This document shows positions 1-64,000 of a stretch of DNA of 64,000 bases, piece by piece; within the stretch, counting starts at the first letter, position 1; the number at the start of each line of letters is the position of its first letter. The translations under genes were made by a program, and so were the position numbers. Source of the stretch: Rhodothermales bacterium (GTDB taxonomy: Bacteria > Bacteroidota > Rhodothermia > Rhodothermales > Bin80); the NCBI GenBank assembly GCA_965208025.1, contig OZ242302.1, positions 247,485-311,484 on the forward strand, in the 5' to 3' direction. The notes beneath the pieces were generated by a model. It was not told where the DNA came from. It saw only the letters and a program-made list of their open reading frames with translations, and made no database searches.

Positions 1-1
1 T

Positions 2-3000
2 ATATGGTACTTTCGTACCATGCCGAACAAGATTGGACACTTGCTTAATCTTCGCACGAAGAAGTTAGAGAGGGTCATCTATTACGAAGAGTATGTGGTT
101 GTTCAAGCTGGATGTGCCGCTGAGCATGGAATCGAAGATAATCAACTCTTGAAGGAAGAAGAGTTTTACGAAATCTTGTATAAAATCAGAGAGGATAACA
201 ACCGCCTTTCTGATGACGATCCTGATAAATTTATTGCCATGATTGGTGGAGAGGCGATCGAGTTTATGCTTAAACGTCTCCGGTTAGATGAACTTTCGCA
301 TGAGTTAAGGTTTCAGATTAAAACTGAGAGCAGTCAGCAGCGCAAAGCTGATGCGATCAAGCGCCTGACGGTTGTTGAAGCCTTCCGCGATGCGAACCGA
401 CGTCTTGATAACTATCCTGAGTGGATGGTTCTGCGTGTGATTCCAGTGATTCCTCCTGAACTTCGCCCCTTAGTCCCACTTGAAGGAGGTCGATTCGCCA
501 CGAGCGATCTGAATGACTTATATCGTCGAGTGATCATTCGAAATAACCGATTACAGCGTCTAATAGACATCAAGGCACCAGAAGTCATTCTTCGGAATGA
601 AAAACGGATGCTTCAGGAAGCGGTTGACAGTTTATTTGATAATTCTCGTAAGGTGAATGCCGTCCGAAGCGACTCTAATCGTGCATTGAAGAGTCTCTCG
701 GATATGCTCAAGGGTAAGCAGGGGCGATTCCGTCAGAACCTTTTGGGTAAGAGGGTTGATTATTCGGGACGTTCGGTCATTGTAGTTGGCCCGGAACTTG
801 ATCTGCACCAGTGTGGTCTCCCAAAAGAAATGGCTGTGGAGTTGTTCAAGCCATTTGTCATCCGAAAGTTGATTGAGCGGGGAATAGTCAAAACTGTCAA
901 AAGTGCGAAAAAGGTTGTGGATCGGCGGACATCCGAAGTATGGGATATTCTTGAAAAGGTTATTCAGGGACGACCTGTGATGCTCAATAGAGCACCGACA
1001 CTTCATCGTCTGGGTTTTCAGGCGTTTCAACCTGTACTGACCGAAGGGAAAGCCATCCAGCTCCATCCACTTGTCTGTACAGCGTTTAATGCTGACTTTG
1101 ACGGTGACCAGATGGCAGTACATGTTCCTTTGGGACATGATGCGTGTATGGAGGCCATGATATTGATGTTGTCAAGCCACAATATCCTTTCGCCTGCTCA
1201 TGGCGGCCCCATCACTGTACCGACGCAGGATATGGTACTGGGTCTCTATTATCTGACCAAATCACGTTCCGGTCAAAAGGGGGAAGGTATGCGATTTTCC
1301 TCTACTTATGAAGTACGACAAGCATTTGACCAACAGAGAGTTGATGTGCATGCCAAGATCAAGGTTCGGTTGAACACGGGAGAAGTGGTTGATACTACCG
1401 TTGGACGGGTTCTATTCAACGAAGTGGTTCCTGATGGGGTACCTTATATCAATGATGTGTTGACCAAAAAGAACCTGAGGCGCATTATAGGTGAGGTACT
1501 TACTGCGACAGATTTTCCTCAGACGGTACGTTTTCTGGACGAGATCAAGCGCTCAGGCTTTGAGCGTGCTACTACGGCTGGATTGACCTTCTCTTTGGCG
1601 GATATAGTTGTTCCCAACAAGAAGATGGACTTGATTGACTCGGCAAAAACCGAGGTGGCTACTGCCTATCACAATTACGAAGAAGGCTACATTACCGATA
1701 ATGAGCGCTACAACAAAGTTATAGATATCTGGACTCGAACGAACAATAGTGTTTCCGAAGTTCTATTTGATACCCTGAAAGAGCATGAAGAGGGTTTCAA
1801 TGCGATTTATATGATGGCTGATTCTGGCGCGCGTGGTTCCAAGGAACAGATTCGTCAGTTAGGTGGAATACGCGGTCTGATGGCCAAGCCGCAAAAAAGT
1901 CTGGTTGGCTCTGCCGGTGAGATTATTGAAAATCCTATCGTTTCAAATTTCAAGGAAGGATTGTCCGTTCTGGAATATTTTATCTCAACTCACGGTGCAA
2001 GAAAGGGACTCGCGGACACCGCCCTAAAAACGGCGGATGCTGGTTACCTGACGCGTCGCCTTGTTGATGTGGCACAGGATGTAACGGTGACCCAGTATGA
2101 CTGTGGAACCTTGCGAGGGATTCGAATCAGTGCACTCAAGGATAATGAGACTGTGGTTGAACCACTGGCAGATCGAATTCTTGGTCGTGTCTCTCTTCAC
2201 GATGTTCGTGATCCACTCACGGATGCAATCATTGTATTAGCGAACGAGGTAATTGATGAGCAAAAGGCCAAGCATATTGCAGAAACCAGCATTGAGCAGG
2301 TAGAAATTCGTTCCGTTCTTACCTGCGAAGCGAAGAGAGGTACCTGTTCACTTTGCTATGGACGAAACCTGGGTACTGGACGGCTCGTTGAGTCTGGTGA
2401 AGCAGTTGGCATTGTGGCTGCCCAATCCATTGGTGAACCTGGTACGCAGTTGACTCTCCGAACATTCCATGTTGGGGGAACGGCTAGCCGAATTGAAGCA
2501 GATAGTACGATTCGAAGCAAATTTGCAGGTCAAATTGTTTATGAGAACCTCAGAACTGTTACCTATGAAGGTTCGAGTGGATCTGTTGATATCGTCCTGA
2601 CTAGACAGGGCGAGATTCGAGTTGTTGACGATGAAAATCGGCAATTATTTTCCTCAATTATTCCCTTTGGTGCCGAGATACTTGTGTCCGATGGAGATAT
2701 GGTTGAAAAGGATGCGGTATTAGCTAGCTGGGACCCCTATAACAGTGTCATCTTATCTGAAGTGTCTGGCTCAGTCCGATTCCAGGATATTATTGATGGA
2801 ACCACCCTGCGGGAAGAGTCGGATAAATTCATTGGTCGCAAGGAGAAAGTAATTATTGAGAGCAGAGAGCGTTCACTTACACCTGCAATTCGGGTCTTTA
2901 CGTCTGACGATACACATCGGGAATATCCACTACCTGTTCGTGCCAGATTGCAAGTAAGTGACGACGATCATGTACAGGCGGGTGAAGTTCTTGCAAAAAT

Positions 3001-3997
3001 TCCTCGACAATCTGCCAGAACACGTGACATTACTGGTGGTCTCCCCCGCGTGACGGAGCTCTTTGAGGCGCGAACGCCGACCGACGCTGCGGTTGTGAGC
3101 GAGATCGACGGGGTGGTCACCTTTGGTGGAAGGAAACGTGGTGCCATGGAAGTCATTGTCACGAGTCGTGATGGGCTTGATACCCATACCTATCTCGTAT
3201 CTCTCCAGAAGCACATTCTTGTCCATGAGAATGACTTTGTCCGCGCAGGGAATCCATTATCTGATGGACAGGTTTCTCCGCGAGATATTTTGCGGATCAA
3301 AGGTGCCCGAGCGGTACAGGAGTATCTCGTCAATGAAATCCAGGAAGTTTATCGTCTACAGGGCGTGGCAATCAATGACAAGCACATTGAAGTGATTGTC
3401 CGTCAGATGATGCAAAAAATAAAAGTCACGGATCCCGGAGATACAGTTCTTCTGGAAGAAGAGGCAATTGCAGGGTTCCAGCTTGAGGAGTTGAATGACG
3501 CGTTGTATGACAAATTTGTTGTCACCGATGCTGGCGAATCTGGACTTCGTATCGGCTCTCTGGTTGATCGTCGACAGTTACGCGAGGTGAACTCTGAGAT
3601 GAAACGTCGTGATCTCAGTGAGGTAACGGTTCGCGAAGCACACCCTGCGGTTGGTGAACCACTTCTTTTAGGAATTACTCAAGCAGCACTTGCGACGGAT
3701 TCATTTATCTCTGCTGCATCCTTTCAGGAAACAACCAAGGTTCTCACCGAGGCAGCGATTAGTGCCAAAGTAGATCCGCTCTACGGACTCAAGGAGAATG
3801 TGATTGTTGGCCATCTCATTCCTGCTGGGACAGGTCAGCGGAAGTTCCGAGATATTGTTGTTGGGTCCAAGTCTGAACTGGAAGAGCTGCAGTTTACCAT
3901 TGGTGCGGAGATTGATCAATCTACCGCGGGTGATGGGGCAACGACCAGTCAACCTCCAATCAAAAGGATCAAGCCCGCACTTGAGTTGAAGGTGTAA
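2..3997 (+). CDS. rpoC: DNA-directed RNA polymerase subunit beta-prime, 5'-truncated by the window edge
   Basis: Frame is open from nt 2 ([15 protein letters not shown] continues an upstream ORF). RpoC motifs read directly: [10 protein letters not shown], catalytic [12 protein letters not shown], and [26 protein letters not shown]. Stop TAA at 3995-3997. Confidence 0.97.
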
Positions 3998-4039
3998 TCA
4001 GTTTGAAACTTGGTGCAAGTCTGATGCGGTGATGTTAAA

Positions 4040-5803
4040 TTACGCCGTCACTCTTTGATGAGTTATGGCGGAGTCACGCACTTTCAGGACGATAATCTCT
4101 GTACCATGATATCGTTCATGTCGTATGGATGCGCTTAGATGTTTAAGCATTCTCAGGGATACATCTCGCTCCAGATCATCGGGGCCAGATACATCGGAAC
4201 CCATCAGTGCAATTCGGTCCTCCAGATTCTCGGCGGAGTCGGCGGCTACAAACTCCAATGTTGCTAGGCCTGGTTCATGTTTGATGATCAATTGAAGAAC
4301 CCCTTCGTCTGTGGCATTCTCAGAATCATTTGACAGGACTAGAAGTGCTTCTTCGGCGGCAGCTTCAACTTGAAGTGTGAAATTTGAAGACCATGAGTGA
4401 TTCTTGGAGAATTTTTGAATAAAGGATTGTAGTTCGGGGAGTGCCTTCACATCCAAACGTGTTCGGATTCGTCTCCTGCCTTTCAATGTAAATTCTGATA
4501 CGATAGTTAGCAGGATTGCAACGAGTCCTCCACTCACCATGCCATTTTCAAAGGTTCCGGCAGCCAATCCGTTAAAGAACTCAGGGAAGATCGTCCCATT
4601 TTGTAGCCCAGTGCCAATCCAGAATGATATTCCGCAGATCAGTCCACTCCGGTAGTTGATTCCGTCTTGAACGACAATTTTCATCCCCAAAACGAATAGC
4701 ATTGCGATTAATACGGTGATGAAGGTTCCGACAACTGGGGCTGGGATAGCCAAAATTGCCGCGAGGAACTTTGGGTTCATGGATAAAAAGATGAAGATCA
4801 CGCCAATGGCAACCCCACATGCTCTGGATGCAACCCCAGTGAGTTCCACGACGGAAACGGAACTGGAATAGGTCGTATTCGGAATTGTACCTGTGATCCC
4901 AGAAAGAAAATTGCCAAATCCATCCGCCGTAAGGGCTCCCTGAACGGTACGAAAATCGGATGCGCGTGGCTTTCGCCAAGAAATCTTTTGCACTGCAATT
5001 GAATCTCCAACGGTCTCAATAGCACCGATCATAGTCACAAAAATGAATGCGGGCAGGAAGGCCCAGAAGATCGGTCCAAACTCAAAGTCAAGTCCAGGCC
5101 AACCGGAGAAGGATGGGAATCCAAACCAACCAGCTTCCTGAATGGACTGAGTATCATAGATCCCGAAGAAGAATGATGTGATCGTTCCAGCCATGACCCC
5201 GATCATTGGTGCCCATAAACGAAGGATCCCCCTTGCTTTGAAGGCCAACAAGAGCGTAGCAATGAGCGTAACCGTCGCACTGAGTCCTCCTCCAAATAAT
5301 GAGGTTCCTTCGGGGATCTGTGTGAGCATATCAAACAGAATTGGCATGACTGTAACGGCGATGAGCATGATCACCGTGCCAGTAACCGTAGGAGTCAAAA
5401 TCCGTCGAAAACTGGACAGTTTTGCAGCAAAGAGCAGTTGCAAGAGTGCGGAAACAATCACCAACGTCGCCATCGTTGCGGGCCCGCTCTTATTCAGCGC
5501 ACCGATACAGACGCCAATGAATGCCCCGGACGTTCCCATCAGCAATATATAGCCGGCTCCAATTCTGAATTTTGCGGTTGCTTGCATGATCGTGGAGACT
5601 CCACTCACAATGACGGCCGCAAAGACAGCCCAAGCGAGATATTCATCGCTTCCACCGCCAGCTCGGATAATAATTGCAGGAGTCAGGACGATGCCCCCGA
5701 TACTAAGAAGAGCCATCTGAAATCCCAGCCCGATCGTCAGCAGCAGGGGAGGGGTTTCATCCGGTTGGTATCGAATATCTGTTGCAGTTGTATTGAATTT
5801 CAT
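4040..5803 (-). CDS. Nucleobase:cation symporter-2 (xanthine/uracil permease family) transporter with an extra ~130-aa soluble C-terminal tail
   Basis: 587-aa ORF that is strongly hydrophobic and multi-TM over the first ~450 aa. Blocks such as QMALLSIGGIVLTPAII and IPAPVVGTFITVLIAMLFVLG match my memory of NCS2 permeases. Substrate cannot be assigned. Confidence 0.8.
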   Translation of the reverse strand: MKFNTTATDIRYQPDETPPLLLTIGLGFQMALLSIGGIVLTPAIIIRAGGGSDEYLAWAVFAAVIVSGVSTIMQATAKFRIGAGYILLMGTSGAFIGVCIGALNKSGPATMATLVIVSALLQLLFAAKLSSFRRILTPTVTGTVIMLIAVTVMPILFDMLTQIPEGTSLFGGGLSATVTLIATLLLAFKARGILRLWAPMIGVMAGTITSFFFGIYDTQSIQEAGWFGFPSFSGWPGLDFEFGPIFWAFLPAFIFVTMIGAIETVGDSIAVQKISWRKPRASDFRTVQGALTADGFGNFLSGITGTIPNTTYSSSVSVVELTGVASRACGVAIGVIFIFLSMNPKFLAAILAIPAPVVGTFITVLIAMLFVLGMKIVVQDGINYRSGLICGISFWIGTGLQNGTIFPEFFNGLAAGTFENGMVSGGLVAILLTIVSEFTLKGRRRIRTRLDVKALPELQSFIQKFSKNHSWSSNFTLQVEAAAEEALLVLSNDSENATDEGVLQLIIKHEPGLATLEFVAADSAENLEDRIALMGSDVSGPDDLERDVSLRMLKHLSASIRHERYHGTEIIVLKVRDSAITHQRVTA

Positions 5804-6088
5804 TTTCGGGATGTTTGACTCAGATCAATAACTTAGTCGATCCTTCGTATTGGAAAAACAAAATTTAATGAATATGTTAGAAAAACCTAAGATAAGGAGA
5901 ACAAACTTTCTAAACGCACACCATTGAACTCTACAAAGTAGCCATTTCAATTGGATCTGCAAACTTAAATGCAATTTAGGCGCAATTGCGTCAGTGAGTT
6001 AGGTGATTTTTTATTCTTGATATTCATCAAGTTCAAGTGATTTTCCCGTATGCCTGCATTTTACACTTGTATTTGAAACGAATCAATT

Positions 6089-6104
6089 CCTCTCGCTGGA
6101 GAGG
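6089..6104 (-). terminator. Short GC hairpin downstream of the 1385-aa surface-protein gene (possible terminator)
   Basis: CCTCTC-GCTG-GAGAGG, a perfect 6-bp stem with 4-nt loop, lies ~60 nt after the stop at 6166. The flanking T/A tract is weak. Confidence 0.25.
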
Positions 6105-6165
6105 TTTGATCAGCAGTGCTTGGATGATTAATCTGATCCGAGAGAACACCAATGATCCAGACTGA

Positions 6166-9100
6166 TCACCATTTCAGATTTATGCGTGCACTCAGTCCAT
6201 AAGAATTTGGGATTCGGTTTTCCTCCACGGTTCGCGCGGTGGTCGCTACCGAGAATTGCAGTCCCTGTCGCATGCGCAGGTTGTATCCAACCCGGTAGGC
6301 GCGCCCTCTTGGATCCAGCGTCATTCCCACGATGGATCGTCCAAGACTTCCCCTGACCGGAGTTCCATACCCCAGTTCCATCTCAATACGTTCATCGGTA
6401 TTCCCCAGTGCTATGGAATGTAGCGGCGCTTCGCGCCAGAGGTGTCCACCATAGACATTCCCCCACAGTGGTCGTATCCGCATGGAGGGGCCAAGTCCGC
6501 CTACTGCTCCGTACTCAATCGCCCCCATCAGTCCCCATTCGCGCATCCCCTCACTCGTATGCAGTAGCAGGGCACGACCTCCGAATTCTGCACGTAGTTG
6601 ACTGGTTGACCATCGGATGCCTCCACCCAGTTCAAGTCCCATTCCCGTTTCGGCATCCCCTCCATCCTGCCGAAGGGCAGCTTCCATATACGGCTCCATC
6701 CCTCGTCCCAATCGTAGACTTCCCTCCGCACCTGCGCGGATCCTGCGCACACCCAGATCGGATCCATTCTCCATCGTTGCCGTAGCCCAAAACGCATCGA
6801 CCTCGTAGCCCAGCCGTCCAGCCCTGTCACCGGTCAATGTTCCAGTCAGTCCCAGCGCAACCAGCGCAGCATCCACTTCGGAGTCCAGTGTCTCCACTTC
6901 GGTCTCGCCGCGTCCCAGCCCCAAGAGAATCCATCCACGCATTCCGGTTTCCGTTTGATAACTGACATACGGATAGATCCCTGTCAATCTTGAGGATGCC
7001 GTTCCAGACTGCGTTGGTGTCTCATAGGTCCCTTGATCCCAGCTCTGTGCAGCCAAGAGCCCTGCCATCCATCCCTGATGCCACCCGTAGTCTGCTCCTA
7101 AGAGCATGGTAGTGACATCGGAGCGCAGGGACAATGCTCCGTCCCTGCCACGCATGTGTGTGAATGCTCCCTGCCCCCATACACTCCACCCTCCATGGGT
7201 GAACTCTGCTCCACATCCACTGAAGATCTGTTCAGGATACCAGCGTTCAGATCTGTAACGAAGCCAAGTGAGGTGTTCGGGGATGTGGCATTGCGCCATC
7301 CCCTCCATCCGCCGAGTTAAAGCGACTACCACCTGGGAAGCCCAGGTCCGAAGCACTCTGGAAACATACCCATTCTGGATACTTTCCTCGCTTGCCTCTT
7401 TGATTACCGCTTCTGTTCGGGCTTGGTGTACATCTGCATTCACAGCCGCAAGCAAGACCAAAGAAAAGGTCTTTGCTGTCCACAAAGGCTCGTTGGAGAG
7501 AAGTTTCACCTCCACGGTTTTGGATACTTCACCGGGGGCAAATGTGACCTGACCTGCCACTGGTTCATAGTCCTCGCCTGCCAACGCACTCCCGTCTTCA
7601 CTGGCATAGCTGGCCAGAACAGGGATTGGGGAGGGGTTGGACAGGATCAAATCAAACAGTGCCACACGGCGGGATACCGTCACACTCTGCACCGAAATAC
7701 TGGCGCTCCCGTCATCATCCACAATGGTGCCCGTCCCTGTCTCTTGGGCAAGGATCGCATTTTTGGGACTGGAAAGTGTCACTTGAAACGTTTCCTCGGA
7801 TTCTCTCTCTTCATCATTCAAGATCTGGATATGAATCTTGCCCTCCGTGCTTCCTCGCTGAAAAATAACGATCCCGCGGGAAGCAGTGTAATCGGATCCT
7901 GCATGTGCCGTCACATCCGAAGACGTAAACTGAACCGTTACCAACTGGGAACTTGGTTGGCTAAGTCGGACTGGTAGAAAAAGAGAGCCTGCTTCCTCTG
8001 ATTCACGCTCATCATAGATACTGACGGTGATCGCATCGTTGTCTACAATGATTCCCCGTCCCTCACGCTGCACGATGTCCCCATGCTCAGCATTGGTCAA
8101 CTGAATCAGAAACGTTTCCTCTTCTTCAAATAACTCGTCGTCCACAATCTCTATATCAATAGTTTGTGTGCTCTGTCCAGTGTTAAAGCGCAGGGGGCTC
8201 TGAGTCTGTACATTATAGTCTAAGAATTTTTCGGTCGACACATCGGTGACACTAAATTCAACTGTGGTAGAGGGGGTTTTTGCCGGATGAGATAAGGTGA
8301 CCTCAAAGCTAACCAGTCCCGCATCCTCTTGCACCCGAAGCGATGGCACGATACTTATCTGAGGCGGTTCATCATCATCAATAATCGTCCCGATCGCCGA
8401 ATTATTTGACAGAATAGCAAGATCGGGGTTGAATAACTCCAAGATTAAGCTCTCAGCCTCCTCCTCTTCAGTATCATCAACAAGGGGGATCGTGATTGTC
8501 TGGCGGGTTGATCCAGGTTGAAATCGAAGCGTTCCGCTTCGTGAGGAATAGTCCGCGGGGGCCATAGCCGTCCCATCCAGAGTCGCATACTCCACCCGCA
8601 AGACCTGCTCTGGATTGGGCGCATCCAGTGTCACCGTAAAGATCAACTCCATAGAACCCTCAACTGCTTCGGTGTCATCAACCTGAAGCCGATATTCATC
8701 ATTGTCTTCAATCGTCACGGTCGCTTGCTCAGGATCCAAGTCCGCACCCATGGCTTCAAACAATCGAACCAAAAAATGCTCTGGTGGCTCAGTGATTCGA
8801 TCATCAATGATTTCTATCTCAATAAATTCCATTGTACTCCCGGGAGAAATTCGAAGGAGACCTTCGGTAGGTATATAATCTTTACTCTCTTCGGCGGTCT
8901 GACCAACCGTTTGGTATCGTACACTCACCTCAGTGGTCGGTGCGGGGATGACCTCCACAGGCACCCGAATGATCCCATCCCCTTCGTGAACCCCGAGACT
9001 CCGAATCTTCAGCGTAACGGGGTGATCGTCATCAAGAATTGTAAGTGTTGCATCAGGGGGAGGCAGAAGCCCCAGTATATTTGCCACTTGGCCGCTTACC

Positions 9101-10323
9101 GTTATCGTTTTATTCCCAGAGGGTAAATTATTGTCCTTTGCTGTGATGGTGACAGCTCCAGAACTGGTATGATCACCGGCGGGAATTCTGAGCGTCTTAT
9201 TGGGACTGATCTCAAAATCACGGGGCGTAGCGGGATCATTGGGGGAAGCTGACACAGTAATTGTCACCGACGAGGTGAACGGGTTGCTCAGACGCGCAGT
9301 CACAGCTGAGCGTCCATTTAATTCGGAAATAGCTGGCGGGGTTAAAGTCAGAATCACTTGCGAAAGCGCTTCAGGACATTGACGAAGGTCACCGCCGCTA
9401 TGAAAAATGATGATCGTTCCTGCATCCCACAGATCAAGGATCTTTTTTGGCAGGCAGTTAATGGGATTATCCATAAGATGGACGTTCAAGGTTGGTTGAA
9501 TATCATCAAAGATATTCTCTGGCAGGGTATAAAGAGAATTCTCATTTAAGGATAACAACTCCAAGTTGGACAGTCCATTTAAAAGCCCCTCGGGTAAGGT
9601 AGTAAGAGAATTCTCGTGTATAAACAAGAATTTGAGTCCAGACAGACCATCAAAGAGATTTTCGGGAAGGCTAGTCAGAGAATTCCCCCATAAGCGGATC
9701 CTCCACAAACTGGTGAGTCCCTCGAATAGGTTCTCGGGCAGGAAAGTGAGAGAATTTTTTTGCAAGACCAGCGTTCCCAAGTTGCGGAGTCCGTCAAAGA
9801 GATCTTCTGGCAGTGTGGTGAAGGGATTATAACCTAGGTCTAGCAACTCCAATTTGGAGAGTCCGTCAAAGAGATCTTCTGGCAAGGAGGTAAGACTGCA
9901 ATTGTCTAAGCGGAGGTCTATCAACTGAGAGAGTCCGTCAAAGATGCTCTCTGGTAAAGTGTTGAAATCATTTTTACCTAAATCCAGTTTTTCCAATCTG
10001 GTGAGTCCCTCAAAAAGATCCTCTGGCAGGAAAGCCAACTGGTTACCATATAGATCTAACTCTTCCAATCGGCGGAGAGCGTGAAAATCAAATTCCTTCA
10101 GCGATTCAATCTCCATCGAAGCTAATTCTAAGGTCGTAATTCTTGATAACTGGGCTGTGGTAACGGTTGCACAATTATTATGCGTAATACTTCTAAGAAT
10201 CTCGTCTCTAACCTGCTCAGTTCGATCGCAAATGTTCGCCGTTTGTGCTGAGATACTCTGCACAAAGAACAACAGAAAAACAACCACCGCCATACCCAGA
10301 TATGAAGAGGAGAATCTTCGCAT
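6166..10323 (-). CDS. Giant surface protein: signal peptide + leucine-rich repeats + multiple Calx-beta-like modules + C-terminal autotransporter-like beta-barrel
   Basis: N-terminal signal peptide (LLFFVQSISAQT). About 10 tandem 24-aa LRRs (LPEDLFDGLxxLxxLxLxxNxLTx). Repeated modules end in the acidic DDxxxExxExF signature (IEIIDDRITEPPEHFLVRL, IPLVDDTEEEEAESLILEL, IEIVDDELFEEEETFLIQL, IQILNDEERESEETFQVTL). The last ~430 aa are Gly/aromatic-rich and end in SARINLKW. Confidence 0.85.
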   Translation of the reverse strand: MRRFSSSYLGMAVVVFLLFFVQSISAQTANICDRTEQVRDEILRSITHNNCATVTTAQLSRITTLELASMEIESLKEFDFHALRRLEELDLYGNQLAFLPEDLFEGLTRLEKLDLGKNDFNTLPESIFDGLSQLIDLRLDNCSLTSLPEDLFDGLSKLELLDLGYNPFTTLPEDLFDGLRNLGTLVLQKNSLTFLPENLFEGLTSLWRIRLWGNSLTSLPENLFDGLSGLKFLFIHENSLTTLPEGLLNGLSNLELLSLNENSLYTLPENIFDDIQPTLNVHLMDNPINCLPKKILDLWDAGTIIIFHSGGDLRQCPEALSQVILTLTPPAISELNGRSAVTARLSNPFTSSVTITVSASPNDPATPRDFEISPNKTLRIPAGDHTSSGAVTITAKDNNLPSGNKTITVSGQVANILGLLPPPDATLTILDDDHPVTLKIRSLGVHEGDGIIRVPVEVIPAPTTEVSVRYQTVGQTAEESKDYIPTEGLLRISPGSTMEFIEIEIIDDRITEPPEHFLVRLFEAMGADLDPEQATVTIEDNDEYRLQVDDTEAVEGSMELIFTVTLDAPNPEQVLRVEYATLDGTAMAPADYSSRSGTLRFQPGSTRQTITIPLVDDTEEEEAESLILELFNPDLAILSNNSAIGTIIDDDEPPQISIVPSLRVQEDAGLVSFEVTLSHPAKTPSTTVEFSVTDVSTEKFLDYNVQTQSPLRFNTGQSTQTIDIEIVDDELFEEEETFLIQLTNAEHGDIVQREGRGIIVDNDAITVSIYDERESEEAGSLFLPVRLSQPSSQLVTVQFTSSDVTAHAGSDYTASRGIVIFQRGSTEGKIHIQILNDEERESEETFQVTLSSPKNAILAQETGTGTIVDDDGSASISVQSVTVSRRVALFDLILSNPSPIPVLASYASEDGSALAGEDYEPVAGQVTFAPGEVSKTVEVKLLSNEPLWTAKTFSLVLLAAVNADVHQARTEAVIKEASEESIQNGYVSRVLRTWASQVVVALTRRMEGMAQCHIPEHLTWLRYRSERWYPEQIFSGCGAEFTHGGWSVWGQGAFTHMRGRDGALSLRSDVTTMLLGADYGWHQGWMAGLLAAQSWDQGTYETPTQSGTASSRLTGIYPYVSYQTETGMRGWILLGLGRGETEVETLDSEVDAALVALGLTGTLTGDRAGRLGYEVDAFWATATMENGSDLGVRRIRAGAEGSLRLGRGMEPYMEAALRQDGGDAETGMGLELGGGIRWSTSQLRAEFGGRALLLHTSEGMREWGLMGAIEYGAVGGLGPSMRIRPLWGNVYGGHLWREAPLHSIALGNTDERIEMELGYGTPVRGSLGRSIVGMTLDPRGRAYRVGYNLRMRQGLQFSVATTARTVEENRIPNSYGLSARINLKW

Positions 10324-10619
10324 GGCTACGATAAATCTTTAAGAATGTGGTGTACGGTCAGATAGAACGCTGAGCACTAAAAATGAATTCTATCAAACAG
10401 ATGAAGGTAATTATTCTCACTATAAGTAGTTTAAGATACTCAACGCAGAATATAATCTTTGGTTTAATTCTGAATTTGCTGATCTTGGTGTATTTTGTTC
10501 ACTTTTCAGACGGACGATTTATCCAGGATCATCATTTCATTTATGGTGCCAGTTATGCCCGAAGATCTTGGGCCATTGCCCCCGTAGGCGTGCCACAGTG
10601 ACAACTGTAAAAAGTTTTG

Positions 10620-11185
10620 TCGTTAGACACCTTCCCTGTGGAGATCCCCACACCTAAGTTCTATCTGTGGCGTTGACTGTAACTTCCTATTTCCATTGAA
10701 GATAGAGATTTTCCGTACCACTGATCTCCCCCAGAGCATTCCCCCAAGGGGCTACTTCACGGAGGCGCCGATCCGCTCTGCGATTCATCATCTATGGCCC
10801 TCATGATGCTACTATACCCCGCATTTGAGTGGAGCACCAAGGAACGATCTCCGAACTCCGCAGGCAATTGAATATAGGACCAACGCATGCCAACACTCAA
10901 TTCCATTCCCGACCTGTCTCTGCGCCGCACCCATCCTCCGAATGGCCATTTCTATGTACGCCTGCATGTCCGCTCCCAATCGCAGACATTCCTCAGCCTG
11001 AATAGATCCGACGATGCCCAGATCCAGTCCATTTTCCATGTCTGCTGTGGCCAAAGGCACCACTTCGTAGCACAGTCGTCCAGTGCTGCCACTCTTCAAT
11101 CTTCCAATCAGATCCAATGCATTTAGCATAGCGTCAAGTTCTGATTCCACTTCGGCGTTGATAGTTCCAGCACTGTGAGCATTTT
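10620..11185 (-). pseudogene. Decayed 3' remnant of a third LRR/Calx-beta/barrel paralogue (barrel portion only)
   Basis: ORF 10812..11150 reads ...ELDAMLNALDLIGRLKSGSTGRLCYEVVPLATADMENGLDLGIVGSIQAEECLRLGADMQAYIEMAIRR. This aligns with ...EVDAALVALGLTGTLTGDRAGRLGYEVDAFWATATMENGSDLGVRRIRAGAEGSLRLGRGMEPYMEAALRQ of the 1385-aa protein. Further similarity (PLGGMLWG vs PLWGNVYGG) continues to ~10620 through stops and frameshifts. No N-terminal part is present. Confidence 0.75.
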
Positions 11186-11338
11186 GGACTTTATCATTTA
11201 AGGTTCCTAGTGGAACCCCTTCTTTCTGCGGAAGGTTTGACTCATGTGAGAGTAGTCATTTATTGTAGAGCCCGTTTTATTCGCGGCCTCTCTTGTAAAG
11301 AATGGATTATATAGCGTTATATTCTGGGTGTCAGAATA

Positions 11339-14300
11339 ATGCATAGACTGCCTTTGACATACCTCGGAGTGATCGTCAGTTTTTTTCTGATGTTCTTTGT
11401 GTTGGATGTCATGGCGCAGACAGAGGGCATTTGCGGTCGAACTCCAGAAGTATGGAAAGAGATTCTTACTGAAATTGAAGGTCAAAACAATTGTGCAGAC
11501 GTTACTGCCGACCAGTTAGAAAGCGTTACGAGTTTGCGATTATGGGGGGCCGAAGGGAAGATAGAATCATTGGAGTCAAATGACTTTGCTGGACTCCCCA
11601 ATTTGAAATCATTAGAGATTTCATATCATCCCGATCTTAGTGATTTGCCAGTAAATATTTTTAATTCTCTCCCCTTGGAATGGCTGACCGTGTCGAATAA
11701 TGATGGTCTTACCACCCTTCATGAGGATCTTTTTGACGGGCTTGACGAACTTAACAATCTTTACTTAGATAACAATTCTTTCGCCGAACTACCTCAAGAG
11801 ATTTTCCACGGGCTTGGCAGACTGAAACAATTGAGTTTAGACAGGAATCCTTTCGAAACTTTGCCTGAGAATATCTTTGCAGGTCTCACCCATTTGAATC
11901 GCCTTGATTTATTTGACAATTCTCTTGAAACCCTGCATGAGACTATCTTTGCAGATCTTCGCAGGTTGAAAGAACTGTTCTTACACAGGAATTCTCTCAA
12001 AACCCTCCCTGAGAATATCTTTGATGGTGTCGAAACAGATCAATTTATCCTTCGTCTTACTTATAACCCCATTGAATGCCTGCCTCAAAAGATTCTAAAT
12101 CTGGCAAGGGATGGGAAGATAGATTTATATCCTAGATATACGCCCTGTGCGATTCCCAAACCCATTGTAAGGCTAAAGTTAGAGCTGCCCATTATTATGG
12201 AGGAAACAGAGGAGAGTACGACCGTTACTGCATATCTGAGTGAAGAATTGAGCCAGGAAACGACAATTGAGGTGTCGGTCGATCCCGTATCTTCCACGGA
12301 TTACACATTGAGTTCCAACGTCAAACTCGCGATTGCCGCCGGGGAAACTGAGAGTACTGGAGAGGTGACCATTACGGCAGTGGACAATGATGTATACTCT
12401 GGAGATCGGATATTTCAGGTTGGAGGAACCGCGACGAGTACTGAGGAGGTTACGGGGCCGGAAGATGTAACGCTCACGATTACCGATGACGAAGTGGTTC
12501 CTACAGCCACGCTTACAGTGGAGCCTACCGAGGTTAATGAAGATGCGGGAAGTACAGTGGTCACTGTGATAGCTACATGGGACGTTGTGCGAGATCTTGA
12601 TACGGAGTTGACGATCTCGGTTGAACCGGGTACGGCGAATTTGGGGATAGACTTTGAACCTGTGCCCCCTGTATCTCTTACGATTTTGGCAAATGAGACG
12701 GTGGGAACGGAGACGTTTTCATTCAAACCTGTCTGGGATAACGTTGATGAACCGAGGGAGACAGTATTGGTTATGGGAAATAGCGATTTGGGGGCCGCAA
12801 CGCCGGCCACGCTCTGGCTCACCAATGTGGATCCCCCTCCAAAGGTAGCGTTAGAGTTATCCCCACCCTCCATTCCTGAATCTGGTGGAGAAACTACCGT
12901 TACTGCACGTCTAGACGCCGCATCAAGTGCGGAGACGACGATCATCATCTCCGCAGCTGCAATCTATCCGTCCATAAATTCGGATTATAGACTGAGTACC
13001 AACCCGACGCTGAAGATTGCCGCTGGAGAAACGATTAGTATGGGGGTGGTAAAGATCGCGGCATTGAATAATGATCTAGATGAACCCAATAAGATCGTGA
13101 CGGTGAGTGGCCAAGCGATGAATGCGGACGGGGTAACGGATCCTGAGGATGTAACGCTGACGATCACAGATGATGACAAGGCTATGATTGTCACGCTTAC
13201 GGTGGTGCCTCCCGAAGTACGTGAAGATATAGGAAGTGAAGTGATCACGGTGACGGCGACGCTGGATGTTGCGCGAAGCACCCACACTGACTTGCGGATT
13301 TCGGCGGAATCGGGCACCGCCATTTCAGGAGAGGATTTTATTGCTTTGCCTTCAATCCCTTTGACGATTCCTGCGAAGGAGAAGGAGGGAACCTGGACGT
13401 TTACACTCACGCCGATCGCAGATAACCTTGAAGAGCCTGATGAGGAGTTTAAAATTATTGGATCTACACTTGTGGAAGGTTTGCAGGTGAGCCCAGCCAC
13501 ACTTAAGCTAATTGATGCAGCCCCCATGCCAGAAGTGACGTTGATCTTAACTCCTGAAGCGATTTCGGAAGCTGGCAGTCGCACCCAGGTGACGGCGAGT
13601 CTAAGCCCATCGTCAAGCGAGGAAACGGTGATTGAGGTTTCGGTACTCCCCAATTCGCCTGCTACAACCAATGATTATACCTTGAGTCCTAACGTTACGC
13701 TCACCATCGCTCCAGGCAGATCTGAAAGTACGGGAGAGGTCATGATCACGGCCGTGGATAATAATATCTTCTCGTCGGAGGACAAGAAGGTGACGGTGCG
13801 GGGCCAGGTCACAAATAGGCAGGATGTGACGGATCCGTCGGATGTGATATTGACAATTCTGGATGATGACGAATTCACCGGGGTCACGCTTAATGTAGAA
13901 CCTCCTGAAGTGAATGAAGGCAATAAAACTACCGAGATCACGGTGACGGCGACGCTTGAGGCTCTGGGCAGTGAAGACGTAGAACTGATCGTTTCTGTAG
14001 CGGATGGCTCTGCCGTGGCAGGCGACGATTATCACGCAGTCCGCCCGTTTGAGTTAACGATCCAGGCTTTGGATCTGACAGGCTCCTCAACCTTTGATCT
14101 TACTCCAGTGGATGATTTTGTTTATGAGTCGCCCGAGACAATCTTGATCACGGCTGAAAGCCCTGCAGTTGGACCAGGCAAGGCCGGGACCTACCTTACC
14201 ATTCTGGACAACGATGAATTGATTACGCTGTCAATTCAGAATATTGTGGTTCCCGAAGAAATGGAGACGGTCCAAGTTCCCGTTGAGGTGAGTCCAGCAC

Positions 14301-17300
14301 CACCGAGAGACCTAACTATACCCTTTCAAACATTTGAACTGGATGCCAAAGAGGGAGAGGACTATCTAATTTCTCAAAATTTCTTCCTGATCCCTGCGGG
14401 GAAAACGGAGGCTTTCCTTAACATTCAAATCGTAGACGATCCAATCATGGAGTCCGCAGAGACGTTTGAGATCCAATTGTCGGAGGTGGAGGGCACGGTG
14501 CTGGATCCAGGCGAAGCAGTCGTGACGATTGAAGACAATGATTTGTATGAGTTACGGGTTGAGGATGATTCGGAACTTGAACATGAGTTAGAATTGAGTT
14601 TTACCGTGACGCTGGATCCACCGCACCCCACAGAGACGGTCACGGTTGAATATGAAACGATGGATGGGACGGCGCTGGCAACCGTGGACTATGAGCCCCA
14701 GAGCCGGACGCTGGAATTTCCGTCAGGTACATCCAGCCGAGAGGTAATTGTACGAATCATAGATGATGAGGAGCAAGAATCTCCTGAGACCTTCTTCTTG
14801 CAACTGTTTGAACCCAGGCATGCCGTATTGATTGAAACTGATGCGAAGGCGATTGGGACCATTCTTGATGATGATGCGCCCCCTATTGCGAATCTAGCGC
14901 CTTCGGTCACGGTGCGGGAAGATGAGGGGATCGCTCGCTTTGAAGTGATCTTGACGCATTCACTACCTGGGCGCCAGACGGAAATAAATTTTGACTTCAC
15001 GGATGGGACGGCAGAGGCATCTTTGGATTACAGAATGATTACGGAAAGCCCCCTCATCTTTCCTCTGGGGCAGACTGTGGAGTTCATTGAGGTAGAGATT
15101 CTGGATGATGAGTTCTATGAAGATGACGAAACATACCAGATCCAACTGACGGGAATAAATCATGGTGACTTAGGGCAATCCGTGGGACAGGGGATCATCA
15201 TTGATGATGAAGATCCAGTGACGGTGAGTATTTTGGATGTGGAAGTTACAGAGTCGATAGGGGAGGCGGTATTTCCAGTCATCCTGAGTGGTCAAGACAG
15301 CCGGGAGCGCACATTCACCTTCACAACCATAGATGAGACGGCCATAGCAGGAGAAGACTATGAAGCCATTGAGAGTGAGATCACGTTTCCATCCGGGACG
15401 GTACGCCAGGATATCTTTGTTTCAATCATCAACGATCTGGAAACCGAATCGACTGAAACCTTTCGGGTGCGTCTATCGGGGGATGGCTTGTCTGACGGGG
15501 AGGCGCAAGGAACGATTCAAGATGATGATGCGCCGCTCACGGTGAGTATCTATGATGAGCGCGCATCGGAGGGAGATGGTTCGCTTCTATTGCCAGTCAG
15601 GCTCAATCGGCCAAGTTCGCAGTTGATTACAGTCCAGTTTGCATCTTCGGACGAGACTGCAGAGGATGGATCGGATTATGTATCCTCGCAGGGGATCGTC
15701 ATCTTTGAACGGGGGAGTACCGAAGGCAAAATCCGTATTCAGATCTTGGAGGATTCGGAGGTGGAGTCCGAGGAGGCCTTTCGGGTAACGCTTTCCAGTG
15801 CAAGACATGCGGTCATTGCAAAGAGCATAGGGACCGGAACGATTCTAGATAATGACGGGAGTCCCGGTGTCTCGGTACGGGGCGTAACAGTGTCAAACCA
15901 TGCGGCATCGTTTGACGTGAGCTTATCCATGCCTTCTCAGGTACCTGTACTGGTCAGCTATACGACCGAAGACGGGAGTGCTTATGCAGGTGAGGACTAT
16001 GAACCGATAACTGGACAAATCACGTTTGCGCCTGGCGAATTATCCAAAAATATTGAAGTGAAGTTGCTCTCCAACGAACGAATCTGGGAGGCAAAGACCT
16101 TTTCTCTGGTCTTGCTTTCGGCCTTAAATGCGGACATCCAACAAACTCGCACGGAGGCAGTGATTGAAGAGGAGAGTGAAGAGAGCATCCTGAAATTTTA
16201 TGTTTCCAGAGTCCTCCGAACGTGGGCCTCGCAAGTCGTGGACGGATTATCTCGGCGAATGGAGGGGATGGCACAGTGCAGGGTTCCCGATTTATCGTGG
16301 CTCCAATATCGGACTGAGCGCCGATCTCTGGGGCAGATCTTCGGTCGATGTGGTACACAGTATACACACGGAGGATGGAGTATCTGGGGGCAAGGTGCCT
16401 TCACACGTATGAATGGCAGGGATGGAGCATTGTCCTTACGCTCAGACGTTTCAACCATGCTGGTGGGAGCAGACTATGTGTGGAGTCAGGGATGGATGGC
16501 GGGTCTCTTAGCCGCACACAGTTGGGATCAAGGCACCTATGATACCCCAACGGAGTCTGCTCCAGCATCTTCCAGATTCACAGGCTTCTATCCCTATGTC
16601 AGTTTCCAAACGGGCGCGGGGAGCCAAGCATGGATGCTCTTGGGGCTGGGACGCGGCGATACAGAGCTCAAAACAATTGAATCTGGAATAGATGCTACGT
16701 TAGTTGCTGCGTTAGTTGCATTGGGATTGACGGGAACCCTGACTGGTAGTACCACACTGCGGCTAGGCTACGAAGTAGATGCCTTTTGGGCCATCGCAGA
16801 TGGGGAGTATGGATCGGATCTGGGCGTACGTCGAATCCGTGCTGGTGTAGAGGGAAGTCTACGATTAGGATCAGGTATGGAGCCATACATAGAAGCTGCC
16901 CTTCGTCAAGATGGAGGGGATGCCGAGACTGGGATGGGAATGGAATTGGGTGGTGGTGTACGCTGGTTAAGAAGCAGACTTCATGCGGAGTTTAGGGGGC
17001 GTACCTTGGTGCTGCATACGGATGAGGGAGTTCAAGAATGGGGGGTAATGGGGTCCATTGAGTATGGAAATCCAGGCGGACTGGGGCCTTCCATGCGGGT
17101 GCAACCTCTGTGGGGGAATGTGTATGGCGGAAATCTTTGGCGAGAAGCACCACTACATTCTATGTCACTGGCTAGTTCGAATCAACGGGTAGAGATGGAA
17201 CTGGGGTATGGAACACCGATCAGGAAAAGTCTTGGTCAATCGATCGTTGGAATGACGATAGATCCCAACATGCGAGCCTATCGGGTCGGATATAACCTAC

Positions 17301-17410
17301 GTTTGAGCCAAGGATTCCAATTCTCGGTAGCCACCACCGCACGAACCACGGAAGCAAACTGGACTCCCCACTCGTATGGTCTTGCTGCACGCTTGGACTT
17401 GAGATGGTAA
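11339..17410 (+). CDS. Giant surface protein, paralogue of 6166..10323: signal peptide + LRRs + expanded Calx-beta-like array + autotransporter-like beta-barrel
   Basis: 2023-aa ORF collinear with the 1385-aa protein. It has the same N-terminus (MHRLPLTYLGVIVSFFLMFF...AQTEGICGRTPEV vs MRRFSSSYLGMAVVVFLLFF...AQTANICDRTEQV), LRR block and acidic DDxxxExxExF modules. The C-terminal ~430 aa are about 70-80 percent identical by eye and end in AARLDLRW. Confidence 0.88.
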   Translation: MHRLPLTYLGVIVSFFLMFFVLDVMAQTEGICGRTPEVWKEILTEIEGQNNCADVTADQLESVTSLRLWGAEGKIESLESNDFAGLPNLKSLEISYHPDLSDLPVNIFNSLPLEWLTVSNNDGLTTLHEDLFDGLDELNNLYLDNNSFAELPQEIFHGLGRLKQLSLDRNPFETLPENIFAGLTHLNRLDLFDNSLETLHETIFADLRRLKELFLHRNSLKTLPENIFDGVETDQFILRLTYNPIECLPQKILNLARDGKIDLYPRYTPCAIPKPIVRLKLELPIIMEETEESTTVTAYLSEELSQETTIEVSVDPVSSTDYTLSSNVKLAIAAGETESTGEVTITAVDNDVYSGDRIFQVGGTATSTEEVTGPEDVTLTITDDEVVPTATLTVEPTEVNEDAGSTVVTVIATWDVVRDLDTELTISVEPGTANLGIDFEPVPPVSLTILANETVGTETFSFKPVWDNVDEPRETVLVMGNSDLGAATPATLWLTNVDPPPKVALELSPPSIPESGGETTVTARLDAASSAETTIIISAAAIYPSINSDYRLSTNPTLKIAAGETISMGVVKIAALNNDLDEPNKIVTVSGQAMNADGVTDPEDVTLTITDDDKAMIVTLTVVPPEVREDIGSEVITVTATLDVARSTHTDLRISAESGTAISGEDFIALPSIPLTIPAKEKEGTWTFTLTPIADNLEEPDEEFKIIGSTLVEGLQVSPATLKLIDAAPMPEVTLILTPEAISEAGSRTQVTASLSPSSSEETVIEVSVLPNSPATTNDYTLSPNVTLTIAPGRSESTGEVMITAVDNNIFSSEDKKVTVRGQVTNRQDVTDPSDVILTILDDDEFTGVTLNVEPPEVNEGNKTTEITVTATLEALGSEDVELIVSVADGSAVAGDDYHAVRPFELTIQALDLTGSSTFDLTPVDDFVYESPETILITAESPAVGPGKAGTYLTILDNDELITLSIQNIVVPEEMETVQVPVEVSPAPPRDLTIPFQTFELDAKEGEDYLISQNFFLIPAGKTEAFLNIQIVDDPIMESAETFEIQLSEVEGTVLDPGEAVVTIEDNDLYELRVEDDSELEHELELSFTVTLDPPHPTETVTVEYETMDGTALATVDYEPQSRTLEFPSGTSSREVIVRIIDDEEQESPETFFLQLFEPRHAVLIETDAKAIGTILDDDAPPIANLAPSVTVREDEGIARFEVILTHSLPGRQTEINFDFTDGTAEASLDYRMITESPLIFPLGQTVEFIEVEILDDEFYEDDETYQIQLTGINHGDLGQSVGQGIIIDDEDPVTVSILDVEVTESIGEAVFPVILSGQDSRERTFTFTTIDETAIAGEDYEAIESEITFPSGTVRQDIFVSIINDLETESTETFRVRLSGDGLSDGEAQGTIQDDDAPLTVSIYDERASEGDGSLLLPVRLNRPSSQLITVQFASSDETAEDGSDYVSSQGIVIFERGSTEGKIRIQILEDSEVESEEAFRVTLSSARHAVIAKSIGTGTILDNDGSPGVSVRGVTVSNHAASFDVSLSMPSQVPVLVSYTTEDGSAYAGEDYEPITGQITFAPGELSKNIEVKLLSNERIWEAKTFSLVLLSALNADIQQTRTEAVIEEESEESILKFYVSRVLRTWASQVVDGLSRRMEGMAQCRVPDLSWLQYRTERRSLGQIFGRCGTQYTHGGWSIWGQGAFTRMNGRDGALSLRSDVSTMLVGADYVWSQGWMAGLLAAHSWDQGTYDTPTESAPASSRFTGFYPYVSFQTGAGSQAWMLLGLGRGDTELKTIESGIDATLVAALVALGLTGTLTGSTTLRLGYEVDAFWAIADGEYGSDLGVRRIRAGVEGSLRLGSGMEPYIEAALRQDGGDAETGMGMELGGGVRWLRSRLHAEFRGRTLVLHTDEGVQEWGVMGSIEYGNPGGLGPSMRVQPLWGNVYGGNLWREAPLHSMSLASSNQRVEMELGYGTPIRKSLGQSIVGMTIDPNMRAYRVGYNLRLSQGFQFSVATTARTTEANWTPHSYGLAARLDLRW
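12167..14218 (+). repeat. Intragenic tandem triplication of a ~225-230-aa two-domain module
   Basis: Three consecutive copies start at aa ~277 (VRLKLELPIIMEETEESTTVTAYLS), ~501 (PKVALELSPPSIPESGGETTVTARLD) and ~731 (PEVTLILTPEAISEAGSRTQVTASLS). Each contains ...ITAVDN...VT(G/D)PxDVTLTIxDDx followed by ...TVTATxxVxxxxxxxLxISxxxGTAxxGxDF.... The 1385-aa paralogue has only one copy of the first half-module. Confidence 0.8.
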
Positions 17411-17725
17411 TTCATCTAAATCATCGGTTCATGCGTGGACCCAAAAATCACTTGATCTACATTCATACTGTAAGGAATTAGTACACCTCTACGAAATTAT
17501 ACATTTAGATTCCCCACACTCCATGTCATACGACCTATTCGCTCGCACATTTTATATGGATACCATCCTCTCACGAGACAGATCAAGCGCCTTCAAATTC
17601 TATTATATCTAACTGCATGGAGATCTATTTATGAGCATCTAATCCATCATTTTCACTCAGAGATTCACAGCTTATTATCTCTAATCCTGAAGCACAATTT
17701 GCGAAAAAGCCTCTAATAGAGTACG

Positions 17726-18574
17726 ATGATTCTTGAAGGCATCTATACGTATCCGATAAAGTCAACTCGTCGATTACAGCATCAACATGCGCGAGTGAAG
17801 CCTTGGGGGCTGGAAGGTGATCGGCGATGGATGATCGTAGATCATGATGCCCAATTCCTTACGCAGCGTGAAATTCCTCGCTTATCATTAATCCAGGCAG
17901 TGCCGCAGAGTGGTGGCAACTTACTTCTTTCCGCTGAGGGAAATGAAAGTATCATCGCTCGGGTACCAGAGAAGCAAGCCCCACAGATGATGGTTTCAGT
18001 GTGGCAGGATACAGTACCAGCCCAGATTGCATCCAATGATATAAATACATGGCTTACAGAGTTCTTGAACCGTCCAGTTTTTTTAGTTTACATGCAAGAT
18101 CCCACAGCAAGGTTGGCAGATCCGAAGTATGCCAAAGCTGGTAGCGTTGTCTCATTTGCGGATGGCTATCCCTTATTATGTACCACAAATGCTTCGTTGA
18201 TGGATCTGAATCAAAGATTACCTGAGCCGATTTCCATGGAACGATTTAGACCGAATGTGGTCGTGACAGGAGATCAACCGTTTGGTGAAGATTTATGGAA
18301 ACGTATCCGAATCGGAGAAGTCAAATTTTCTGTGGTCAAGTCATGCACTCGATGTGTGATCACAACCATTGATCAAGATACGGCAGCACAAGGCAAGGAG
18401 CCTCTACGTACATTAAGTACGTTTCGTAAAAGAGGTGGGAACGTCTATTTTGGAGAAAATCTGGTTCCAGAAAACACAGGTATGATTCACATGGGAGATC
18501 CTGTGGAGATCCTGGAATTCAGATCTCAAAGGGCCCAGTTTACAGATGGAGCAATTCGGGGCTTAACTGATTAA
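17726..18574 (+). CDS. MOSC domain protein (YcbX-like, N-terminal beta-barrel + MOSC)
   Basis: 282 aa. YPIKS start, a DGYPLL block, RFRPN and SCTRCVITTIDQDT (conserved Cys) are typical of MOSC sulfurase-like proteins. Confidence 0.8.
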   Translation: MILEGIYTYPIKSTRRLQHQHARVKPWGLEGDRRWMIVDHDAQFLTQREIPRLSLIQAVPQSGGNLLLSAEGNESIIARVPEKQAPQMMVSVWQDTVPAQIASNDINTWLTEFLNRPVFLVYMQDPTARLADPKYAKAGSVVSFADGYPLLCTTNASLMDLNQRLPEPISMERFRPNVVVTGDQPFGEDLWKRIRIGEVKFSVVKSCTRCVITTIDQDTAAQGKEPLRTLSTFRKRGGNVYFGENLVPENTGMIHMGDPVEILEFRSQRAQFTDGAIRGLTD

Positions 18575-18662
18575 ATCGGTCATATCAAACGCATCTGAAC
18601 TTTCCTTACTCTATTTTACAAGTCTGGAGCATGTGCTTCTCTCCACAGGGTGAACGGGTAGC

Positions 18663-19163
18663 ATGAAAGCACATGTGCTTGTGTTAAATCACGACTATAG
18701 TGCACTTACAGTATGTACGGTGCGCCGGGCGGTGATCCTTGTTCACTTAAACAAAGCTGATCTTGTTGAGAGTGCTCCAGACTTTTTTCTCAGGTCACCA
18801 TCCACCACATTTCCGTGTCCCAGTATTGTCAGGCTTCGGGGTTATGTGCGGGTTCCTTATCGAAACATCATGATCTCCCGTAAGAATATCCTCCGAAGAG
18901 ATGGACATCGGTGTCAATTTTGTGGTCGCCGCGAGTCATTAACCGTTGATCATGTACTACCCAAGTCCAGAGGTGGAAAAGATCACTGGACAAACTTGGT
19001 TGCCGCTTGTATATCATGCAATAACCGTAAAGGAGATCGGACTCCCGAGGAGGCAAATATGCCACTTCTTCGCAAACCTTTTCGACCTAGCCATGTCATG
19101 TTTATTCGGGATTATGTTGGTTCCGTCGAAGAGACCTGGAAACCATATTTATTCCTAACCTGA
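18663..19163 (+). CDS. HNH endonuclease family protein
   Basis: CQFCG...TVDHVLPKSRGGKDHWTNLVAACISCNNRKG is a complete HNH/zinc-knuckle signature. Confidence 0.85.
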   Translation: MKAHVLVLNHDYSALTVCTVRRAVILVHLNKADLVESAPDFFLRSPSTTFPCPSIVRLRGYVRVPYRNIMISRKNILRRDGHRCQFCGRRESLTVDHVLPKSRGGKDHWTNLVAACISCNNRKGDRTPEEANMPLLRKPFRPSHVMFIRDYVGSVEETWKPYLFLT

Positions 19164-19175
19164 GTGCTCTAACTC

Positions 19176-19622
19176 ATGGTTCGTATCATTGCATTAATCT
19201 TTTGGGTTGTCCCAGTGGGACTTATCTGTCTGTCCATCAATCAAGGGTTGGTTGCAGGACAACTCCGTAATACTTGGAATAATGGTGAATTAGCCATTGC
19301 AAAAGTGGATAAATTTGAGACAACGAATCGAGCAGATGTGACCTATGGCTATATTAACCTCCGAGTGGAATTATCAAACGGAGAACTCATAGAACGCAAA
19401 AAAATGTCTCTCCCTCAATCACTCTGGCCTCGTGTGAAGGGGCAGGATTCTCTGCGTGTATATGTAAAGCGGGAGACAGCCCAGGAAATTGTTATTGATG
19501 ACCTGATGCCGGCTCACTGGCTGATAGCTGTGTCGCAGATGGGCATAAGCCTATTCGGCGCACTGTTGTCGGGAGTATTCGCGTTCCTCTGGAACAGATC
19601 TCTTCGCCAAAAACAGGATTAA
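19176..19622 (+). CDS. Small membrane protein (two terminal TM helices flanking a soluble beta-rich segment, DUF3592-like layout)
   Basis: 148-aa ORF with hydrophobic N-terminus (IIALIFWVVPVGLICL) and C-terminus (WLIAVSQMGISLFGALLSGVFAFLW). No catalytic motifs. Confidence 0.5.
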   Translation: MVRIIALIFWVVPVGLICLSINQGLVAGQLRNTWNNGELAIAKVDKFETTNRADVTYGYINLRVELSNGELIERKKMSLPQSLWPRVKGQDSLRVYVKRETAQEIVIDDLMPAHWLIAVSQMGISLFGALLSGVFAFLWNRSLRQKQD

Positions 19623-19625
19623 ACC

Positions 19626-20654
19626 CTATCGGATGATGGGACCTGCGGGAGAGCGAGGTTCATCAGGGTATAGATCTCCAACCCACTCATCGTACCCGTT
19701 GAAAAGTTGAGTCCGAACTCTTTGTTCTACTTCTTCACTTTGGAGAAATCGCTCTGAAGCCTGTGTCCATCTAGGATGAGGAATGTTCGGGTTTACATTT
19801 GAGAGAAACCCATATTCTTTTGGCTGCAATTCATTCCAAAATGTACTAGGCTGTTTACGAGTGAACTCAATACGGGTCAAAGCCTTAGGGCCTTTGTATC
19901 CATATTTCCATGGGAGGACCAGACGAAGAGGGGAGCCATTCTGTTTTGGGAGAGGCTCACCGTACATTCCAACGGCTACAAAGGCCAATTCATTCATTGC
20001 CTCCTCCATGCGTAGGCCCTCAAAATATGGCCAAGGGTACCATGTTGCTTTCTTTTGTCCCGGCAACTGATCTGGACGTGAGACGCAGGTAAATTTGACA
20101 TGGGTTGCCGATGATTTCGGATTACATTTTTGAATCAGGCTGGAGAGCGGGAAACCTGTCCATGGAATTGTCATTGACCACGCCTCAACACATCTGAACC
20201 GGTAGACTCGCTCTTCCAGTGGCATGGACTGAATCAGCTCAACTAGATCCCATGTTTGTTTCTTTTCAACTTCCCCCTGAATCTGTAACGTCCATGGGAA
20301 GGGTTCGTAGTCATCGACCAGAGGCCACACATTTTTTAAGTCCCCCTGGTTGATGAACTCGTAGAAATTATTATAGGATGAAGCTAGAATACGTTCAGTC
20401 ATTTCGCGCTCGGGAACCTGAAACACTTCATTCCGTGCAGCCGGAAACCCATCCCGAGGTGCATTATCAGGAATCTTGTCTAATGGGCCACCAATAACAT
20501 TCTGGCTTTGGGCTGTGCAGCCCCCTAACGCTGCAATACCAATGGTGCCTAACCCTAATGATTTTATAAATTTGCGGCGATTCGTGTAAGCAGACTTTGA
20601 AGTGCAAGTGTTTTCCTTGAGTGCCCAACCTGGGGAGAGAATCACGTTTGCCAT
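19626..20654 (-). CDS. msrP: Periplasmic protein-methionine-sulfoxide reductase catalytic subunit (molybdopterin, YedY/MsrP family)
   Basis: Twin-arginine signal (NRRKFIKSLGLGTIGIAALGG). Sulfite-oxidase-fold blocks are conserved (FRCVEAWSMTIPWTGFPL, GSPLRLVLPWKYGYKGPK). Confidence 0.85.
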   Translation of the reverse strand: MANVILSPGWALKENTCTSKSAYTNRRKFIKSLGLGTIGIAALGGCTAQSQNVIGGPLDKIPDNAPRDGFPAARNEVFQVPEREMTERILASSYNNFYEFINQGDLKNVWPLVDDYEPFPWTLQIQGEVEKKQTWDLVELIQSMPLEERVYRFRCVEAWSMTIPWTGFPLSSLIQKCNPKSSATHVKFTCVSRPDQLPGQKKATWYPWPYFEGLRMEEAMNELAFVAVGMYGEPLPKQNGSPLRLVLPWKYGYKGPKALTRIEFTRKQPSTFWNELQPKEYGFLSNVNPNIPHPRWTQASERFLQSEEVEQRVRTQLFNGYDEWVGDLYPDEPRSPAGPIIR

Positions 20655-20699
20655 TAAATAAGGATTTAATAAATTTACTTGTACATATTCAAAAGATAA

Positions 20700-21407
20700 A
20701 TGAAAGATCCCAAAGCATTTAATTTTGATGGCGAATACGGTGAGGAGTACAATGAACTTGCAAGTCGTGTCATCCCTGGATACGATGAGTTATTTGTGGC
20801 CACACTTGCTCTCTTGCAAGAGCGCTTAGGCCCCGAAGCCCGCATATTAATCGTGGGATGCGGAACGGGTCAAGAAATTGAAGTGTTTGCTCCGCAATCT
20901 GAGGGTTGGGAATTTGATTGTGTAGACCCATCCCCCTCTATGGTTGAATTTTCTCGACAGGTAGCTGATCGTATAGGTGTCTCTTCAAGGGTCAACTTCC
21001 ACCATTCATATACTCACGAATTGGGTCATGACAAATTATTCGATGCTGCGACGGTGATCAATGTAATGCACTTTCTCGAGGATGACGGATCTAAGGATGC
21101 TCTAATGCAGAGCGTTGCACAGCGAGTTAAGCCAAGTGGAACGGTAATCCTCTTTGATCTTCATGGAGATCCCGATCAGGCCTATTTCAAATTATTCTAT
21201 GATGCCTGGAAGCGCTATATGGATCTTCGAGGATACACTGGCAAAAAGAAGGAACACCTATTACAAAGACTTGAATCCGGAATCGCTTATGTAGATCAAG
21301 ATCGAATTATTCAGATATGTAGCGATGCAGGTCTGCAATTGATTCATCCTTTCTGGGGCGGGCTGCTTTATACAGGTTGGCTCCTTGAACGAAGTCAAGT
21401 AGCCTAG
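20700..21407 (+). CDS. Class I SAM-dependent methyltransferase
   Basis: Motif I ILIVGCGTGQE, followed by the acidic post-I residue and an NVMHFL block. Confidence 0.75.
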   Translation: MKDPKAFNFDGEYGEEYNELASRVIPGYDELFVATLALLQERLGPEARILIVGCGTGQEIEVFAPQSEGWEFDCVDPSPSMVEFSRQVADRIGVSSRVNFHHSYTHELGHDKLFDAATVINVMHFLEDDGSKDALMQSVAQRVKPSGTVILFDLHGDPDQAYFKLFYDAWKRYMDLRGYTGKKKEHLLQRLESGIAYVDQDRIIQICSDAGLQLIHPFWGGLLYTGWLLERSQVA

Positions 21408-21467
21408 GGGAAGTTCCCCACTCGGCTCTCACAGAACCGTGCGCGAGCCTCTCAACTCACACGGCTT
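21399..21467 (-). ncRNA. Group II intron domain V (21434-21467) and domain VI (21399-21430)
   Basis: The minus strand reads AAGCCGUGUGAGUUGAGAGGCUCGCGCACGGUUC, exactly 34 nt. It has the AGC catalytic triad, a 9-bp lower stem (incl. G-U pairs), a 2-nt 3'-side bulge (GC), a 5-bp upper stem and a GAGA (GNRA) tetraloop. This is the same architecture as the ai5-gamma DV GAGCCGUAUGCGAUGAAAGUCGCACGUACGGUUC. After a UGU linker comes a hairpin, GAGAGCCGAGUGGGGAACUUCCCCUAGGCUAC. It has an unpaired A 7 nt from the end and a terminal AC, as expected for a branch-point DVI and 3' splice site. Confidence 0.85.
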
Positions 21468-22040
21468 TTCCCGTGCAACCCTCTGGAATAAAGGGCTTGG
21501 CATTTTTCGGTGAAGTCCTCCCTTGCGGTTACTCCCTCCCGTCCTGCTGCATGGGTCACTTCCTTCGTTCCACGTTCATTCATATGCTCCTCTGTATCAA
21601 ATCTCCGCACATTGTGCCATCTCACAAACTCATCGGCCATACCTCACGCATTCAAACCTTAAAGTGACCAACTACAGTTGGTGCCACCCGAGTTTGTACA
21701 GCCACGATAGATGTTCACTAGATATGGTCCTATGATACCGAGTCAAAAGGTGAGAGTTAATTGATTGTGGCTTAGCAATCTAAGATATTTGAATGCCCTC
21801 AGAGCCAGAGAGGGTTCTGTTGGTATAGAATGAGAATCCTCTATTTTGAGCAATCACAACGGCATTTCATCGGATGCGTCCGTGTGTAGAACCAATAAAA
21901 TGGAATATGGAGAAGCAAGTTCTCGGTTTGATCATTTGAGCTCCTGTGGTAAAGAACGATTTCCCATAGGTGCCTAGTGGACTTTAACCGAATCAAGTGA
22001 GGATTGAAGGCGAACTATACCATTGCAGGCAGAAATCGCA
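21399..22040 (-). mobile_element. Group II intron RNA, ORF-less or 5'-truncated (3' end well defined, 5' boundary uncertain)
   Basis: Canonical domain V and VI sit at the 3' end (next feature). Further upstream on the minus strand are CCUAUGGGAA (~21975) and GCUAAGCC (~21770), which resemble the two halves of a tetraloop-receptor motif in domain I. No RT/maturase ORF is present. The whole pgk-to-MTase spacer otherwise lacks a credible CDS. Confidence 0.6.
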
Positions 22041-22050
22041 ACATAGAATG

Positions 22051-23271
22051 TCATTGGCGTAGTTCAGTCTGACGATCTGTAAGAACTTCCAGTGCAGGTA
22101 GTTTATCCCCTTCCAAGAACTTGAGCATCGCTCCTCCGCCTGTTGATACATGGGATACTTCTCGGTCAAGGTTCGCCTGTTTGATTGCAGCAACAGAATC
22201 ACCACCACCTACAATGGTTACTGCACCTCTTCCAGTCGCACTAGCCATGGCTCGTGCCATCGCAATTGTACCAGATGAAAATTCTGGGACTTCAAAGACC
22301 CCCATCGGACCATTCCATATACAAGTTTGGGCTTGGCTAATTAAGTCAGAGTAACGAGCTACCGTTTCGGGACCGATATCAAATCCAGACAGACCATCGT
22401 CAATTGATTCTGATAGCGTCTGAGAGGATTGGGGCTCGGAGAGAGAATTGCTGACAACATGATCGCTGGGGAGCAGAAGTTTGCCTTCTGCATGGTCAAG
22501 CATTTCTCGGGCATCAGTTAAGCGATCGTCTTCTACGAGAGAAGTACCAACGGCAATCCCCTTGGCCTTCAGAAAGGTATAGGCCATTGCACCCCCAATA
22601 AGAATATGGTCAACGATTCCCAATAGATTCGTAATCACGCCCATCTTATCCGACACCTTTGCACCTCCCAACAGTGCAACCATTGGCCGGGCAGGAGACT
22701 CGAGAGCATGACCCAGTTGGTTCAATTCTTTTTCCAAGAGAAAACCAGCGGCAGACTGAGAAAAGAGACTGGCTACTCCAACATTTGAAGCATGAGTCCG
22801 ATGTGCTGTACCAAAAGCATCATTCACATAAAGATCTCCAAGTTTCGCAAGTTCGGCCGCAAAAGCAGCATCATTCACCGTTTCTCCAGGAAAGAAACGA
22901 GTATTCTCAAGGAGAATCACGCTTCCATTGGGCATAGTCCGAATTGTCTTCTGGACTACGTTGCCTACGGTTTCACTGGAGAAGCGAAGGCTCGAATTCA
23001 AGAGTTCGCTAAGACGATCGGCAACAGGAGCGAGACTGAACTTCTGGTCGGGTTTCCCTTTGGGACGTCCAAGATGGCTGAGGAGAACTGCTTTCCCCCC
23101 TGCTTCGGTGATCCATTGGATCGTGGGGAGTGCTGCGAGAATTCGAGTATCATCCGCTACATTGTACCGACTGGAATCAGATGATAATTCCAGGGGAACA
23201 TTGAAGTCAACACGGACGAGTACACACTTGCCATGCAAATCCAAGTCTTTAAGTGTTAATTTTTGCATCAA
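22051..23271 (-). CDS. pgk: Phosphoglycerate kinase
   Basis: 406 aa. VLVRVDFNVP, a GRPKG-type block and GGGDS...STGGGA motifs are present. Confidence 0.97.
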   Translation of the reverse strand: MMQKLTLKDLDLHGKCVLVRVDFNVPLELSSDSSRYNVADDTRILAALPTIQWITEAGGKAVLLSHLGRPKGKPDQKFSLAPVADRLSELLNSSLRFSSETVGNVVQKTIRTMPNGSVILLENTRFFPGETVNDAAFAAELAKLGDLYVNDAFGTAHRTHASNVGVASLFSQSAAGFLLEKELNQLGHALESPARPMVALLGGAKVSDKMGVITNLLGIVDHILIGGAMAYTFLKAKGIAVGTSLVEDDRLTDAREMLDHAEGKLLLPSDHVVSNSLSEPQSSQTLSESIDDGLSGFDIGPETVARYSDLISQAQTCIWNGPMGVFEVPEFSSGTIAMARAMASATGRGAVTIVGGGDSVAAIKQANLDREVSHVSTGGGAMLKFLEGDKLPALEVLTDRQTELRQ

Positions 23272-23285
23272 CAGTCATGCTGATT

Positions 23286-24296
23286 TCAACCAGCTTTTTG
23301 AACAAGCAATGCGGCAATGTCAATCACCCGATTCGCATACCCCCACTCATTGTCATACCAGCCAAGAACCTTGACGGTATTCCCCTGAACCATTGTTGCG
23401 AGGCTGTCAAAAATCACTGAGTGAGAATTATGTATGATGTCAATTGACACAATTGGATCTTCACAAAAATCCAGGACTCCTTGGAGTGATCCATGAGCAG
23501 CGGCCTTAAAGATAGAATTGACCTCTTCTTTGGATGGTGAGGCATTCACTTGAACCGTCAGGTCAGTGAGCGAACCATTGGGGATGGGAACACGAAGTGC
23601 CATTCCATCAAGTTTCCCCTTCATGTGGGGTAACACAAGCCCGACAGCTTTGGCGGCGCCAGTTGTGGTGGGTACGATAGAATATGCTGCCGCACGTGCA
23701 CGTCTCAAATCCGCATGAGGGGCATCCTGAATCCTCTGTCCACTTGTATACGCATGAACCGTAGTCATCAGGCCGCTCTGAATTCCGAATGCTTCATCTA
23801 CGACTTTAATCATAGGCGCAATACAGTTGGTTGTGCAACTGGCATTTGAAATAATGTCTTCTTTTCCAGTGAGAATACTCTCATTCACGCCTAAGACAAC
23901 TGTGGCATCAACTTCATCTTTGGCAGGTGCAGAAATGACAACTTTACGAGCGCCAGCTTCAAGGTGCTTTGAGGCGGCGGCTCTGCTTCGGAAGAAACCT
24001 GTGGACTCAATGACAATATCACAGCCCAAAGATGACCAAGGTAAATTTGATGGATCACGTTCACTAAGCACAGGGATCCTATGGTGATCAATACAAAGTG
24101 TATCGCCGTCCACAGACACCTCTCCTGCCCATTTGCCATGTACGGAGTCATATTTGAATAAGTGTGCAAGCGTCTGAGCGTCGGTGAGATCATTGACCGC
24201 AACAATATCAAAGGTGGTGAGGTTTCGTTCAAGAACTGAGCGGAGTGCAAGACGGCCAATGCGGCCGAATCCATTGATTGCAAGCTTATAAGACAT
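23286..24296 (-). CDS. gap: Type I glyceraldehyde-3-phosphate dehydrogenase
   Basis: 336 aa. INGFGRIGR NAD-binding motif, active-site SNASCTTNC, and C-terminal WYDNEWGY. Confidence 0.97.
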   Translation of the reverse strand: MSYKLAINGFGRIGRLALRSVLERNLTTFDIVAVNDLTDAQTLAHLFKYDSVHGKWAGEVSVDGDTLCIDHHRIPVLSERDPSNLPWSSLGCDIVIESTGFFRSRAAASKHLEAGARKVVISAPAKDEVDATVVLGVNESILTGKEDIISNASCTTNCIAPMIKVVDEAFGIQSGLMTTVHAYTSGQRIQDAPHADLRRARAAAYSIVPTTTGAAKAVGLVLPHMKGKLDGMALRVPIPNGSLTDLTVQVNASPSKEEVNSIFKAAAHGSLQGVLDFCEDPIVSIDIIHNSHSVIFDSLATMVQGNTVKVLGWYDNEWGYANRVIDIAALLVQKAG

Positions 24297-24489
24297 TACT
24301 GTATTACGAATTAAGGTTAGATTGAGTGATTTGAAAAACTATAGTTTACCGTTATGAGTTAAAGATCAAGGTATACTTGTTTTTCATTTGAGCATTCCTT
24401 GCAGAAAAGTGTAAAACGAGTAAGAATTAAAAATGATTACGATAGAGGTCAATGCCTCTATCAAGATTGAACCAATCAAATCTGATTAA

Positions 24490-25191
24490 ATGGCAAAAAT
24501 TAAGGCTCCACGGGGGGTGATAGGACAAACTGCTAGTCAAAAGAGTGAATCCGCAACGAGTTGGTATTCACCTGTGTTAGCATTTTATTACGGAAATCAA
24601 CGCATCGTGACTGGACTGGCAATTGGCATTATTTTGGTGATAGCTGGCATCTTTGGATATAACTATATCCAGGGAGAGCGTGATGTTCAGGCGCAGGAAC
24701 TCCTTGGAGAAATCATACTCGAGTTTGAACGAGGAGAATACCGTATTGCACTGGACGGAAGTGGTGAGATCCTCGGTCTCCTTGATATTGTGGAACGTTA
24801 CGGCGAGACTCGTGCCGGAAATACAGCTAGGTTTTATGCTGGCAATGCCCACTTTGAACTGCAGGAGTATGATAGTGCACTGGTTCAGTTTGAAAATTAT
24901 GATGTAAGTGACGACTTTATCGGTGCCAGTGTCACTGCGGGGCGTGCTGCAATTCATGAATTAAACGGAGAACTGGTAATCGCCGCTGATCTCTTTCTGC
25001 AAGCCGCTGACATGGATGAGAATCCGACGCGTGCTCCCTATTACCTTCGCTCAGCTGTGCGTGCTTATGTGGAAGCAGAACAATTTGAAGAAGCGGAGGA
25101 GGTAATCCAGGATGCCATTGAAAATTATCCGGAAACGGATCTTCTGGACGAATTCAATTTCATGCTTGGCCTTGTTCTGGCTCGTCAGTAA
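24490..25191 (+). CDS. Membrane-anchored TPR-like protein (YfgM-like layout)
   Basis: One N-terminal TM helix (IVTGLAIGIILVIAGIFGY) followed by a helical repeat region rich in A/E/Y/F. Confidence 0.5.
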   Translation: MAKIKAPRGVIGQTASQKSESATSWYSPVLAFYYGNQRIVTGLAIGIILVIAGIFGYNYIQGERDVQAQELLGEIILEFERGEYRIALDGSGEILGLLDIVERYGETRAGNTARFYAGNAHFELQEYDSALVQFENYDVSDDFIGASVTAGRAAIHELNGELVIAADLFLQAADMDENPTRAPYYLRSAVRAYVEAEQFEEAEEVIQDAIENYPETDLLDEFNFMLGLVLARQ

Positions 25192-25199
25192 TCATTAAT

Positions 25200-26390
25200 A
25201 TGTCTGCTCCCCGCGTGCTTGTTGTTGATGATGAAGTAAGCATACGAAGGACGCTTCGAGAAATTCTTGAATATGAAGGTCTTGAGGTTGACGAAGCAAC
25301 AGATGGAGATTCAGCTCTCGCAAAATTGAGAAAACGAACCTATGATCTCGTTCTTCTGGACATTAAGATGCCGAAGAAGGATGGATTACAGGTTCTTGCA
25401 AAATGTACTGAAGTCTGGCCTGAACTACCTGTCATCATGATCAGTGGTCATGCGGATATCAAGACTGCTGTTGAAGCTACTCAATCGGGTGCGTTCCATT
25501 TTATTGAAAAGCCACCCGATCTGCAACATCTGTTAGTTACGGTTCGATCTGCACTGGAGCGTGGGAAAGTTGTAACCGAAAATCGCCGTTTGCGACAAAC
25601 CCTTAAGCAACAACAGGGGAGTGTTCTTTTGCCAATGCATGGGGAGAGTCCTGCGATGCAATCGGTTAAGGAACTCATTGCCCGAGTCGGCCCCACCGAA
25701 GCCCGTGTATTAATCAGTGGGGAACCAGGAACAGGGAAAGAATTAGCCGCACGTTGGATCCATTCTCGGAGTCTTCGCTCAGATGGTCCAATGGTTGAAG
25801 TGAACTGTGCGGCAATTCCAGCAGAACTGATTGAGAGCGAACTTTTTGGCCATGAAAAAGGCTCGTTTACTGGAGCCAATCGGCAGAGAATCGGCAAATT
25901 TGAACAGGCTCATGGGGGGACTCTATTTCTTGATGAGATCGGTGATATGAGTATGCCCGCACAAGCCAAGGTTCTCAGAGTGTTGCAGGAAAATAAACTT
26001 ACACGAGTCGGTGGGGAACGCAGCATCAAGGTGGATGTACGGGTGATTGCCGCTTCAAACAAAGATTTACGCGATTCAATCTCGGATGGCAATTTTCGGG
26101 AAGATTTATATCACAGACTCAGTGTGATTCTAGTATGCATGCCCCCAGTCAGGGAGCGTAAAGGTGATGTCCCGATTTTACTTGAACACTTTGCATCACA
26201 ACTTACCAAACGTAATGGCCTTCAACCAAAACATTTCTCAAGCCAAGCCATAGAGAAACTTTCTTCTCTTCCATGGCGGGGAAATGTTCGGGAAATCAGT
26301 AATGTAGTTGAACGACTTATGATTCTGAGTGAGCAGGATACTGTAACTCTGAAGGACATTGAGCGTCTGGTACTGCCCGCTTACCAATAG
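25200..26390 (+). CDS. Sigma-54-dependent response regulator (REC + AAA+), apparently lacking a C-terminal HTH
   Basis: REC domain (VLVVDDE...DLVLLDIKMP). AAA+ Walker A GEPGTGKE, GAFTGA-type loop EKGSFTGA, Walker B LFLDEIGD. The protein ends ~10 aa after the AAA+ lid (VERLMILSEQDTVTLKDIERLVLPAYQ). Confidence 0.85.
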   Translation: MSAPRVLVVDDEVSIRRTLREILEYEGLEVDEATDGDSALAKLRKRTYDLVLLDIKMPKKDGLQVLAKCTEVWPELPVIMISGHADIKTAVEATQSGAFHFIEKPPDLQHLLVTVRSALERGKVVTENRRLRQTLKQQQGSVLLPMHGESPAMQSVKELIARVGPTEARVLISGEPGTGKELAARWIHSRSLRSDGPMVEVNCAAIPAELIESELFGHEKGSFTGANRQRIGKFEQAHGGTLFLDEIGDMSMPAQAKVLRVLQENKLTRVGGERSIKVDVRVIAASNKDLRDSISDGNFREDLYHRLSVILVCMPPVRERKGDVPILLEHFASQLTKRNGLQPKHFSSQAIEKLSSLPWRGNVREISNVVERLMILSEQDTVTLKDIERLVLPAYQ

Positions 26391-26509
26391 GCTATGGTCT
26401 CTAATCCATTCAGCGTGAGAGGATCAGAAGCATGGTTGTCAACCGCTACGATTCAATTACTGGTAAAGACACTAGTATACGGGGGAATGAATCCGTAACC
26501 AACCAAACT

Positions 26510-27790
26510 ATGATTCAACTGAACAAGTTTGTACGGGAATATCATGGAAGACTGTTTGCAGTATTACTCATATGTTTACTACTGTTCATTCAAAATCAGG
26601 CGAATGCCCAGGCTGGTTCGGGGGAACGGCTCAGAGTATTTCTTGACTGTGATTACTGCGATGAATCACATATCCGATCCGAATTAGATTTTGTTAACTA
26701 TGTCCGAGACCCCAGTCAAGCAGATGTACATGTATTTGTAACAACCAGCTTCACCGTATTGAGTGGGAGACAGTATGATTTATCGTTTATTGGACGGGGT
26801 GATTACGAAAAATCCGAACTGAATCTTACCAGAGTCCTCTCCCCAGATGCATCTGCGGAAGACAGAAGGGCTGCGGTCAATGAAGCTCTTCGTTTGGGAT
26901 TTGCTCCATTCATCGGAAATAATGATGTGACCGATTTGTACACCCTATCTTATTCAGATAGAGAATCAGTTGAAGCGGAGCAATTATTGACTCGGGATCC
27001 ATGGAGGCATTGGGTATTTAACCTGTACGGGGGCGATTTTGAATTGGATTTAGAGTCAAATCGCACGGTATTTGATTCTCGTTGGGGGTTCTATGCTGAC
27101 CACCGAAGTGAGGATTGGAAGGCCAGGATCCGGCCATACTTCAATTATGACCTTGTACGAATTCAGCGGGATAATCGTCCCGATGTTCGCAGCAGCATTA
27201 GTCGACATGGCTTGGACAGCTATGTGATTAGAAGTTTGGGACCTCACTGGTCAGCAGGTTTTTTTCTTGATTATGTAACTCGCAATGATCGCAATCTAAA
27301 ACATTGGATTTCAATGGAACCTGGTATTGAGTACAGTCTTTTCCCGTACCAAGTTGCTACTCGAAGGGCGATCACTTTTGTATACCGCATTGGACTTCGA
27401 TATGCCGACTATTTTGAAACAACTATATTCGGTGAAACACAGAAATGGTTACCCCGCCACGAGTTGGATGCCACGGTAGCGATCCGCCGTCCATGGGGGG
27501 ATATATTTAGTGGACTGGAAGGATCTCAGTACTTGCATGATCCCACAAAACAACGTGCAGAATTTTTTGCGAGCATTTCTGTACGTTTGTTTGAAGGGTT
27601 CTCGTTGGAATTCCAGGGCAGGTTTGAAATGATTCGAGATCAACTCTCATTACCAGGCGGAGAGTTGTTACTCGAGGAAATCCTTCTTCAACAACGGGAA
27701 CTGGCGACCGACTATTATGCCAGTACAAGTATTGCTTTTTCATACACCTTCGGCTCAAAGTTTGCCAACGTAGTCAATACCCGATTCTGA
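26510..27790 (+). CDS. Hypothetical outer-membrane beta-barrel protein
   Basis: Signal peptide LFAVLLICLLLFIQNQANAQ directly after Met at 26510 (the track ORF starts at 26432). Alternating aromatic/polar pattern; C-terminus ...FANVVNTRF ends in Phe. Function unknown. Confidence 0.55.
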   Translation: MIQLNKFVREYHGRLFAVLLICLLLFIQNQANAQAGSGERLRVFLDCDYCDESHIRSELDFVNYVRDPSQADVHVFVTTSFTVLSGRQYDLSFIGRGDYEKSELNLTRVLSPDASAEDRRAAVNEALRLGFAPFIGNNDVTDLYTLSYSDRESVEAEQLLTRDPWRHWVFNLYGGDFELDLESNRTVFDSRWGFYADHRSEDWKARIRPYFNYDLVRIQRDNRPDVRSSISRHGLDSYVIRSLGPHWSAGFFLDYVTRNDRNLKHWISMEPGIEYSLFPYQVATRRAITFVYRIGLRYADYFETTIFGETQKWLPRHELDATVAIRRPWGDIFSGLEGSQYLHDPTKQRAEFFASISVRLFEGFSLEFQGRFEMIRDQLSLPGGELLLEEILLQQRELATDYYASTSIAFSYTFGSKFANVVNTRF

Positions 27791-28476
27791 TGGAGGCGCG
27801 TTTAGTAGCAGATGATCTGCATAAGGGCTTTATGACGGGGGCAGGGGGGAAGTTGGAAGTACTGCGGGGAGTATCCTTAACGGTTAATCCGGGAGAGGTG
27901 GTTGCTGTTATGGGGGACAGCGGAACGGGGAAAACGACACTGCTCCATTTATTGGGTGCGCTTGATCGTCCTGATCAAGGGGCTGTACTGTATGATGGGG
28001 AGGATATTTTCCAGCAGAGTGACGACGCACTCAGCCGCTGGAGAAACAGATCCATAGGATTTATATTTCAGTTTCACCATTTACTTCCTGAATTTAGTGC
28101 GTTAGAGAATGTGGCAATGCCCGCACTCATTGGCGGTACAACACTTCGTAAGGCGCAGCAGAGGGCGCGGTTGCTCCTTGACCAATTAGGACTCGGCTCC
28201 CGTCTCACCCATCGTCCCTCTGAGCTATCGGGTGGCGAGCAACAACGCGTTGCTGTAGCTCGTGCGTTAATGAATCAACCTGCGCTTGTGTTGGCCGACG
28301 AGCCGTCTGGCAGTTTGGATACGAAAACAGCTGGTGCACTGCATCAGGAAATACTGAAACTGAGTCGGACCCATCATCAGGCATTCTTGATTGCAACCCA
28401 TAACCCTGCCTTGAGTCAACTATGTGATCGTGTCCTTGTCTTAAACGGTGGCCAACTGACTCAACGAATGGTTTAA
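27790..28476 (+). CDS. ABC transporter ATP-binding protein, LolD/FtsE-like
   Basis: Walker A GDSGTGKTT, signature LSGGEQQR, Walker B LVLADEPSGSLD. The start overlaps the previous stop (ATGA-type coupling). Confidence 0.85.
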   Translation: MEARLVADDLHKGFMTGAGGKLEVLRGVSLTVNPGEVVAVMGDSGTGKTTLLHLLGALDRPDQGAVLYDGEDIFQQSDDALSRWRNRSIGFIFQFHHLLPEFSALENVAMPALIGGTTLRKAQQRARLLLDQLGLGSRLTHRPSELSGGEQQRVAVARALMNQPALVLADEPSGSLDTKTAGALHQEILKLSRTHHQAFLIATHNPALSQLCDRVLVLNGGQLTQRMV

Positions 28477-28568
28477 TAACCATTCCTGCGTTATATTTTA
28501 TTGCCACAAAAGTATTTATTGGACGTTGCAAGTGAGTAGAGAGAGCAACTTAGGTTATCGTTGCAAAC

Positions 28569-29581
28569 TTGAAAGTCATGCCTGTATCCGAAAATCATCT
28601 GAACGTCAAATTAGAACAGTTGGGCTTCATTGATACCCCAATTGCTCCTACTTTGGATCTCTATGAGGAGATTGATGCTCTCAAGAAGAAAAAGAATGCC
28701 ATCCTTCTTGCGCATTATTATCAAGAGCCTGCGATTCAAGATGTAGCTGATTTTATTGGGGATTCGTTAGGACTCTCCCGTCAAGCGGCAGAAACCTCTG
28801 CGGATATCATTGTATTTGCAGGCGTTCACTTCATGGCAGAGACAGCCAAAATTCTCTGCCCCGAAAAAAAGTCTTACTCCCCGACTTAAATGCTGGCTGC
28901 TCTCTGGCGGATACATGCCCCGCCGTTGAATTTCAAGTATTCTGTGATCAGCATGCGGATCATTTGGTCATGTCGTACATCAACTGCTCCGCTGCGGTAA
29001 AAGCCAGAAGTGACATCATTTGTACTTCAACCAATGCGGAGCATCTACTGCGAATGATTCCAGAATCTCAACCCGTCATATTTGCACCAGATCGTAATTT
29101 AGGCCGTTGGCTTGAACGTAGGACGGGACGGAGTTTGAAAATCTGGGATGGTGTCTGCATTGTTCATGAGACGTTCAGTGAGCGGAAGTTGCTCGCCTTG
29201 AAGGTGGAGTTTCCCGCTGCAAAGGTACTTGCACATCCGGAGTGTGAGGAAGCAGTTCTGCGTCATGCCGATTTTGTCGGTTCAACCAGTGGTATTCGTC
29301 GGTTCGCAAAAGAGGATGAGGGCACCTCCTTCATCATTGCAACCGAGGAGGGAATTTTGCACCAGATGCAAAAAGATTCTCCCCATAAACATTTTATTCC
29401 TGCTCCACCTGAAAGTGGATGTAATTGTAGTCAGTGTCCACACATGAGACTCAATACCATAGAAAAACTCTACTCGTGCATGTACCACGAGTTACCAGAG
29501 ATTCGTATGGATGAAACGATACGTAAGCGAGCGCTTCGTCCCATTGAGCGAATGATTGAAATGAGTGAGGGAGTATCCTAA
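28569..29581 (+). pseudogene. nadA: Quinolinate synthase NadA split by a 1-nt deletion in an A7 run (28864-28870)
   Basis: ORF1 ends ...[20 protein letters not shown] then goes out of frame (SYSPT*). The next frame reads [21 protein letters not shown]...MSYINCSAAVKA, continuing into ORF2 (28964..29581). Adding one A restores a single ~337-aa NadA. Confidence 0.85.
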
Positions 29582-29602
29582 TAATATCAGTATGCTTTTG
29601 AT

Positions 29603-29622
29603 ATGAGATAAATGCATCTCAT
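29603..29622 (+). terminator. Hairpin downstream of nadA (possible terminator)
   Basis: ATGAGAT-aaatgc-ATCTCAT, a 7-bp stem, ~20 nt after the nadA stop, followed by a pyrimidine/T-rich stretch. Confidence 0.3.
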
Positions 29623-29681
29623 CCTATTCTGTTGTGATGCCCCTCACATGGTTCCGAAGATGCTTCACGCGATGGCATGGA

Positions 29682-29692
29682 GATCAAGCCTG
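29682..29692 (+). repeat. Left copy of 11-bp direct repeat GATCAAGCCTG bracketing the 29.7-36.6 kb accessory block
   Basis: An identical 11-mer occurs at 36614-36624. Both copies sit in the short spacers between accessory genes and backbone genes (nadA on the left, OMP gene on the right). Confidence 0.4.
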
Positions 29693-29725
29693 ACTTTCCG
29701 TGAAAAGGGGATCAAGTCAGCAGTG

Positions 29726-29733
29726 AATTTTCG
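29726..29733. repeat. Target-site duplication (left) of the ISL3 element: AATTTTCG
   Basis: An identical 8-mer directly abuts the other IS end at 31016-31023. Confidence 0.8.
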
Positions 29734-31015
29734 GGTTCTACCACAATTTGTGTGGAATGAGTATATTTCGGCGAACTAAACCTACTCAATTTCATGTCAA
29801 ATTTCATAGATTTATTTATGCGCTACACTCTGGATCTCACTCCTGAGTGGCAGCTTGACCGAATCACTTTGGATCCAACGTCTCACCGGATTGATGTATA
29901 TCTTCGCCATTCGGGAGAGAATCTTGTTTGTCCAGAAACGGGGGAATCTGGGACGTTGTATGACCACCGCAAGGAGCGTTCGTGGCGTCATATTGACTGG
30001 TGTCAATCCAAGAGTTATATCCACTGTCGTATCCCTCGGGTCAAGTCTTCAAAGGGAATCAAGACGATTAAGCTTCCTTGGGCAGATTCATCCAGTCGTG
30101 TAACCTATGCCTTTGAGCGCGCTGCGATTGATCTGTTGAAAGCAACCAAAAATCAAACCAGCACCGCCAAGCTTCTACGGTGTGGATTTAACCAACTGAA
30201 TCGGATCATGCATCGTAGTGTAGAGCGCGGATTAGCACGTAGGGATCTGGGAGAGATCCCCCATATCGGTGTGGATGAGAAAGCACTCAAACGGGGGCAT
30301 GTCTATGGGACCGTGGTAACAGATTCCACACGGGGGATTGTCCTTGATGTGGGGGAGGGAAAGACCAAAGAAGGCGCTATAGTGCTGTTTGAGCGTGTGT
30401 TTGAGGGAATGAAGGAGAAGGTCGTAACGGTGACGACGGACATGTTAAAGGCGTTTATTCGCGCCGTTGAACGAGTCTTTCCGAACGCAACCTTGATTCA
30501 TGATCGGTTTCATCTGATTCAGGATCTGAACAAAGCAATCAATCAGGTGCGCAGACGGGAAGTGAAGAGCCATCCCGAGTTGAAAGGGACGCGTTATGTG
30601 CTTTTGAAGAACGAAAAGAACCGTACGGCCAAGCAAGACGAGATCTTCAAAGTCGTTCAAGAAGCCAACTTGGAAGTCAGTCACGCCTGGCGGGTACGCG
30701 AAGAGTTTAAAGGGATCTTTGAGTGTAGTTCCTTCGCCGAAGCAAAGAGGTATTTTGATCTCTGGCTAAAGAGTGTTGAGCAGATGGGCGTCAGGGAAGT
30801 CACCAAGGTGGGGGAAAGGTTTCAGCGACATTTTGATGGCGTCTGTAATGCACTTTCCCACTCACAATCCAACGCCAAGGCAGAACGCATTAACGGCAAA
30901 ATTCAAGAAATCAAAACGGTCGGGAGAGGATACCGAACGTTTGAAAAATTCAGAAGTGCGATTCTATTCTTCTGTGGAGGCTTAGACCTCTATCCACAAG
31001 GTTCGGGGTAGAACC
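29734..31015 (+). mobile_element. Intact ISL3-family insertion sequence (1282 bp)
   Basis: Imperfect ~28-bp terminal inverted repeats: GGTTCTACCACAATTTGTGTGGAATGAG versus the reverse complement of the right end, GGTTCTACCCCGAACCTTGTGGATAGAG. Flanked by the 8-bp direct repeat AATTTTCG, and contains a single transposase ORF. Confidence 0.88.
29794..31011 (+). CDS. ISL3 family transposase
   Basis: 405 aa. N-terminal zinc-ribbon-like region (RHSGENLVCPETGESGTLYDHRKERSWRH), then IGVDEKALKRGHVYGTVVTD, VTTDMLKAF and SNAKAERINGKIQEIK, typical of DDE_Tnp_ISL3. Confidence 0.9.
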   Translation: MSNFIDLFMRYTLDLTPEWQLDRITLDPTSHRIDVYLRHSGENLVCPETGESGTLYDHRKERSWRHIDWCQSKSYIHCRIPRVKSSKGIKTIKLPWADSSSRVTYAFERAAIDLLKATKNQTSTAKLLRCGFNQLNRIMHRSVERGLARRDLGEIPHIGVDEKALKRGHVYGTVVTDSTRGIVLDVGEGKTKEGAIVLFERVFEGMKEKVVTVTTDMLKAFIRAVERVFPNATLIHDRFHLIQDLNKAINQVRRREVKSHPELKGTRYVLLKNEKNRTAKQDEIFKVVQEANLEVSHAWRVREEFKGIFECSSFAEAKRYFDLWLKSVEQMGVREVTKVGERFQRHFDGVCNALSHSQSNAKAERINGKIQEIKTVGRGYRTFEKFRSAILFFCGGLDLYPQGSG

Positions 31016-31023
31016 AATTTTCG
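31016..31023. repeat. Target-site duplication (right) of the ISL3 element: AATTTTCG
   Basis: See 29726-29733. Confidence 0.8.
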
Positions 31024-31064
31024 TTAAACACCAGTTGTTATAGGAGTTGCATGAACAGGGGATC

Positions 31065-31484
31065 ATGATAGAGTATACGAAATTCCAACAATCTCTGGAG
31101 CGTTTGCGGGAGCAGAACGAGAATTATCAAACCCCACATCCAGCTCGACCCAAGCTTGACCAAGAAGGAATAGCGGAATCAGTGATGCATCGTTTTGAAA
31201 CCTGTTATGATTGTCTATAGAAGGTATTAAAGCGATCTATGGCTGTGGAACTCGGACTAGTAAATTTACCGAACAGCCCAAAACCAATCTTCAGACTCGC
31301 ATTTGAGAATGATTTGATAGATGGTCCTGTTAGTCGCTGGCTAAATTACGCCAATGCACAAACGGATACTTCACATGATTATGATAGTGGGAAAGCTATG
31401 GACTGCCTTTTAATCATCCCTGAATTCATCAAAGATGCGAGCCGTCTTTCATCCACTATGACGGGGAGCACATGGACTCAGTAA
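31065..31484 (+). pseudogene. HI0074-type HEPN (nucleotidyltransferase substrate-binding) gene with an in-frame TAG at 31218-31220
   Basis: From ATG 31065: MIEYTKFQQSLERLREQNENY...AESVMHRFETCYDCL*KVLKRSMAVELGL.... The stop sits where paralogue 32286..32699 and the family have Trp (FGLSWNVLKDLL), so TGG became TAG. The Rx4H position reads QTDTSH instead of RNxxxH. Confidence 0.8.
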
Positions 31485-31792
31485 ATTCCGAGATCAATGT
31501 TGCTCCACAGGATCTGAAGATTCTACGGAAATTATTGGATAAGCATCTTCCTGGTACGGCGGTCTGGATTTACGGATCAAGAGTCAAGAGTATCTCTACA
31601 CCCAAATCAGATTTAGATGTTGTTGTTTTTTCTACCCCTAAACAGCGTCTACAAGTAAGTAATTTACGTGAAGAATTTGACGAAAGTGACCTCCCGTTTC
31701 AAATAGATCTGTTCGTATGGGATGATGTACCCGAGGCATTTAAGATGCGGATTAAATCAGAGGCTGTAATCTTGGTGGAGGGTAAGTCATGA
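31472..31792 (+). CDS. Minimal nucleotidyltransferase (MNT, HI0073-like)
   Basis: 106 aa. IYGSRVKSISTPKSDLDVVVF is the GS...(D/E)xD NTase signature. Overlaps the HEPN remnant by 13 nt. Confidence 0.8.
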   Translation: MDSVNSEINVAPQDLKILRKLLDKHLPGTAVWIYGSRVKSISTPKSDLDVVVFSTPKQRLQVSNLREEFDESDLPFQIDLFVWDDVPEAFKMRIKSEAVILVEGKS

Positions 31793-32285
31793 CCTCCGAT
31801 TCGTGAATAAAAATATAATGCTCATTCATATCTATCTTGATGAGGAAAGTGGAAGTATAACATCAAGTCAAGATCTGAAACTAGCTGTTTTATATGACTA
31901 TAGAGTACAGAATGATCGGGGGTTATAATGGGTTTTTTTGTGAAATAAATCTATACTCGTACAAAGGACTGTCTTCATCTCGAGAAGGTGATGGCGTGAA
32001 TTGAGTGACTGATGAATCATAGAGCGGAATATGGTTGACTCCCCTGAATGGTTCGCTGTGAATATACAATGATTCACAGTTGTTACTCTCGGCAATCTCA
32101 ATATTATTGATCGTGATTCTACGACCAAATTGAGTTGCATGAAGATGCTAAATAGATTGTCCACCGTATCACTCCAAAAGGAACAGCTCAGGGAACCTAT
32201 TGATTTGATTCGTAATATTGATATAGGTCCCGAAGAAATCATGGAAGTCTGGTTATATGGTTGAACAATCACATCCTCTTGAATC

Positions 32286-32699
32286 ATGAGTAATTCCAAC
32301 GAGTTGCGCTGGTTGCAGCGGCTGGATAATTTTGGAACTACCTTGACTCGCTTGGCGGAGGCCTGTGAGCGGGAGGAGTATAACCATTTGGAACGTGCGG
32401 GGTTAATCAAGACCTTTGAGTTTTGCTTTGGTCTATCGTGGAACGTACTTAAGGATTTGCTTGTCTATGGAGGATATGATGTTAAGGTACCCCGAGCCGT
32501 TATTCGCAAGAGTTTTGAAGTTGGTTATCTTGACGAGAGTGACTGCGAGGTGCTATTGGATGCCTTGGATAAACGGAATCTGTTGAATCATGTGTACCTG
32601 AATGAGGTTGCCAGAGAAGCAGAAACCCTCATAAAAGATCATTATTATCCAGTACTGAATCGAATCTACCAAAATCTGGACGCCAGACGGATCCCATGA
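32286..32699 (+). CDS. HI0074-type HEPN domain protein (nucleotidyltransferase substrate-binding family)
   Basis: 137 aa. WLQRLDNF start, LIKTFEFCFGLSWNVLKDLL, and an intact RNLLNHVY (Rx4H) motif. Confidence 0.85.
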   Translation: MSNSNELRWLQRLDNFGTTLTRLAEACEREEYNHLERAGLIKTFEFCFGLSWNVLKDLLVYGGYDVKVPRAVIRKSFEVGYLDESDCEVLLDALDKRNLLNHVYLNEVAREAETLIKDHYYPVLNRIYQNLDARRIP

Positions 32700-33052
32700 C
32701 CGTTGCACTAAAAAATCAACATCAAACTGCGATTATCTCAATACTTGCTGGGAATAAACATGTTGAGCGAGCAGTGTTGTTTGGATTCAGAGCAATGGGA
32801 ACGAATACGGTGACCTCTGATGTGGATATTGCTCTATTTGGAAAACGGTTGACCTTGACGGATCAAGCTCGTCTTGTAGCCGCAGTGGATCAAATTCCCA
32901 TGGCACAATCGGTTGATTTGATTTTATTTGATTTACTGCAAAATAAAGCGTTAAAAAATCATATTTTGACCAATGGAATTGAATGGTATCAGAGAGGTGA
33001 GTGTACAACTGAAAAGAATACACACCAATCCGCTTCGGATGGTCATGTATAG
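32696..33052 (+). CDS. Minimal nucleotidyltransferase (MNT) with atypical GF instead of GS motif
   Basis: 118 aa. AVLFGFRAMGTNTVTSDVDIALFG. The 4-nt ATGA overlap with the upstream HEPN gene indicates an operon. Confidence 0.75.
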   Translation: MTVALKNQHQTAIISILAGNKHVERAVLFGFRAMGTNTVTSDVDIALFGKRLTLTDQARLVAAVDQIPMAQSVDLILFDLLQNKALKNHILTNGIEWYQRGECTTEKNTHQSASDGHV

Positions 33053-33295
33053 ATGGGTTAGATCTCAGTCAGGATACATCTGAATGATAGCAAGGGGTTA
33101 AAATATGCTGAATTTCTGGAAACACGATTCGGTGGAAGAGAAATTGACTACTTTCGTCAGACCCTCTCAGGATAGCTACATCCCCAGTTCTTGGAAGTAG
33201 AATTGGCAAGAAAATTCGTTGTGAGAGATACTTATCTGAATAACAGTAGAACGATCCGTATAATTTGAATCTCAGAAATCTTCAAGAAGATAATC

Positions 33296-35044
33296 ATGTT
33301 TACTGGTGATCCAATCAAATTTTGGCAGGAGGTTGCATTGGGAGAGGATTCTGCTATGGAATTAAAGGCGGTAGAATTTCGCGGGGAAAAGGTTTCGGCA
33401 CCGCGCCGTGACTCACTATCGGACGAGATTGCAGCATTTGCCAATGCCCAAGGTGGTAGACTGGTCTTGGGGGTGACCGATGATAGAAATCCTCAGTCTT
33501 TGGAACCATCGAAACTTGATGTACTTGTAAAGTTTGTCCGAGAAATTTGTAGAGATAAAGTCAAACCCCCAATTGACTACAATGTCTTTCGCGTTCCCGT
33601 AGAATTCACCGAAGGGGGAGCACTTTTGGTGGAAATCCGCAAGAGTGCCAATGTACACCGCTCTGATGGAGGCTATTTTCGTCGTATCGGAGAGAGTAAA
33701 GTCCAGATGGATGCCGCCGAAGTGCAACAACTTGTACGAATGCGGGGGCAGATGGATGACTCATCCACTGACTCTCAAATCGTTCGTGAAACAGGAATTA
33801 AGAATCTCCAAGTTTCCCTATGGCGGAGGTATGTGAGTTCCAGAGTACAAGACTCACCAGAGGTGGCTTTGACAAAATTAAAGTTTGTCAAGAAAGATTC
33901 AGGTGATACATTTCGTGCGACCATAGGTGGACTGCTTCTTGCATCAAATGACGCACGCGAATGGTTGCCAAATGCCTGGATTCAAGCAGTGGCTTACCGA
34001 GGAAACCGCTTGGATGGGAACAATCAAATTGATTCTCGTGATATTTTCGGGCCTCTTGATCAGCAGATCAGGGAGGCGATACACTTTGTAGTTGCGAATA
34101 TGCGTGTGGCTGCCTACAAGAATCCTGGACGAGTTGAAGTGCCGCAGTTTGGAATCCGGGCAGTTTTTGAGGCAGTCGTAAACGCGGTTGTTCACCGTGA
34201 CTATGCCGTTCGTGGATCAAGGATCAGGCTTTTCATATTTGAAGATCGGCTTGAATTGTATTCACTAGGTGGACTGTCCAACTCAATGACGACAGAAGAT
34301 CTGCGTATTAGCCAGTTCACTCGCAATGAATTAATTGCTTCGCGGTTGGGGCAATGTCATGTGGGGGATATACCAGGAGCTGGTGGACGTCAATTTTTTA
34401 TGGAGCGTCGTGGTGAAGGAATTGCCATCATTGAAGATGAGACCTATGCGTTGACTGGACAGAGACCATCGTTTCAATTGATTGGTGGACGAGAACTCAA
34501 GGTTGTTCTGCCTTCTGCCCGTCTTCCTTTACCCGATGGAGTCCCAGTTTCCGTCATTGTATCCCATAGAGACACTGGCTTACCGTTGCCTGACATCCAT
34601 GTATTGATTCTCAATCCCGACAATACGTTTAGCCAAGCGAAGACGAATGCATCTGGGCACGTTGAATTCTTGATCCATACCCGACTCCCGATTACGGTTT
34701 TTTGTGCTTTAGAGGGATTTAAGGCTCATGTGGAGCGATTCTATCTGCCTGATCAACCGCTGAAGATCTCCATGCAACCTGTATTGAATGGAGGATCACA
34801 GATAATTGCCGATAGTATAGGAAATCTTTCAGGTATCCAGGGAGGCTTGAAGATAGAATTAGACTCCCTGGATCGAACCTACCTCTACGCATTTGATGCC
34901 ATGATCAACGAAGGTGAGTCTCAGCCTGTCCTGTTTGCAATGGATGAATCAATTCAACTAACAGATACGTTTGGTGCGAATGCGATCCTCTGGTTTCGTG
35001 AAATGATCGGAACCTGCTGCGTCTTTGATTATCAATACCCATAA
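33296..35044 (+). CDS. AlbA_2 (Schlafen-like divergent-AAA) + RecG-C-terminal-like ATPase-fold protein with an uncharacterised ~170-aa C-terminal extension
   Basis: 582 aa. N-terminus EDSAMELKAVEF...DEIAAFANAQGGRLVLGVTDD is the AlbA_2 signature. The middle, FEAVVNAVVHRDYAVRGSRIRLFIFEDRLELYSLGGL, is typical of the HATPase_c_4-type region. The C-terminus (VSVIVSHRDTGLPLPDIHVLILNPDNTFSQAKTNASGHVEF) looks like a small beta-sandwich rather than the usual wHTH. Confidence 0.7.
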   Translation: MFTGDPIKFWQEVALGEDSAMELKAVEFRGEKVSAPRRDSLSDEIAAFANAQGGRLVLGVTDDRNPQSLEPSKLDVLVKFVREICRDKVKPPIDYNVFRVPVEFTEGGALLVEIRKSANVHRSDGGYFRRIGESKVQMDAAEVQQLVRMRGQMDDSSTDSQIVRETGIKNLQVSLWRRYVSSRVQDSPEVALTKLKFVKKDSGDTFRATIGGLLLASNDAREWLPNAWIQAVAYRGNRLDGNNQIDSRDIFGPLDQQIREAIHFVVANMRVAAYKNPGRVEVPQFGIRAVFEAVVNAVVHRDYAVRGSRIRLFIFEDRLELYSLGGLSNSMTTEDLRISQFTRNELIASRLGQCHVGDIPGAGGRQFFMERRGEGIAIIEDETYALTGQRPSFQLIGGRELKVVLPSARLPLPDGVPVSVIVSHRDTGLPLPDIHVLILNPDNTFSQAKTNASGHVEFLIHTRLPITVFCALEGFKAHVERFYLPDQPLKISMQPVLNGGSQIIADSIGNLSGIQGGLKIELDSLDRTYLYAFDAMINEGESQPVLFAMDESIQLTDTFGANAILWFREMIGTCCVFDYQYP

Positions 35045-35075
35045 CCGTGCATTACTCGGCTAAATTGTTCATCCT

Positions 35076-36527
35076 ATGAAAGAATCCAAGATTGAATCAC
35101 AGGTTCTCTACTGGTTGAAAACGATTGGTTGGGAAACTGCTCACGGGGCAGAATTCCTTCCGTCAAAATTTGGAGAGGTGCGGCAACAGTTCAGTCAAGT
35201 GACTCTTCAAAATAAATTTACGGATGCCATAAGTACCATCAACCCTCTTCCCATCTCTGCATTGATCTCTGTATTTCAAGAGATTGTGCACTCCTTATCC
35301 GGGAAAACTCCCGAGCGTCGCAATCGCTATTTTCACCAGTTACTTGTGCATGGTATTGAATCCTCATTCTCTGATGATAATCAACGGCTGGTGGATTGCA
35401 TGGCAAACATCATCGATTTTAATGACTCTCAGAAGAACGAATGGCTTGCAGTTCATCAATTTCCAGTCCGAAATCCCCGCAGACATAAGCCAGATATCAT
35501 TCTCTTCGTCAATGGGTTACCTTTGGTCGTCATCAAACTTGTAGATCCAGATGACCCAAAGGCTACGATATGGTCCGCCTTTCAACAGCTGCAGACATAC
35601 AGGACTGATATTCCACCATTATTTGACTACATTGAACTGATGGTGATTTCGGATGGCACAGAAGCCCGCATTGGAACACTTACCGATCAAAAAGAGTGGT
35701 TCAAACCATGGAGTACGATTGGGGACCAGAGTGTGGATGCTTCGCAAAAATCAGGCTTGCAGGCGATTTTGGAAGCCATCTTTGATCCCATTAATTTCCT
35801 GACCTTGCTTCGAGATTTTATTGTATTTGAATACTCTGACAACGAAGCTCCTACGAAAAAAATGGCTTCGGATCATCAGTTCTATGCTGTAAAGGCGGCT
35901 ATTGAGGAAACGCTTCGTGTTGCACAAATACAATCAGAACAAACCCTGTCAGATCCGAAAGGCATGCCTATCAGACATGATGATCATCAGGGAGATCACA
36001 AGATTGGGGTTTTCTGGCATTCACAAGAATCCGACAAGAGTCTGACCATGGCCTTCTACGTGGGACGTCTATCAAGAGAGTACTCAGGAAAGAAACCAAC
36101 CATTGTGATCTTGACAGAGGAAGAAGAACAAAACCATCAACTCTTTACCAAGTTTTCAAATTGTAGAGATCTCTATACTAAACCACCAATTCAAGTCAAA
36201 ACCTGGAAGGCTTTTCGTAGGAAGTTGTCTGCCAAATCAGGGGGAATCCTATTCATCACGATAGAGAAATTCTTCCCCAGCGGGAAAAGTGATGAAAATC
36301 CGCTTCTTTCAGATCGGCATAACATTGTTGTAATTGCCTACGAACTATGCAGAACCCAATATGATTTCATTGACGGATACGCAGTGGATATGCGTCAAGC
36401 ATTACCGAATGCTTCCTTCGTTGGTTTTACAGGCATGCCCGCTGAGCAAAATGATTCCAATACTCGTTCGGTATTCGGAGATCATATCTGCACTTACGAC
36501 ATCCAATCCTCCGAAGCGATGGATTAA
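35076..36527 (+). CDS. HsdR-like protein, truncated after RecA1 and with every catalytic motif substituted (possible pseudogene or non-catalytic derivative)
   Basis: 483-aa uninterrupted ORF with strong HsdR-family similarity (ATIWSAFQQLQTY, EARIGTLT, EWFKPW, KKMA.DHQFYAV, SLTMAFY, QYDFIDG, ALPNASFVGFTG, VFGD.I.TYDIQ). The expected motifs are changed: VIELK reads VIKLV, GSGKS reads ESDKS, TDRNDLDDQL reads TEEEEQNHQL, DEAH reads YELC, GTP reads GMP. It ends right after YDIQ, so no RecA2 or C-terminal domains. No hsdM or hsdS in the window. Confidence 0.8.
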   Translation: MKESKIESQVLYWLKTIGWETAHGAEFLPSKFGEVRQQFSQVTLQNKFTDAISTINPLPISALISVFQEIVHSLSGKTPERRNRYFHQLLVHGIESSFSDDNQRLVDCMANIIDFNDSQKNEWLAVHQFPVRNPRRHKPDIILFVNGLPLVVIKLVDPDDPKATIWSAFQQLQTYRTDIPPLFDYIELMVISDGTEARIGTLTDQKEWFKPWSTIGDQSVDASQKSGLQAILEAIFDPINFLTLLRDFIVFEYSDNEAPTKKMASDHQFYAVKAAIEETLRVAQIQSEQTLSDPKGMPIRHDDHQGDHKIGVFWHSQESDKSLTMAFYVGRLSREYSGKKPTIVILTEEEEQNHQLFTKFSNCRDLYTKPPIQVKTWKAFRRKLSAKSGGILFITIEKFFPSGKSDENPLLSDRHNIVVIAYELCRTQYDFIDGYAVDMRQALPNASFVGFTGMPAEQNDSNTRSVFGDHICTYDIQSSEAMD

Positions 36528-36613
36528 TTTCCCATGAACGGATTGGTCATCATAGAGATAACATCGTGACAACCTATTCTTTGAGGATCCTGTATCCGCC
36601 TCCGATCCATTAT

Positions 36614-36624
36614 GATCAAGCCTG
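36614..36624 (+). repeat. Right copy of 11-bp direct repeat GATCAAGCCTG
   Basis: See 29682-29692. Confidence 0.4.
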
Positions 36625-36685
36625 CGCTAGCGTTTTGGAAGGAAAGGAGATGATCTCATTCATCCAGTGCAGAAAGTTTAGGCAA

Positions 36686-37999
36686 CTAAAAATTTATTTG
36701 GATCCCAAGTGTAGGTTCAAATCTTCTTTGCACTAGGTAATGTAGGCCAGATCCAACAGGTTCAAACGTATATCTTGCCTCTGCCTGAAGAAAAATGGAA
36801 CTCTGGACTCGAATCACCGTCGCAAATAATAGTGCACTCTGTTCAGAGAAATCAGTGAATATATCGGTAAGGATCCGCTCACCTAAGCGATCCACACCAA
36901 TTTCAAGGTGATCAAAGGCGCCGCTCCTCATGAAAAGACGAAAATAAAACTCACTTAACGGTTGGGAGCCAAAGTGTCTTCTCCAGCTGCTCGCAATCCA
37001 GAATGACTGCCCAATCTGAAGTTCAAATTCGGTTAACAGATCATTCACACCACTCGCCTCCCTCAACGTTAAGCCAGTGAAATCCTTTGGTTCAATACGG
37101 TCCAGATCTGAGTCGCCACGAACAATCCGGTTCCTGTGGTTACTCACGCTAAATAATGACCCAATATAGCCTGGTATGAAATGACGACTACTATAGAATG
37201 CCCCAACTCTGAGTCTAAAATTCATGATGTCCAAAAAGTCAGTGCCACGCACATCTGCGCCAAAAGCTAATCCATCCCCAAATTTCGTGTACCATGCATA
37301 ACTGGCATAAGGAGCAAACGCGATTCGAGCTGTCTCAAAAAGCTCACTCTCAAAGTCAATACTCCAAGCTGTCAGTTCAGTGGGGGAATGGTTGACATAA
37401 TTGGCTCCAAGTCTGCTGGTATAAGGGAGATCCAGACTAACTCTACCACCAACTAAGTTGTCCAATAGTACATCAGCGGTAAATCCGCTAAAATGGAACG
37501 CTCCCCGAGTCCAAGCCAGTTCAAGTCCTACGGTTCGCGCATCCCAAGAGGTAGAAGAGCGATAATGATTCACTACATGTCCGATTCCAAGGCGCAAATC
37601 TTGAATGGGCCCAACACGTACATACAAATGATCGGTTTGAACTCGGGCAAATTGAATTAAACGCAATAGATCATAGGCTTCGTCCCAGTCTGGATTGTAC
37701 CGTCCAAGCGGCCCCTGTCTCATATCTCCCCTCAGTTTTACTCCAAATGGATAACTAGCAATCTCAAGGTTCAGTAGTGCGACTCCCCGCCATTGCGCGC
37801 CAATCAGGGAAAATCCTGCCATCCCACTAATCTGTCTATGGGTCTGCCACCGCTGCTTGATAAGCATTTCGGAAAGACGGTTCATGGATCCAAAACCACT
37901 CTGTGCCGCAGATTCAGTGAATCCGATCCCCGGAAAAAAAAGACTCAGAATAAGAAACCTAAACATAATTGAATTGAACAATGAGGAACGACGAAACAC
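36686..37999 (-). CDS. Hypothetical outer-membrane beta-barrel protein
   Basis: 437 aa. Signal peptide (FRFLILSLFFPGIGFTESAAQ), alternating beta-strand pattern, C-terminal ...LGIQINF. Confidence 0.55.
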   Translation of the reverse strand: MFRRSSLFNSIMFRFLILSLFFPGIGFTESAAQSGFGSMNRLSEMLIKQRWQTHRQISGMAGFSLIGAQWRGVALLNLEIASYPFGVKLRGDMRQGPLGRYNPDWDEAYDLLRLIQFARVQTDHLYVRVGPIQDLRLGIGHVVNHYRSSTSWDARTVGLELAWTRGAFHFSGFTADVLLDNLVGGRVSLDLPYTSRLGANYVNHSPTELTAWSIDFESELFETARIAFAPYASYAWYTKFGDGLAFGADVRGTDFLDIMNFRLRVGAFYSSRHFIPGYIGSLFSVSNHRNRIVRGDSDLDRIEPKDFTGLTLREASGVNDLLTEFELQIGQSFWIASSWRRHFGSQPLSEFYFRLFMRSGAFDHLEIGVDRLGERILTDIFTDFSEQSALLFATVIRVQSSIFLQAEARYTFEPVGSGLHYLVQRRFEPTLGIQINF

Positions 38000-38027
38000 A
38001 GATGCTGTACTTTCATACTAACCCACG

Positions 38028-38672
38028 ATGAGCGAGAATTTTCCAAATAAGCTTGGACTCTTTCTTCTGGAGACAGTACTGTATCCTGGTGAGCAGAAAA
38101 ACTTGCATGTCTTTGAGCCACGATACAAAGAAATGATTGCAACCTGCCTTGCCGACCAGATTCCATTTGTGATTGTTCGTGGGAATGAAAGGCACATGCG
38201 AGAAATTGGATGTGTTGCTCATGTTGAACGAGTACTTGCTCAGTACGCAGATGGCCGTGTAGATATTGCTGTTGAAGGGGTTCAGCGGGTTCAAATTATT
38301 CGAATTGATAGATCCAGATTATATCAAAGGGGAGTCCTAGAAGAGTACAGTGATACGACTGAGTCAGTGTCAATTTTCGCTCGTGAAGAATTGATTACGA
38401 AGCACATCAAACTTTTAGAAGTTGCTGGTCGAACCGTAGACCCTCAGTACTATAACTCTGATCATTGCGTTTCATGGTTAATCGGACGCAACTGTGGACT
38501 CTCACTGGATCAACGACAAAACCTATTAGAGATACAAAGTGAATGTGAACGCATTGAGTTCCTTGTAGATTATCTCTCCGAATTAATCCCTAAAGTTGTT
38601 GAAAAATGGGGAATTCGTTCCCGGATTATGTCAAATGGACACTTTAAGGACTTTCCGAACGAGGGAGACTAG
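38028..38672 (+). CDS. LON substrate-binding (Lon N-terminal) domain protein
   Basis: 214 aa. LGLFLLETVLYPGEQKNLHVFEPRYKEMI matches the LON-N domain start. No AAA+ or protease domain. Confidence 0.75.
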   Translation: MSENFPNKLGLFLLETVLYPGEQKNLHVFEPRYKEMIATCLADQIPFVIVRGNERHMREIGCVAHVERVLAQYADGRVDIAVEGVQRVQIIRIDRSRLYQRGVLEEYSDTTESVSIFAREELITKHIKLLEVAGRTVDPQYYNSDHCVSWLIGRNCGLSLDQRQNLLEIQSECERIEFLVDYLSELIPKVVEKWGIRSRIMSNGHFKDFPNEGD

Positions 38673-38677
38673 TCGGC

Positions 38678-39529
38678 ATGCCAAGGATTGGTCCATATTC
38701 CCTATACGAGATTGAGTGCGGTCGGTTTAGGTTGGACGGAGGCGCAATGTTTGGGATCATCCCGCGCGTCCTGTGGGCTAAACGTATGGTGCCTGATGAC
38801 AGGAATCGTATTCATTTGTATATGAGATCTCTACTTTTGGTGGGGGATGGGCGCGTCATCCTGATTGATACAGGAGCTGGAAACAAGTATTCGAAGCGTT
38901 TTCAAAATATCTATGCGTTGAGCGAAAGTACAATTGATTCTTCCCTTGGCAATGCTGGATATTGTGCTGACGATATTACCGATGTGATTCTGACGCATCT
39001 ACACTTTGATCACGCAGGCGGAAGTACAGAGTACAGAGATTCAGCAATTGTCCCGAAATTCAAAAATGCGACTTATCATCTCCAATACGATCATCTTGAA
39101 TCTGCCCGACATCCAAATATCCGAGAGAGAGCTTCATTTTTCTCTGATAATTTTGAACCCCTTGCAACCACAGGGCAGTTAATCACTCATGGGGAAGGGG
39201 CAAAAATTTTTCCAGGCATAGAACTCTTGGTGGTACATGGACATACAACGTCACAGCAACTGGTAAAAATTAGCGGAAAAGAGGGAACCCTGGTATTCTG
39301 CGCTGACTTGCTCCCCACCATCCATCATCTGCGAGGTCCGTGGGTCATGGCCTATGATATCAGACCGTTGGTGACTGTCGAAGAAAAAGATCATTTTCTT
39401 CGCGAAGCGCTTAAACATCAATGGCAGCTATTTTTTGAACATGATCCCGATGTTTCCGTTGCCAGCGTGTGTGAAACGCCGAAAGGAATTTCTACCTGCT
39501 CCCATAGATCATTGAATGAACTGATTTAG
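38678..39529 (+). CDS. MBL-fold metallo-hydrolase
   Basis: 283 aa. ILIDTGAG and LTHLHFDHAGG (HxHxDH) motifs, with a later HGHT. Confidence 0.85.
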   Translation: MPRIGPYSLYEIECGRFRLDGGAMFGIIPRVLWAKRMVPDDRNRIHLYMRSLLLVGDGRVILIDTGAGNKYSKRFQNIYALSESTIDSSLGNAGYCADDITDVILTHLHFDHAGGSTEYRDSAIVPKFKNATYHLQYDHLESARHPNIRERASFFSDNFEPLATTGQLITHGEGAKIFPGIELLVVHGHTTSQQLVKISGKEGTLVFCADLLPTIHHLRGPWVMAYDIRPLVTVEEKDHFLREALKHQWQLFFEHDPDVSVASVCETPKGISTCSHRSLNELI

Positions 39530-39662
39530 TTCTGGAACCCAATCAGAATCTATGGGTATACATGTTAAAATTAATCCATTATTCGATTGCCTAAACGTTA
39601 CTTTGTGTGCATTGAGTGCGATAATTAAGTCGCATCCATCCAACACCTAATTAAGTGCGCTC

Positions 39663-42600
39663 TTGGCGTTTGTTAAGTTGGTTTATCGAGTAAAGTTATC
39701 TCTACTTCTCCTGTCTTTTGTGCTGTTTACGGGTGCTACTATCCCCGTGACTGCACAGGATACTTCTTTGGATCTTATTGAATCCGAGTCAGGACGCAGT
39801 CTATATGAATTGAATGTAGAGTGGGGGAGTGATCAGCCGAATACAGGTGGTCTTTTGGAGGTGACTACGGTGCTCAGTCTCCCCACGTTGGTTCCGCCTG
39901 ATGTTCGGGTACTCAGTGCAGAATATGATGAATACCCTTTTGATCCAGTGGAGGGAATTGGCTCTGAGGCGGCCGCTGTTGTTGGACTTGGTCTATCTCG
40001 AAAACGGCCAGCCGGGACACTGGTTGTCCGTTTAGTCACGTATGATTCCACCTCATCAGAGTTGAGGAGATACAGACATATGCGCATTGAAGTGACCTAT
40101 CCCACGGTTCAGACTACGAATAAAGATTTCAACACATTTGACAATCCCCATCTGGATGTCAGCCGAAGTGTCCTTGCAAGTGGGAATTTTTTTAAGATCG
40201 CAATTAACGAAACTGGAATATACAGGATCGATCGTACCTTTCTTGAGTCGTTACCTGAATTGGAGGGATCTGCAAATAACATAGATCCACAAGAAATTAG
40301 AGTGTTTGGGAATGGAGGAGCACCTGTTCCAGCCCATAATAGTGCTCCTCGGATTGCAGATTTAGTAGAGAACCAAGTGTTTGTACAGGGAGGTGGGGAT
40401 GGTAGTTTTGATGAAGGCGATGCCGTATGGTTCGTTGGTAAGGGGCCAACTGGGTGGAAGAGTGAACAACTCACTGATTCAAGAGGGCGGCCTCTCCGAG
40501 ATGCATCAGGGGAAATCATTCGCGAATGGTCTCACTATGTACATCCATTTGATTCAACGAATTATTACTTCCTGGATATCGGAACTTCCGAGAGCCAAAC
40601 CTATGTTCAAGAGACGTATCCAAACCTTTCTTCCTCCGTCACTTTATCCGAAGTAGAGGGGCGTTATTTCCTGGATCTGGATGAGTTTTTATGGGGGCGG
40701 GAAGGAGGACACTCGGGCTATACTTGGGTGAGCACGCTGATTCCTGGTGCAGGACCAGGGCGTTCCGTATTTGAGGAATTATCACTTCCTGGACTCAATG
40801 GTGGTACAGTCAAGTACCACATTCGGGCAGCGATACAAAGTAATCCTGCCACAACGTTACATTATCGTGACGGTACGACCATACTTCACAGTGTAAACTA
40901 TGGAACCACTTTTAATTCTGTCACTTCATCAATTGCACGTTCAGGGATTGATGAATTTGAGCAGACTGTTGCCGCGGGGCAGACACTTAGCTTAATTGCT
41001 GATCTTGAAGACCAAGCCGGAGGCCCGCAGGCTGCACTTGACTGGGTCCGTATTTTCTATCCAAAGTTGTTGCGAGTAGGGGAAGAATTTCTTGAATTCA
41101 GTACGCCACTCGCACAGATTGGCTCGTTCACCTTTGTCCTACAAGGATTTGATTCTGCCCCCATCATTCTTGACGTGACAGAGCCTGGTGCGTATCGCTG
41201 GCTTGGTGTTCAGCCCCAAGGAGAAAATTATTTGATTCAGACCACGGTCACTTCTTCGGATCAACCGCGCGAATTTGTTGCATTCTCCCCAGATCAAATT
41301 CAATCCCTGAATGCTACGACTGCGTGCGGATCAGGCTGTAATCTATCATCTCAGAATCTCCATGGAATACAGTCTTGGCCTGATTTCGTGATCGTTACTC
41401 CAAACCAATTTATCCCTCAGGCCAGAGCGTTGGCCGACCGTAGACAATCCGAGGGATTAAGTGTGGAAGTGGTTGATATATCGCAGATTTACAATGAGTT
41501 TTCGGGTGGACAGCAAGATATTCGGGGGATTCGAGATTATTTGAAGTTCATTTATGACCGAAGCCCTGATGCAGATCGGTTATTGAAGTATGTTCTCTTT
41601 TTTGGGGATGGTCACTTTGATTACCGGAATCTGGATCCAACGGCGACCTTTCCGAATCTGATCCCTCCATACCAGACCGAGGAATCCTGGAATCCTGAAC
41701 GGTCATACACCACGGATGACTACTTTGGATTACTGGATGATAATGAAGGACGCTGGCCGTATGTGCAAGGTACCTTTTCTGGTATAAATGAGAATCTGAA
41801 TGAACGTGTAGATGTGGGAATTGGCCGCTTTACGGTACACACCGTGGAGGAGGCACAGTTGATGATTGACAAAATTGAACATTATGAGAGCCCAGCTACG
41901 TTTGGCCAATGGCGTAACCGTTATTTGTTCTTGGCCGATGATGGACCAACAGGGAGCACTGGATTACAGGATGATCGAGATTTACACACCCAAAATACGG
42001 ATGTAGTTGCCGTTGCGGTCGCCAACCTTGTTCCAGAGATCAATCAGCAGAAAATCTATGCTCTCTCCTATACACGGCAATTTTTGAATACTTGGCGAAT
42101 TCCCAAAGCGCGTCAGGATTTATTATCTTCAATTGAAGAAGGCACTTTGGTCGTGAACTATAGTGGTCATGGAGGGGAGCAAGCATTAGCGCAGGAAAAT
42201 CTGTTCAATGTGGATGACTCCCGCACACTACAGAATTATGATGCGCTCCCTGTATTCATCACTGCCACCTGTTCGTTTGGTAGATGGGATCTGGGGAATC
42301 TGCAAACAGGTGCGGAGGAGCTCCTGCTCAATTCAGCTGGGGGTGCCATCGCCCTTTTGACCACTGTACGAACCGTATACACATCGGGAGATGAAACCAG
42401 ACTCAATGTTGGATTGAATGTAGCCCTGAATCAGGAACTCTTCACCCGCGAACCTGATGACTTGCTCCCTCGTCTTGGGGATGCTTTGCGAAGGACAAAG
42501 AATCGACGGGTAGGCTATGAGGGGAATAATCGAAAATTCAACCTCCTGGGAGATCCAACTCTGCGTCTTGGACTTCCTGCCGACTACGTTGCCATTAAAA

Positions 42601-43676
42601 AGATCAACCAGGATGAAATTCAATCCACTACGGGCCGAATGCGTGCTCTGGAACGCGTGGAGTTGAAGGGGGAAATTCGTAAACGGGATGGTTCATTGGA
42701 TCCCTCCTTTGAGGGCTCTGTTTCGGTGGTGGTTTATGATGCAGCAAGGCAGGTGCCGATTCCTGAAGAGAAATTACGCTATATGCCACAGCCGTACTAT
42801 GAAGTGCGAGAGGATCTCATCTGGCGTGGGAGTACTCAGATCACGAATGGGGAGTTTACTGCTCGTTTCGTCGTTCCCAAGGATATCTCCTATGCAGACC
42901 GACCGGGAAAGATTGCCCTCTATGCACAAAGTGGGTCCGTCCACTTAAATGGCTATACCGATCGGTTCATTGTTGGTGGTACATCAAGCGATGTCGCCAA
43001 TGATGTCACTGGGCCTGAAATTGAACTGTATCTTGGAGATGAGAGCTTCACCAGTGGAGGTTTGGCCCCCTCCCAGCCCGACGTATTCGCCAGAATTTAT
43101 GATGAGAGCGGAATCAATACTGTGGGGGCGGGGATAGGCCATGAAATGTTACTTGTCATTGATGGGAACGAATTGGAAGCGATCAATATCGGCAACCTCT
43201 ATGAAAGCGACAAAGATTCTTATCAACAAGGATCCGTAGCCTACTCATTTGATGAAGATCTTTCACCAGGCCCCCATACACTCCGTCTTCGCGCGTGGGA
43301 TGTGGTCAATAACTCAGGTGAAGCTTCACTTGATTTTATTGTAACGGATACGGAGGAACTGGTCATACGGAATGTGTTCAATTACCCGAACCCAACATCT
43401 GGTCCGACGCAGTTTGTATTTGAACATAATCAACTGCCAGGTACACCGGTAAATGTGCGTGTTCGGGTCTATACTCTTGCAGGCACTCCGATCCGAACCT
43501 TGGATTCAGAGCAGTTGCTGCCAGCAGGCCCAATGCAAATTTCATGGGATGGACTTGACGATGATTATGCAAGACTTTCGCCTGGCGTGTATTTGTATAA
43601 GCTAAGGGCAGAAGTTATGGGTGCTGAGGCAAAGCAGGTCGCCGAGATCATTGAAAAAATGGCAGTAATTCGTTAG
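39663..43676 (+). CDS. porU: Type IX secretion system sortase PorU (peptidase C25 family)
   Basis: 1337 aa with signal peptide. A gingipain-like central region (YVLFFGDGHFDYRN, VNYSGHGG, FITATCSF carrying the His/Cys dyad context). Por-type C-terminal domain (NYPNPTSGPTQFVF...GVYLYKLRAEV). Immediately followed by porV. The start is TTG in the track and is uncertain by a few codons. Confidence 0.88.
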   Translation: MAFVKLVYRVKLSLLLLSFVLFTGATIPVTAQDTSLDLIESESGRSLYELNVEWGSDQPNTGGLLEVTTVLSLPTLVPPDVRVLSAEYDEYPFDPVEGIGSEAAAVVGLGLSRKRPAGTLVVRLVTYDSTSSELRRYRHMRIEVTYPTVQTTNKDFNTFDNPHLDVSRSVLASGNFFKIAINETGIYRIDRTFLESLPELEGSANNIDPQEIRVFGNGGAPVPAHNSAPRIADLVENQVFVQGGGDGSFDEGDAVWFVGKGPTGWKSEQLTDSRGRPLRDASGEIIREWSHYVHPFDSTNYYFLDIGTSESQTYVQETYPNLSSSVTLSEVEGRYFLDLDEFLWGREGGHSGYTWVSTLIPGAGPGRSVFEELSLPGLNGGTVKYHIRAAIQSNPATTLHYRDGTTILHSVNYGTTFNSVTSSIARSGIDEFEQTVAAGQTLSLIADLEDQAGGPQAALDWVRIFYPKLLRVGEEFLEFSTPLAQIGSFTFVLQGFDSAPIILDVTEPGAYRWLGVQPQGENYLIQTTVTSSDQPREFVAFSPDQIQSLNATTACGSGCNLSSQNLHGIQSWPDFVIVTPNQFIPQARALADRRQSEGLSVEVVDISQIYNEFSGGQQDIRGIRDYLKFIYDRSPDADRLLKYVLFFGDGHFDYRNLDPTATFPNLIPPYQTEESWNPERSYTTDDYFGLLDDNEGRWPYVQGTFSGINENLNERVDVGIGRFTVHTVEEAQLMIDKIEHYESPATFGQWRNRYLFLADDGPTGSTGLQDDRDLHTQNTDVVAVAVANLVPEINQQKIYALSYTRQFLNTWRIPKARQDLLSSIEEGTLVVNYSGHGGEQALAQENLFNVDDSRTLQNYDALPVFITATCSFGRWDLGNLQTGAEELLLNSAGGAIALLTTVRTVYTSGDETRLNVGLNVALNQELFTREPDDLLPRLGDALRRTKNRRVGYEGNNRKFNLLGDPTLRLGLPADYVAIKKINQDEIQSTTGRMRALERVELKGEIRKRDGSLDPSFEGSVSVVVYDAARQVPIPEEKLRYMPQPYYEVREDLIWRGSTQITNGEFTARFVVPKDISYADRPGKIALYAQSGSVHLNGYTDRFIVGGTSSDVANDVTGPEIELYLGDESFTSGGLAPSQPDVFARIYDESGINTVGAGIGHEMLLVIDGNELEAINIGNLYESDKDSYQQGSVAYSFDEDLSPGPHTLRLRAWDVVNNSGEASLDFIVTDTEELVIRNVFNYPNPTSGPTQFVFEHNQLPGTPVNVRVRVYTLAGTPIRTLDSEQLLPAGPMQISWDGLDDDYARLSPGVYLYKLRAEVMGAEAKQVAEIIEKMAVIR

Positions 43677-43721
43677 ACTTTTACTACATACAGACACTTC
43701 ACCAAATTTACAATTCACCGA

Positions 43722-44909
43722 ATGAAGGGCTTAATTTTCACATTCAGAATCAACTTCGCACTTCTTATCCTTTTTGCCAGCGGCGGCTTGGTGCAAACAT
43801 CAACAGCACAGACGGGCGCTGCGGCTGTGGTATTTCTTATGATTGAGCCGGATAGCCGAGCAGCCGGGATGGGGAATGCAGGCGTCGCAATCGCGGATAA
43901 TGCAAATGCCATATTTTGGAATCCAGCTGGTCTTGCAGACCAAGTGGGGACTGAACTGGCACTGACACACAGCAACTGGCTCCCCGAACTAACCCCTGAT
44001 CTCTTTTTTGAGTATCTGGTCGGAAAGTATCACATTGAAAATTGGGGAACGCTCGGAGGGCATATTACATTTCTGAACCTTGGGGAGCATGAGTATAGAG
44101 ATGAGCTGAATAATGATTTGGGGACATTCCGATCGTATGACCTCTCCGTCGGGGTTTCCTACGGATTTAAGGCAACAGATAATTTCTCGCTTGGCACCGG
44201 GGTTCGTTGGATCCGATCCAATCTTGCAAGTGTAGATGTTGGGGCGCAGGAATCTCAACCAGGCGTCTCTGTTGGAGTAGATATTGCTGCCATGTACAAA
44301 TTCCCACCCTTCTTGTTAGGTAGCATGATTGGGAATTATAGTCTGGGGCTTAACCTTGCGAATATGGGGCCAAAAATTCAGTACTCTGATAGCGAACAGG
44401 CAGATCCCATTCCTACAGTGATGCGTTTTGGTCAGGCTCTGACACTTGATTTTGACAGTTACAACAAGATTACACTTGCAACGGACGTTACAAAAATGCT
44501 TGTTCGTCAGCGTTCAACCGAGACCTGCATTGATGAAAATAATCCTGAGACCTGTATCACCGAATTTTCCTCTGATCCATTTTATCGTGCAATCTTCAGT
44601 GCATGGAGTCCGATTGAGATTCTCAGTTCAGCGGTCAACAGTGAGGAGCAGGAATTCCAAAACTTGACAGTTCTTGATCAGCTTCTTATTTCAACAGGGT
44701 TTGAATATTGGTACAATGACCTATTTGCGATTCGGGGAGGGTACTTCTATGAAAACCCCTACAATGGAAATCGTGAATTCTTAACATTCGGAGCTGGAAT
44801 CCGGTATAACATCGTAGGAGTTGATTTTTCCTATGTGGTTGCGCTCAAGGAGAACCATCCCCTTTCAGATACGATGCGTTTCTCACTCTTGCTGAACTTG
44901 GCACGATAA
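43722..44909 (+). CDS. porV: Type IX secretion system outer-membrane shuttle/channel protein PorV (LptO)
   Basis: 395 aa. AAVVFLMIEPDSRAAGMGNAGVAIADNANAIFWNPAGLA is the hallmark PorV N-terminal block. Beta-barrel pattern to the C-terminus. Confidence 0.9.
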   Translation: MKGLIFTFRINFALLILFASGGLVQTSTAQTGAAAVVFLMIEPDSRAAGMGNAGVAIADNANAIFWNPAGLADQVGTELALTHSNWLPELTPDLFFEYLVGKYHIENWGTLGGHITFLNLGEHEYRDELNNDLGTFRSYDLSVGVSYGFKATDNFSLGTGVRWIRSNLASVDVGAQESQPGVSVGVDIAAMYKFPPFLLGSMIGNYSLGLNLANMGPKIQYSDSEQADPIPTVMRFGQALTLDFDSYNKITLATDVTKMLVRQRSTETCIDENNPETCITEFSSDPFYRAIFSAWSPIEILSSAVNSEEQEFQNLTVLDQLLISTGFEYWYNDLFAIRGGYFYENPYNGNREFLTFGAGIRYNIVGVDFSYVVALKENHPLSDTMRFSLLLNLAR

Positions 44910-44934
44910 TTTGGAAGAGGGGCTTCAGTGCTGG

Positions 44935-47829
44935 ATGAGGAAATTTATTGTCGCACTGTTGTGCCTGCTCTGGTTGTACAATTCAAGTGCTCAGTCTGTA
45001 GAAAAAGCAGATGCCCACTACAATGTTGTAGCGCTTCGCGTGGAGTTTGCCCCAGACACTACTCGGTTTACAACGGGCAACGGAACGTTTGATGGATTAA
45101 CTTATCCTCTAATGAACCGGGTGGATCCGCTTCCTCATAATGCCTCTTATTTTCAAGCTCATCTAGACTTTCTCGAGCATTATGTAGCAACTGCCAGTGC
45201 AAATAGAACAGACATCTCTACATTTCTGATCCCTGAGATCATTCAGTTGGACCAGACCATGGCGAATTATAGTCCAATTGGGCCGAACTCTGGTAGTGAG
45301 GAAGAGCTCGCTAAGCTGGTCACATTTGTGCATGACTCATGGATGAAAGCCAATCAAGTCAGCACGTTCGATCCTAGTCAATTAGTGCAAGGAGAAACGG
45401 CTTTTCTGTTGTTTCATGCGGGAATTGGGCGTGATGTGGAACAGGTTGGCACCACGCTTACCAAAACTCCTCAAGATCTCCCATCAGTGTTCATTGATTC
45501 TGAGGGACTTTCACGATCAGGCTTTAGTGGATTACAATTCAAGGGGATCCCCGTAGATCATTCCATGATCCTGCCTCGGTCAGAAACTCGTGCAGGGGTT
45601 AATTCTATTACGGATGAGTCATTCCTGCTTGAATTATCTATTAATGGACTTATGGCGGCCAGTTTTATGAGCTATTTAGGGGTACCTGATTTGTTCAATA
45701 CAGAAACCGGAGCGTCTGCCATCGGTCCTTATGGGCTCATGGATCCTTTGGGGATATTTTCCTACGGTGGTTTATTCCCTCCACTTCCCAGCGCCTGGAC
45801 ACGTGTAGCACTCGGATGGGTAGAGCCCGAGAATATAACGAAGTCGGGCACCTATGACTTGGCTGTTGGAGAGGTTGCTAAGATTGAGATTTCGGAGGCG
45901 GAGTACTTCTTATTGGAGAATCGTGTGCGTGATCCCCATAATTCAGGACTCACGATGCAAATATGGAATGAGGGATCCACTCGTACTCAGATGATTCCAG
46001 AGGTTAGGGACGATTTTAGTCCGTTCAATATTGAAGGGTTTCAGGGTGGAGTCGTCACACAGGTGAATTCCTATGATTTTGCCCTTCCAGGCCGAGATTC
46101 GGATCAAAACCAATATAATGGGGGGATTTTGATCTGGCACATTGATGAGCGCCAATTTGCACGGACAGGAAATAATGATCCAACTCGGCTAGCAGTTGAC
46201 ATTGAGGAGGCGGATGGAGCGCAGGACATCGGCTTTGATGGAAATGTCGGCTCTCCATTTGATTTCTACTTTGAAGATAATCCATCTAGCGTGTTGCTAC
46301 CATCTGGCAGGACGGTTCCGCTCTATGTGAATCGGTTCGGTCCGAACACCAGCCCAAGCAGTTACGCGAATGGAGGAGGAAGTAGCTTTGTGACGATAGA
46401 TAATTTTTCTGGTACTGGGTTCGTCATGTCTTATTCGTTTCATAAAGATCAAGATGGCCCCATCACGGACCTTGGATCTGCTCTCCTCGGAATAGCCACC
46501 AATTCGGGAAGCAGTATCAGTTCGCTGGGGAATCACCTCGCAGTATTTACTGGAACTGAAGTCCTGATTCCTGACCTTGGACGTTTATCTTCCGTGGTAC
46601 GTCCAGCATTGGGTTCGGACAGACTTGCAACGATTGATATCACCTCAGTAGGAGATGTTGTTTTTCAAAGTTACAGGATTCGGGATGATGATCTGGAGCT
46701 TGCTGAATCCTTGGCGCTTCCGACTTTGCTTTCACCGAAAAGTCCTATCATGAATCACGATCAGGCATACTACGCTCTTTTTTCAAAGTCCGAACAATCG
46801 CAGGTCATTCGAATCCATTCCAACCAAATGGATACTTGGGATGTGAACGACGCAGGGCTGGGGCTAGTCGGGACCGATGCAGGTGTTTATGTCGTTGGAA
46901 AATCTAGTGTGCGGACGCTTGATGGAGGGGCAATCTGGACCTATCAACTTGATGGTGATACGGGAGATCCAGTTATGGGCAGAGACCGAACGGGGCTCTG
47001 GGGTGCAATTGCTACTGCTGATGAACTCATTATTTTTCAACCCGATGGATCTGTTCTGGAGATCTCTGTATCCTCCTATCTTGGAGAGTTGAAGTTCTCA
47101 AAAGCGCTGGCATTTTCAGATTTGAATCAGGATGGGGTACTGGATCTGCTTACCACAGCAGGAGATCAGCTCGTCGCTTTTTCTCAGGGAGGAGCTCTTC
47201 TTCCCCCATTCCCCCTAAAGGTTGGCTCCCCAACTCTCAGTACACCCATTGTATACGAATCGGATCAATCCATTAACGTAATTGTGGCGGCCACCGATGG
47301 CAATATATATGCCTTTGATCTGGCACAAAGTGGACGAAAACTTCCAGGGTTCCCACTATCCGCAGGCCATTCAGTGGAAGCAACCCCGCTCTTGTCAAGT
47401 GATCGTTTAAGCATTGTCACACAATCAGGGACACTTCAGAGCTATTTACTTCGTAACGTCACTCGCTCACTCTGGTCGGAACGGTTTGGTGGCCCTCAGA
47501 ACCGTAGTTTTGTGACACTTACCTCGGATACAAAAAAGAGCACTTCATTAATCAGTGAGACAGAAACCTATAATTGGCCGAATCCAATTCGGGAGGGAAC
47601 TACCTTTTTTCGATGCATGACGAGTGAACATTCAGAGGTGTCCATCACGGTGGTTGATGCAGCGGGATCACTCATTGATTCATTCAGCTTTACGACCTCT
47701 GCGGGGATTCCATACGAGACCCAATGGCAAACTGATGCTGTTAGCGGCATTTACTATGCAAGGGTGAAAGCCACCTCTATTTCAGGGGAGATTGATACTC
47801 ATCTTCTTAAGCTTGCGATTATACGATGA
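44935..47829 (+). CDS. T9SS cargo-type protein: M6 (immune-inhibitor-A)-like domain lacking HExxH + FG-GAP/beta-propeller-like region + Por C-terminal sorting domain
   Basis: Signal peptide from Met 44935 (MRKFIVALLCLLWLYNSSAQ). M6-like blocks LGVPDLFN, ILIWHIDE and DIEEADGAQDIG are present, but the expected HExxH position reads AASFMS. FSDLNQDGVLDLLT-type repeats. C-terminal NWPNPIREGTTFF...GIYYARVKA...LLKLAIIR is a Por_Secre_tail. Confidence 0.7.
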   Translation: MRKFIVALLCLLWLYNSSAQSVEKADAHYNVVALRVEFAPDTTRFTTGNGTFDGLTYPLMNRVDPLPHNASYFQAHLDFLEHYVATASANRTDISTFLIPEIIQLDQTMANYSPIGPNSGSEEELAKLVTFVHDSWMKANQVSTFDPSQLVQGETAFLLFHAGIGRDVEQVGTTLTKTPQDLPSVFIDSEGLSRSGFSGLQFKGIPVDHSMILPRSETRAGVNSITDESFLLELSINGLMAASFMSYLGVPDLFNTETGASAIGPYGLMDPLGIFSYGGLFPPLPSAWTRVALGWVEPENITKSGTYDLAVGEVAKIEISEAEYFLLENRVRDPHNSGLTMQIWNEGSTRTQMIPEVRDDFSPFNIEGFQGGVVTQVNSYDFALPGRDSDQNQYNGGILIWHIDERQFARTGNNDPTRLAVDIEEADGAQDIGFDGNVGSPFDFYFEDNPSSVLLPSGRTVPLYVNRFGPNTSPSSYANGGGSSFVTIDNFSGTGFVMSYSFHKDQDGPITDLGSALLGIATNSGSSISSLGNHLAVFTGTEVLIPDLGRLSSVVRPALGSDRLATIDITSVGDVVFQSYRIRDDDLELAESLALPTLLSPKSPIMNHDQAYYALFSKSEQSQVIRIHSNQMDTWDVNDAGLGLVGTDAGVYVVGKSSVRTLDGGAIWTYQLDGDTGDPVMGRDRTGLWGAIATADELIIFQPDGSVLEISVSSYLGELKFSKALAFSDLNQDGVLDLLTTAGDQLVAFSQGGALLPPFPLKVGSPTLSTPIVYESDQSINVIVAATDGNIYAFDLAQSGRKLPGFPLSAGHSVEATPLLSSDRLSIVTQSGTLQSYLLRNVTRSLWSERFGGPQNRSFVTLTSDTKKSTSLISETETYNWPNPIREGTTFFRCMTSEHSEVSITVVDAAGSLIDSFSFTTSAGIPYETQWQTDAVSGIYYARVKATSISGEIDTHLLKLAIIR

Positions 47830-50800
47830 AGTGGTTCGTTTGCACGGTACTCATTGGTGTGCTTGTGATCGGTGCACAGGCGCAGATCTCATCGAGTCAA
47901 CTAAACTTTACCCGACCCACTTTGGAATGGTATCGGATTGAGACCGAGCATTTTATTGTTCTGTTTCATGCGGATAAAGATGGTCGAGGATCCAGCCGAT
48001 CTGCGCAGGTCGCCGCACGCATTGCAGAAGAAGTTTATGGCCCAATTACTGAATTATATGGATATGAGCCCAATAGCAAAGTGCACATTGTGCTCAAAGA
48101 TTATGAAGATTATTCAAACGGGGCGGCCTTCTTTTTTGATAATAAAATTGAAATCTGGGCGCCCGCGCTCAATTCGCCCCTGCGGGGAGCGCATGATTGG
48201 ATGCGGAATGTAATTACCCACGAATTCACGCATATTGTACAGATCCAGGCGGCCATGAAATCCTCCCGATCCGTCCCATTCGGATACCTTCAAATACTAG
48301 ATTACGAGGATGTGCGCCGACCAGATGTTCTGTATGGATTTCCAAATGTCCTTGTTAGCTTTCCCATTGTCGGTCTGAGCAATCCGGCATGGTTTGCCGA
48401 GGGGACTGCTCAGTTTCAGCATGATCACCTGCATTATGATCAGTGGGACTCACATCGGGATATGTTGCTAAGGACTCAAGTCCTGGAACATAAGACACTA
48501 AGTCTGAGCGAATTGGGAAGTTTTTACTCCAAAAACAGTCTTATGCGTGAGGGAGTGTATAACCATGGATACGCATTCACACTCTATTTGGCAAACAAAT
48601 ATGGGATGGATGTTTTGTCTCAAATCAGTGATCATTTGGGTCGATGGGATACCTGGCGTGTAGAGAAAGCCATCCGGTCTGCCACGGGAGAGGATGCTGG
48701 TGAGATCTTTACTCAGTGGCTCAGTGAACTTGAGTCTTCGTACCAAGAGTCAACCGCGGCAATGAGCCTTTCATTCACTGAGGAGACGTTCATTGAATCC
48801 GATGGATATGCAAATTATTTCCCAAGGTTTTCTCCTGATCATTCAAAATTAGCTTATATCTCCAACAAAGGGGAGTACTATGGTCGGGTGAGTCTGTACA
48901 TCCGAGATTTAACGAATGATACAGTTATTGCACATGATTTAGGTACATTAGCGGAAGAGTATATCTGCTCTCTCGGTCATCGGATCAAGTCGGGGGTTAC
49001 TGGTGGTGCTGCATGGAGACCAGATGGGAATGCTCTGGCATATGCAAGGCAACGAACCACCCCTGAAGGATTTCTATATACAGATCTCCATCTGATTGAA
49101 CTTGACACTCACGCGTCAACCCGGCTCACGCATGATGCCCGAGCGTCACAGCCTGCCTGGGATTCAACGGGGACTCGAATTGCCTATGTTGCATCTGATG
49201 ACGGGACGAGTAATCTTTGGCTTCTTGATGTGAAGACAGGAGAGACGCAACCAATCACCCAATTCCAGAATGGTACTCAGATTACAGGCCCTGCATGGCA
49301 TGGTGAATGGATCTACTTTGCCCAACTGGATCCTGGTCGTCATGAAAACGATCTATGGCGCATAAAATCAGATGGCTCCGAATCAATACCCGTCTTGCAA
49401 ACGCCATCCGATGAGCGGTCCCCTATGGTCGCAGAGGGGGAATTGTACTTCTCTTCGGATGCAAGCGGGATTAATAATATCTACAAGATGGGGAGTGAGA
49501 TGCCCAAACAGTTGACTCAAGTGGTTGGCGGCGCATTCATGCCCGATGTCAGATCAGATGGCACCATTGCATATTCAACTTACAAGTGGGATGGATACAA
49601 AATTGTACTGCTTGAACATCCCAAGGAGTTGGAATCGACTATTTTGTATACCCCTCCGGAATTCCTCTCCAAGCCCATTCATGAGGATCATTCAACGAGT
49701 GACTCGGATATACAACCACTGAGTTCCGAAGAACTTTCTGAGGCTGTCGCCGAAGTTCAGACACTGGGGGTTGACTCGTTAGATATTTCGTCTTACGGAG
49801 CAGACTTTACGCGCTTCACTATTTCGCCAGTGATACGATTAGATCACTATGTTGAGCGGCGATTGGAAGGGCGGATTCAAGGTCGAGCGGAGACATTCTG
49901 GCGAAACCTCAAATTCGGTTCTTACTTCTCTTCGAGAGAGATCCTGGAAGGAATGAGTCTCTTCGGTGGACTACTTCTTAGCCCTGGATCCCATGATGAC
50001 GGTCAAATACTTGCTCCAGCCAATCTATTGGCATTGGAGCGTGATATATTTCTCCAGTTTGATTACTCAAAGGGATTTCGCTTTCTTCCAAGAAAATGGT
50101 CTCCTCAAGTTTCAATTCATCTGTTCAACATTCAACGAATGGTTGAGAGAGGTCTGTCTATTGAAGAGCATCCCTGCACTGCCTGTTTACCAGAGCCGAC
50201 CTATGCAGATTTGACCTATGGTCTATGGGAGGGCAATATCTACCTGCGTAGCAAGATCAATCGTAATTTGGCACTAGAAATTGGATACCGATATAGTCCT
50301 TACCGTGTGACCACCAATCGCTTTTATTCAAGTGAGTTGGCGGACTGGATTCCAAGTTCTTCATCTCGCTATTACATTGGTCGCAGCTATATGGCGAATG
50401 CCTATTTTGAAGTACAAGCTCCGCATCGTGAATCGGACATTCAGCGAACTGGTATTCAAATGGCCGCATCTTACTCACGAGAAATGGGCCGATTACTGGA
50501 TCGGTTTGATGTAAGGGATGGCCAGTTGGTTCCCGTTTACAATTCCAGTATTCTTCATCGGCTGCGGGTGAATCTGGATGGGGGAGTCCGATTACCAGGT
50601 CAGTTCGCAGGAACTTCGCATGCGCTGAGCTTCAGGGTGGAAGCATCCACCTTATTTGGTAAAAAGGATGATTCATTTTATTATGACTATATAGGGGGGC
50701 TCTCTGGAGCAAGAGGATATCCGTTTTACAGTCTTGGTGGAACCGAGACCTTGTGGCTTCAAACCTCCTGGACCTTTCCAATCCTCCCAGATATCAAGCG

Positions 50801-51086
50801 CCAAGTTGGCCCGATATATTTTGACAAGGCATTCATGCGACTTTATGCCGATGGTGCCAGAGTACTCCCACAGAGTCGTGCACTGCGAAAAGATTTTGGT
50901 GGAGAGTTACGCCTTATGATGGGCAGTTATTATCTATTGCCTACTGCTCTCTTTGTCAGTGTCACCTATGGAATGGATTCATTTGAGATTGAGTTAGATG
51001 ATGGATTCATTGCAACGCAACCTACTGTGAGTTATGGAAGGCAACTGCAATGGCACTTTGGAATACTTTTCGGGTTTGAAACTTAG
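47826..51086 (+). CDS. Large envelope protein: HExxH metallopeptidase-like N-domain + TolB-like PD40 beta-propeller + C-terminal beta-barrel
   Basis: 1086 aa. Signal peptide (VLIGVLVIGAQAQ), VITHEFTHIVQ, and PD40-like repeats (FSPDHSKLAYISN, WRPDGNALAYA, PAWDSTGTRIAYVASDDGTSNLWLLD, FMPDVRSDGTIAYS). The last ~430 aa have an Omp85/surface-antigen-like pattern. ATGA overlap with the upstream gene. Confidence 0.65.
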   Translation: MKWFVCTVLIGVLVIGAQAQISSSQLNFTRPTLEWYRIETEHFIVLFHADKDGRGSSRSAQVAARIAEEVYGPITELYGYEPNSKVHIVLKDYEDYSNGAAFFFDNKIEIWAPALNSPLRGAHDWMRNVITHEFTHIVQIQAAMKSSRSVPFGYLQILDYEDVRRPDVLYGFPNVLVSFPIVGLSNPAWFAEGTAQFQHDHLHYDQWDSHRDMLLRTQVLEHKTLSLSELGSFYSKNSLMREGVYNHGYAFTLYLANKYGMDVLSQISDHLGRWDTWRVEKAIRSATGEDAGEIFTQWLSELESSYQESTAAMSLSFTEETFIESDGYANYFPRFSPDHSKLAYISNKGEYYGRVSLYIRDLTNDTVIAHDLGTLAEEYICSLGHRIKSGVTGGAAWRPDGNALAYARQRTTPEGFLYTDLHLIELDTHASTRLTHDARASQPAWDSTGTRIAYVASDDGTSNLWLLDVKTGETQPITQFQNGTQITGPAWHGEWIYFAQLDPGRHENDLWRIKSDGSESIPVLQTPSDERSPMVAEGELYFSSDASGINNIYKMGSEMPKQLTQVVGGAFMPDVRSDGTIAYSTYKWDGYKIVLLEHPKELESTILYTPPEFLSKPIHEDHSTSDSDIQPLSSEELSEAVAEVQTLGVDSLDISSYGADFTRFTISPVIRLDHYVERRLEGRIQGRAETFWRNLKFGSYFSSREILEGMSLFGGLLLSPGSHDDGQILAPANLLALERDIFLQFDYSKGFRFLPRKWSPQVSIHLFNIQRMVERGLSIEEHPCTACLPEPTYADLTYGLWEGNIYLRSKINRNLALEIGYRYSPYRVTTNRFYSSELADWIPSSSSRYYIGRSYMANAYFEVQAPHRESDIQRTGIQMAASYSREMGRLLDRFDVRDGQLVPVYNSSILHRLRVNLDGGVRLPGQFAGTSHALSFRVEASTLFGKKDDSFYYDYIGGLSGARGYPFYSLGGTETLWLQTSWTFPILPDIKRQVGPIYFDKAFMRLYADGARVLPQSRALRKDFGGELRLMMGSYYLLPTALFVSVTYGMDSFEIELDDGFIATQPTVSYGRQLQWHFGILFGFET

Positions 51087-51104
51087 CAGAAAAGATAGAT
51101 TCGT

Positions 51105-51743
51105 ATGACCTTGGAATTGGTAGTCTGTTCTTCCTTTATTGCGATTAGCCTGGGGTTGCTTTATTTAGTATTACGCAAAAATACTTACCCAATCCCTCGC
51201 GGGCCTTTGCAGTGGATGGTCTCGGTCATGTGTGTATTGGTGGTATGTCTTTCTGGTTTGATTATTGCGCTCACATGGAGTATTCATGAACATTCCCATA
51301 TTGAACCAATTGTTACAGAAGCAGAGTCATTTGAATTCCAGTTAGTTTCCACGGGTGAATCGATGAGTGTCAGTGATTTTGGCGGGAATGTGATTTTATT
51401 AAATTTCTGGGCTACTTGGTGCGCTCCTTGCATTACGGAACTACCTGAACTTGATGAGCTTCAAGTCACTTATCGGGATCGGGGGCTGGTTGTATTGACC
51501 GTTTCGGATGAGGATCTGGATGAACTCCAATTATATGCGGATTTGCTTCCTCAGGAAACGGTTTCCGGGTATGTTGAGCCCGAAGAACTCCCACAATATT
51601 ACCAGAATGAACTGGCATTTGGACGGCCAGTCACCTATGTAATTGACGGTGATGGCACCATTCGTGAACGTATTCGCGGTGCGGGAAATTTTGAGTATTT
51701 TGAAGGTCTCGTCACTCCTTGGCTTGCAGCGTTGGAGTCATAA
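51105..51743 (+). CDS. TlpA-family thiol:disulfide oxidoreductase (membrane-anchored thioredoxin fold)
   Basis: 212 aa. Two N-terminal TM segments, then LLNFWATWCAPC (CxxC). Confidence 0.85.
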   Translation: MTLELVVCSSFIAISLGLLYLVLRKNTYPIPRGPLQWMVSVMCVLVVCLSGLIIALTWSIHEHSHIEPIVTEAESFEFQLVSTGESMSVSDFGGNVILLNFWATWCAPCITELPELDELQVTYRDRGLVVLTVSDEDLDELQLYADLLPQETVSGYVEPEELPQYYQNELAFGRPVTYVIDGDGTIRERIRGAGNFEYFEGLVTPWLAALES

Positions 51744-51746
51744 AGG

Positions 51747-52709
51747 ATGAGGTACATCCTTGTAGTCATTGGGTTTGCCGTCAGTATTCAAGTACAGGCT
51801 CAGCCGCGTGCAGATAGTTTGGCTGAAGTATTCATGAGTCCCACGCGGAGTGTTCCCTTGGCGTTTGGGATGTCTGCAATTCTGCCTGGGGCAGGGCAGG
51901 CCTACAATCAAGAATGGATCAAAGCAGGAATTGCTCTCGCTAGCGAAGCCGCTGTACTCCTGCTTTACAGTTCTTGGCGACAACGGGGCATTGATGGGCG
52001 TGATGCATATCAGATTGATGCACATTCTCATTGGAGTCCGGTGCGTTATGCCTATTGGCTCAACGAGTATACGGATTATCTGAATCAACTACCGGATGGA
52101 AGGCCGATCACAGTTTCGCCAGTGGAGATTCCCGAGTTGCTATTCGGGATCAATTTGAATCAGCCTGACACTTGGACACAATCGGAGCAATTGGCCGTCC
52201 GATCACTCATTTTGGAGATTCGGCGGGTAGAGGGTTCGATTTACCATGCCGAAACTGGGGCTGCGTTTTCGCATGTATTACCGTTTTTTGGTGAGCAGCA
52301 GTACTATGAGTTGATTGGCAAGTATTTCCAATATGCTCCTGGCTGGGATGATTATACAGCCTTGATGCGAGATGGACGAATTACATGGATTGACGAGAAT
52401 GGAAATTATATTGCATCCATTGAACCAGAGGCGGGTGAGGCAGGATCAGTTAAACCTCATGTATCGGCCAGATTTTATCAGTATGCAGATGATCATGGGA
52501 ATGCGAATACCTACCTACGAAGGGCTTCACGGATCACGACGCTACTGATTGTGAACCACATGCTCGCTGCTGTTGATGCGGCTGTTTTCTCCCGAATTCA
52601 CAACCGGCGGATCCAATTTGGTTTAGGATTGATGTCAGATCACCAAGGGAGAGCACATATTGCGCCCCATATGCGTTTTTCTCTGAACTCACACTCTGCA
52701 ATTGAATAA
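51747..52709 (+). CDS. Hypothetical protein, DUF5683-like N-terminal segment
   Basis: 320 aa. Signal peptide, then SAILPGAGQAYNQEWIKAGIALASEAAVLLLY, which resembles the Bacteroidota DUF5683 membrane motif. The rest is unassigned. Confidence 0.45.
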   Translation: MRYILVVIGFAVSIQVQAQPRADSLAEVFMSPTRSVPLAFGMSAILPGAGQAYNQEWIKAGIALASEAAVLLLYSSWRQRGIDGRDAYQIDAHSHWSPVRYAYWLNEYTDYLNQLPDGRPITVSPVEIPELLFGINLNQPDTWTQSEQLAVRSLILEIRRVEGSIYHAETGAAFSHVLPFFGEQQYYELIGKYFQYAPGWDDYTALMRDGRITWIDENGNYIASIEPEAGEAGSVKPHVSARFYQYADDHGNANTYLRRASRITTLLIVNHMLAAVDAAVFSRIHNRRIQFGLGLMSDHQGRAHIAPHMRFSLNSHSAIE

Positions 52710-52790
52710 GGGCCATAGGGTGAAATTCTCCTGGGCTATCTGATATATTTAATTCAACAACAGATTAAACCTTCAGAGATTCCCTGCTAT

Positions 52791-52817
52791 GCTAGTCAGT
52801 ATGTAATACTGACTAGC
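52791..52817. repeat. Perfect 12-bp-arm palindrome at the backbone/islet junction
   Basis: GCTAGTCAGTAT-gta-ATACTGACTAGC lies between two convergent genes (stops at 52709 and 52894). It could be a bidirectional terminator or a recombination/operator site. Confidence 0.6.
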
Positions 52818-52893
52818 TGATGAACATTCATTGATAATTGATAATCAGGTCTCTCTGAATCCCTCAGTAGCACATCGGTTATTACCCTATTGA

Positions 52894-53400
52894 TCAACGA
52901 AAACCACATTCAGTGACCTCAGCATTGCAAATGTATCCATATGTCGAACACTGAATTCTTGACAGGCATCGGGAATTTTTATGGTTTTTTTTGGATAAAG
53001 GTTCTGACTTTTCATTCGTCACAATGATTGCACCCTTAACAAGTGCTAATGCAATGAGCCGGGCATCTGCAGACTTTGCGAATTTTGCTTTAGCCTTTTC
53101 TATGTAGGTTGAATGACTTTGCGCCCACGTTATGATCTTTTTGTAAGCATTAACTACTTCATTGGAACTCTCTTCTAAAAAGAAGCTGGGCGGAAGCTCA
53201 TTTTTTACCCACTGGGATAGATCATCTGTATCATGACTTTGAAGAATTTCTTTTCTGACAGATTGAACACTAAATATTCTCCCTTTCTCATGATATTTAA
53301 GCAGAGTATTCCAGAAGCCAGGACATATATCAAACGAGTAATATCGTCTATGAGCAGTAATCAATGCGTCGGAGTCAACGAGTAAGAGATCCTCTTGCAT
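52894..53400 (-). CDS. DUF4411 (PIN-like nuclease fold) protein
   Basis: Probable start is the ATG at 53400 (MQEDLLLVDSDALITAHRRYYSFDICPGFWNTLL...), which matches the DUF4411 N-terminal consensus as I remember it. The start overlaps the ImmA stop by 1 nt (TGATG). Confidence 0.7.
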   Translation of the reverse strand: MQEDLLLVDSDALITAHRRYYSFDICPGFWNTLLKYHEKGRIFSVQSVRKEILQSHDTDDLSQWVKNELPPSFFLEESSNEVVNAYKKIITWAQSHSTYIEKAKAKFAKSADARLIALALVKGAIIVTNEKSEPLSKKNHKNSRCLSRIQCSTYGYICNAEVTECGFR

Positions 53401-54551
53401 CAAGTGAGTTCTATTCCTAATTTGTTGGCATACTTCTGAAAGGTTCCTCCCCAAAGTCCTGTCAATTCATAGGCTTGTTTGAATCCGATTTTGCCTCCCA
53501 TGGCCGCCCCAATCACATGGGTTGCGAAAAGTTTTCCGACGCGTACATTCTGAGTCTTAAAAAAATCACCTCCAGAAGAAGATGTTCTTCGTAGAGTTTG
53601 TTGGGCGATATAGTTCTCGTAGAATTCAAAATACTCATCTTGCTCAATTAGTTGAAGATCCAGAGTTCTACGTGCAGAAACTATCGGACTAACTTTATAT
53701 TCTCTTGCAAGGATTTGAAAGGGGGATTCTTTTTCTTTGATGTCGTGCCAGCATTTCATCAATTCCTGAGATGGTAGCAGAAATTCGGCCGCAGCGCGGT
53801 TGCACCATTCTTCCACTTCGGTTCCAGCAGGAATCAACCTCTTAAAACCAGATAGCCCACTTTTCCCAAGCCAGATATGCGCCAGTTCGTGGGCAAGAGT
53901 GAACATCTGGGCAGCCTTTGAATCTTTACCATTAACGAAAATCAAAGGGGCATACCGATCAGTGAGGGCAAAGCCTCGGAATTCCTTCACATTCAAACTA
54001 CGATGTGTGTTATTCCCAACGATACCGTTGATCACCACCATCACTCCGAGGTTTTCTATTTCCATGCACAACTTAGTTATCGCTTCTTGCCATGTTCGGG
54101 CTGTTCCAGCCCAACCTTGGTTTAATCCCAACACACCTCTCATCTCAAGCCCAATTCTGTTGGAGTCATCATCAAGACTAGCGCTTCCTGCAAACGGCAA
54201 TGGGCTCGCTTGACATTCAATCATGTAATCATGCATCCAATCTTGCCTATCCTGCATCGCATAGATCGTATCAATGAGATTTGGGCTTGGTTTAGCCAAT
54301 TGTATATCTCGAATCGTACGAAAGTCTTCAATTGGGAGACGTTCTTCGGGAGGCTCATCAAGAAGTAAATAGCCAAGCGGAACGTGGACTGACTTAGCGA
54401 ATTTTTGAAGCTGCTTGAAGGTTGGGAAAATATCGCGGTCACTTTCCCAATCGGGCAATCGCTCAAACTTATTTTTAAGATCATCCAGTGATACCCCTGC
54501 ACGTTCGCGAGCCCAGCGTAGAAGTTCAGGCTTCACAGGTACACGAACCAT
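53400..54551 (-). CDS. XRE-type HTH fused to ImmA/IrrE-family (COG2856, M78) zinc metallopeptidase
   Basis: 383 aa. N-terminal HTH (LLRWARERAGVSLDDLKNKF...FKQLQKFAKSVHVPLGYLL) and HEXXH in FTLAHELAHIWLG. Confidence 0.85.
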   Translation of the reverse strand: MVRVPVKPELLRWARERAGVSLDDLKNKFERLPDWESDRDIFPTFKQLQKFAKSVHVPLGYLLLDEPPEERLPIEDFRTIRDIQLAKPSPNLIDTIYAMQDRQDWMHDYMIECQASPLPFAGSASLDDDSNRIGLEMRGVLGLNQGWAGTARTWQEAITKLCMEIENLGVMVVINGIVGNNTHRSLNVKEFRGFALTDRYAPLIFVNGKDSKAAQMFTLAHELAHIWLGKSGLSGFKRLIPAGTEVEEWCNRAAAEFLLPSQELMKCWHDIKEKESPFQILAREYKVSPIVSARRTLDLQLIEQDEYFEFYENYIAQQTLRRTSSSGGDFFKTQNVRVGKLFATHVIGAAMGGKIGFKQAYELTGLWGGTFQKYANKLGIELT

Positions 54552-54603
54552 TGTCGCTTCAAAATAGGATGGAATGAAATGGGAAGTGGGAACATACTAT
54601 TGA

Positions 54604-54918
54604 CTAAATGTGAGCAATATTGTGCCGATTTGGAATGATAGTATTAGAGCGGCCTTCCGATCATTATTATGAAAGTACTTTGTTATCTCCATCTGCCACT
54701 CATCATTGAAGCTACCCAATTAGTCTATCATTTTTTGAGGATTTGCATTCGTGAACTTCTCCATTCTCTTACCTAATGTATTTCTGGAGTGTAAGGGATC
54801 CGTTTCGACGAGCATGTTCACGAATGATGTAAGAGATGGAAGTTTCGATATACCCAGACACCAGAATACAAAGATATCTGGCATAATCCGCCCACAATTC
54901 AAGATTGTCGGGACTCAT
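54604..54918 (-). pseudogene. Remnant of a small HEPN-like gene (Rx4H motif NRHNIAH) broken by at least two frameshifts and a TAA
   Basis: Hand translation of three frames on the minus strand: MSPDNLELWADYARYLCILVSGYIETSISYIIREHARRNGSLTLQKYIR* / GKRMEKFTNANPQKMID*LGSFNDEWQMEITKYFHNNDRKAAL / NTIIPNRHNIAHI*. Not in the ORF track because every piece is shorter than 60 aa. Confidence 0.5.
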
Positions 54919-54996
54919 TATATTAGGGAATTATATTTTTTTGCTGAAAGACGGCATATAGCCGCTGCTTCATGGTGGTAAACTGTTGATGATGAA

Positions 54997-56147
54997 TCAT
55001 TGAATAGTTTCAAACATTTTTGAAGCGAGTTGCATACGAGTTCGGACCTTACTCTCATCTGAAGTTCTTGCCTTTACTGCTTCAAGAAAGTTATGGTCAC
55101 TGAGCAAATCATCCAGCTTATTTCTAACCGCGGATGGTTCACTTACATAATGTTCTTCAATTCTTTTGGCGATACTAGTCATTACGGAATCAAGGACAGA
55201 AGCATTCAAGACGCCAAAAGGGCCGGAATGCTTTGCGCACCAGGGTTTGATTTACAAAGCGTGTGGTCTTCTCAAATAGATTTTTGAGTTCTTCCTCACT
55301 TTGACACTCGAGATTCCGATTTTTGCTCATATATTTGTTCAGAAAGTCCTTCATTGGCTTATTATACTTACTCCCATCGTAGTAGAATGCAAAGAATCTA
55401 AGGATCATTTCTAAATCCTTAAGTCGATTTGATTTACTACCGTAGAGGGAGCGCCAGTTAGTATCATTGTTGAGTTTTGAGAGTAAATCTGCCAGTTTAC
55501 CATGATAAAGGGCGCTCCTGATTTCTTAAGGTTGTAAACTCATACCCCCCAGAATTCAGACGCTCAAAGATATCATAGACACTACTTTGGTCATCCGTTG
55601 GTTTTAACTGTTTAACCACTATTGAGTGGATGAGGTTATCATCAAGTTTTCTGCGGTCTGAATCGTATAGATCATGATAACCTTTCCCTTGATAATATAG
55701 ATGCACATTCATACCTAATCGAATCTTGCTTTGTGTCTCTCCTGATCCGTAGTATTTAAGTAAGGTAAGTAGCCGTTGCTGACCGTCTAAAATTAGGAAA
55801 CGATTACTTTCATCTTTTACCAAGAAAATATCTGGCACAGGCAACCCAAGAAGGAGGGATTCAATAAATCGATCAGCTTTTGGCTTTGACCAAACATAAT
55901 TTCGCTGAAAACCCGAAATATCGTGATCGTCACTGACATACTCCCCAAACCTAGGGACGAGTATATCCCCTCTCCGAAGTCTCTGAACAAGTAATTCTAC
56001 GGGAAAGTCAGCTCTATGGGAGGGAATATCATACTCGTAGGATATGGTGAGATCTTTCTCCTCTTCGGTGGAATCTTCAATTTCAATATTCACGACGGGA
56101 TCAGATAACGCGTTGTGTTCGTGATTCATTTCTTCAATTGGATCCAT
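54997..56147 (-). pseudogene. DUF262 (ParB-like / GmrSD N-terminal type) gene disrupted by two frameshifts and one nonsense codon
   Basis: Piece 1 (to 55497) carries FQRNYVWSKPKADRFIESLLLGLPVPDIFL...LDGQQRLLTL...FERLNSGG. A +1 shift occurs at the G6 run (plus-strand C6, 55545-55550). Then comes MSLQP*EIRSALYHGKLADLL, with TAA where Q is expected. Piece 2 is 55190..55408. A second shift occurs at a T4 run, before piece 3 (54997..55209). Confidence 0.85.
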
Positions 56148-56901
56148 GGTCGCAATTATTGAGAGGAAGAGGGAACTCCATAAGCGAGTACATCCATATT
56201 GTAAAGACACTTCATTTATATAAGCAGCGTTTTTCGGGTAAAAATTTCTGAATTAGACGTATGGATACAAAATCCATATCTACCCGTTCCCCAGCATCCC
56301 ACCAGAAGTTTGCCACTCTTGATACCGCTCTGAGGCATTTCAGTTTTTTCCAACGTTTCTTTTACTTTTCGCAAAATAATCCAAATTGATCCCAAATTAT
56401 CTTATCAAAGATGAATTTTATGAAGTTGGTTCAGATACCACCCTTGGACTGTCTACTGAGTAACCTGATGAGTATCTTTTTAGGTATCGTTTCAAGAAAT
56501 TTATCTCTCCAACTATACCCTGCGGATAGGGTGAGGGAACCAAACAAATTAAAGCTTGGCTTAGTAGCTGAATGGATTTCAAGAGAATTCAAAATAAAGG
56601 AGAGGAAATGTGCACATTGTAAATAGTAGCGGAGGTAATTCACTTTTGAATAGATTTAATCTAATCATCGCAACGTCTCCTTTCGTATTCAAGTTCACAA
56701 CGTTCTTCCGTGATGTTGTATCTGATCTGGGGTATAGTATTCGCACACAGTTTAGTAAAGTCCAACGGATTGAAGCACAAACTGGCCAAAATCATGTCTT
56801 GGACAACTCACCAAAGGGTCCACAAGAAACCCATAGTCAACTCGTAGATCGTAACTGTGCAGAGATTATACGGCTGATTCCACACCCGTATCCAGAATTG
56901 G

Positions 56902-57342
56902 CTAATGCTCTATGGATGATGGGCTATCTGGCAGTACAATTTTAGGGTAAAGCCATTCCGACAGTTCTTCAAGCGACATCTCTCTCCGAGCAACCGCAGA
57001 GATAGCCTTTACCATGATATTATCATCAACCAATAACACATAACCGCTATTGTAGATAAGAAGATCCGCTAAATAAAGGGCAGTTCTCTTGTTACCATCA
57101 ACAAATCCATGGTTAAAAACAACTCCATGAATCAGTGCAGCAACTTTTTCATGGAGAGTCTCATAATAGCCATGATATGGACGTGCAATGGCTGAACGAA
57201 CGCCATGTTCACTCAGAATTCCAGGTGCGCCTCCGTCAGTTATCGCCCAATCATGAGCACGAAGCACATCGTCCCAAGTGATTTGATAGGTGTGGCTTAC
57301 AGATCTGCCAACATCTCCAGAGCTTTCCGACGTTTTACCCAA
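56902..57342 (-). CDS. doc: Fic/Doc family toxin (death-on-curing type)
   Basis: HGFVDGNKRTALYLADLL is the Fic motif HxFx(D/E)GNKR. ~130-146 aa. The start codon is uncertain (TTG in the track). Confidence 0.85.
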   Translation of the reverse strand: MGKTSESSGDVGRSVSHTYQITWDDVLRAHDWAITDGGAPGILSEHGVRSAIARPYHGYYETLHEKVAALIHGVVFNHGFVDGNKRTALYLADLLIYNSGYVLLVDDNIMVKAISAVARREMSLEELSEWLYPKIVLPDSPSSIEH

Positions 57343-57491
57343 GTTTTTGCAAAGATTCTTTCAGAATTTGGATCAACATTTGGCCCCGGCTTAGCAATTT
57401 TAGGCCCTATAGGTTTTGATGTACCATTGTTCGCAACCTGCGAGGCTTTTTTTGCCTTGGTGTCAGATGTGCTTTGTGTGATTATCGCCAT
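57297..57491 (-). CDS. Putative cognate antitoxin of Doc (small, overlapping upstream ORF)
   Basis: ~64 aa from ATG 57491 (MAIITQSTSDTKAKK...RIFAKTWVKRRKALEMLADL). Overlaps the doc ORF and is in the antitoxin position. No recognisable DNA-binding fold by eye. Confidence 0.4.
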   Translation of the reverse strand: MAIITQSTSDTKAKKASQVANNGTSKPIGPKIAKPGPNVDPNSERIFAKTWVKRRKALEMLADL

Positions 57492-58768
57492 AATATTATG
57501 TTGAAATATACCAGCATGATACATGTTGTAATAAAATCCATGGAGAAAAGTTCCAACTTATTGAAGTTCTGATAGACCAATCATGTATTCATCAAAAAGC
57601 TTTATCCTGCTATTTCACGGAGGATAAAGTGGTATTAGTGTTAGGAAGACTTGACTTGAATCTACCCTAATTCGGGAGCAGAGTAGTATAAAAAACTGGT
57701 ACCGTTACATTTAGTAGGGGAATACTGCGGATGAAGCATATGTCTTGTTCCTGTCCAGTAAATAAGACAAGAATGTTATGGACATGAACAGGCGTGTTTA
57801 GTAAATAGACCAACCGATTTTGATGGATCAAGTCGTTAAGATCGGCACTATGGATGTCATCACTCATGATGTAGAATCGGTTACCTCTTAACGATCGGTA
57901 GAGGATAAAGAAGTCATGAAAACTTCGGAAATTAAATTCTATTGACCTATAAAAGGACTTGAATCCTATCAAGATTGGTTTGGCAATTACCGATATTTGA
58001 GTGTGAATGTGTTAAAAGTAGAATAACTATCCCCAAATCATCATACAATCATTCGTATAGGAAGCACGCATATCCAACCACGTCATGCAATCGGTGAATA
58101 CAAAGAAACTCCACGCGCTTGCGATAGCCACATTAATAATGGTTCCAACCAAACCTCAACTGGAACATGAGGGTTCTCAGCTTCAAGGCGCTGCGTGATT
58201 TCATCTAGTAGTTCCTAACAGTAATATGAACGTAAGTCCAGCGAGTGATTGGCCCATAAGCGGTTGCCTTCAGTATCCTTACACATAGACAATATCACCC
58301 GATTCGGCGTTCTGTGAGGATGTAACGATCTTTGTAAATGGACTTCCATCGTTACAGATGTGATATGAATTAAGGTAGAATAATGCGTGTATGAGTGGTT
58401 GAGGTTGATAAATTATCGTTCAAATCCAGAATCAATCCGAGCTCTTTTTTCCTTGTTTAAACTGGGCTTTGAACTCCCTATTATGAGGCATCCATCGAAT
58501 CCTGATACATCAGGAAACAGTTGATGCAACCAAGTTCTAACTTTTCGTTTCTTCAATGAATGAGACCATCTCGGCATAAATCACTTGGAAGCCGTGGTTC
58601 CTATAATTCTTCATATTTTCCACTCTAATATAGTACTGGTTCAAATAAGCTTCCGTTATCGTGCAATGATATAGATCACTTCCCAGTATCTCTGTTCATT
58701 CCAACGGAAAAAGTAAAGATTTTCTAACCCCCGTCTCTAAGTATCTATCTTTTTGAATATATTTCAAA

Positions 58769-60353
58769 TGAGCCTCTTTCAAAATTCCTCAATTGGATGA
58801 TTTTTTGAGAGATTTTGCTGATTGATGGATCTGGGTACTAAAGAATGTTAGGGGCTGATCTGCTCTGGGAGGTATCGTTTTTTGGGTCACAAACGAAGGG
58901 GCAGGGATCTCCGAATTTTGTATTTTTAGGAGTATTGCAAATCCAACAAACCCCGGAGAATCCCATGTCCCTTACCAAGAAGATACGCGGTTTTTATATT
59001 TCCTGCCAACAGGAGTTGTTTCCATGTGTGGAGCAGAACTATGGAGCGTTGCCCAAACGATTGAGGAAGTTGTTGTTGTTATTTGAGTTGGTCTGTGTGG
59101 AGGATCATCTGCCTCGTCCCCGGCTTCGTTCGGTGGGACGCCCGCGTGCGCACCGGGTCTGTCTTGCGCAGTCGTTTTTGGCCAAGATGGCGTTAAATAT
59201 TCCGACAACCTCCGGATTGCGGGAGCGGCTTCTATCGGATGTTTTGCTTCGGTCCCTCTGTGGTTGGTCCCGCTCGTGTGATGTGCCGAGTGCGCCCACG
59301 TTTTCTCGTGCGTTTCAGGAGTTTGCGTTGGCGAAGTTACCGACTCGGATCCATGAAGCCTTGATCAAACAGGGGTACGCGGGGGAGTTCGTGGGGCATA
59401 TTTCACGGGATTCAACGGCGATTGAAGCGCGGGAGCGTCCGGTTCCGAAGGCTGACATGTCCACCCCCGTGAAGCCACGCAAGCGGGGGCGTCCGAAGAA
59501 GGGGGAGGAGCGTCCCAAGGTGCCTCGTCGCTTGGAGCAGCAGTTGAAGATGGAGTTAGGCGAGATGTTGGACGCATTACCGAAGGATTGTACGGTGGGC
59601 TGCAAGCGGAACGCGAAGGGGCATACGCAACGATGGACGGGCTATAAGCTACACATGGATACGGCGGACGGAGGGATTCCGATCAGCTGTTTGGTGACCT
59701 CTGCCTCGTTGCATGATAGTCAGGCCGCGCTTCCCTTGGCGCACTTGACGCAGCAGCGGGTGGACAACTGTTACGATCTCATGGACAGCGCCTATGACGC
59801 GAAGGAGATTGTCGCACATCGGAGCGCCTCGGGGCGTGTACCGATCATTGATCCGAATCCGCGCAACAAAAAAGCGGCGGATCGTCGCGAGCAAAAGGCA
59901 CAACGTACGGCCGGATTCATTCCTGCGGAGCGGGTTCGCTACCGGGAGCGTTCCACCGTGGAGCGGGCCTTTGGGCGGCTCAAAGATGAGTTCGGTGGAC
60001 GCAATATCCGAGTCCGTGGGCACGAGAAAGTCCTTTGTCATTTGATGTTCAGTGTGGTGGTACTCACGGTGGACCAAATGCTGCGGATGGTGCAGTAAAC
60101 CGGCCATCCAACCCCTGCATAACAGATTTTGGGCGCTCTGAACCACAGATGCCGTGGGAGGGGGGTGTGAAATCTACACGGATCGTGGACGAAATTCACC
60201 AAACAGAGACCTCCGTGCAGGCAAAACACTGGTTGAATCCACAAAACACCGAACCCCCGCCGATGATTCGGGTAGTCCGACCAGATTGAACCAGTTTAAG
60301 CCGCAATTCAGCCGGGACAACAGGAGAAAATAAAGAGTTTTGAAAGAGGCTCA
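58769..60353 (+). mobile_element. IS4/IS5-type insertion sequence (1585 bp), visibly more GC-rich than its surroundings
   Basis: Perfect 16-bp terminal inverted repeats TGAGCCTCTTTCAAAA (58769-58784) and TTTTGAAAGAGGCTCA (60338-60353) enclose a single DDE transposase ORF. The target duplication is unclear (flanks ...TTTCAAA / AATGTAT...). Confidence 0.85.
58965..60098 (+). CDS. DDE transposase (DDE_Tnp_1, IS4/IS5 superfamily)
   Basis: Likely start is MSLTKKIRGF at 58965 (the track ORF starts at 58845). HISRDSTAIEA, LMDSAYDAKEI and YRERSTVERAFGRLKDEFG give a D-D-E with Y-R-E-K-type spacing. Confidence 0.85.
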   Translation: MSLTKKIRGFYISCQQELFPCVEQNYGALPKRLRKLLLLFELVCVEDHLPRPRLRSVGRPRAHRVCLAQSFLAKMALNIPTTSGLRERLLSDVLLRSLCGWSRSCDVPSAPTFSRAFQEFALAKLPTRIHEALIKQGYAGEFVGHISRDSTAIEARERPVPKADMSTPVKPRKRGRPKKGEERPKVPRRLEQQLKMELGEMLDALPKDCTVGCKRNAKGHTQRWTGYKLHMDTADGGIPISCLVTSASLHDSQAALPLAHLTQQRVDNCYDLMDSAYDAKEIVAHRSASGRVPIIDPNPRNKKAADRREQKAQRTAGFIPAERVRYRERSTVERAFGRLKDEFGGRNIRVRGHEKVLCHLMFSVVVLTVDQMLRMVQ

Positions 60354-60554
60354 AATGTATCTAATATAGTTCAGATTTAAACATCTGCAACGAATTACTC
60401 TGTACCCTGAACTTAATCCGCATACCTGATGATGTGAAAGGGATATATCACACCGAAAAAGAAGGGCGACCTATTTGGTTATTGAATGAAATAGAATTTG
60501 TTCTATATTTGGGTAGATTTTTCAGGACAATAATTACCTCTAATTCTCATTGAC

Positions 60555-63500
60555 TATGGATGTTTTTGCTTTCCGAAAAGCACTGATTTCTGAGTATGCG
60601 CAATTTTCTCGGAGTTTCACGAAGATTAATGCAAATGATATTTTAGATAAGGTCAATGAGATCTACAGGAAAGAGTATTTCTGGCCTGCCCCTCTTGTTC
60701 AACTGAATCCCAATTTTGAGTCAGGTGGGTATGTCAAGGAGCTTGTAGAAAAGGGATTTCTTCACCCTGAGTGCGGTCAAATATTCCGAATTGGCGATCA
60801 TCATCTGTCTAAACAGCCCCTTCGCTTGTACCGACACCAGACGGAAGCCATAAAGATTGCCGTAAAAAGGGAAAGCTATGTGCTGACAACTGGAACCGGA
60901 TCTGGAAAATCACTTGCTTACTTTATCCCGATCGTCAACGATGTACTGCGGCGCAAGGCGGCGGGGGATATGAGTCAGGGGATTACGGCGATTGTCGTCT
61001 ATCCAATGAATGCACTCTGCAATAGTCAGTTTGAAGAACTAGAGAAATATCTTGGCTCGAGCAATGACCGAGAACTTCAATCAGTAACCTTTGCACGTTA
61101 TACAGGACAGGAAGAGTCAGAAGAACGGGATCAAATTGCCCAAAATCCTCCCGATATTCTTCTCACAAATTACGTTATGCTTGAATTGATCATGACACGA
61201 TTTGTGGAAACTGATAAGGCGGTCAGGAGACATGCGGAGGGGCTCAGGTATTTAGTATTGGACGAATTGCATACCTATCGTGGTAGACAGGGAGCAGATG
61301 TTGCAATGCTTGTCCGTCGTGTTCGTGAGCGATTCAATGATCAACTTATGTGCATTGGTACTTCGGCTACAATGATTTCAGAAGGATCGCATACTGAACG
61401 TCATGAAACGGTAGCTGGCATTGCAAGCCGAATTTTCGGCGTCACGGTTAAACCTGAGAACGTTATTTCCGAAACATTGAGGCCTGTCACTGCTTCGGGT
61501 GAGCTCCCAAGCAGTGCTGATCTGCGAACTTCAATTCAAGAAGGAATTCCGAAACATCCTACCTACGAAGAATTGTCAATGCATCCCATGTCTACATGGG
61601 TGGAACAGAAGATGGGTTTAGAAAAGTCTGACGGCATGGGCAAATTTGTCCGAATTTCTAGCCCATTAAGTATCCACGAGGCATCGGAATGCCTTGGGGA
61701 ATACGTTGATCTTGATTCTGAGATCTGCGAGAAATATCTCACGGATTTTCTGCTAATGGCCCATCAATGTAAGAATGAAAAGGGTCTTAGCTTTTTTGCA
61801 TTCCGACTTCATCAATTTATCAGTAGAGCGTGGAGTGTTTACACGACACTTGATCCTCCTGGCAAAAGATATGTCACACTTGAAGGACAACAGTTTAAGC
61901 CAGGAGATCGAACTCGTCCACTATATGTGGTCTGTTTTTGCCGGGAATGCGGACAGGAATACATTCCGGTATGGGCTACTTTCACTGGGGATATGCCTGT
62001 TTCTTTTTCGCCAAGAGATCTGAATGATCATTCAATCGATGACGAGGGAACAGATCTTCAACACGGCTATCTCATACCACAGGACCCAGACGAGTCAGTT
62101 AATTTTGATTCCGCTGATATTGAAAACAAGTATCCAGAAAATTGGCTGGAGTTTCGGGGAGGGTCTGCTCAACTTAAAACTTATTATCGACGTTTTGCTC
62201 CTATTCGTGTTCAGGTGAGTACCAAAGGTGAAGTCATTCAGGAAGGGTTATCTGGATGGTTTATCTCTGGAAAATTCCGATTCTGTCTTAATCAGGAGTG
62301 TGACGCATATTACGAGGGGAATATTCGCGAACTTACCAAACTGTCTGGGCTCTCGAGCGAGGGACGGAGTTCGGCAACTACTATTCTGACACTCTCCGCG
62401 CTGAAGCACCTGATCGGGACAGAATTAGACGATGAGACCAAGAAGATTCTTGCATTCACAGACAACCGTCAGGATGCTAGCCTTCAGGCAGGGCATTTTA
62501 ATGACTTCATTCAGATCCTCATGCTTCGGGGAGCACTTCTCGCGGCAATTCAAAAAGAGCCTTCAGGTCTTCTCAAAAACAACATTCTGACACAAAAGGT
62601 TCTTGATCACCTACATCTGGATGTATTTGACTATGCAGCGAGTCCTCAGGCAAAAGGATATAGGGCAAAGAAGACCATTGAGACACTTCGTGACATATTG
62701 GGATATCGTCTCTACTTTGATCTACAACGTGGTTGGCGTATTACCAATCCGAATCTTGAACAACTTGGTTTACTTGAAATCAGGTACAGAGACCTCTTGG
62801 ATTGTTGTGAAGACGAAGAAGAATGGCAAGCTTGTCACCCGATGCTTGGTTTCATTACACCTGAACAGCGTATGAAAATTGCTCAGGATATCCTTGATCG
62901 CATGCGTAAATCTTTGTGTATTAGAACTATCTATCTCAACTCAGAGCGGCAAGAGAAAATTCGCAACGACAGCCACAATCTCCTGAAAGAGCCATGGGGG
63001 TTGTCAGAAGATGAGAGGATGTATCCATCTGCGTATATGATCCCAAGACCAAGAATGGGCCGCAGAAATAAGGACAGGAATCTGTATATCTCTCACAGGT
63101 CAACATTTGGGAAAAATTATAAGTCAAAAAAGTTCTGGGGAATAGATAACCCTTACTATCCTGACAAATTTGGTGAAGATTTGTACAACCGAATTGTTGA
63201 TGACATTTTGTCTGTTTTATTAACCTATGGTTTCGTAGACTCCGCAGATCTATCAGGTGGCATCACGGGATACACCATTAATAGTTCAATTCTGGAATGG
63301 CATTATGTTGAAGAATCTCCAGAGGCACCATTGAATGAATTCTTCTATCATCTTTACAAAAATATAGCGGATTCTTTCAGGGACCATGACCGCCTCCTTC
63401 ATCAACTTGAAGCACGCGAACATACAGCTCAGGTAGATTCCGAAACACGTAAGGACCGAGAAAGTCGTTTTCGAAGGGGACTTACAGGTGAACGAGTCAA

Positions 63501-64000
63501 AGATCAAAAATCTGTACCGGCCGGGCTCCCTGTTCTTTTTTGCTCTCCAACTATGGAGTTGGGAGTAGACATTGCATCGCTGAATGCAGTGTACATGCGA
63601 AACGTTCCCCCAACTCCTGCAAACTATGCACAGCGCAGTGGACGGGCTGGGCGTAGCGGTCAGCCTGCGCTCGTGATCACCTATTGTGCTTCTCAGTCCC
63701 CCCATGATCAGTATTTCTTTTCCCATCCAACCCGCATGGTAAGTGGTGTAGTTAGCCCTCCGAGTATAGATCTGGCAAACGAGGATCTGATCCGAAGTCA
63801 TTTACAGGCTGTTTGGCTTACTGAGACAGGAATGAAGTTAGGGAATTCAGTATCTGAGATTATAGATCGTATGGATAGTCAAAACTATCCTTTGAGTGTT
63901 GAAATTGCAAGCCAAATTCATTCATCAAAGATTGTTTCAAGGGCGACAACTCGTGCACAACGCATCCTTCACACATTGGAACAAGAACTTTCTCCGCAGG
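60555..64000 (+). CDS. Very large SF2 DExH (DELH) helicase of the YprA/MrfA - DrmA - DruE-like kind, 3'-truncated by the window edge (more than 1148 codons)
   Basis: Not in the supplied ORF track. ATG at 60555 is preceded by an in-frame TAA at 60531. I translated the frame by hand to nt 64000 without meeting a stop. Motifs: YVLTTGTGSGKSLAY (I), YLVLDELHTYRGRQGADVAMLVRRVR (II), IGTSATM (III), ILAFTDNRQDASLQAGHFNDF (IV region), LFCSPTMELGVDI (V), ANYAQRSGRAGR (VI). Cys knuckles CFCRECGQEY and CLNQECDAYY lie in the inter-lobe insert. Confidence 0.9.

Follow-up and report, generated by a model that had tools for sequence, protein, structure and literature searches.

The window analysed here is a stretch of DNA of 64,000 nt. 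The element of interest lies on its minus strand, in the spacer between the phosphoglycerate kinase gene pgk, which is the upstream neighbour on the same strand, and the end of a convergent methyltransferase gene. An earlier note, made from the sequence alone, had recognised domain V (DV) and domain VI (DVI) of a group II intron in this spacer. The features of the locus, with the evidence on which each is based, are as follows.

20700-21407, plus strand: class I SAM-dependent methyltransferase gene (Pfam methyltransferase domains)
21394-21430, minus strand: DVI relic (RF00029; family 3' profile, E = 2e-28; pair counts)
21431-21433, minus strand: UGU linker from DV to DVI (sequence reading and Rfam alignment)
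21434-21467, minus strand: DV, 34 nt (RF00029, 44.1 bits; family alignment and pair counts)
21451-21489, minus strand: RT/maturase 3' stub, the last ~12 codons, ending ..YSRGLHGKSRVS and a stop (blastn; C-terminal comparison)
21490-21552, minus strand: RT/maturase 5' stub, 21 codons, in the DIVa region (blastn to L118; comparison of N-termini)
21553-21580, minus strand: final ~28 nt of ribozyme sequence ahead of the RT start codon, at the end of DIII and 5' side of DIV (nhmmer 5' profile)
21581-21726, minus strand: filler of ~147 nt separating pseudogene from intron relic, with GUGCG at ~21610
21727 (approximately)-22054, minus strand: GT2 glycosyltransferase pseudogene (blastn and tblastn against the L001 gene)
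22051-23271, minus strand: pgk (Pfam PGK, E = 2e-146)

Domain V, domain VI and the 3' boundary

When the whole window was searched on both strands, the Rfam model RF00029 matched minus-strand positions 21469-21394 with 44.1 bits, above the gathering score of 40 (E = 2e-5). The earlier note had staked its claim on this search, and the description that it gave of DV at 21467-21434, with an AGC triad, a 2-nt bulge and a GNRA loop, is borne out: the triad lies at 21466-21464, the bulge is GC and the loop is GAGA. The 3-nt linker and a DVI hairpin with a bulged A 7 nt from a terminal AC are also present as described (21433-21394), with the branch-point A at 21400 and the 3' end, ..CUACUUGAC, at 21394. 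The 3' splice site had been placed at 21399 and has to be moved to 21394, where similarity to L118, L107, L126, L130 and L131 stops exactly after GAC. The flanks past ..CUACUUGAC are unlike in each family copy, and in the window the flank 3' of this junction reads UUCGUUCAAGG on the minus strand.

The earlier note had proposed a covariation check of the whole spacer; made on DV/DVI, it came out in favour of this fold. Across six aligned family members 96.9% of cells are paired in the DV/DVI fold, compared with only 36-54% for slid partners, and two compensatory pairs were seen. No 34-mer within three mismatches occurred in 100 shuffles. On this evidence minus-strand 21469-21394 is a genuine group II intron domain V/VI. 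Three of the five unpaired cells in the family alignment belong to the window copy, two of these being in the DVI helix, and the basal G-C pair of DV is mutated to A.C, a pair that the RF00029 alignment marks as non-standard. These three broken pairs of 27 are suggestive of decay, although statistically the signal is not strong. Among the three copies scanned with RF00029 the window copy scored lowest (44 bits, against 53 and 58 bits). Elsewhere in the window, nhmmer gave a weak DVI-like match at 52709-52746, without DV and without support from Rfam.

Extent of intron homology and the internal deletion

The earlier note had recommended a search of the genome for full-length copies with an RT ORF; full-length relatives of this kind were found in L118, L126/L127, L128, L130 and L131. 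These introns are about 1.9 kb long, begin with GUGUGCCACG, have 5' domains of the RF01999 type and DV/DVI of the RF00029 type, and encode a 441-aa RT/maturase with RVT_1 and GIIM domains and without an endonuclease domain. The copy in the Rhodothermales MAG OZ219800.1 (L118) spans L118 positions 2896-1003 (1,894 nt) and carries a match to the RF01999 D1-D4 model (102 bits), a match to RF00029 (58 bits) and the 441-aa RVT_1 and GIIM ORF. The relatives match the window at 21580-21394 alone, so that homology to the intron is confined to 187 nt of the minus strand. Within these limits the element shares 82-86% nucleotide identity with the family in DIVa, the ORF termini, DV and DVI, and element and family alike have the 3' end CUACUUGAC and an ORF stop codon that overlaps DV. 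Unlike the family, the window copy lacks D1-D3 and RT codons ~22-430, and a premature stop interrupts its 5' stub; the three broken DV/DVI pairs are a further difference.

The 5' limit was set with an nhmmer profile of the 5' part of the family (582 positions, five members). Only positions 489-579 of this profile match, at window 21580-21490 (E = 3e-16), giving a limit of 21580 that is accurate to about 10 nt. Profile positions 1-488, which correspond to D1-D3, have no match anywhere in the 64-kb window, and the family 5' end GUGUGCCACG is thus missing together with the ~490 nt that follow it. The Rfam D1-D4 models, also named in the earlier note as a check, gave no match on 21200-22300 even at E <= 10. 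In a blastn comparison of the spacer with plasmids, matches were restricted to DV/DVI and lay at the 3' ends of ltrA introns; metagenome pattern scans for DIVa with the ORF start and for the subfamily DV-DVI, together with a viral scan, returned 0 matches.

What remains of the RT/maturase gene is a start and an end. The 5' stub opens with an ATG at 21552-21550 and reads MQQDGRE, followed by a stop at codon 8 and then by PQGRTSPKNAKPF. It agrees with the N-termini of the family RTs, which read MQ[QR]DARKQP[RK]GRTS..AKPF. The 3' stub was recognised by comparison with C-termini, those of P0073, P0074 and P0078 being ..RLHGKSRVS, and runs into the 5' strand of DV, just like the end of the ORF in the full-length relatives. 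By blastn, window 21571-21490 is 84% identical to L118 2405-2324 (82 nt) and window 21489-21393 is 82% identical to L118 1098-1002. The two matches abut in the window, yet lie 1,225 nt apart in L118, which places the junction of an internal deletion between 21490 and 21489, with RT codons ~22-430 gone. In the family the endpoints of this deletion fall at similar short strings, TTTCCAG and ATTCCA(A/G). The earlier note was correct that the spacer holds no RT ORF, and the 62-aa ORF found there had no match in Pfam. This absence is explained by the 1,225-nt internal deletion, which left the start and end stubs, and not by a naturally ORF-less architecture.

Of the components of a functional group II intron, DV and a DVI with a bulged A 7-8 nt from an AY end were found; the GUGYG 5' splice site and domain I, domains II and III and an RT/maturase-coding domain IV were not. 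The element has the properties of a group II intron fragment or remnant, namely partial homology with one authentic boundary, the exact 3' end, and signs of relaxed constraint in the stop at RT codon 8, the broken pairs and the lowest RF00029 score. An Rfam Intron_gpII match that spans DV/DVI alone does not by itself prove an intron, a point that deserves caution in annotation.

The glycosyltransferase pseudogene and the insertion site

Much of the spacer upstream of the intron homology is occupied by the GT2 pseudogene. This corresponds to about the first 100-110 codons of a gene that is intact in the relative L001, contains three in-frame stops and several indels, and has an ATG that overlaps the TGA of pgk. 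By blastn the pseudogene is 67% identical to the L001 GT2 gene with 20 gaps (E = 2e-33), whereas the same comparison gives 81-85% without gaps for pgk, gap and the methyltransferase gene. A tblastn search aligned residues 1-100 of GT2 with window 22054-21761 (E = 2e-7). The strings UUGCG, CCUAUGGGAA and GCUAAGCC align base for base with GT2 coding sequence. The pair CCUAUGGGAA / GCUAAGCC, which had been likened to a tetraloop-receptor motif of domain I, and UUGCG (~22041), which had been listed among the strings nearest to a GUGYG 5' end, therefore belong to a coding sequence whose intact gene survives in a relative. The other string listed, GUGCG (~21610), is 30 nt away from the region of intron homology, and the family 5' end is GUGUGCCACG. 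Here GT2 coding motifs (WEIV..., VVIPTYN) give the appearance of half a tetraloop-receptor site and of a near-GUGYG string. A derivation of 'ADEFVRWHNVRRF' from the GT2 'EDLEIVRQLHRRG' motif was also considered and received no support from tblastn.

The filler of ~147 nt (21581-21727) between the pseudogene and the intron homology resembles neither. Local alignments of 21572-21760 against D1-D3 of L118 remained at shuffle level, and nothing above shuffle level was obtained when the filler was aligned to the remainder of the GT2 gene of L001 and its spacer or to the spacers of the relatives. No copy of it was found in the window, in 125 loci or in plasmids, and there was no collinear match to GT2 protein.

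At the other end, the earlier note was right that element and methyltransferase gene overlap where the latter ends; the extent of the overlap, given as the last three codons, is in fact 14 nt. These last 14 nt of the gene are the reverse complement of DVI and comprise two-thirds of a Ser codon, Q, V, A and TAG. Among methyltransferase homologues, conservation reaches as far as WL(F/L)ER, beyond which come variable tails of 0-4 residues. In relatives the corresponding DNA reads GAACGG-A..-...-TGA, compared with GAACGA-A|GTCAAG... in the window. The site is empty in L001 and L122-L125, where the methyltransferase tails continue past the insertion point and where no match to either intron profile or to Rfam was found. 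The TAG stop of the window gene coincides with a helix-breaking substitution in DVI, and it is this change that creates the stop. The only visible present-day effect of the element is a passive one, in that the reverse complement of DVI supplies the last four codons and the stop of the methyltransferase gene.

Origin of the element

These findings very probably identify the element as the non-functional fossil of a mobile group II intron from which the 5' part and nearly all of the ORF are gone, and the fossil or 5'-truncated option of the earlier note was therefore right in substance. The parent would have been a member of the ~1.9 kb family that encodes the 441-aa RT/maturase without an endonuclease domain. 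The ancestral order is likely to have been pgk, GT2, spacer and then the methyltransferase gene, convergent to the others, an arrangement that one relative still has. The incoming copy, either full-length or reverse-transcribed in part, would have inserted on the pgk/GT2 strand, antisense to the methyltransferase gene and one base past its conserved ...ER codons, displacing the short variable tail. One loss would then have removed everything 5' of the DIII/DIV boundary (D1-D3, ~490 nt) together with the 3' half of GT2 and the spacer, and another would have taken 1,225 nt within domain IV and with them RT codons ~22-430. The truncated GT2 gene would subsequently have decayed to a pseudogene. 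The limits of homology, the internal deletion, the pseudogene, the broken pairs and the empty sites of relatives are direct observations; the order of events is inferred, as is the timing of the 5' loss, at insertion or later. Lacking a 5' splice site, exon-binding sites, the D1-D3 scaffold and a maturase, the element would be unable to splice or move and would be drifting.

A variant of this explanation, differing only in the timing of the 5' loss, is that the copy was truncated at birth, which corresponds to the 5'-truncated retrohoming product of the earlier note: target-primed reverse transcription starting from the 3' end of the intron RNA may have stopped prematurely or changed template close to the DIII/DIV boundary, giving direct integration of a truncated copy, and a template jump by the RT might also account for the ORF deletion. 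A precise and complete 3' end with the 5' end missing is the polarity expected of abortive cDNA synthesis, and the similar short strings at the deletion endpoints (TTTCCAG and ATTCCA(A/G)) are compatible with template switching. Under this scheme, however, the displaced methyltransferase tail, its stop and the spacer should lie directly 5' of the element, and nothing in 21581-21760 resembles the L001 counterpart, although that spacer is poorly conserved among the relatives. Half of GT2 and the whole of the spacer are also gone, for which a later deletion spanning the 5' part of the intron and host DNA would be simpler, and two independent losses accompanied by point decay fit gradual erosion. 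Truncation at birth is thus possible but distinctly the less favoured timing.

There is a slim chance that the DIVa-DV-DVI stub has been co-opted, either in trans-splicing, as the 3' half of an intron with its D1-D3 elsewhere in the genome, or as a structured 3' end that terminates or stabilises the transcripts converging from pgk and the methyltransferase gene. The DVI mutation that gave the methyltransferase gene its stop would in the latter case have been selected. The 3' half of a split trans-splicing intron, broken in domain IV as in organellar split introns, can also be considered in its own right. What survives runs from the DIII/DIV boundary through DIVa, DV and DVI, which is the usual architecture of a 3' half, and engineered bacterial introns tolerate fragmentation (PMC3410883). 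Against this, the 3' flank is antisense to the methyltransferase gene and without an ORF to complete, DV/DVI has three helix-breaking changes that include the basal DV pair, and no D1-D3 lies within the 64-kb window. The position of the break alone is compatible with a split-intron 3' half, which is accordingly very unlikely.

Equally improbable is the other option of the earlier note, an intact but divergent ORF-less intron filling the spacer from ~22041 to 21394 and dependent for splicing or mobility on a maturase acting in trans from another locus. ORF-less introns do exist in bacteria as exceptions (Simon et al., 2008, RNA 14:1704, cited in PMC4028801), the ~650-nt spacer is within their size range and DV/DVI scores above the Rfam threshold. 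Much of the space required for the rest of the ribozyme is, however, already taken: from 22054 to ~21727 the window is collinear with GT2 coding sequence, which covers every proposed D1 or 5'-splice-site motif, so that ~320 nt of the proposed D1-D3 is GT2 pseudogene. Neither the D1-D4 models (E <= 10) nor family profile positions 1-488 find a match, and the single-sequence MFE fold of the 657-nt spacer is no better than that of shuffles (z = +0.39). The complete D1-D6, short domain IV and pair of splice sites of an ORF-less group II intron were not found, and the RT stubs on either side of the 1,225-nt deletion mark a secondary loss. That option is therefore refuted. Natural ORF-less bacterial group II introns reportedly have a complete D1-D6 ribozyme with defined 5' and 3' splice sites. 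The element resembles them in retaining DV/DVI and in having no RT ORF in domain IV, but differs in that D1-D3 and the 5' splice site are missing and the lack of the ORF is visibly the result of a secondary deletion.

That an unrelated GC-rich hairpin pair scores on RF00029 by chance, as a match just 4 bits over the gathering threshold might suggest, can be dismissed as next to impossible given 82-86% identity over ~100 nt to bona fide intron 3' ends, 84% identity over 82 nt to DIVa and the ORF start, and profile E-values of 2e-28 and 3e-16.

As a fossil of a mobile intron the element has precedents. In bacteria, truncated copies of group II introns outnumber complete ones (Abebe et al., 2013; PMC4028801), and as this is the majority state none of the features described here is unexpected; the locus holds an ordinary mobile-element fossil. 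Intron remnants that have persisted for long in intergenic regions have been described, and the RmInt1-related remnant FRE652 of Sinorhizobium is an example of a fragmented or truncated copy (Toro et al., 2014; PMC4181065). Like truncated copies of this kind, the window copy is an inactive, eroding remnant beside housekeeping genes, is absent from related genomes and lies in a region that is rearranged between relatives. Unlike FRE652-type remnants it also has a clean internal deletion of the ORF. RmInt1 tends to fragment by losing its 3' terminus (PMC4181065), whereas here the 3' terminus was kept and the 5' ribozyme lost. The locus can be read as a small record of genome history in which an intron hit the end of a methyltransferase gene, GT2 was lost and the intron eroded to 187 nt, leaving a methyltransferase that now ends in four intron-derived codons and a stop that arose by mutation of DVI.

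Domains V and VI and the 3' boundary

The domain V and domain VI (DV and DVI) of a group II intron had been proposed, in the earlier note, to lie on the minus strand between the convergent pgk (22051-23271, minus strand) and methyltransferase genes. The following elements are seen there:

21467-21434, minus strand: canonical DV, 34 nt: AGC triad at 21466-21464; lower helix of 9 bp and upper helix of 5 bp, separated by a 2-nt GC bulge; GAGA loop
Between DV and DVI, minus strand: UGU linker, read from the sequence
21430-21394, minus strand: DVI hairpin with a bulged A at 21400 and terminal ..GAC

The proposal was confirmed: the Rfam model RF00029 (Intron_gpII) gives a significant minus-strand match at 21469-21394 (44.1 bits against a gathering score of 40; E = 2e-5 for the entire window on both strands) and no 34-mer resembling DV occurs in shuffled sequence. 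This is the sole gathering-level Rfam match in the 64 kb. The 3' splice site had been placed at 21399. However, similarity to five or six related introns ends exactly past CUACUUGAC, with 3' flanks that are all different, which places the boundary at 21394.

In a six-sequence alignment the canonical DV/DVI fold pairs 96.9% of cells, against 36-54% with slid partners, and two pairs change on both sides with standard pairing kept, which shows that the structure is real for the family. The window copy shows signs of decay, in that it accounts for three of the five unpaired cells in this alignment, its broken pairs being:

Basal pair of DV: A.C in place of G-C
DVI: pair 50-68
DVI: pair 53-65

Its RF00029 score, 44 bits, is also below those of the other two copies scanned (53 and 58). 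Elsewhere in the window, a plus-strand hairpin at 52709-52746, directly after the stop of the ORF at 51747-52709, resembles the family DVI (AGGGCC..GGGCTATCTGAT; nhmmer E = 0.0015). DV is absent upstream of it, as is any Rfam match to it, and it probably reflects chance or a terminator-like structure, or at most a second, even smaller relic.

The parent family and the surviving 187 nt

A scan of GTDB genomes with a degenerate DV pattern gave more than 120 loci, of which L118 (a Rhodothermales MAG, OZ219800.1) and L107 ranked highest against the window. L118 carries a complete intron of 1,894 nt (minus strand 2896-1003; 5' end GUGUGCCACG) that matches RF01999 (D1-D4, 102 bits) and RF00029 (58 bits) and encodes a 441-aa protein with RVT_1 and GIIM but without an endonuclease domain. 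A search with this reverse transcriptase (RT) protein added further full-length members (L126/L127, L128, L130 and L131), the 5' parts of which align well from GUGUG on. The RF01999 (group-II-D1D4-2) match at L118 2831-2712 begins, with a GGGG..CCCC hairpin, about 65 nt inside the intron (5' end 2896), so the model is no guide to the 5' splice site; the 5' boundary was taken as the point where the family alignment begins and not as the edge of this match.

Two stretches of the window match the L118 intron: 21571-21490 to 2405-2324 (84%) and 21489-21393 to 1098-1002 (82%). They are contiguous in the window and 1,225 nt apart in L118. A 5' nucleotide profile built from five full-length introns (582 positions, GUGUG through RT codon 22) matches the window at profile positions 489-579 only, corresponding to 21580-21490 (E = 3e-16), and positions 1-488, covering domains 1-3 (D1-D3), are without a match throughout the 64 kb. 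With the 3' profile the match is to 21489-21394 (E = 2e-28). Translation gives 'MQQDGRE*PQGRTSPKNAKPF' and, in another frame, '..GLHGKSRVS*', where the family proteins start 'MQ[QR]DARKQP[RK]GRTS..AKPF...' and end '...RLHGKSRVS*'. By the two-segment match, the profile limits and these ORF stubs, the intron-derived DNA amounts to 187 nt, arranged on the minus strand as follows:

Pre-RT stretch: about 28 nt ahead of the RT start codon (profile and alignment)
5' RT stub: 21 codons with a premature stop (translation against the family)
21490/21489: deletion junction (L118 comparison)
3' RT stub: about 12 terminal codons, overlapping DV (translation against the family)
DV and DVI: the end of the 187 nt (3' profile, RF00029)

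The observation that the spacer lacks an RT ORF holds, just two stubs being left around the 1,225-nt deletion.

On ena:ERZ23495130 scaffold_380 (L126 at about 1900-2000; L127 covers this contig region as well) two full-length family copies are arranged head to tail at a distance of 1,899 nt, with ORFs at contig positions ~26181 and ~28080. The first 3' end abuts the second 5' end with no exon between (..GGCTACTTGAC/GTGTGCCACG..), suggesting that one of them inserted precisely at the other's boundary. The RT variant clusters P0071, P0077, P0083 and P0079 have 12-14 member sequences each, the first three listed with the same longest contig (2,844,637 bp) and P0079 with one of 3,584,636 bp, which suggests that the family is multi-copy in some relatives.

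The spacer and the insertion site

The intron had been drawn across most of the spacer. The Rfam D1-D4 models have no match in 21200-22300, even at E <= 10, and the MFE fold of the whole spacer is not better than shuffles. In a blastn search of plasmids with the spacer, matches were confined to the DV/DVI part, where annotated ltrA introns have their 3' ends. What decided the matter was the host locus in relatives. P0002, a homologue of the methyltransferase (20700-21407, plus strand), is 85% identical to it, and in its genome (L001) the gene order is methyltransferase, 564-nt spacer, GT2 glycosyltransferase (225 aa), pgk and gap. The GT2 ORF is absent from the window. Instead, 22048-21727 aligns with the L001 GT2 gene over its first half (67% identity, 20 gaps, E = 2e-33), whereas pgk, gap and the methyltransferase are 81-85% identical with zero gaps. 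Compared as protein, GT2 residues 1-100 align with a single frame of 22054-21761 that holds three internal stops (E = 2e-7), and the pseudogene ATG overlaps the pgk TGA, as at the L001 GT2 start. Three strings previously offered as intron elements lie inside this pseudogene: 'UUGCG' (about 22041) aligns to V-V-I-P codons, 'CCUAUGGGAA' to P-W-E-I codons and 'GCUAAGCC' to the L-L-K-Q region; they are not domain I elements. GUGCG (about 21610), another string named in the earlier note, falls outside the intron homology, in about 147 nt of filler (21581-21727) between pseudogene and relic for which no source was found among L118 D1-D3, the L001 GT2 gene and spacer, the relatives' spacers or plasmids.

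Methyltransferase homologues are conserved through WL(F/L)ER, followed by 0-4 variable residues. The relatives' plus strand here reads GA(A/G)CGG-A..-...-TGA and that of the window GAACGA-A/GTCAAGTAGCCTAG, in which all that follows the slash is DVI in reverse complement. The window methyltransferase therefore ends in intron-derived S-Q-V-A, which bears out the overlap of intron and gene ends described earlier. Its TAG stop (21405-21407, plus strand; DVI column 68) is created by the same substitution that breaks DVI pair 50-68 (minus strand C in the family, A in the window). With the family base the frame would stay open for at least 25 more codons, through antisense DVI and DV. The change may have been selected or may be coincidental.

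The relatives' loci L001 and L122-L125 match neither intron profile nor Rfam and are therefore empty sites. The methyltransferase-pgk interval (window 21394-22054) holds the intact GT2 gene in L001 (4706-5963), a 147-aa GFO/IDH/MocA fragment in L122 (4706-5319) and a full 428-aa GFO/IDH/MocA gene in L123 (4706-6196); in L124 (4706-6053) and L125 it holds a DDE transposase and pgk is no longer adjacent. The interval is a rearrangement hot spot among relatives.

Proposed history and other readings

The homology limits, the 1,225-nt deletion, the pseudogene, the empty sites and the broken pairs are shown by the data; how and in what order the deletions arose is inferred, and the best-supported account has four steps. 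A mobile member of the family would have entered the pgk/GT2 strand, within the last codons of the convergent methyltransferase gene. The 5' ribozyme would have been lost, by abortive reverse transcription at insertion or, more likely, by a later deletion that took with it the 3' half of GT2 as well as the spacer. The RT ORF interior would have gone through the 1,225-nt deletion, whose two endpoints fall on short strings that resemble each other (TTTCCAG and ATTCCA(A/G)), after which the remainder would have drifted while the truncated GT2 gene decayed. Lacking D1-D3, any 5' splice site and a maturase, the relic would be unable to splice or move.

It is formally compatible with the 3' half of a trans-splicing intron, and the position of the break, in domain IV, fits. 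However, the reading is contradicted by the 3' flank, which is antisense and non-coding, by the damage to DV/DVI and by the absence of D1-D3 from the 64-kb window. None of the best 120 RT matches is listed with a longest contig of 3,745,182 bp, the size of the one that carries the window's methyltransferase. The reading as an intact, ORF-less intron is refuted on three counts, namely the missing D1-D3, the GT2 pseudogene in the spacer and the RT stubs around the deletion; of the readings in the earlier note, that of a fossil or 5'-truncated copy holds in substance.

The relic is an unannotated new instance of a well-known kind of object. The majority of bacterial group II intron copies are truncated (PMC4028801), and long-lived remnants lie beside housekeeping genes in Sinorhizobium; the copies there are said typically to lose their 3' terminus (PMC4181065), whereas here the 5' part is missing. 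Natural ORF-less bacterial introns, as cited in PMC4028801, retain all six domains, unlike the relic.

At a distance of 2.2 kb from the relic is a gene for a 166-aa HNH endonuclease (18663-19163, plus strand). Its position is conserved in the intron-free relatives L001, L123 and L124, which rules it out as an intron-associated endonuclease.

Follow-up and report, generated by a model that had tools for sequence, protein, structure and literature searches.

An open, catalytically degenerate half of a type I restriction subunit beside a Schlafen-like gene in a Rhodothermales bacterium

The restriction subunit of type I restriction-modification (R-M) systems, HsdR, is usually treated either as a working motor-nuclease or as a pseudogene. 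In its canonical form (TIGR00348), exemplified by HsdR of EcoR124I (PDB 2w00/4beb), a nuclease-like domain and a first SF2 RecA-like domain are accompanied by a second RecA domain, domain 3 and a C-terminal docking domain. A type I R subunit is required to carry the nuclease catalytic triad D...E-x-K, defined in EcoR124I as D151/E165/K167 (PMC4454674), together with the ATPase motifs Walker A GxGK(S/T), DEAH and (T/S)G(T/S)P. Type I systems may also harbour effectors: PrrC is sequestered in a type I enzyme complex (PMC3874165), and EcoprrI-PrrC has been described as a latent anticodon nuclease in a type I R-M complex (PMC2610378). In bacteria, Schlafen proteins serve as antiphage effectors and are often encoded near defence genes (PMC13056530). 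A survey of the literature retrieved no description of a selected, catalytically dead HsdR.

The window analysed here, a stretch of 64,000 nucleotides from a Rhodothermales bacterium, contains an ORF, designated HsdR', that shares with canonical HsdR the nuclease-like domain and the first SF2 RecA-like domain (Table 1). The frame runs from an ATG through 483 open codons to a TAA at 36525-36527, and its product matches both Pfam HSDR_N (1.8e-37, residues 2-207) and Pfam SWI2_SNF2 (2.8e-41, profile positions 1-179 of 221), which bears out the description of an open, HsdR-like ORF given by an earlier, sequence-only reading of this DNA. The NCBIfam hsdR model TIGR00348 aligns over positions 2-436 of 674 with 251.3 bits, a score below its curated whole-protein cut-off of 284.55 bits, and PADLOC REase_I aligns over positions 6-473 of 1029. 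The domain order is that of a type I R subunit, with HSDR_N (PD-(D/E)xK fold) preceding SF2 RecA1. The best Foldseek matches of the HsdR' model are to EcoR124I HsdR, on which the AlphaFold2 model superposes with a TM score of 0.68-0.71.

Table 1. Features of the HsdR' locus, in coordinates of the window
Feature	Coordinates	Strand	Basis or remark
ISL3-family transposase, left edge of the island, where hsdM/hsdS are expected	29794..31011	+	Pfam DDE_Tnp_ISL3 1.5e-60
Second HEPN/NTase pair	31047..31792	+	HEPN 31047-31484 broken; NTase 31472-31792 intact
HEPN (NTase_sub_bind, 32286-32699) and nucleotidyltransferase (32696-33052) pair	32286..33052	+	Pfam
AlbA_2 (Schlafen-like) + HATPase_c_4 gene, 582 aa, intact	33296..35044	+	Pfam
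HsdR' ORF, 483 aa, N-terminal half of a type I restriction subunit	35076..36527	+	Damaged catalytic motifs; free of stops and frameshifts
PD-(D/E)xK nuclease-like domain, aa 1-215	35076..35720	+	Pfam HSDR_N, motif alignment
First RecA-like domain, aa 267-479	35874..36512	+	Pfam SWI2_SNF2, motif alignment
Truncation junction	36513..36685	.	tblastn end points, sequence
Conserved host gene, outer-membrane-like, no Pfam family; right flank of the variable site	36686..37999	-	

Homology to HsdR stops at 36512-36518, at a point corresponding to approximately residue 488 of the 1044-aa HsdR of a related island (L056), and is followed by ∼160 bp devoid of HsdR similarity up to the convergent host gene. 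As the final strand of the AlphaFold2 model comprises residues 470-473 and residues 475-483 are unstructured, the ORF ends just past the last element of RecA1. The proposal that it stops exactly at the RecA1/RecA2 boundary is therefore right in outline, whereas 'exactly' is an approximation, since the SWI2_SNF2 envelope in a full-length relative reaches ∼40 residues further. Unlike canonical HsdR, HsdR' lacks the second RecA domain (motifs IV-VI), domain 3 and the C-terminal T1RH-like_C docking domain. In tblastn searches with HsdM, HsdS and full-length HsdR of relatives, the 64-kb window yielded no HsdR residues beyond ∼484 and, at E<=1, no match to HsdM or to the target-recognition region of HsdS. 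This agrees with the earlier remark that hsdM and hsdS are missing, and remnants of these genes or of the C-terminal half of HsdR elsewhere in the window were rejected on the same basis.

Comparison of HsdR' with 119 close homologues, many of them fragments, confirmed the five motif substitutions that had been reported, all of which are unique to the window copy in this set. In the nuclease motif KLV stands in place of ELK, which is present in 118 of the 119 homologues: D140 and the QxxxY block persist, and the other two members of the triad are altered (E154K and K156V). Walker A reads ESDKS for GSGKS, with retention of K321-S322, the lysine-serine found in all 119 homologues. Motif Ia is changed from TDRNDLDDQL to TEEEEQNHQL. 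Motif II is YELC instead of DEAH (119/119 homologues), with E423 retained, and in motif III, TGMP, the otherwise invariant GTP (119/119) has become GMP. Compared with canonical HsdR, the substitutions thus remove E and K from the nuclease site, the glycines from Walker A, D and H from DEAH and T from motif III, and they replace motif Ia; neither the triad nor the ATPase motifs conform to the type I pattern. The statement that every catalytic motif is replaced stands in so far as all five are altered, but each is damaged rather than wholly exchanged. Compensated frameshifts were considered as the source of the mismatch runs (motif Ia, EPAMENP, Walker A); the other frames do not give the ancestral peptide, so these runs are point substitutions. 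Because of the altered motifs and the missing domains, the HsdR' product is, as judged from its sequence, unable to cleave DNA, to bind or hydrolyse ATP, to translocate or to join the methyltransferase core.

The damage extends well beyond the motifs. As many as 70 of 235 family-invariant residues are changed in HsdR', against a median of 3 in other members of the family, with 22/86 in the nuclease-like domain and 42/134 in the first RecA-like domain, and the changes are evenly distributed along the ORF (heterogeneity chi-square p=0.75). Motif residues are affected in 17 of 38 cases and non-motif residues in 53 of 197 (Fisher p=0.03), an enrichment that fades to p=0.26 without motif Ia. Strict motif-specific loss, as originally envisaged, was accordingly abandoned: the enrichment is weak and carried mainly by motif Ia. 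Taken alone, this even and weakly motif-enriched loss looks like general relaxation. What is spared in the alignment is a residue class, namely aromatic residues, proline and the hydrophobic core, and not the non-motif blocks. Invariant glycine, charged and polar residues have been freely substituted, the charged ones more often than expected under neutrality, and the proportion of changed invariant sites rises from strands (19%) through helices (28%) to coil (37%; p 0.08).

HsdR' is a singleton. Members of the family are 66-83% identical to one another, across phyla, and HsdR' is 47-52% identical to all of them. No full-length homologue above ∼51% identity was detected in a search of 5.8 billion clusters, in genome and metagenome scans or in an exhaustive scan of 1.84 billion representatives, and none of these searches returned a homologue sharing the substitutions or an orthologue combining the dead motifs with the truncation. 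A hidden family of similar dead proteins was rejected likewise, as neither the word-indexed search nor the scans of genomes and metagenomes nor the exhaustive HMMER scan brought one to light. The tests of recurrence and dN/dS proposed in the sequence-only reading call for homologues with the same substitutions, of which there are none, and cannot be applied; as HsdR' is a singleton, conservation across lineages cannot be demonstrated.

The surroundings of HsdR' reveal its origin. The stop codon of the AlbA_2 gene lies 31 bp ahead of the HsdR' ATG on the same strand, in accordance with the spacing first reported. The AlbA_2 protein is 73% identical, without gaps, to that of a sister island (L001), only 10 of its 212 invariant sites are changed, and its dN/dS against sister copies is ∼0.06-0.08, with dS to the nearest relatives saturated. 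Further upstream, the nucleotidyltransferase at 32696-33052 is 65% identical to one located within the hsd operon of L056, and HEPN/NTase pairs of this kind are typical cargo of this hsd operon family. The ISL3 gene at the left edge has a counterpart upstream in another sister island (L161). Promoter and terminator scans gave signals at the level of shuffled background.

In the sister islands L001 and L161-L163 an AlbA_2 gene (72-73% identical) immediately precedes an hsdR in which every motif is intact, and L056 and L060 display the layout hsdM-hsdS/NTase-hsdR (1044-1047 aa)-AlbA_2. AlbA_2 is thus embedded in the hsd operon, directly up- or downstream of hsdR, in L001, L056 and L161-L163. The adjacency of AlbA_2 and HsdR' therefore represents inherited operon order, and gene content and order identify HsdR' as what is left of a type I R-M operon whose cargo included HEPN/NTase pairs and an AlbA_2 gene. 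The pairing of AlbA_2 with a dead HsdR, whose recurrence had been suggested as a check, does not recur: the sister islands pair AlbA_2 with canonical hsdR. The flanks of L161-L164 are not syntenic with the window, so these islands afford no same-site comparison. In the closest available host genome there are no hsd genes at this site; an intact hsdRMS in close strains, which the sequence-only reading had regarded as the mark of a plain pseudogene, is not what is found there. The relatives point to an uncultured lineage of Rhodothermales-like Bacteroidota.

A plain pseudogene, drifting neutrally since inactivation and open merely by chance, would be in keeping with a gene unique to one genome that has lost all catalytic capacity, half the protein and any nearby hsdM/hsdS, with the even spread of changes, and with the GC content at codon positions 1 and 2, which is now lower than in host genes, as relaxed constraint would predict. 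We nonetheless regard it as highly improbable in view of the following tests. Neutral simulations were run, under five model runs, to 70 invariant-site changes, for which ∼0.16 substitutions per site were needed. At this divergence ∼8 in-frame stops are expected (7.7-9.6 over the five runs) and none is observed; a single one of the 7,500 simulations remained without a stop, and the Poisson probability of this outcome is ∼6e-5 to 5e-4, figures that are subject to a selection effect, since HsdR' had been flagged by the earlier reader because it is open. The four window-specific indels (-3, +3, -3 and -9 nt) are all in frame. Invariant phenylalanine (0/15), proline (0/12) and tryptophan (0/7) are entirely unchanged, although ∼11 of these 34 residues would be expected to differ and 0 of 3,000 simulations gave none; this class was chosen after the data had been seen, and a priori classes give p ∼0.01-0.08. 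Changes affect 13 of 74 invariant hydrophobic residues against 19-22 expected (p 0.007-0.03), and the replacements are more conservative than neutral ones, with a mean BLOSUM62 score of -0.29 versus ∼-0.7 (p 0.01-0.03). The idea that an overlapping gene on the opposite strand keeps the frame open was dismissed, as that strand holds just ORFs of 50-60 aa.

True pseudogene copies of hsdR behave very differently. Those in the sister islands L001, L161, L162 and L163 share with HsdR' the ancestral operon, the AlbA_2 neighbour and the loss of a working R-M system; they retain canonical motifs and ∼72-74% identity to functional HsdR, and a stop, 1-bp gaps, a 392-bp deletion or insertions of IS elements have already disrupted them at a DNA divergence of just 3-5%. 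HsdR' presents the reverse pattern, heavy amino-acid divergence with an unbroken frame. Within the window itself the HEPN gene at 31047-31484 (HEPN-1) has acquired an in-frame stop at a conserved tryptophan position, unlike the open HsdR'. The expectation that random decay should break the frame before erasing the motifs is upheld by the stop count, the in-frame indels and the broken sister copies. On the evidence of this substitution pattern, the evolution of HsdR' after the loss of catalysis was not that of a neutral pseudogene.

The dN to L001 is 0.41 for the N-terminal part of HsdR and 0.17 for AlbA_2. Synonymous divergence from the nearest relatives of the window has reached saturation in both genes (dS >2 or undefined), which precludes a dN/dS estimate for the period in which HsdR' has been dead. 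The target of selection may have been a longer protein, and selection may have ceased since. HsdR' may hence be a relic: a dead HsdR, full-length or shortened, would have been kept for a long time, its partners or its 3' half would since have been lost, and the 483-codon ORF would be a fresh pseudogene that is still unbroken. The tests above integrate over the past and cannot date the end of selection; the stop codon follows the end of homology by no more than 3-5 codons, which fits a deletion fusing the gene to unrelated DNA; the island is eroding around HsdR', with ISL3 in place of hsdMS and a nonsense codon in HEPN-1; and a full-length degenerate HsdR in an intact hsdMS operon elsewhere (P0258) illustrates a possible earlier state. 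Set against this are a break just past the last RecA1 strand, which leaves two complete domains and is not a point that random deletion would favour, the integrity of the start codon and all 483 codons, and an AlbA_2 neighbour still under strong constraint, on account of which the transcription unit is presumably live. We consider the relic a possibility to be taken seriously, albeit well short of probable.

On balance, the reading that we favour, by a modest degree of probability, is that purifying selection maintains HsdR' as a non-enzymatic derivative of HsdR, or did so until recently. A non-enzymatic derivative had been put forward at the outset, and it is the best supported of the readings, neutral decay being disfavoured by the stop, indel and residue-class tests. 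A type I R-M operon with HEPN/NTase pairs and Schlafen-like AlbA_2 cargo was inserted at a variable site between nadA and the outer-membrane-like gene; hsdM and hsdS have been lost, the ISL3 element now occupying their expected place; and the 3' half of hsdR, encoding the second RecA domain and the C-terminal methyltransferase-docking domain, has been deleted. The most likely outcome is a translated and folded pseudoenzyme, co-transcribed with AlbA_2 and long under purifying selection, possibly until now. The sequence itself establishes the homology, the loss of the motifs, the truncation, the descent from an hsd operon and the non-neutral pattern of substitution; expression of HsdR' and selection acting today are presumed, and the protein may act by binding DNA or a partner protein.

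That partner could in principle be the neighbouring gene product, the dead HsdR half having been kept as a masking or sensing subunit that holds the AlbA_2 effector latent, by analogy with PrrC in EcoprrI. The two genes lie in tandem across a 31-bp gap, hsd operons of this family repeatedly carry AlbA_2-type genes, and the degenerate P0258 is followed by a HATPase_c_4 protein; the frequent location of Schlafen antiphage effectors near defence genes (PMC13056530) and the position of PrrC inside a type I enzyme complex (PMC3874165) are congruent with such an arrangement. However, AlbA_2 orthologues are intact and constrained where hsdR is fragmented (L161-L163; dN/dS 0.13-0.2 between L001 and L162), and in L164/L165 AlbA_2 is intact without any hsdR, beside GmrSD and a methylase. 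As AlbA_2 survives without HsdR elsewhere, an obligate AlbA_2-HsdR' pair is not supported, and we judge a masking or sensing role towards AlbA_2 to be distinctly unlikely.

A broader conjecture, which we rate as rather unlikely, is that type I operons with effector cargo may repeatedly give rise to dead HsdR derivatives that selection retains, in which case HsdR' would act as a sensor, scaffold or masking subunit for AlbA_2. A PrrC/EcoprrI-like arrangement would then have outlived the restriction enzyme, and P0258, P0384, P0339 and others would be further instances. Should selection preserve dead copies of HsdR, type I operons would be a source of components for other defence functions once restriction has been lost, for instance the regulation of embedded effectors such as Schlafen-like nucleases, and the annotation of such ORFs as 'type I restriction endonuclease subunit R' would be misleading. 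One gene in one genome carries modest practical weight; its value is that of a concrete case prompting a census of degenerate HsdR homologues.

Among the closest counterparts of HsdR' are other open HsdR homologues with degenerate nuclease and/or ATPase motifs: P0258, P0384, P0339, P0318, P0285 and P0313/P0314. P0258, with 1035 aa and the motifs ELT, TDAH and TGIP, resides inside an hsdM-hsdS operon. Like HsdR', these proteins have open frames and damaged motifs, and each is on its own long branch; in contrast to HsdR', they are full length (820-1066 aa) and most keep some motifs. As they are just 35-41% identical to HsdR' and to one another, they represent independent events and not one family. 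EcoprrI, for its part, differs from HsdR' in being a complete and active R-M enzyme, and PrrC, an ABC-ATPase/anticodon nuclease, is no AlbA_2 protein; AlbA_2 moreover persists without HsdR elsewhere. What EcoprrI-PrrC and this island have in common is an effector gene embedded in a type I hsd operon, and it is in this respect that EcoprrI-PrrC offers a conceptual model for R-M proteins in a non-restriction, masking role.

The HsdR-like ORF under study, designated HsdR', matches models of the HsdR family. Residues 2–207 match Pfam HSDR_N and residues 267–479 match SWI2_SNF2 (profile positions 1–179 of 221); the PADLOC type I REase model is matched over positions 6–473 of 1029, and the NCBIfam hsdR profile over positions 2–436 of 674, with 251 bits, under the cut-off of 284.55. 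EcoR124I HsdR is matched both in sequence and in fold (Foldseek TM 0.68–0.71, AlphaFold2 model with pLDDT 83). In this model residues 470–473 form the last RecA1 strand and the tail, 475–483, is disordered, and therefore the ORF ends right after RecA1. A stop exactly at the RecA1/RecA2 boundary, as claimed by the sequence-only reading, is thus approximate: it agrees with the model, whereas the Pfam SWI2_SNF2 envelope extends ∼40 residues further in a full-length relative. No HsdR C-half is detectable anywhere in the 64-kb window.

The five motif substitutions reported earlier are all real and each is unique to this copy when set against 119 close homologues: ELK has become KLV, GSGKS ESDKS, TDRNDLDDQL TEEEEQNHQL, DEAH YELC and GTP GMP. 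Among these homologues, many of which are fragments, DEAH and GTP occur in 119 of 119, ELK in 118 and the Walker A lysine-serine in all. The motifs are damaged and not wholly replaced: D140, K321–S322, E423 and QxxxY remain. The dense cluster of changes at motif Ia (see table) suggests local slippage or patch replacement, not independent point changes. Judging by its motifs and missing domains, HsdR' would be unable to cleave DNA, hydrolyse ATP or translocate, and its role may be one of binding, to DNA or to protein.

Divergence extends well beyond the catalytic residues. Family members share 66–83% identity across phyla, HsdR' only 47–52% with all of them. Taking columns with 95% or higher conservation among the 119 homologues as invariant, HsdR' differs at 70 of 235 (30%), against a median of 3 and a maximum of 21 in other homologues; in the adjacent AlbA_2 gene, Schlafen-like, the figure is 10/212. 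Between the window and L001 (Rhodothermaceae bin80), the nearest related island, dN is 0.41 for HsdR-N and 0.17 for AlbA_2; for HsdR-N of two canonical copies (L001 and the Rhodothermales locus L056) it is 0.20. The long branch, the changed invariant sites and the raised dN clearly indicate release from enzymatic constraint. Contrary to the earlier proposal, this loss is not motif-specific: 17/38 motif and 53/197 non-motif invariant residues are changed (p=0.03; p=0.26 without motif Ia), and change along the ORF shows no heterogeneity (p=0.75).

The sequence-only reading had also argued that random decay would break the frame first, and on this point it is borne out: neutral decay is rejected by stops, indels, residue classes and empirical controls. 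In simulations (HKY with kappa 1, 2 and 4, and an AT-biased model) the 70 sites were set back to consensus, and neutral evolution was run until the count of changed invariant sites was back at 70. This path requires ∼0.16 substitutions per site and brings 7.7–9.6 in-frame stops. A single run in 7,500 ended without a stop, and the Poisson probability of having none is estimated at 6e-5 to 5e-4. The four HsdR' indels absent from at least 99% of homologues (−1, +1, −1 and −3 codons) all preserve the frame, and no frameshift is present. Compensated frameshifts were ruled out, as alternative frames show none. Invariant Phe (0/15), Pro (0/12) and Trp (0/7) are untouched where ∼11 changes would be expected together, an outcome reached in 0 of 3,000 simulations, although this class was picked post hoc with the data already seen; the other classes were a priori. 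Hydrophobic invariant residues are changed in 13/74 cases versus 19–22 expected (p 0.007–0.03), and Gly, Arg, Asp, Glu, Asn and His in 42–50%. Substituted residues resemble the originals more closely than under neutrality (mean BLOSUM62 −0.29 vs about −0.7, p 0.01–0.03), and predicted strands are changed at 19% versus 37% for coil (p 0.08). A purely neutral history is unlikely: the ORF was singled out for being open, but this selection effect does not bridge probabilities this small.

Real pseudogenes provide the empirical controls. The sister islands L001, L161, L162 and L163 share 95–97% DNA identity, and their hsdR genes, with motifs still canonical, have suffered a nonsense codon, 1-bp gaps, a 392-bp deletion, larger truncations and IS110/IS insertions. 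In the four copies hsdR and hsdM decay early and independently and AlbA_2 is intact; as a natural series, these islands trace the erosion of R-M around a Schlafen-like gene that was kept. In the window, HEPN-1 carries an in-frame stop and nadA is split, the latter otherwise 85–95% identical to the intact 334-aa orthologue of L166, the closest available genome; the split may reflect either recent pseudogenization or an error of assembly in the homopolymer. The motif retention of the 119 homologues, fragments among them, serves as a further control. Where hsdR family members and other genes of this genome decay in the usual way, the frame goes first; HsdR' did the opposite.

Features of the window and of compared loci
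Feature	Location	Observation
HsdR' ORF	35076-36527 (+)	483 codons, uninterrupted
End of HsdR homology	36512-36518	few codons ahead of stop
Motif Ia patch	36107-36127	codons 345-351; GAG GAA GAA GAA run (EEEE) in its place; compared with L001, 21 nt hold at least 9 changes, well above the average density of the ORF
Operon remnant	~29.8-36.5 kb	
Hot spot, window	~29.6-36.7 kb	bounded by nadA and conserved 426/437-aa outer-membrane-like gene
Hot spot, L166	L166:11200-17753	same bounds
Hot spot, L167	L167:11281-21281	same bounds
HEPN-1 (NTase_sub_bind-like)	31047-31484 (+)	stop at conserved Trp of second HEPN copy (FETCYDCL*KVLK vs FEFCFGLSWNVLK)
NTase partner of HEPN-1	31472-31792	intact
nadA (quinolinate synthase)	28578-29581 (+)	two frames; single frameshift in A7 homopolymer, ~28860-28883
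Very large ORF	6166-10323 (-)	1385 aa
Very large ORF, paralogous	11339-17410 (+)	2023 aa
P0258, degenerate HsdR	L168:5220-8327	1035 aa; ELT, TDAH, TGIP; hsdM-hsdS-x-hsdR operon, then 1200-aa PNP_UDP_1 + HATPase_c_4 protein
P0384, degenerate HsdR		995 aa; GAGRS, NDAH, TGVP; adjoins AAA_15/21 + DUF4276 pair
P0339, P0318, P0285		further open homologues, degenerate motifs
P0313, P0314		nuclease motif gone, helicase motifs kept

The best-supported explanation is that HsdR' would be translated and folded as an HsdR derivative without catalytic activity, and that its core has probably been under purifying selection since catalysis was lost. Of the two options raised earlier, a non-enzymatic derivative or unusual decay, the former is thus favoured, shorn of motif-specific loss and of a unit with AlbA_2. 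Under its strongest rival, selection acted formerly, on what may have been a longer protein, until a recent deletion ended it: the selection tests used give no date for its end.

The ORF lies in what is left of a cargo-bearing type I R-M operon. Neither hsdM nor hsdS is detectable in the 64 kb, as noted before, and an ISL3 transposase occupies their expected place. The Rhodothermales loci L056 and L060 run from hsdM through hsdS, accompanied by NTase genes, to hsdR (1044–1047 aa), L056 also carrying AlbA_2; the two NTase genes of the window are 53–65% identical to these operon-embedded NTases. The AlbA_2 of L001 is 73% identical to that of the window, without gaps, and is followed after ∼36 bp by an hsdR retaining VIELK, GSGKS, TDRNDLDDQL, DEAH and GTP. 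The host site is a variable hot spot, which holds ISL3 and the hsd-remnant island in the window. In L166, whose flanking gene is 81% identical, the gene order is ABC-nadA-[1792-aa LRR/Calx-beta gene]-OMP-LON-MBL-PorU-PorV, with the bracketed gene in the site; in the more distant L167 a type III-B (Cmr) CRISPR-Cas locus adjoins the same OMP gene. An intact hsdR with hsdMS here in close strains had been put forward as one mark of a plain pseudogene; hsd genes are absent from the site in both genomes. The two very large window ORFs show 30–66% identity to the LRR/Calx-beta/autotransporter-like protein at the L166 island site.

Homologues sharing the substitutions, sought on the earlier suggestion, were found neither in a 5.8 billion-cluster search, GTDB genomes and JGI metagenomes nor in an exhaustive HMMER scan (1.84 billion representatives), and HsdR' forms its own 50% cluster. 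No paper describing a selected, catalytically dead HsdR was found in the literature. This putative dead derivative is seen once, with a clear statistical signal. A representative library yielded other open, full-length (820–1066 aa) homologues whose motifs are degenerate and which each form a long branch by themselves. Because their mutual identity is only 32–47%, they represent separate events and no family; they nevertheless lend plausibility to a second life of HsdR without catalysis.

A gap of 31 bp separates HsdR' from the end of the AlbA_2 + HATPase_c_4 gene, which lies upstream on the same strand, and the two genes had been suggested to form a unit. The adjacency is inherited operon order, not a new pairing. 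Where hsdR has broken apart (L161–L163), AlbA_2 is still whole and under constraint (dN/dS 0.13–0.2, L001 vs L162), and in L164 and L165, adjoining GmrSD/HNH and a methylase, it is intact without any hsdR; the data therefore lend no support to an obligate unit of the two genes. The relationship may still be facultative: Schlafen proteins of bacteria act as effectors against phages and occur in clusters with defence genes (PMC13056530), and in PrrC there is a precedent for an effector kept within a type I complex (PMC3874165).
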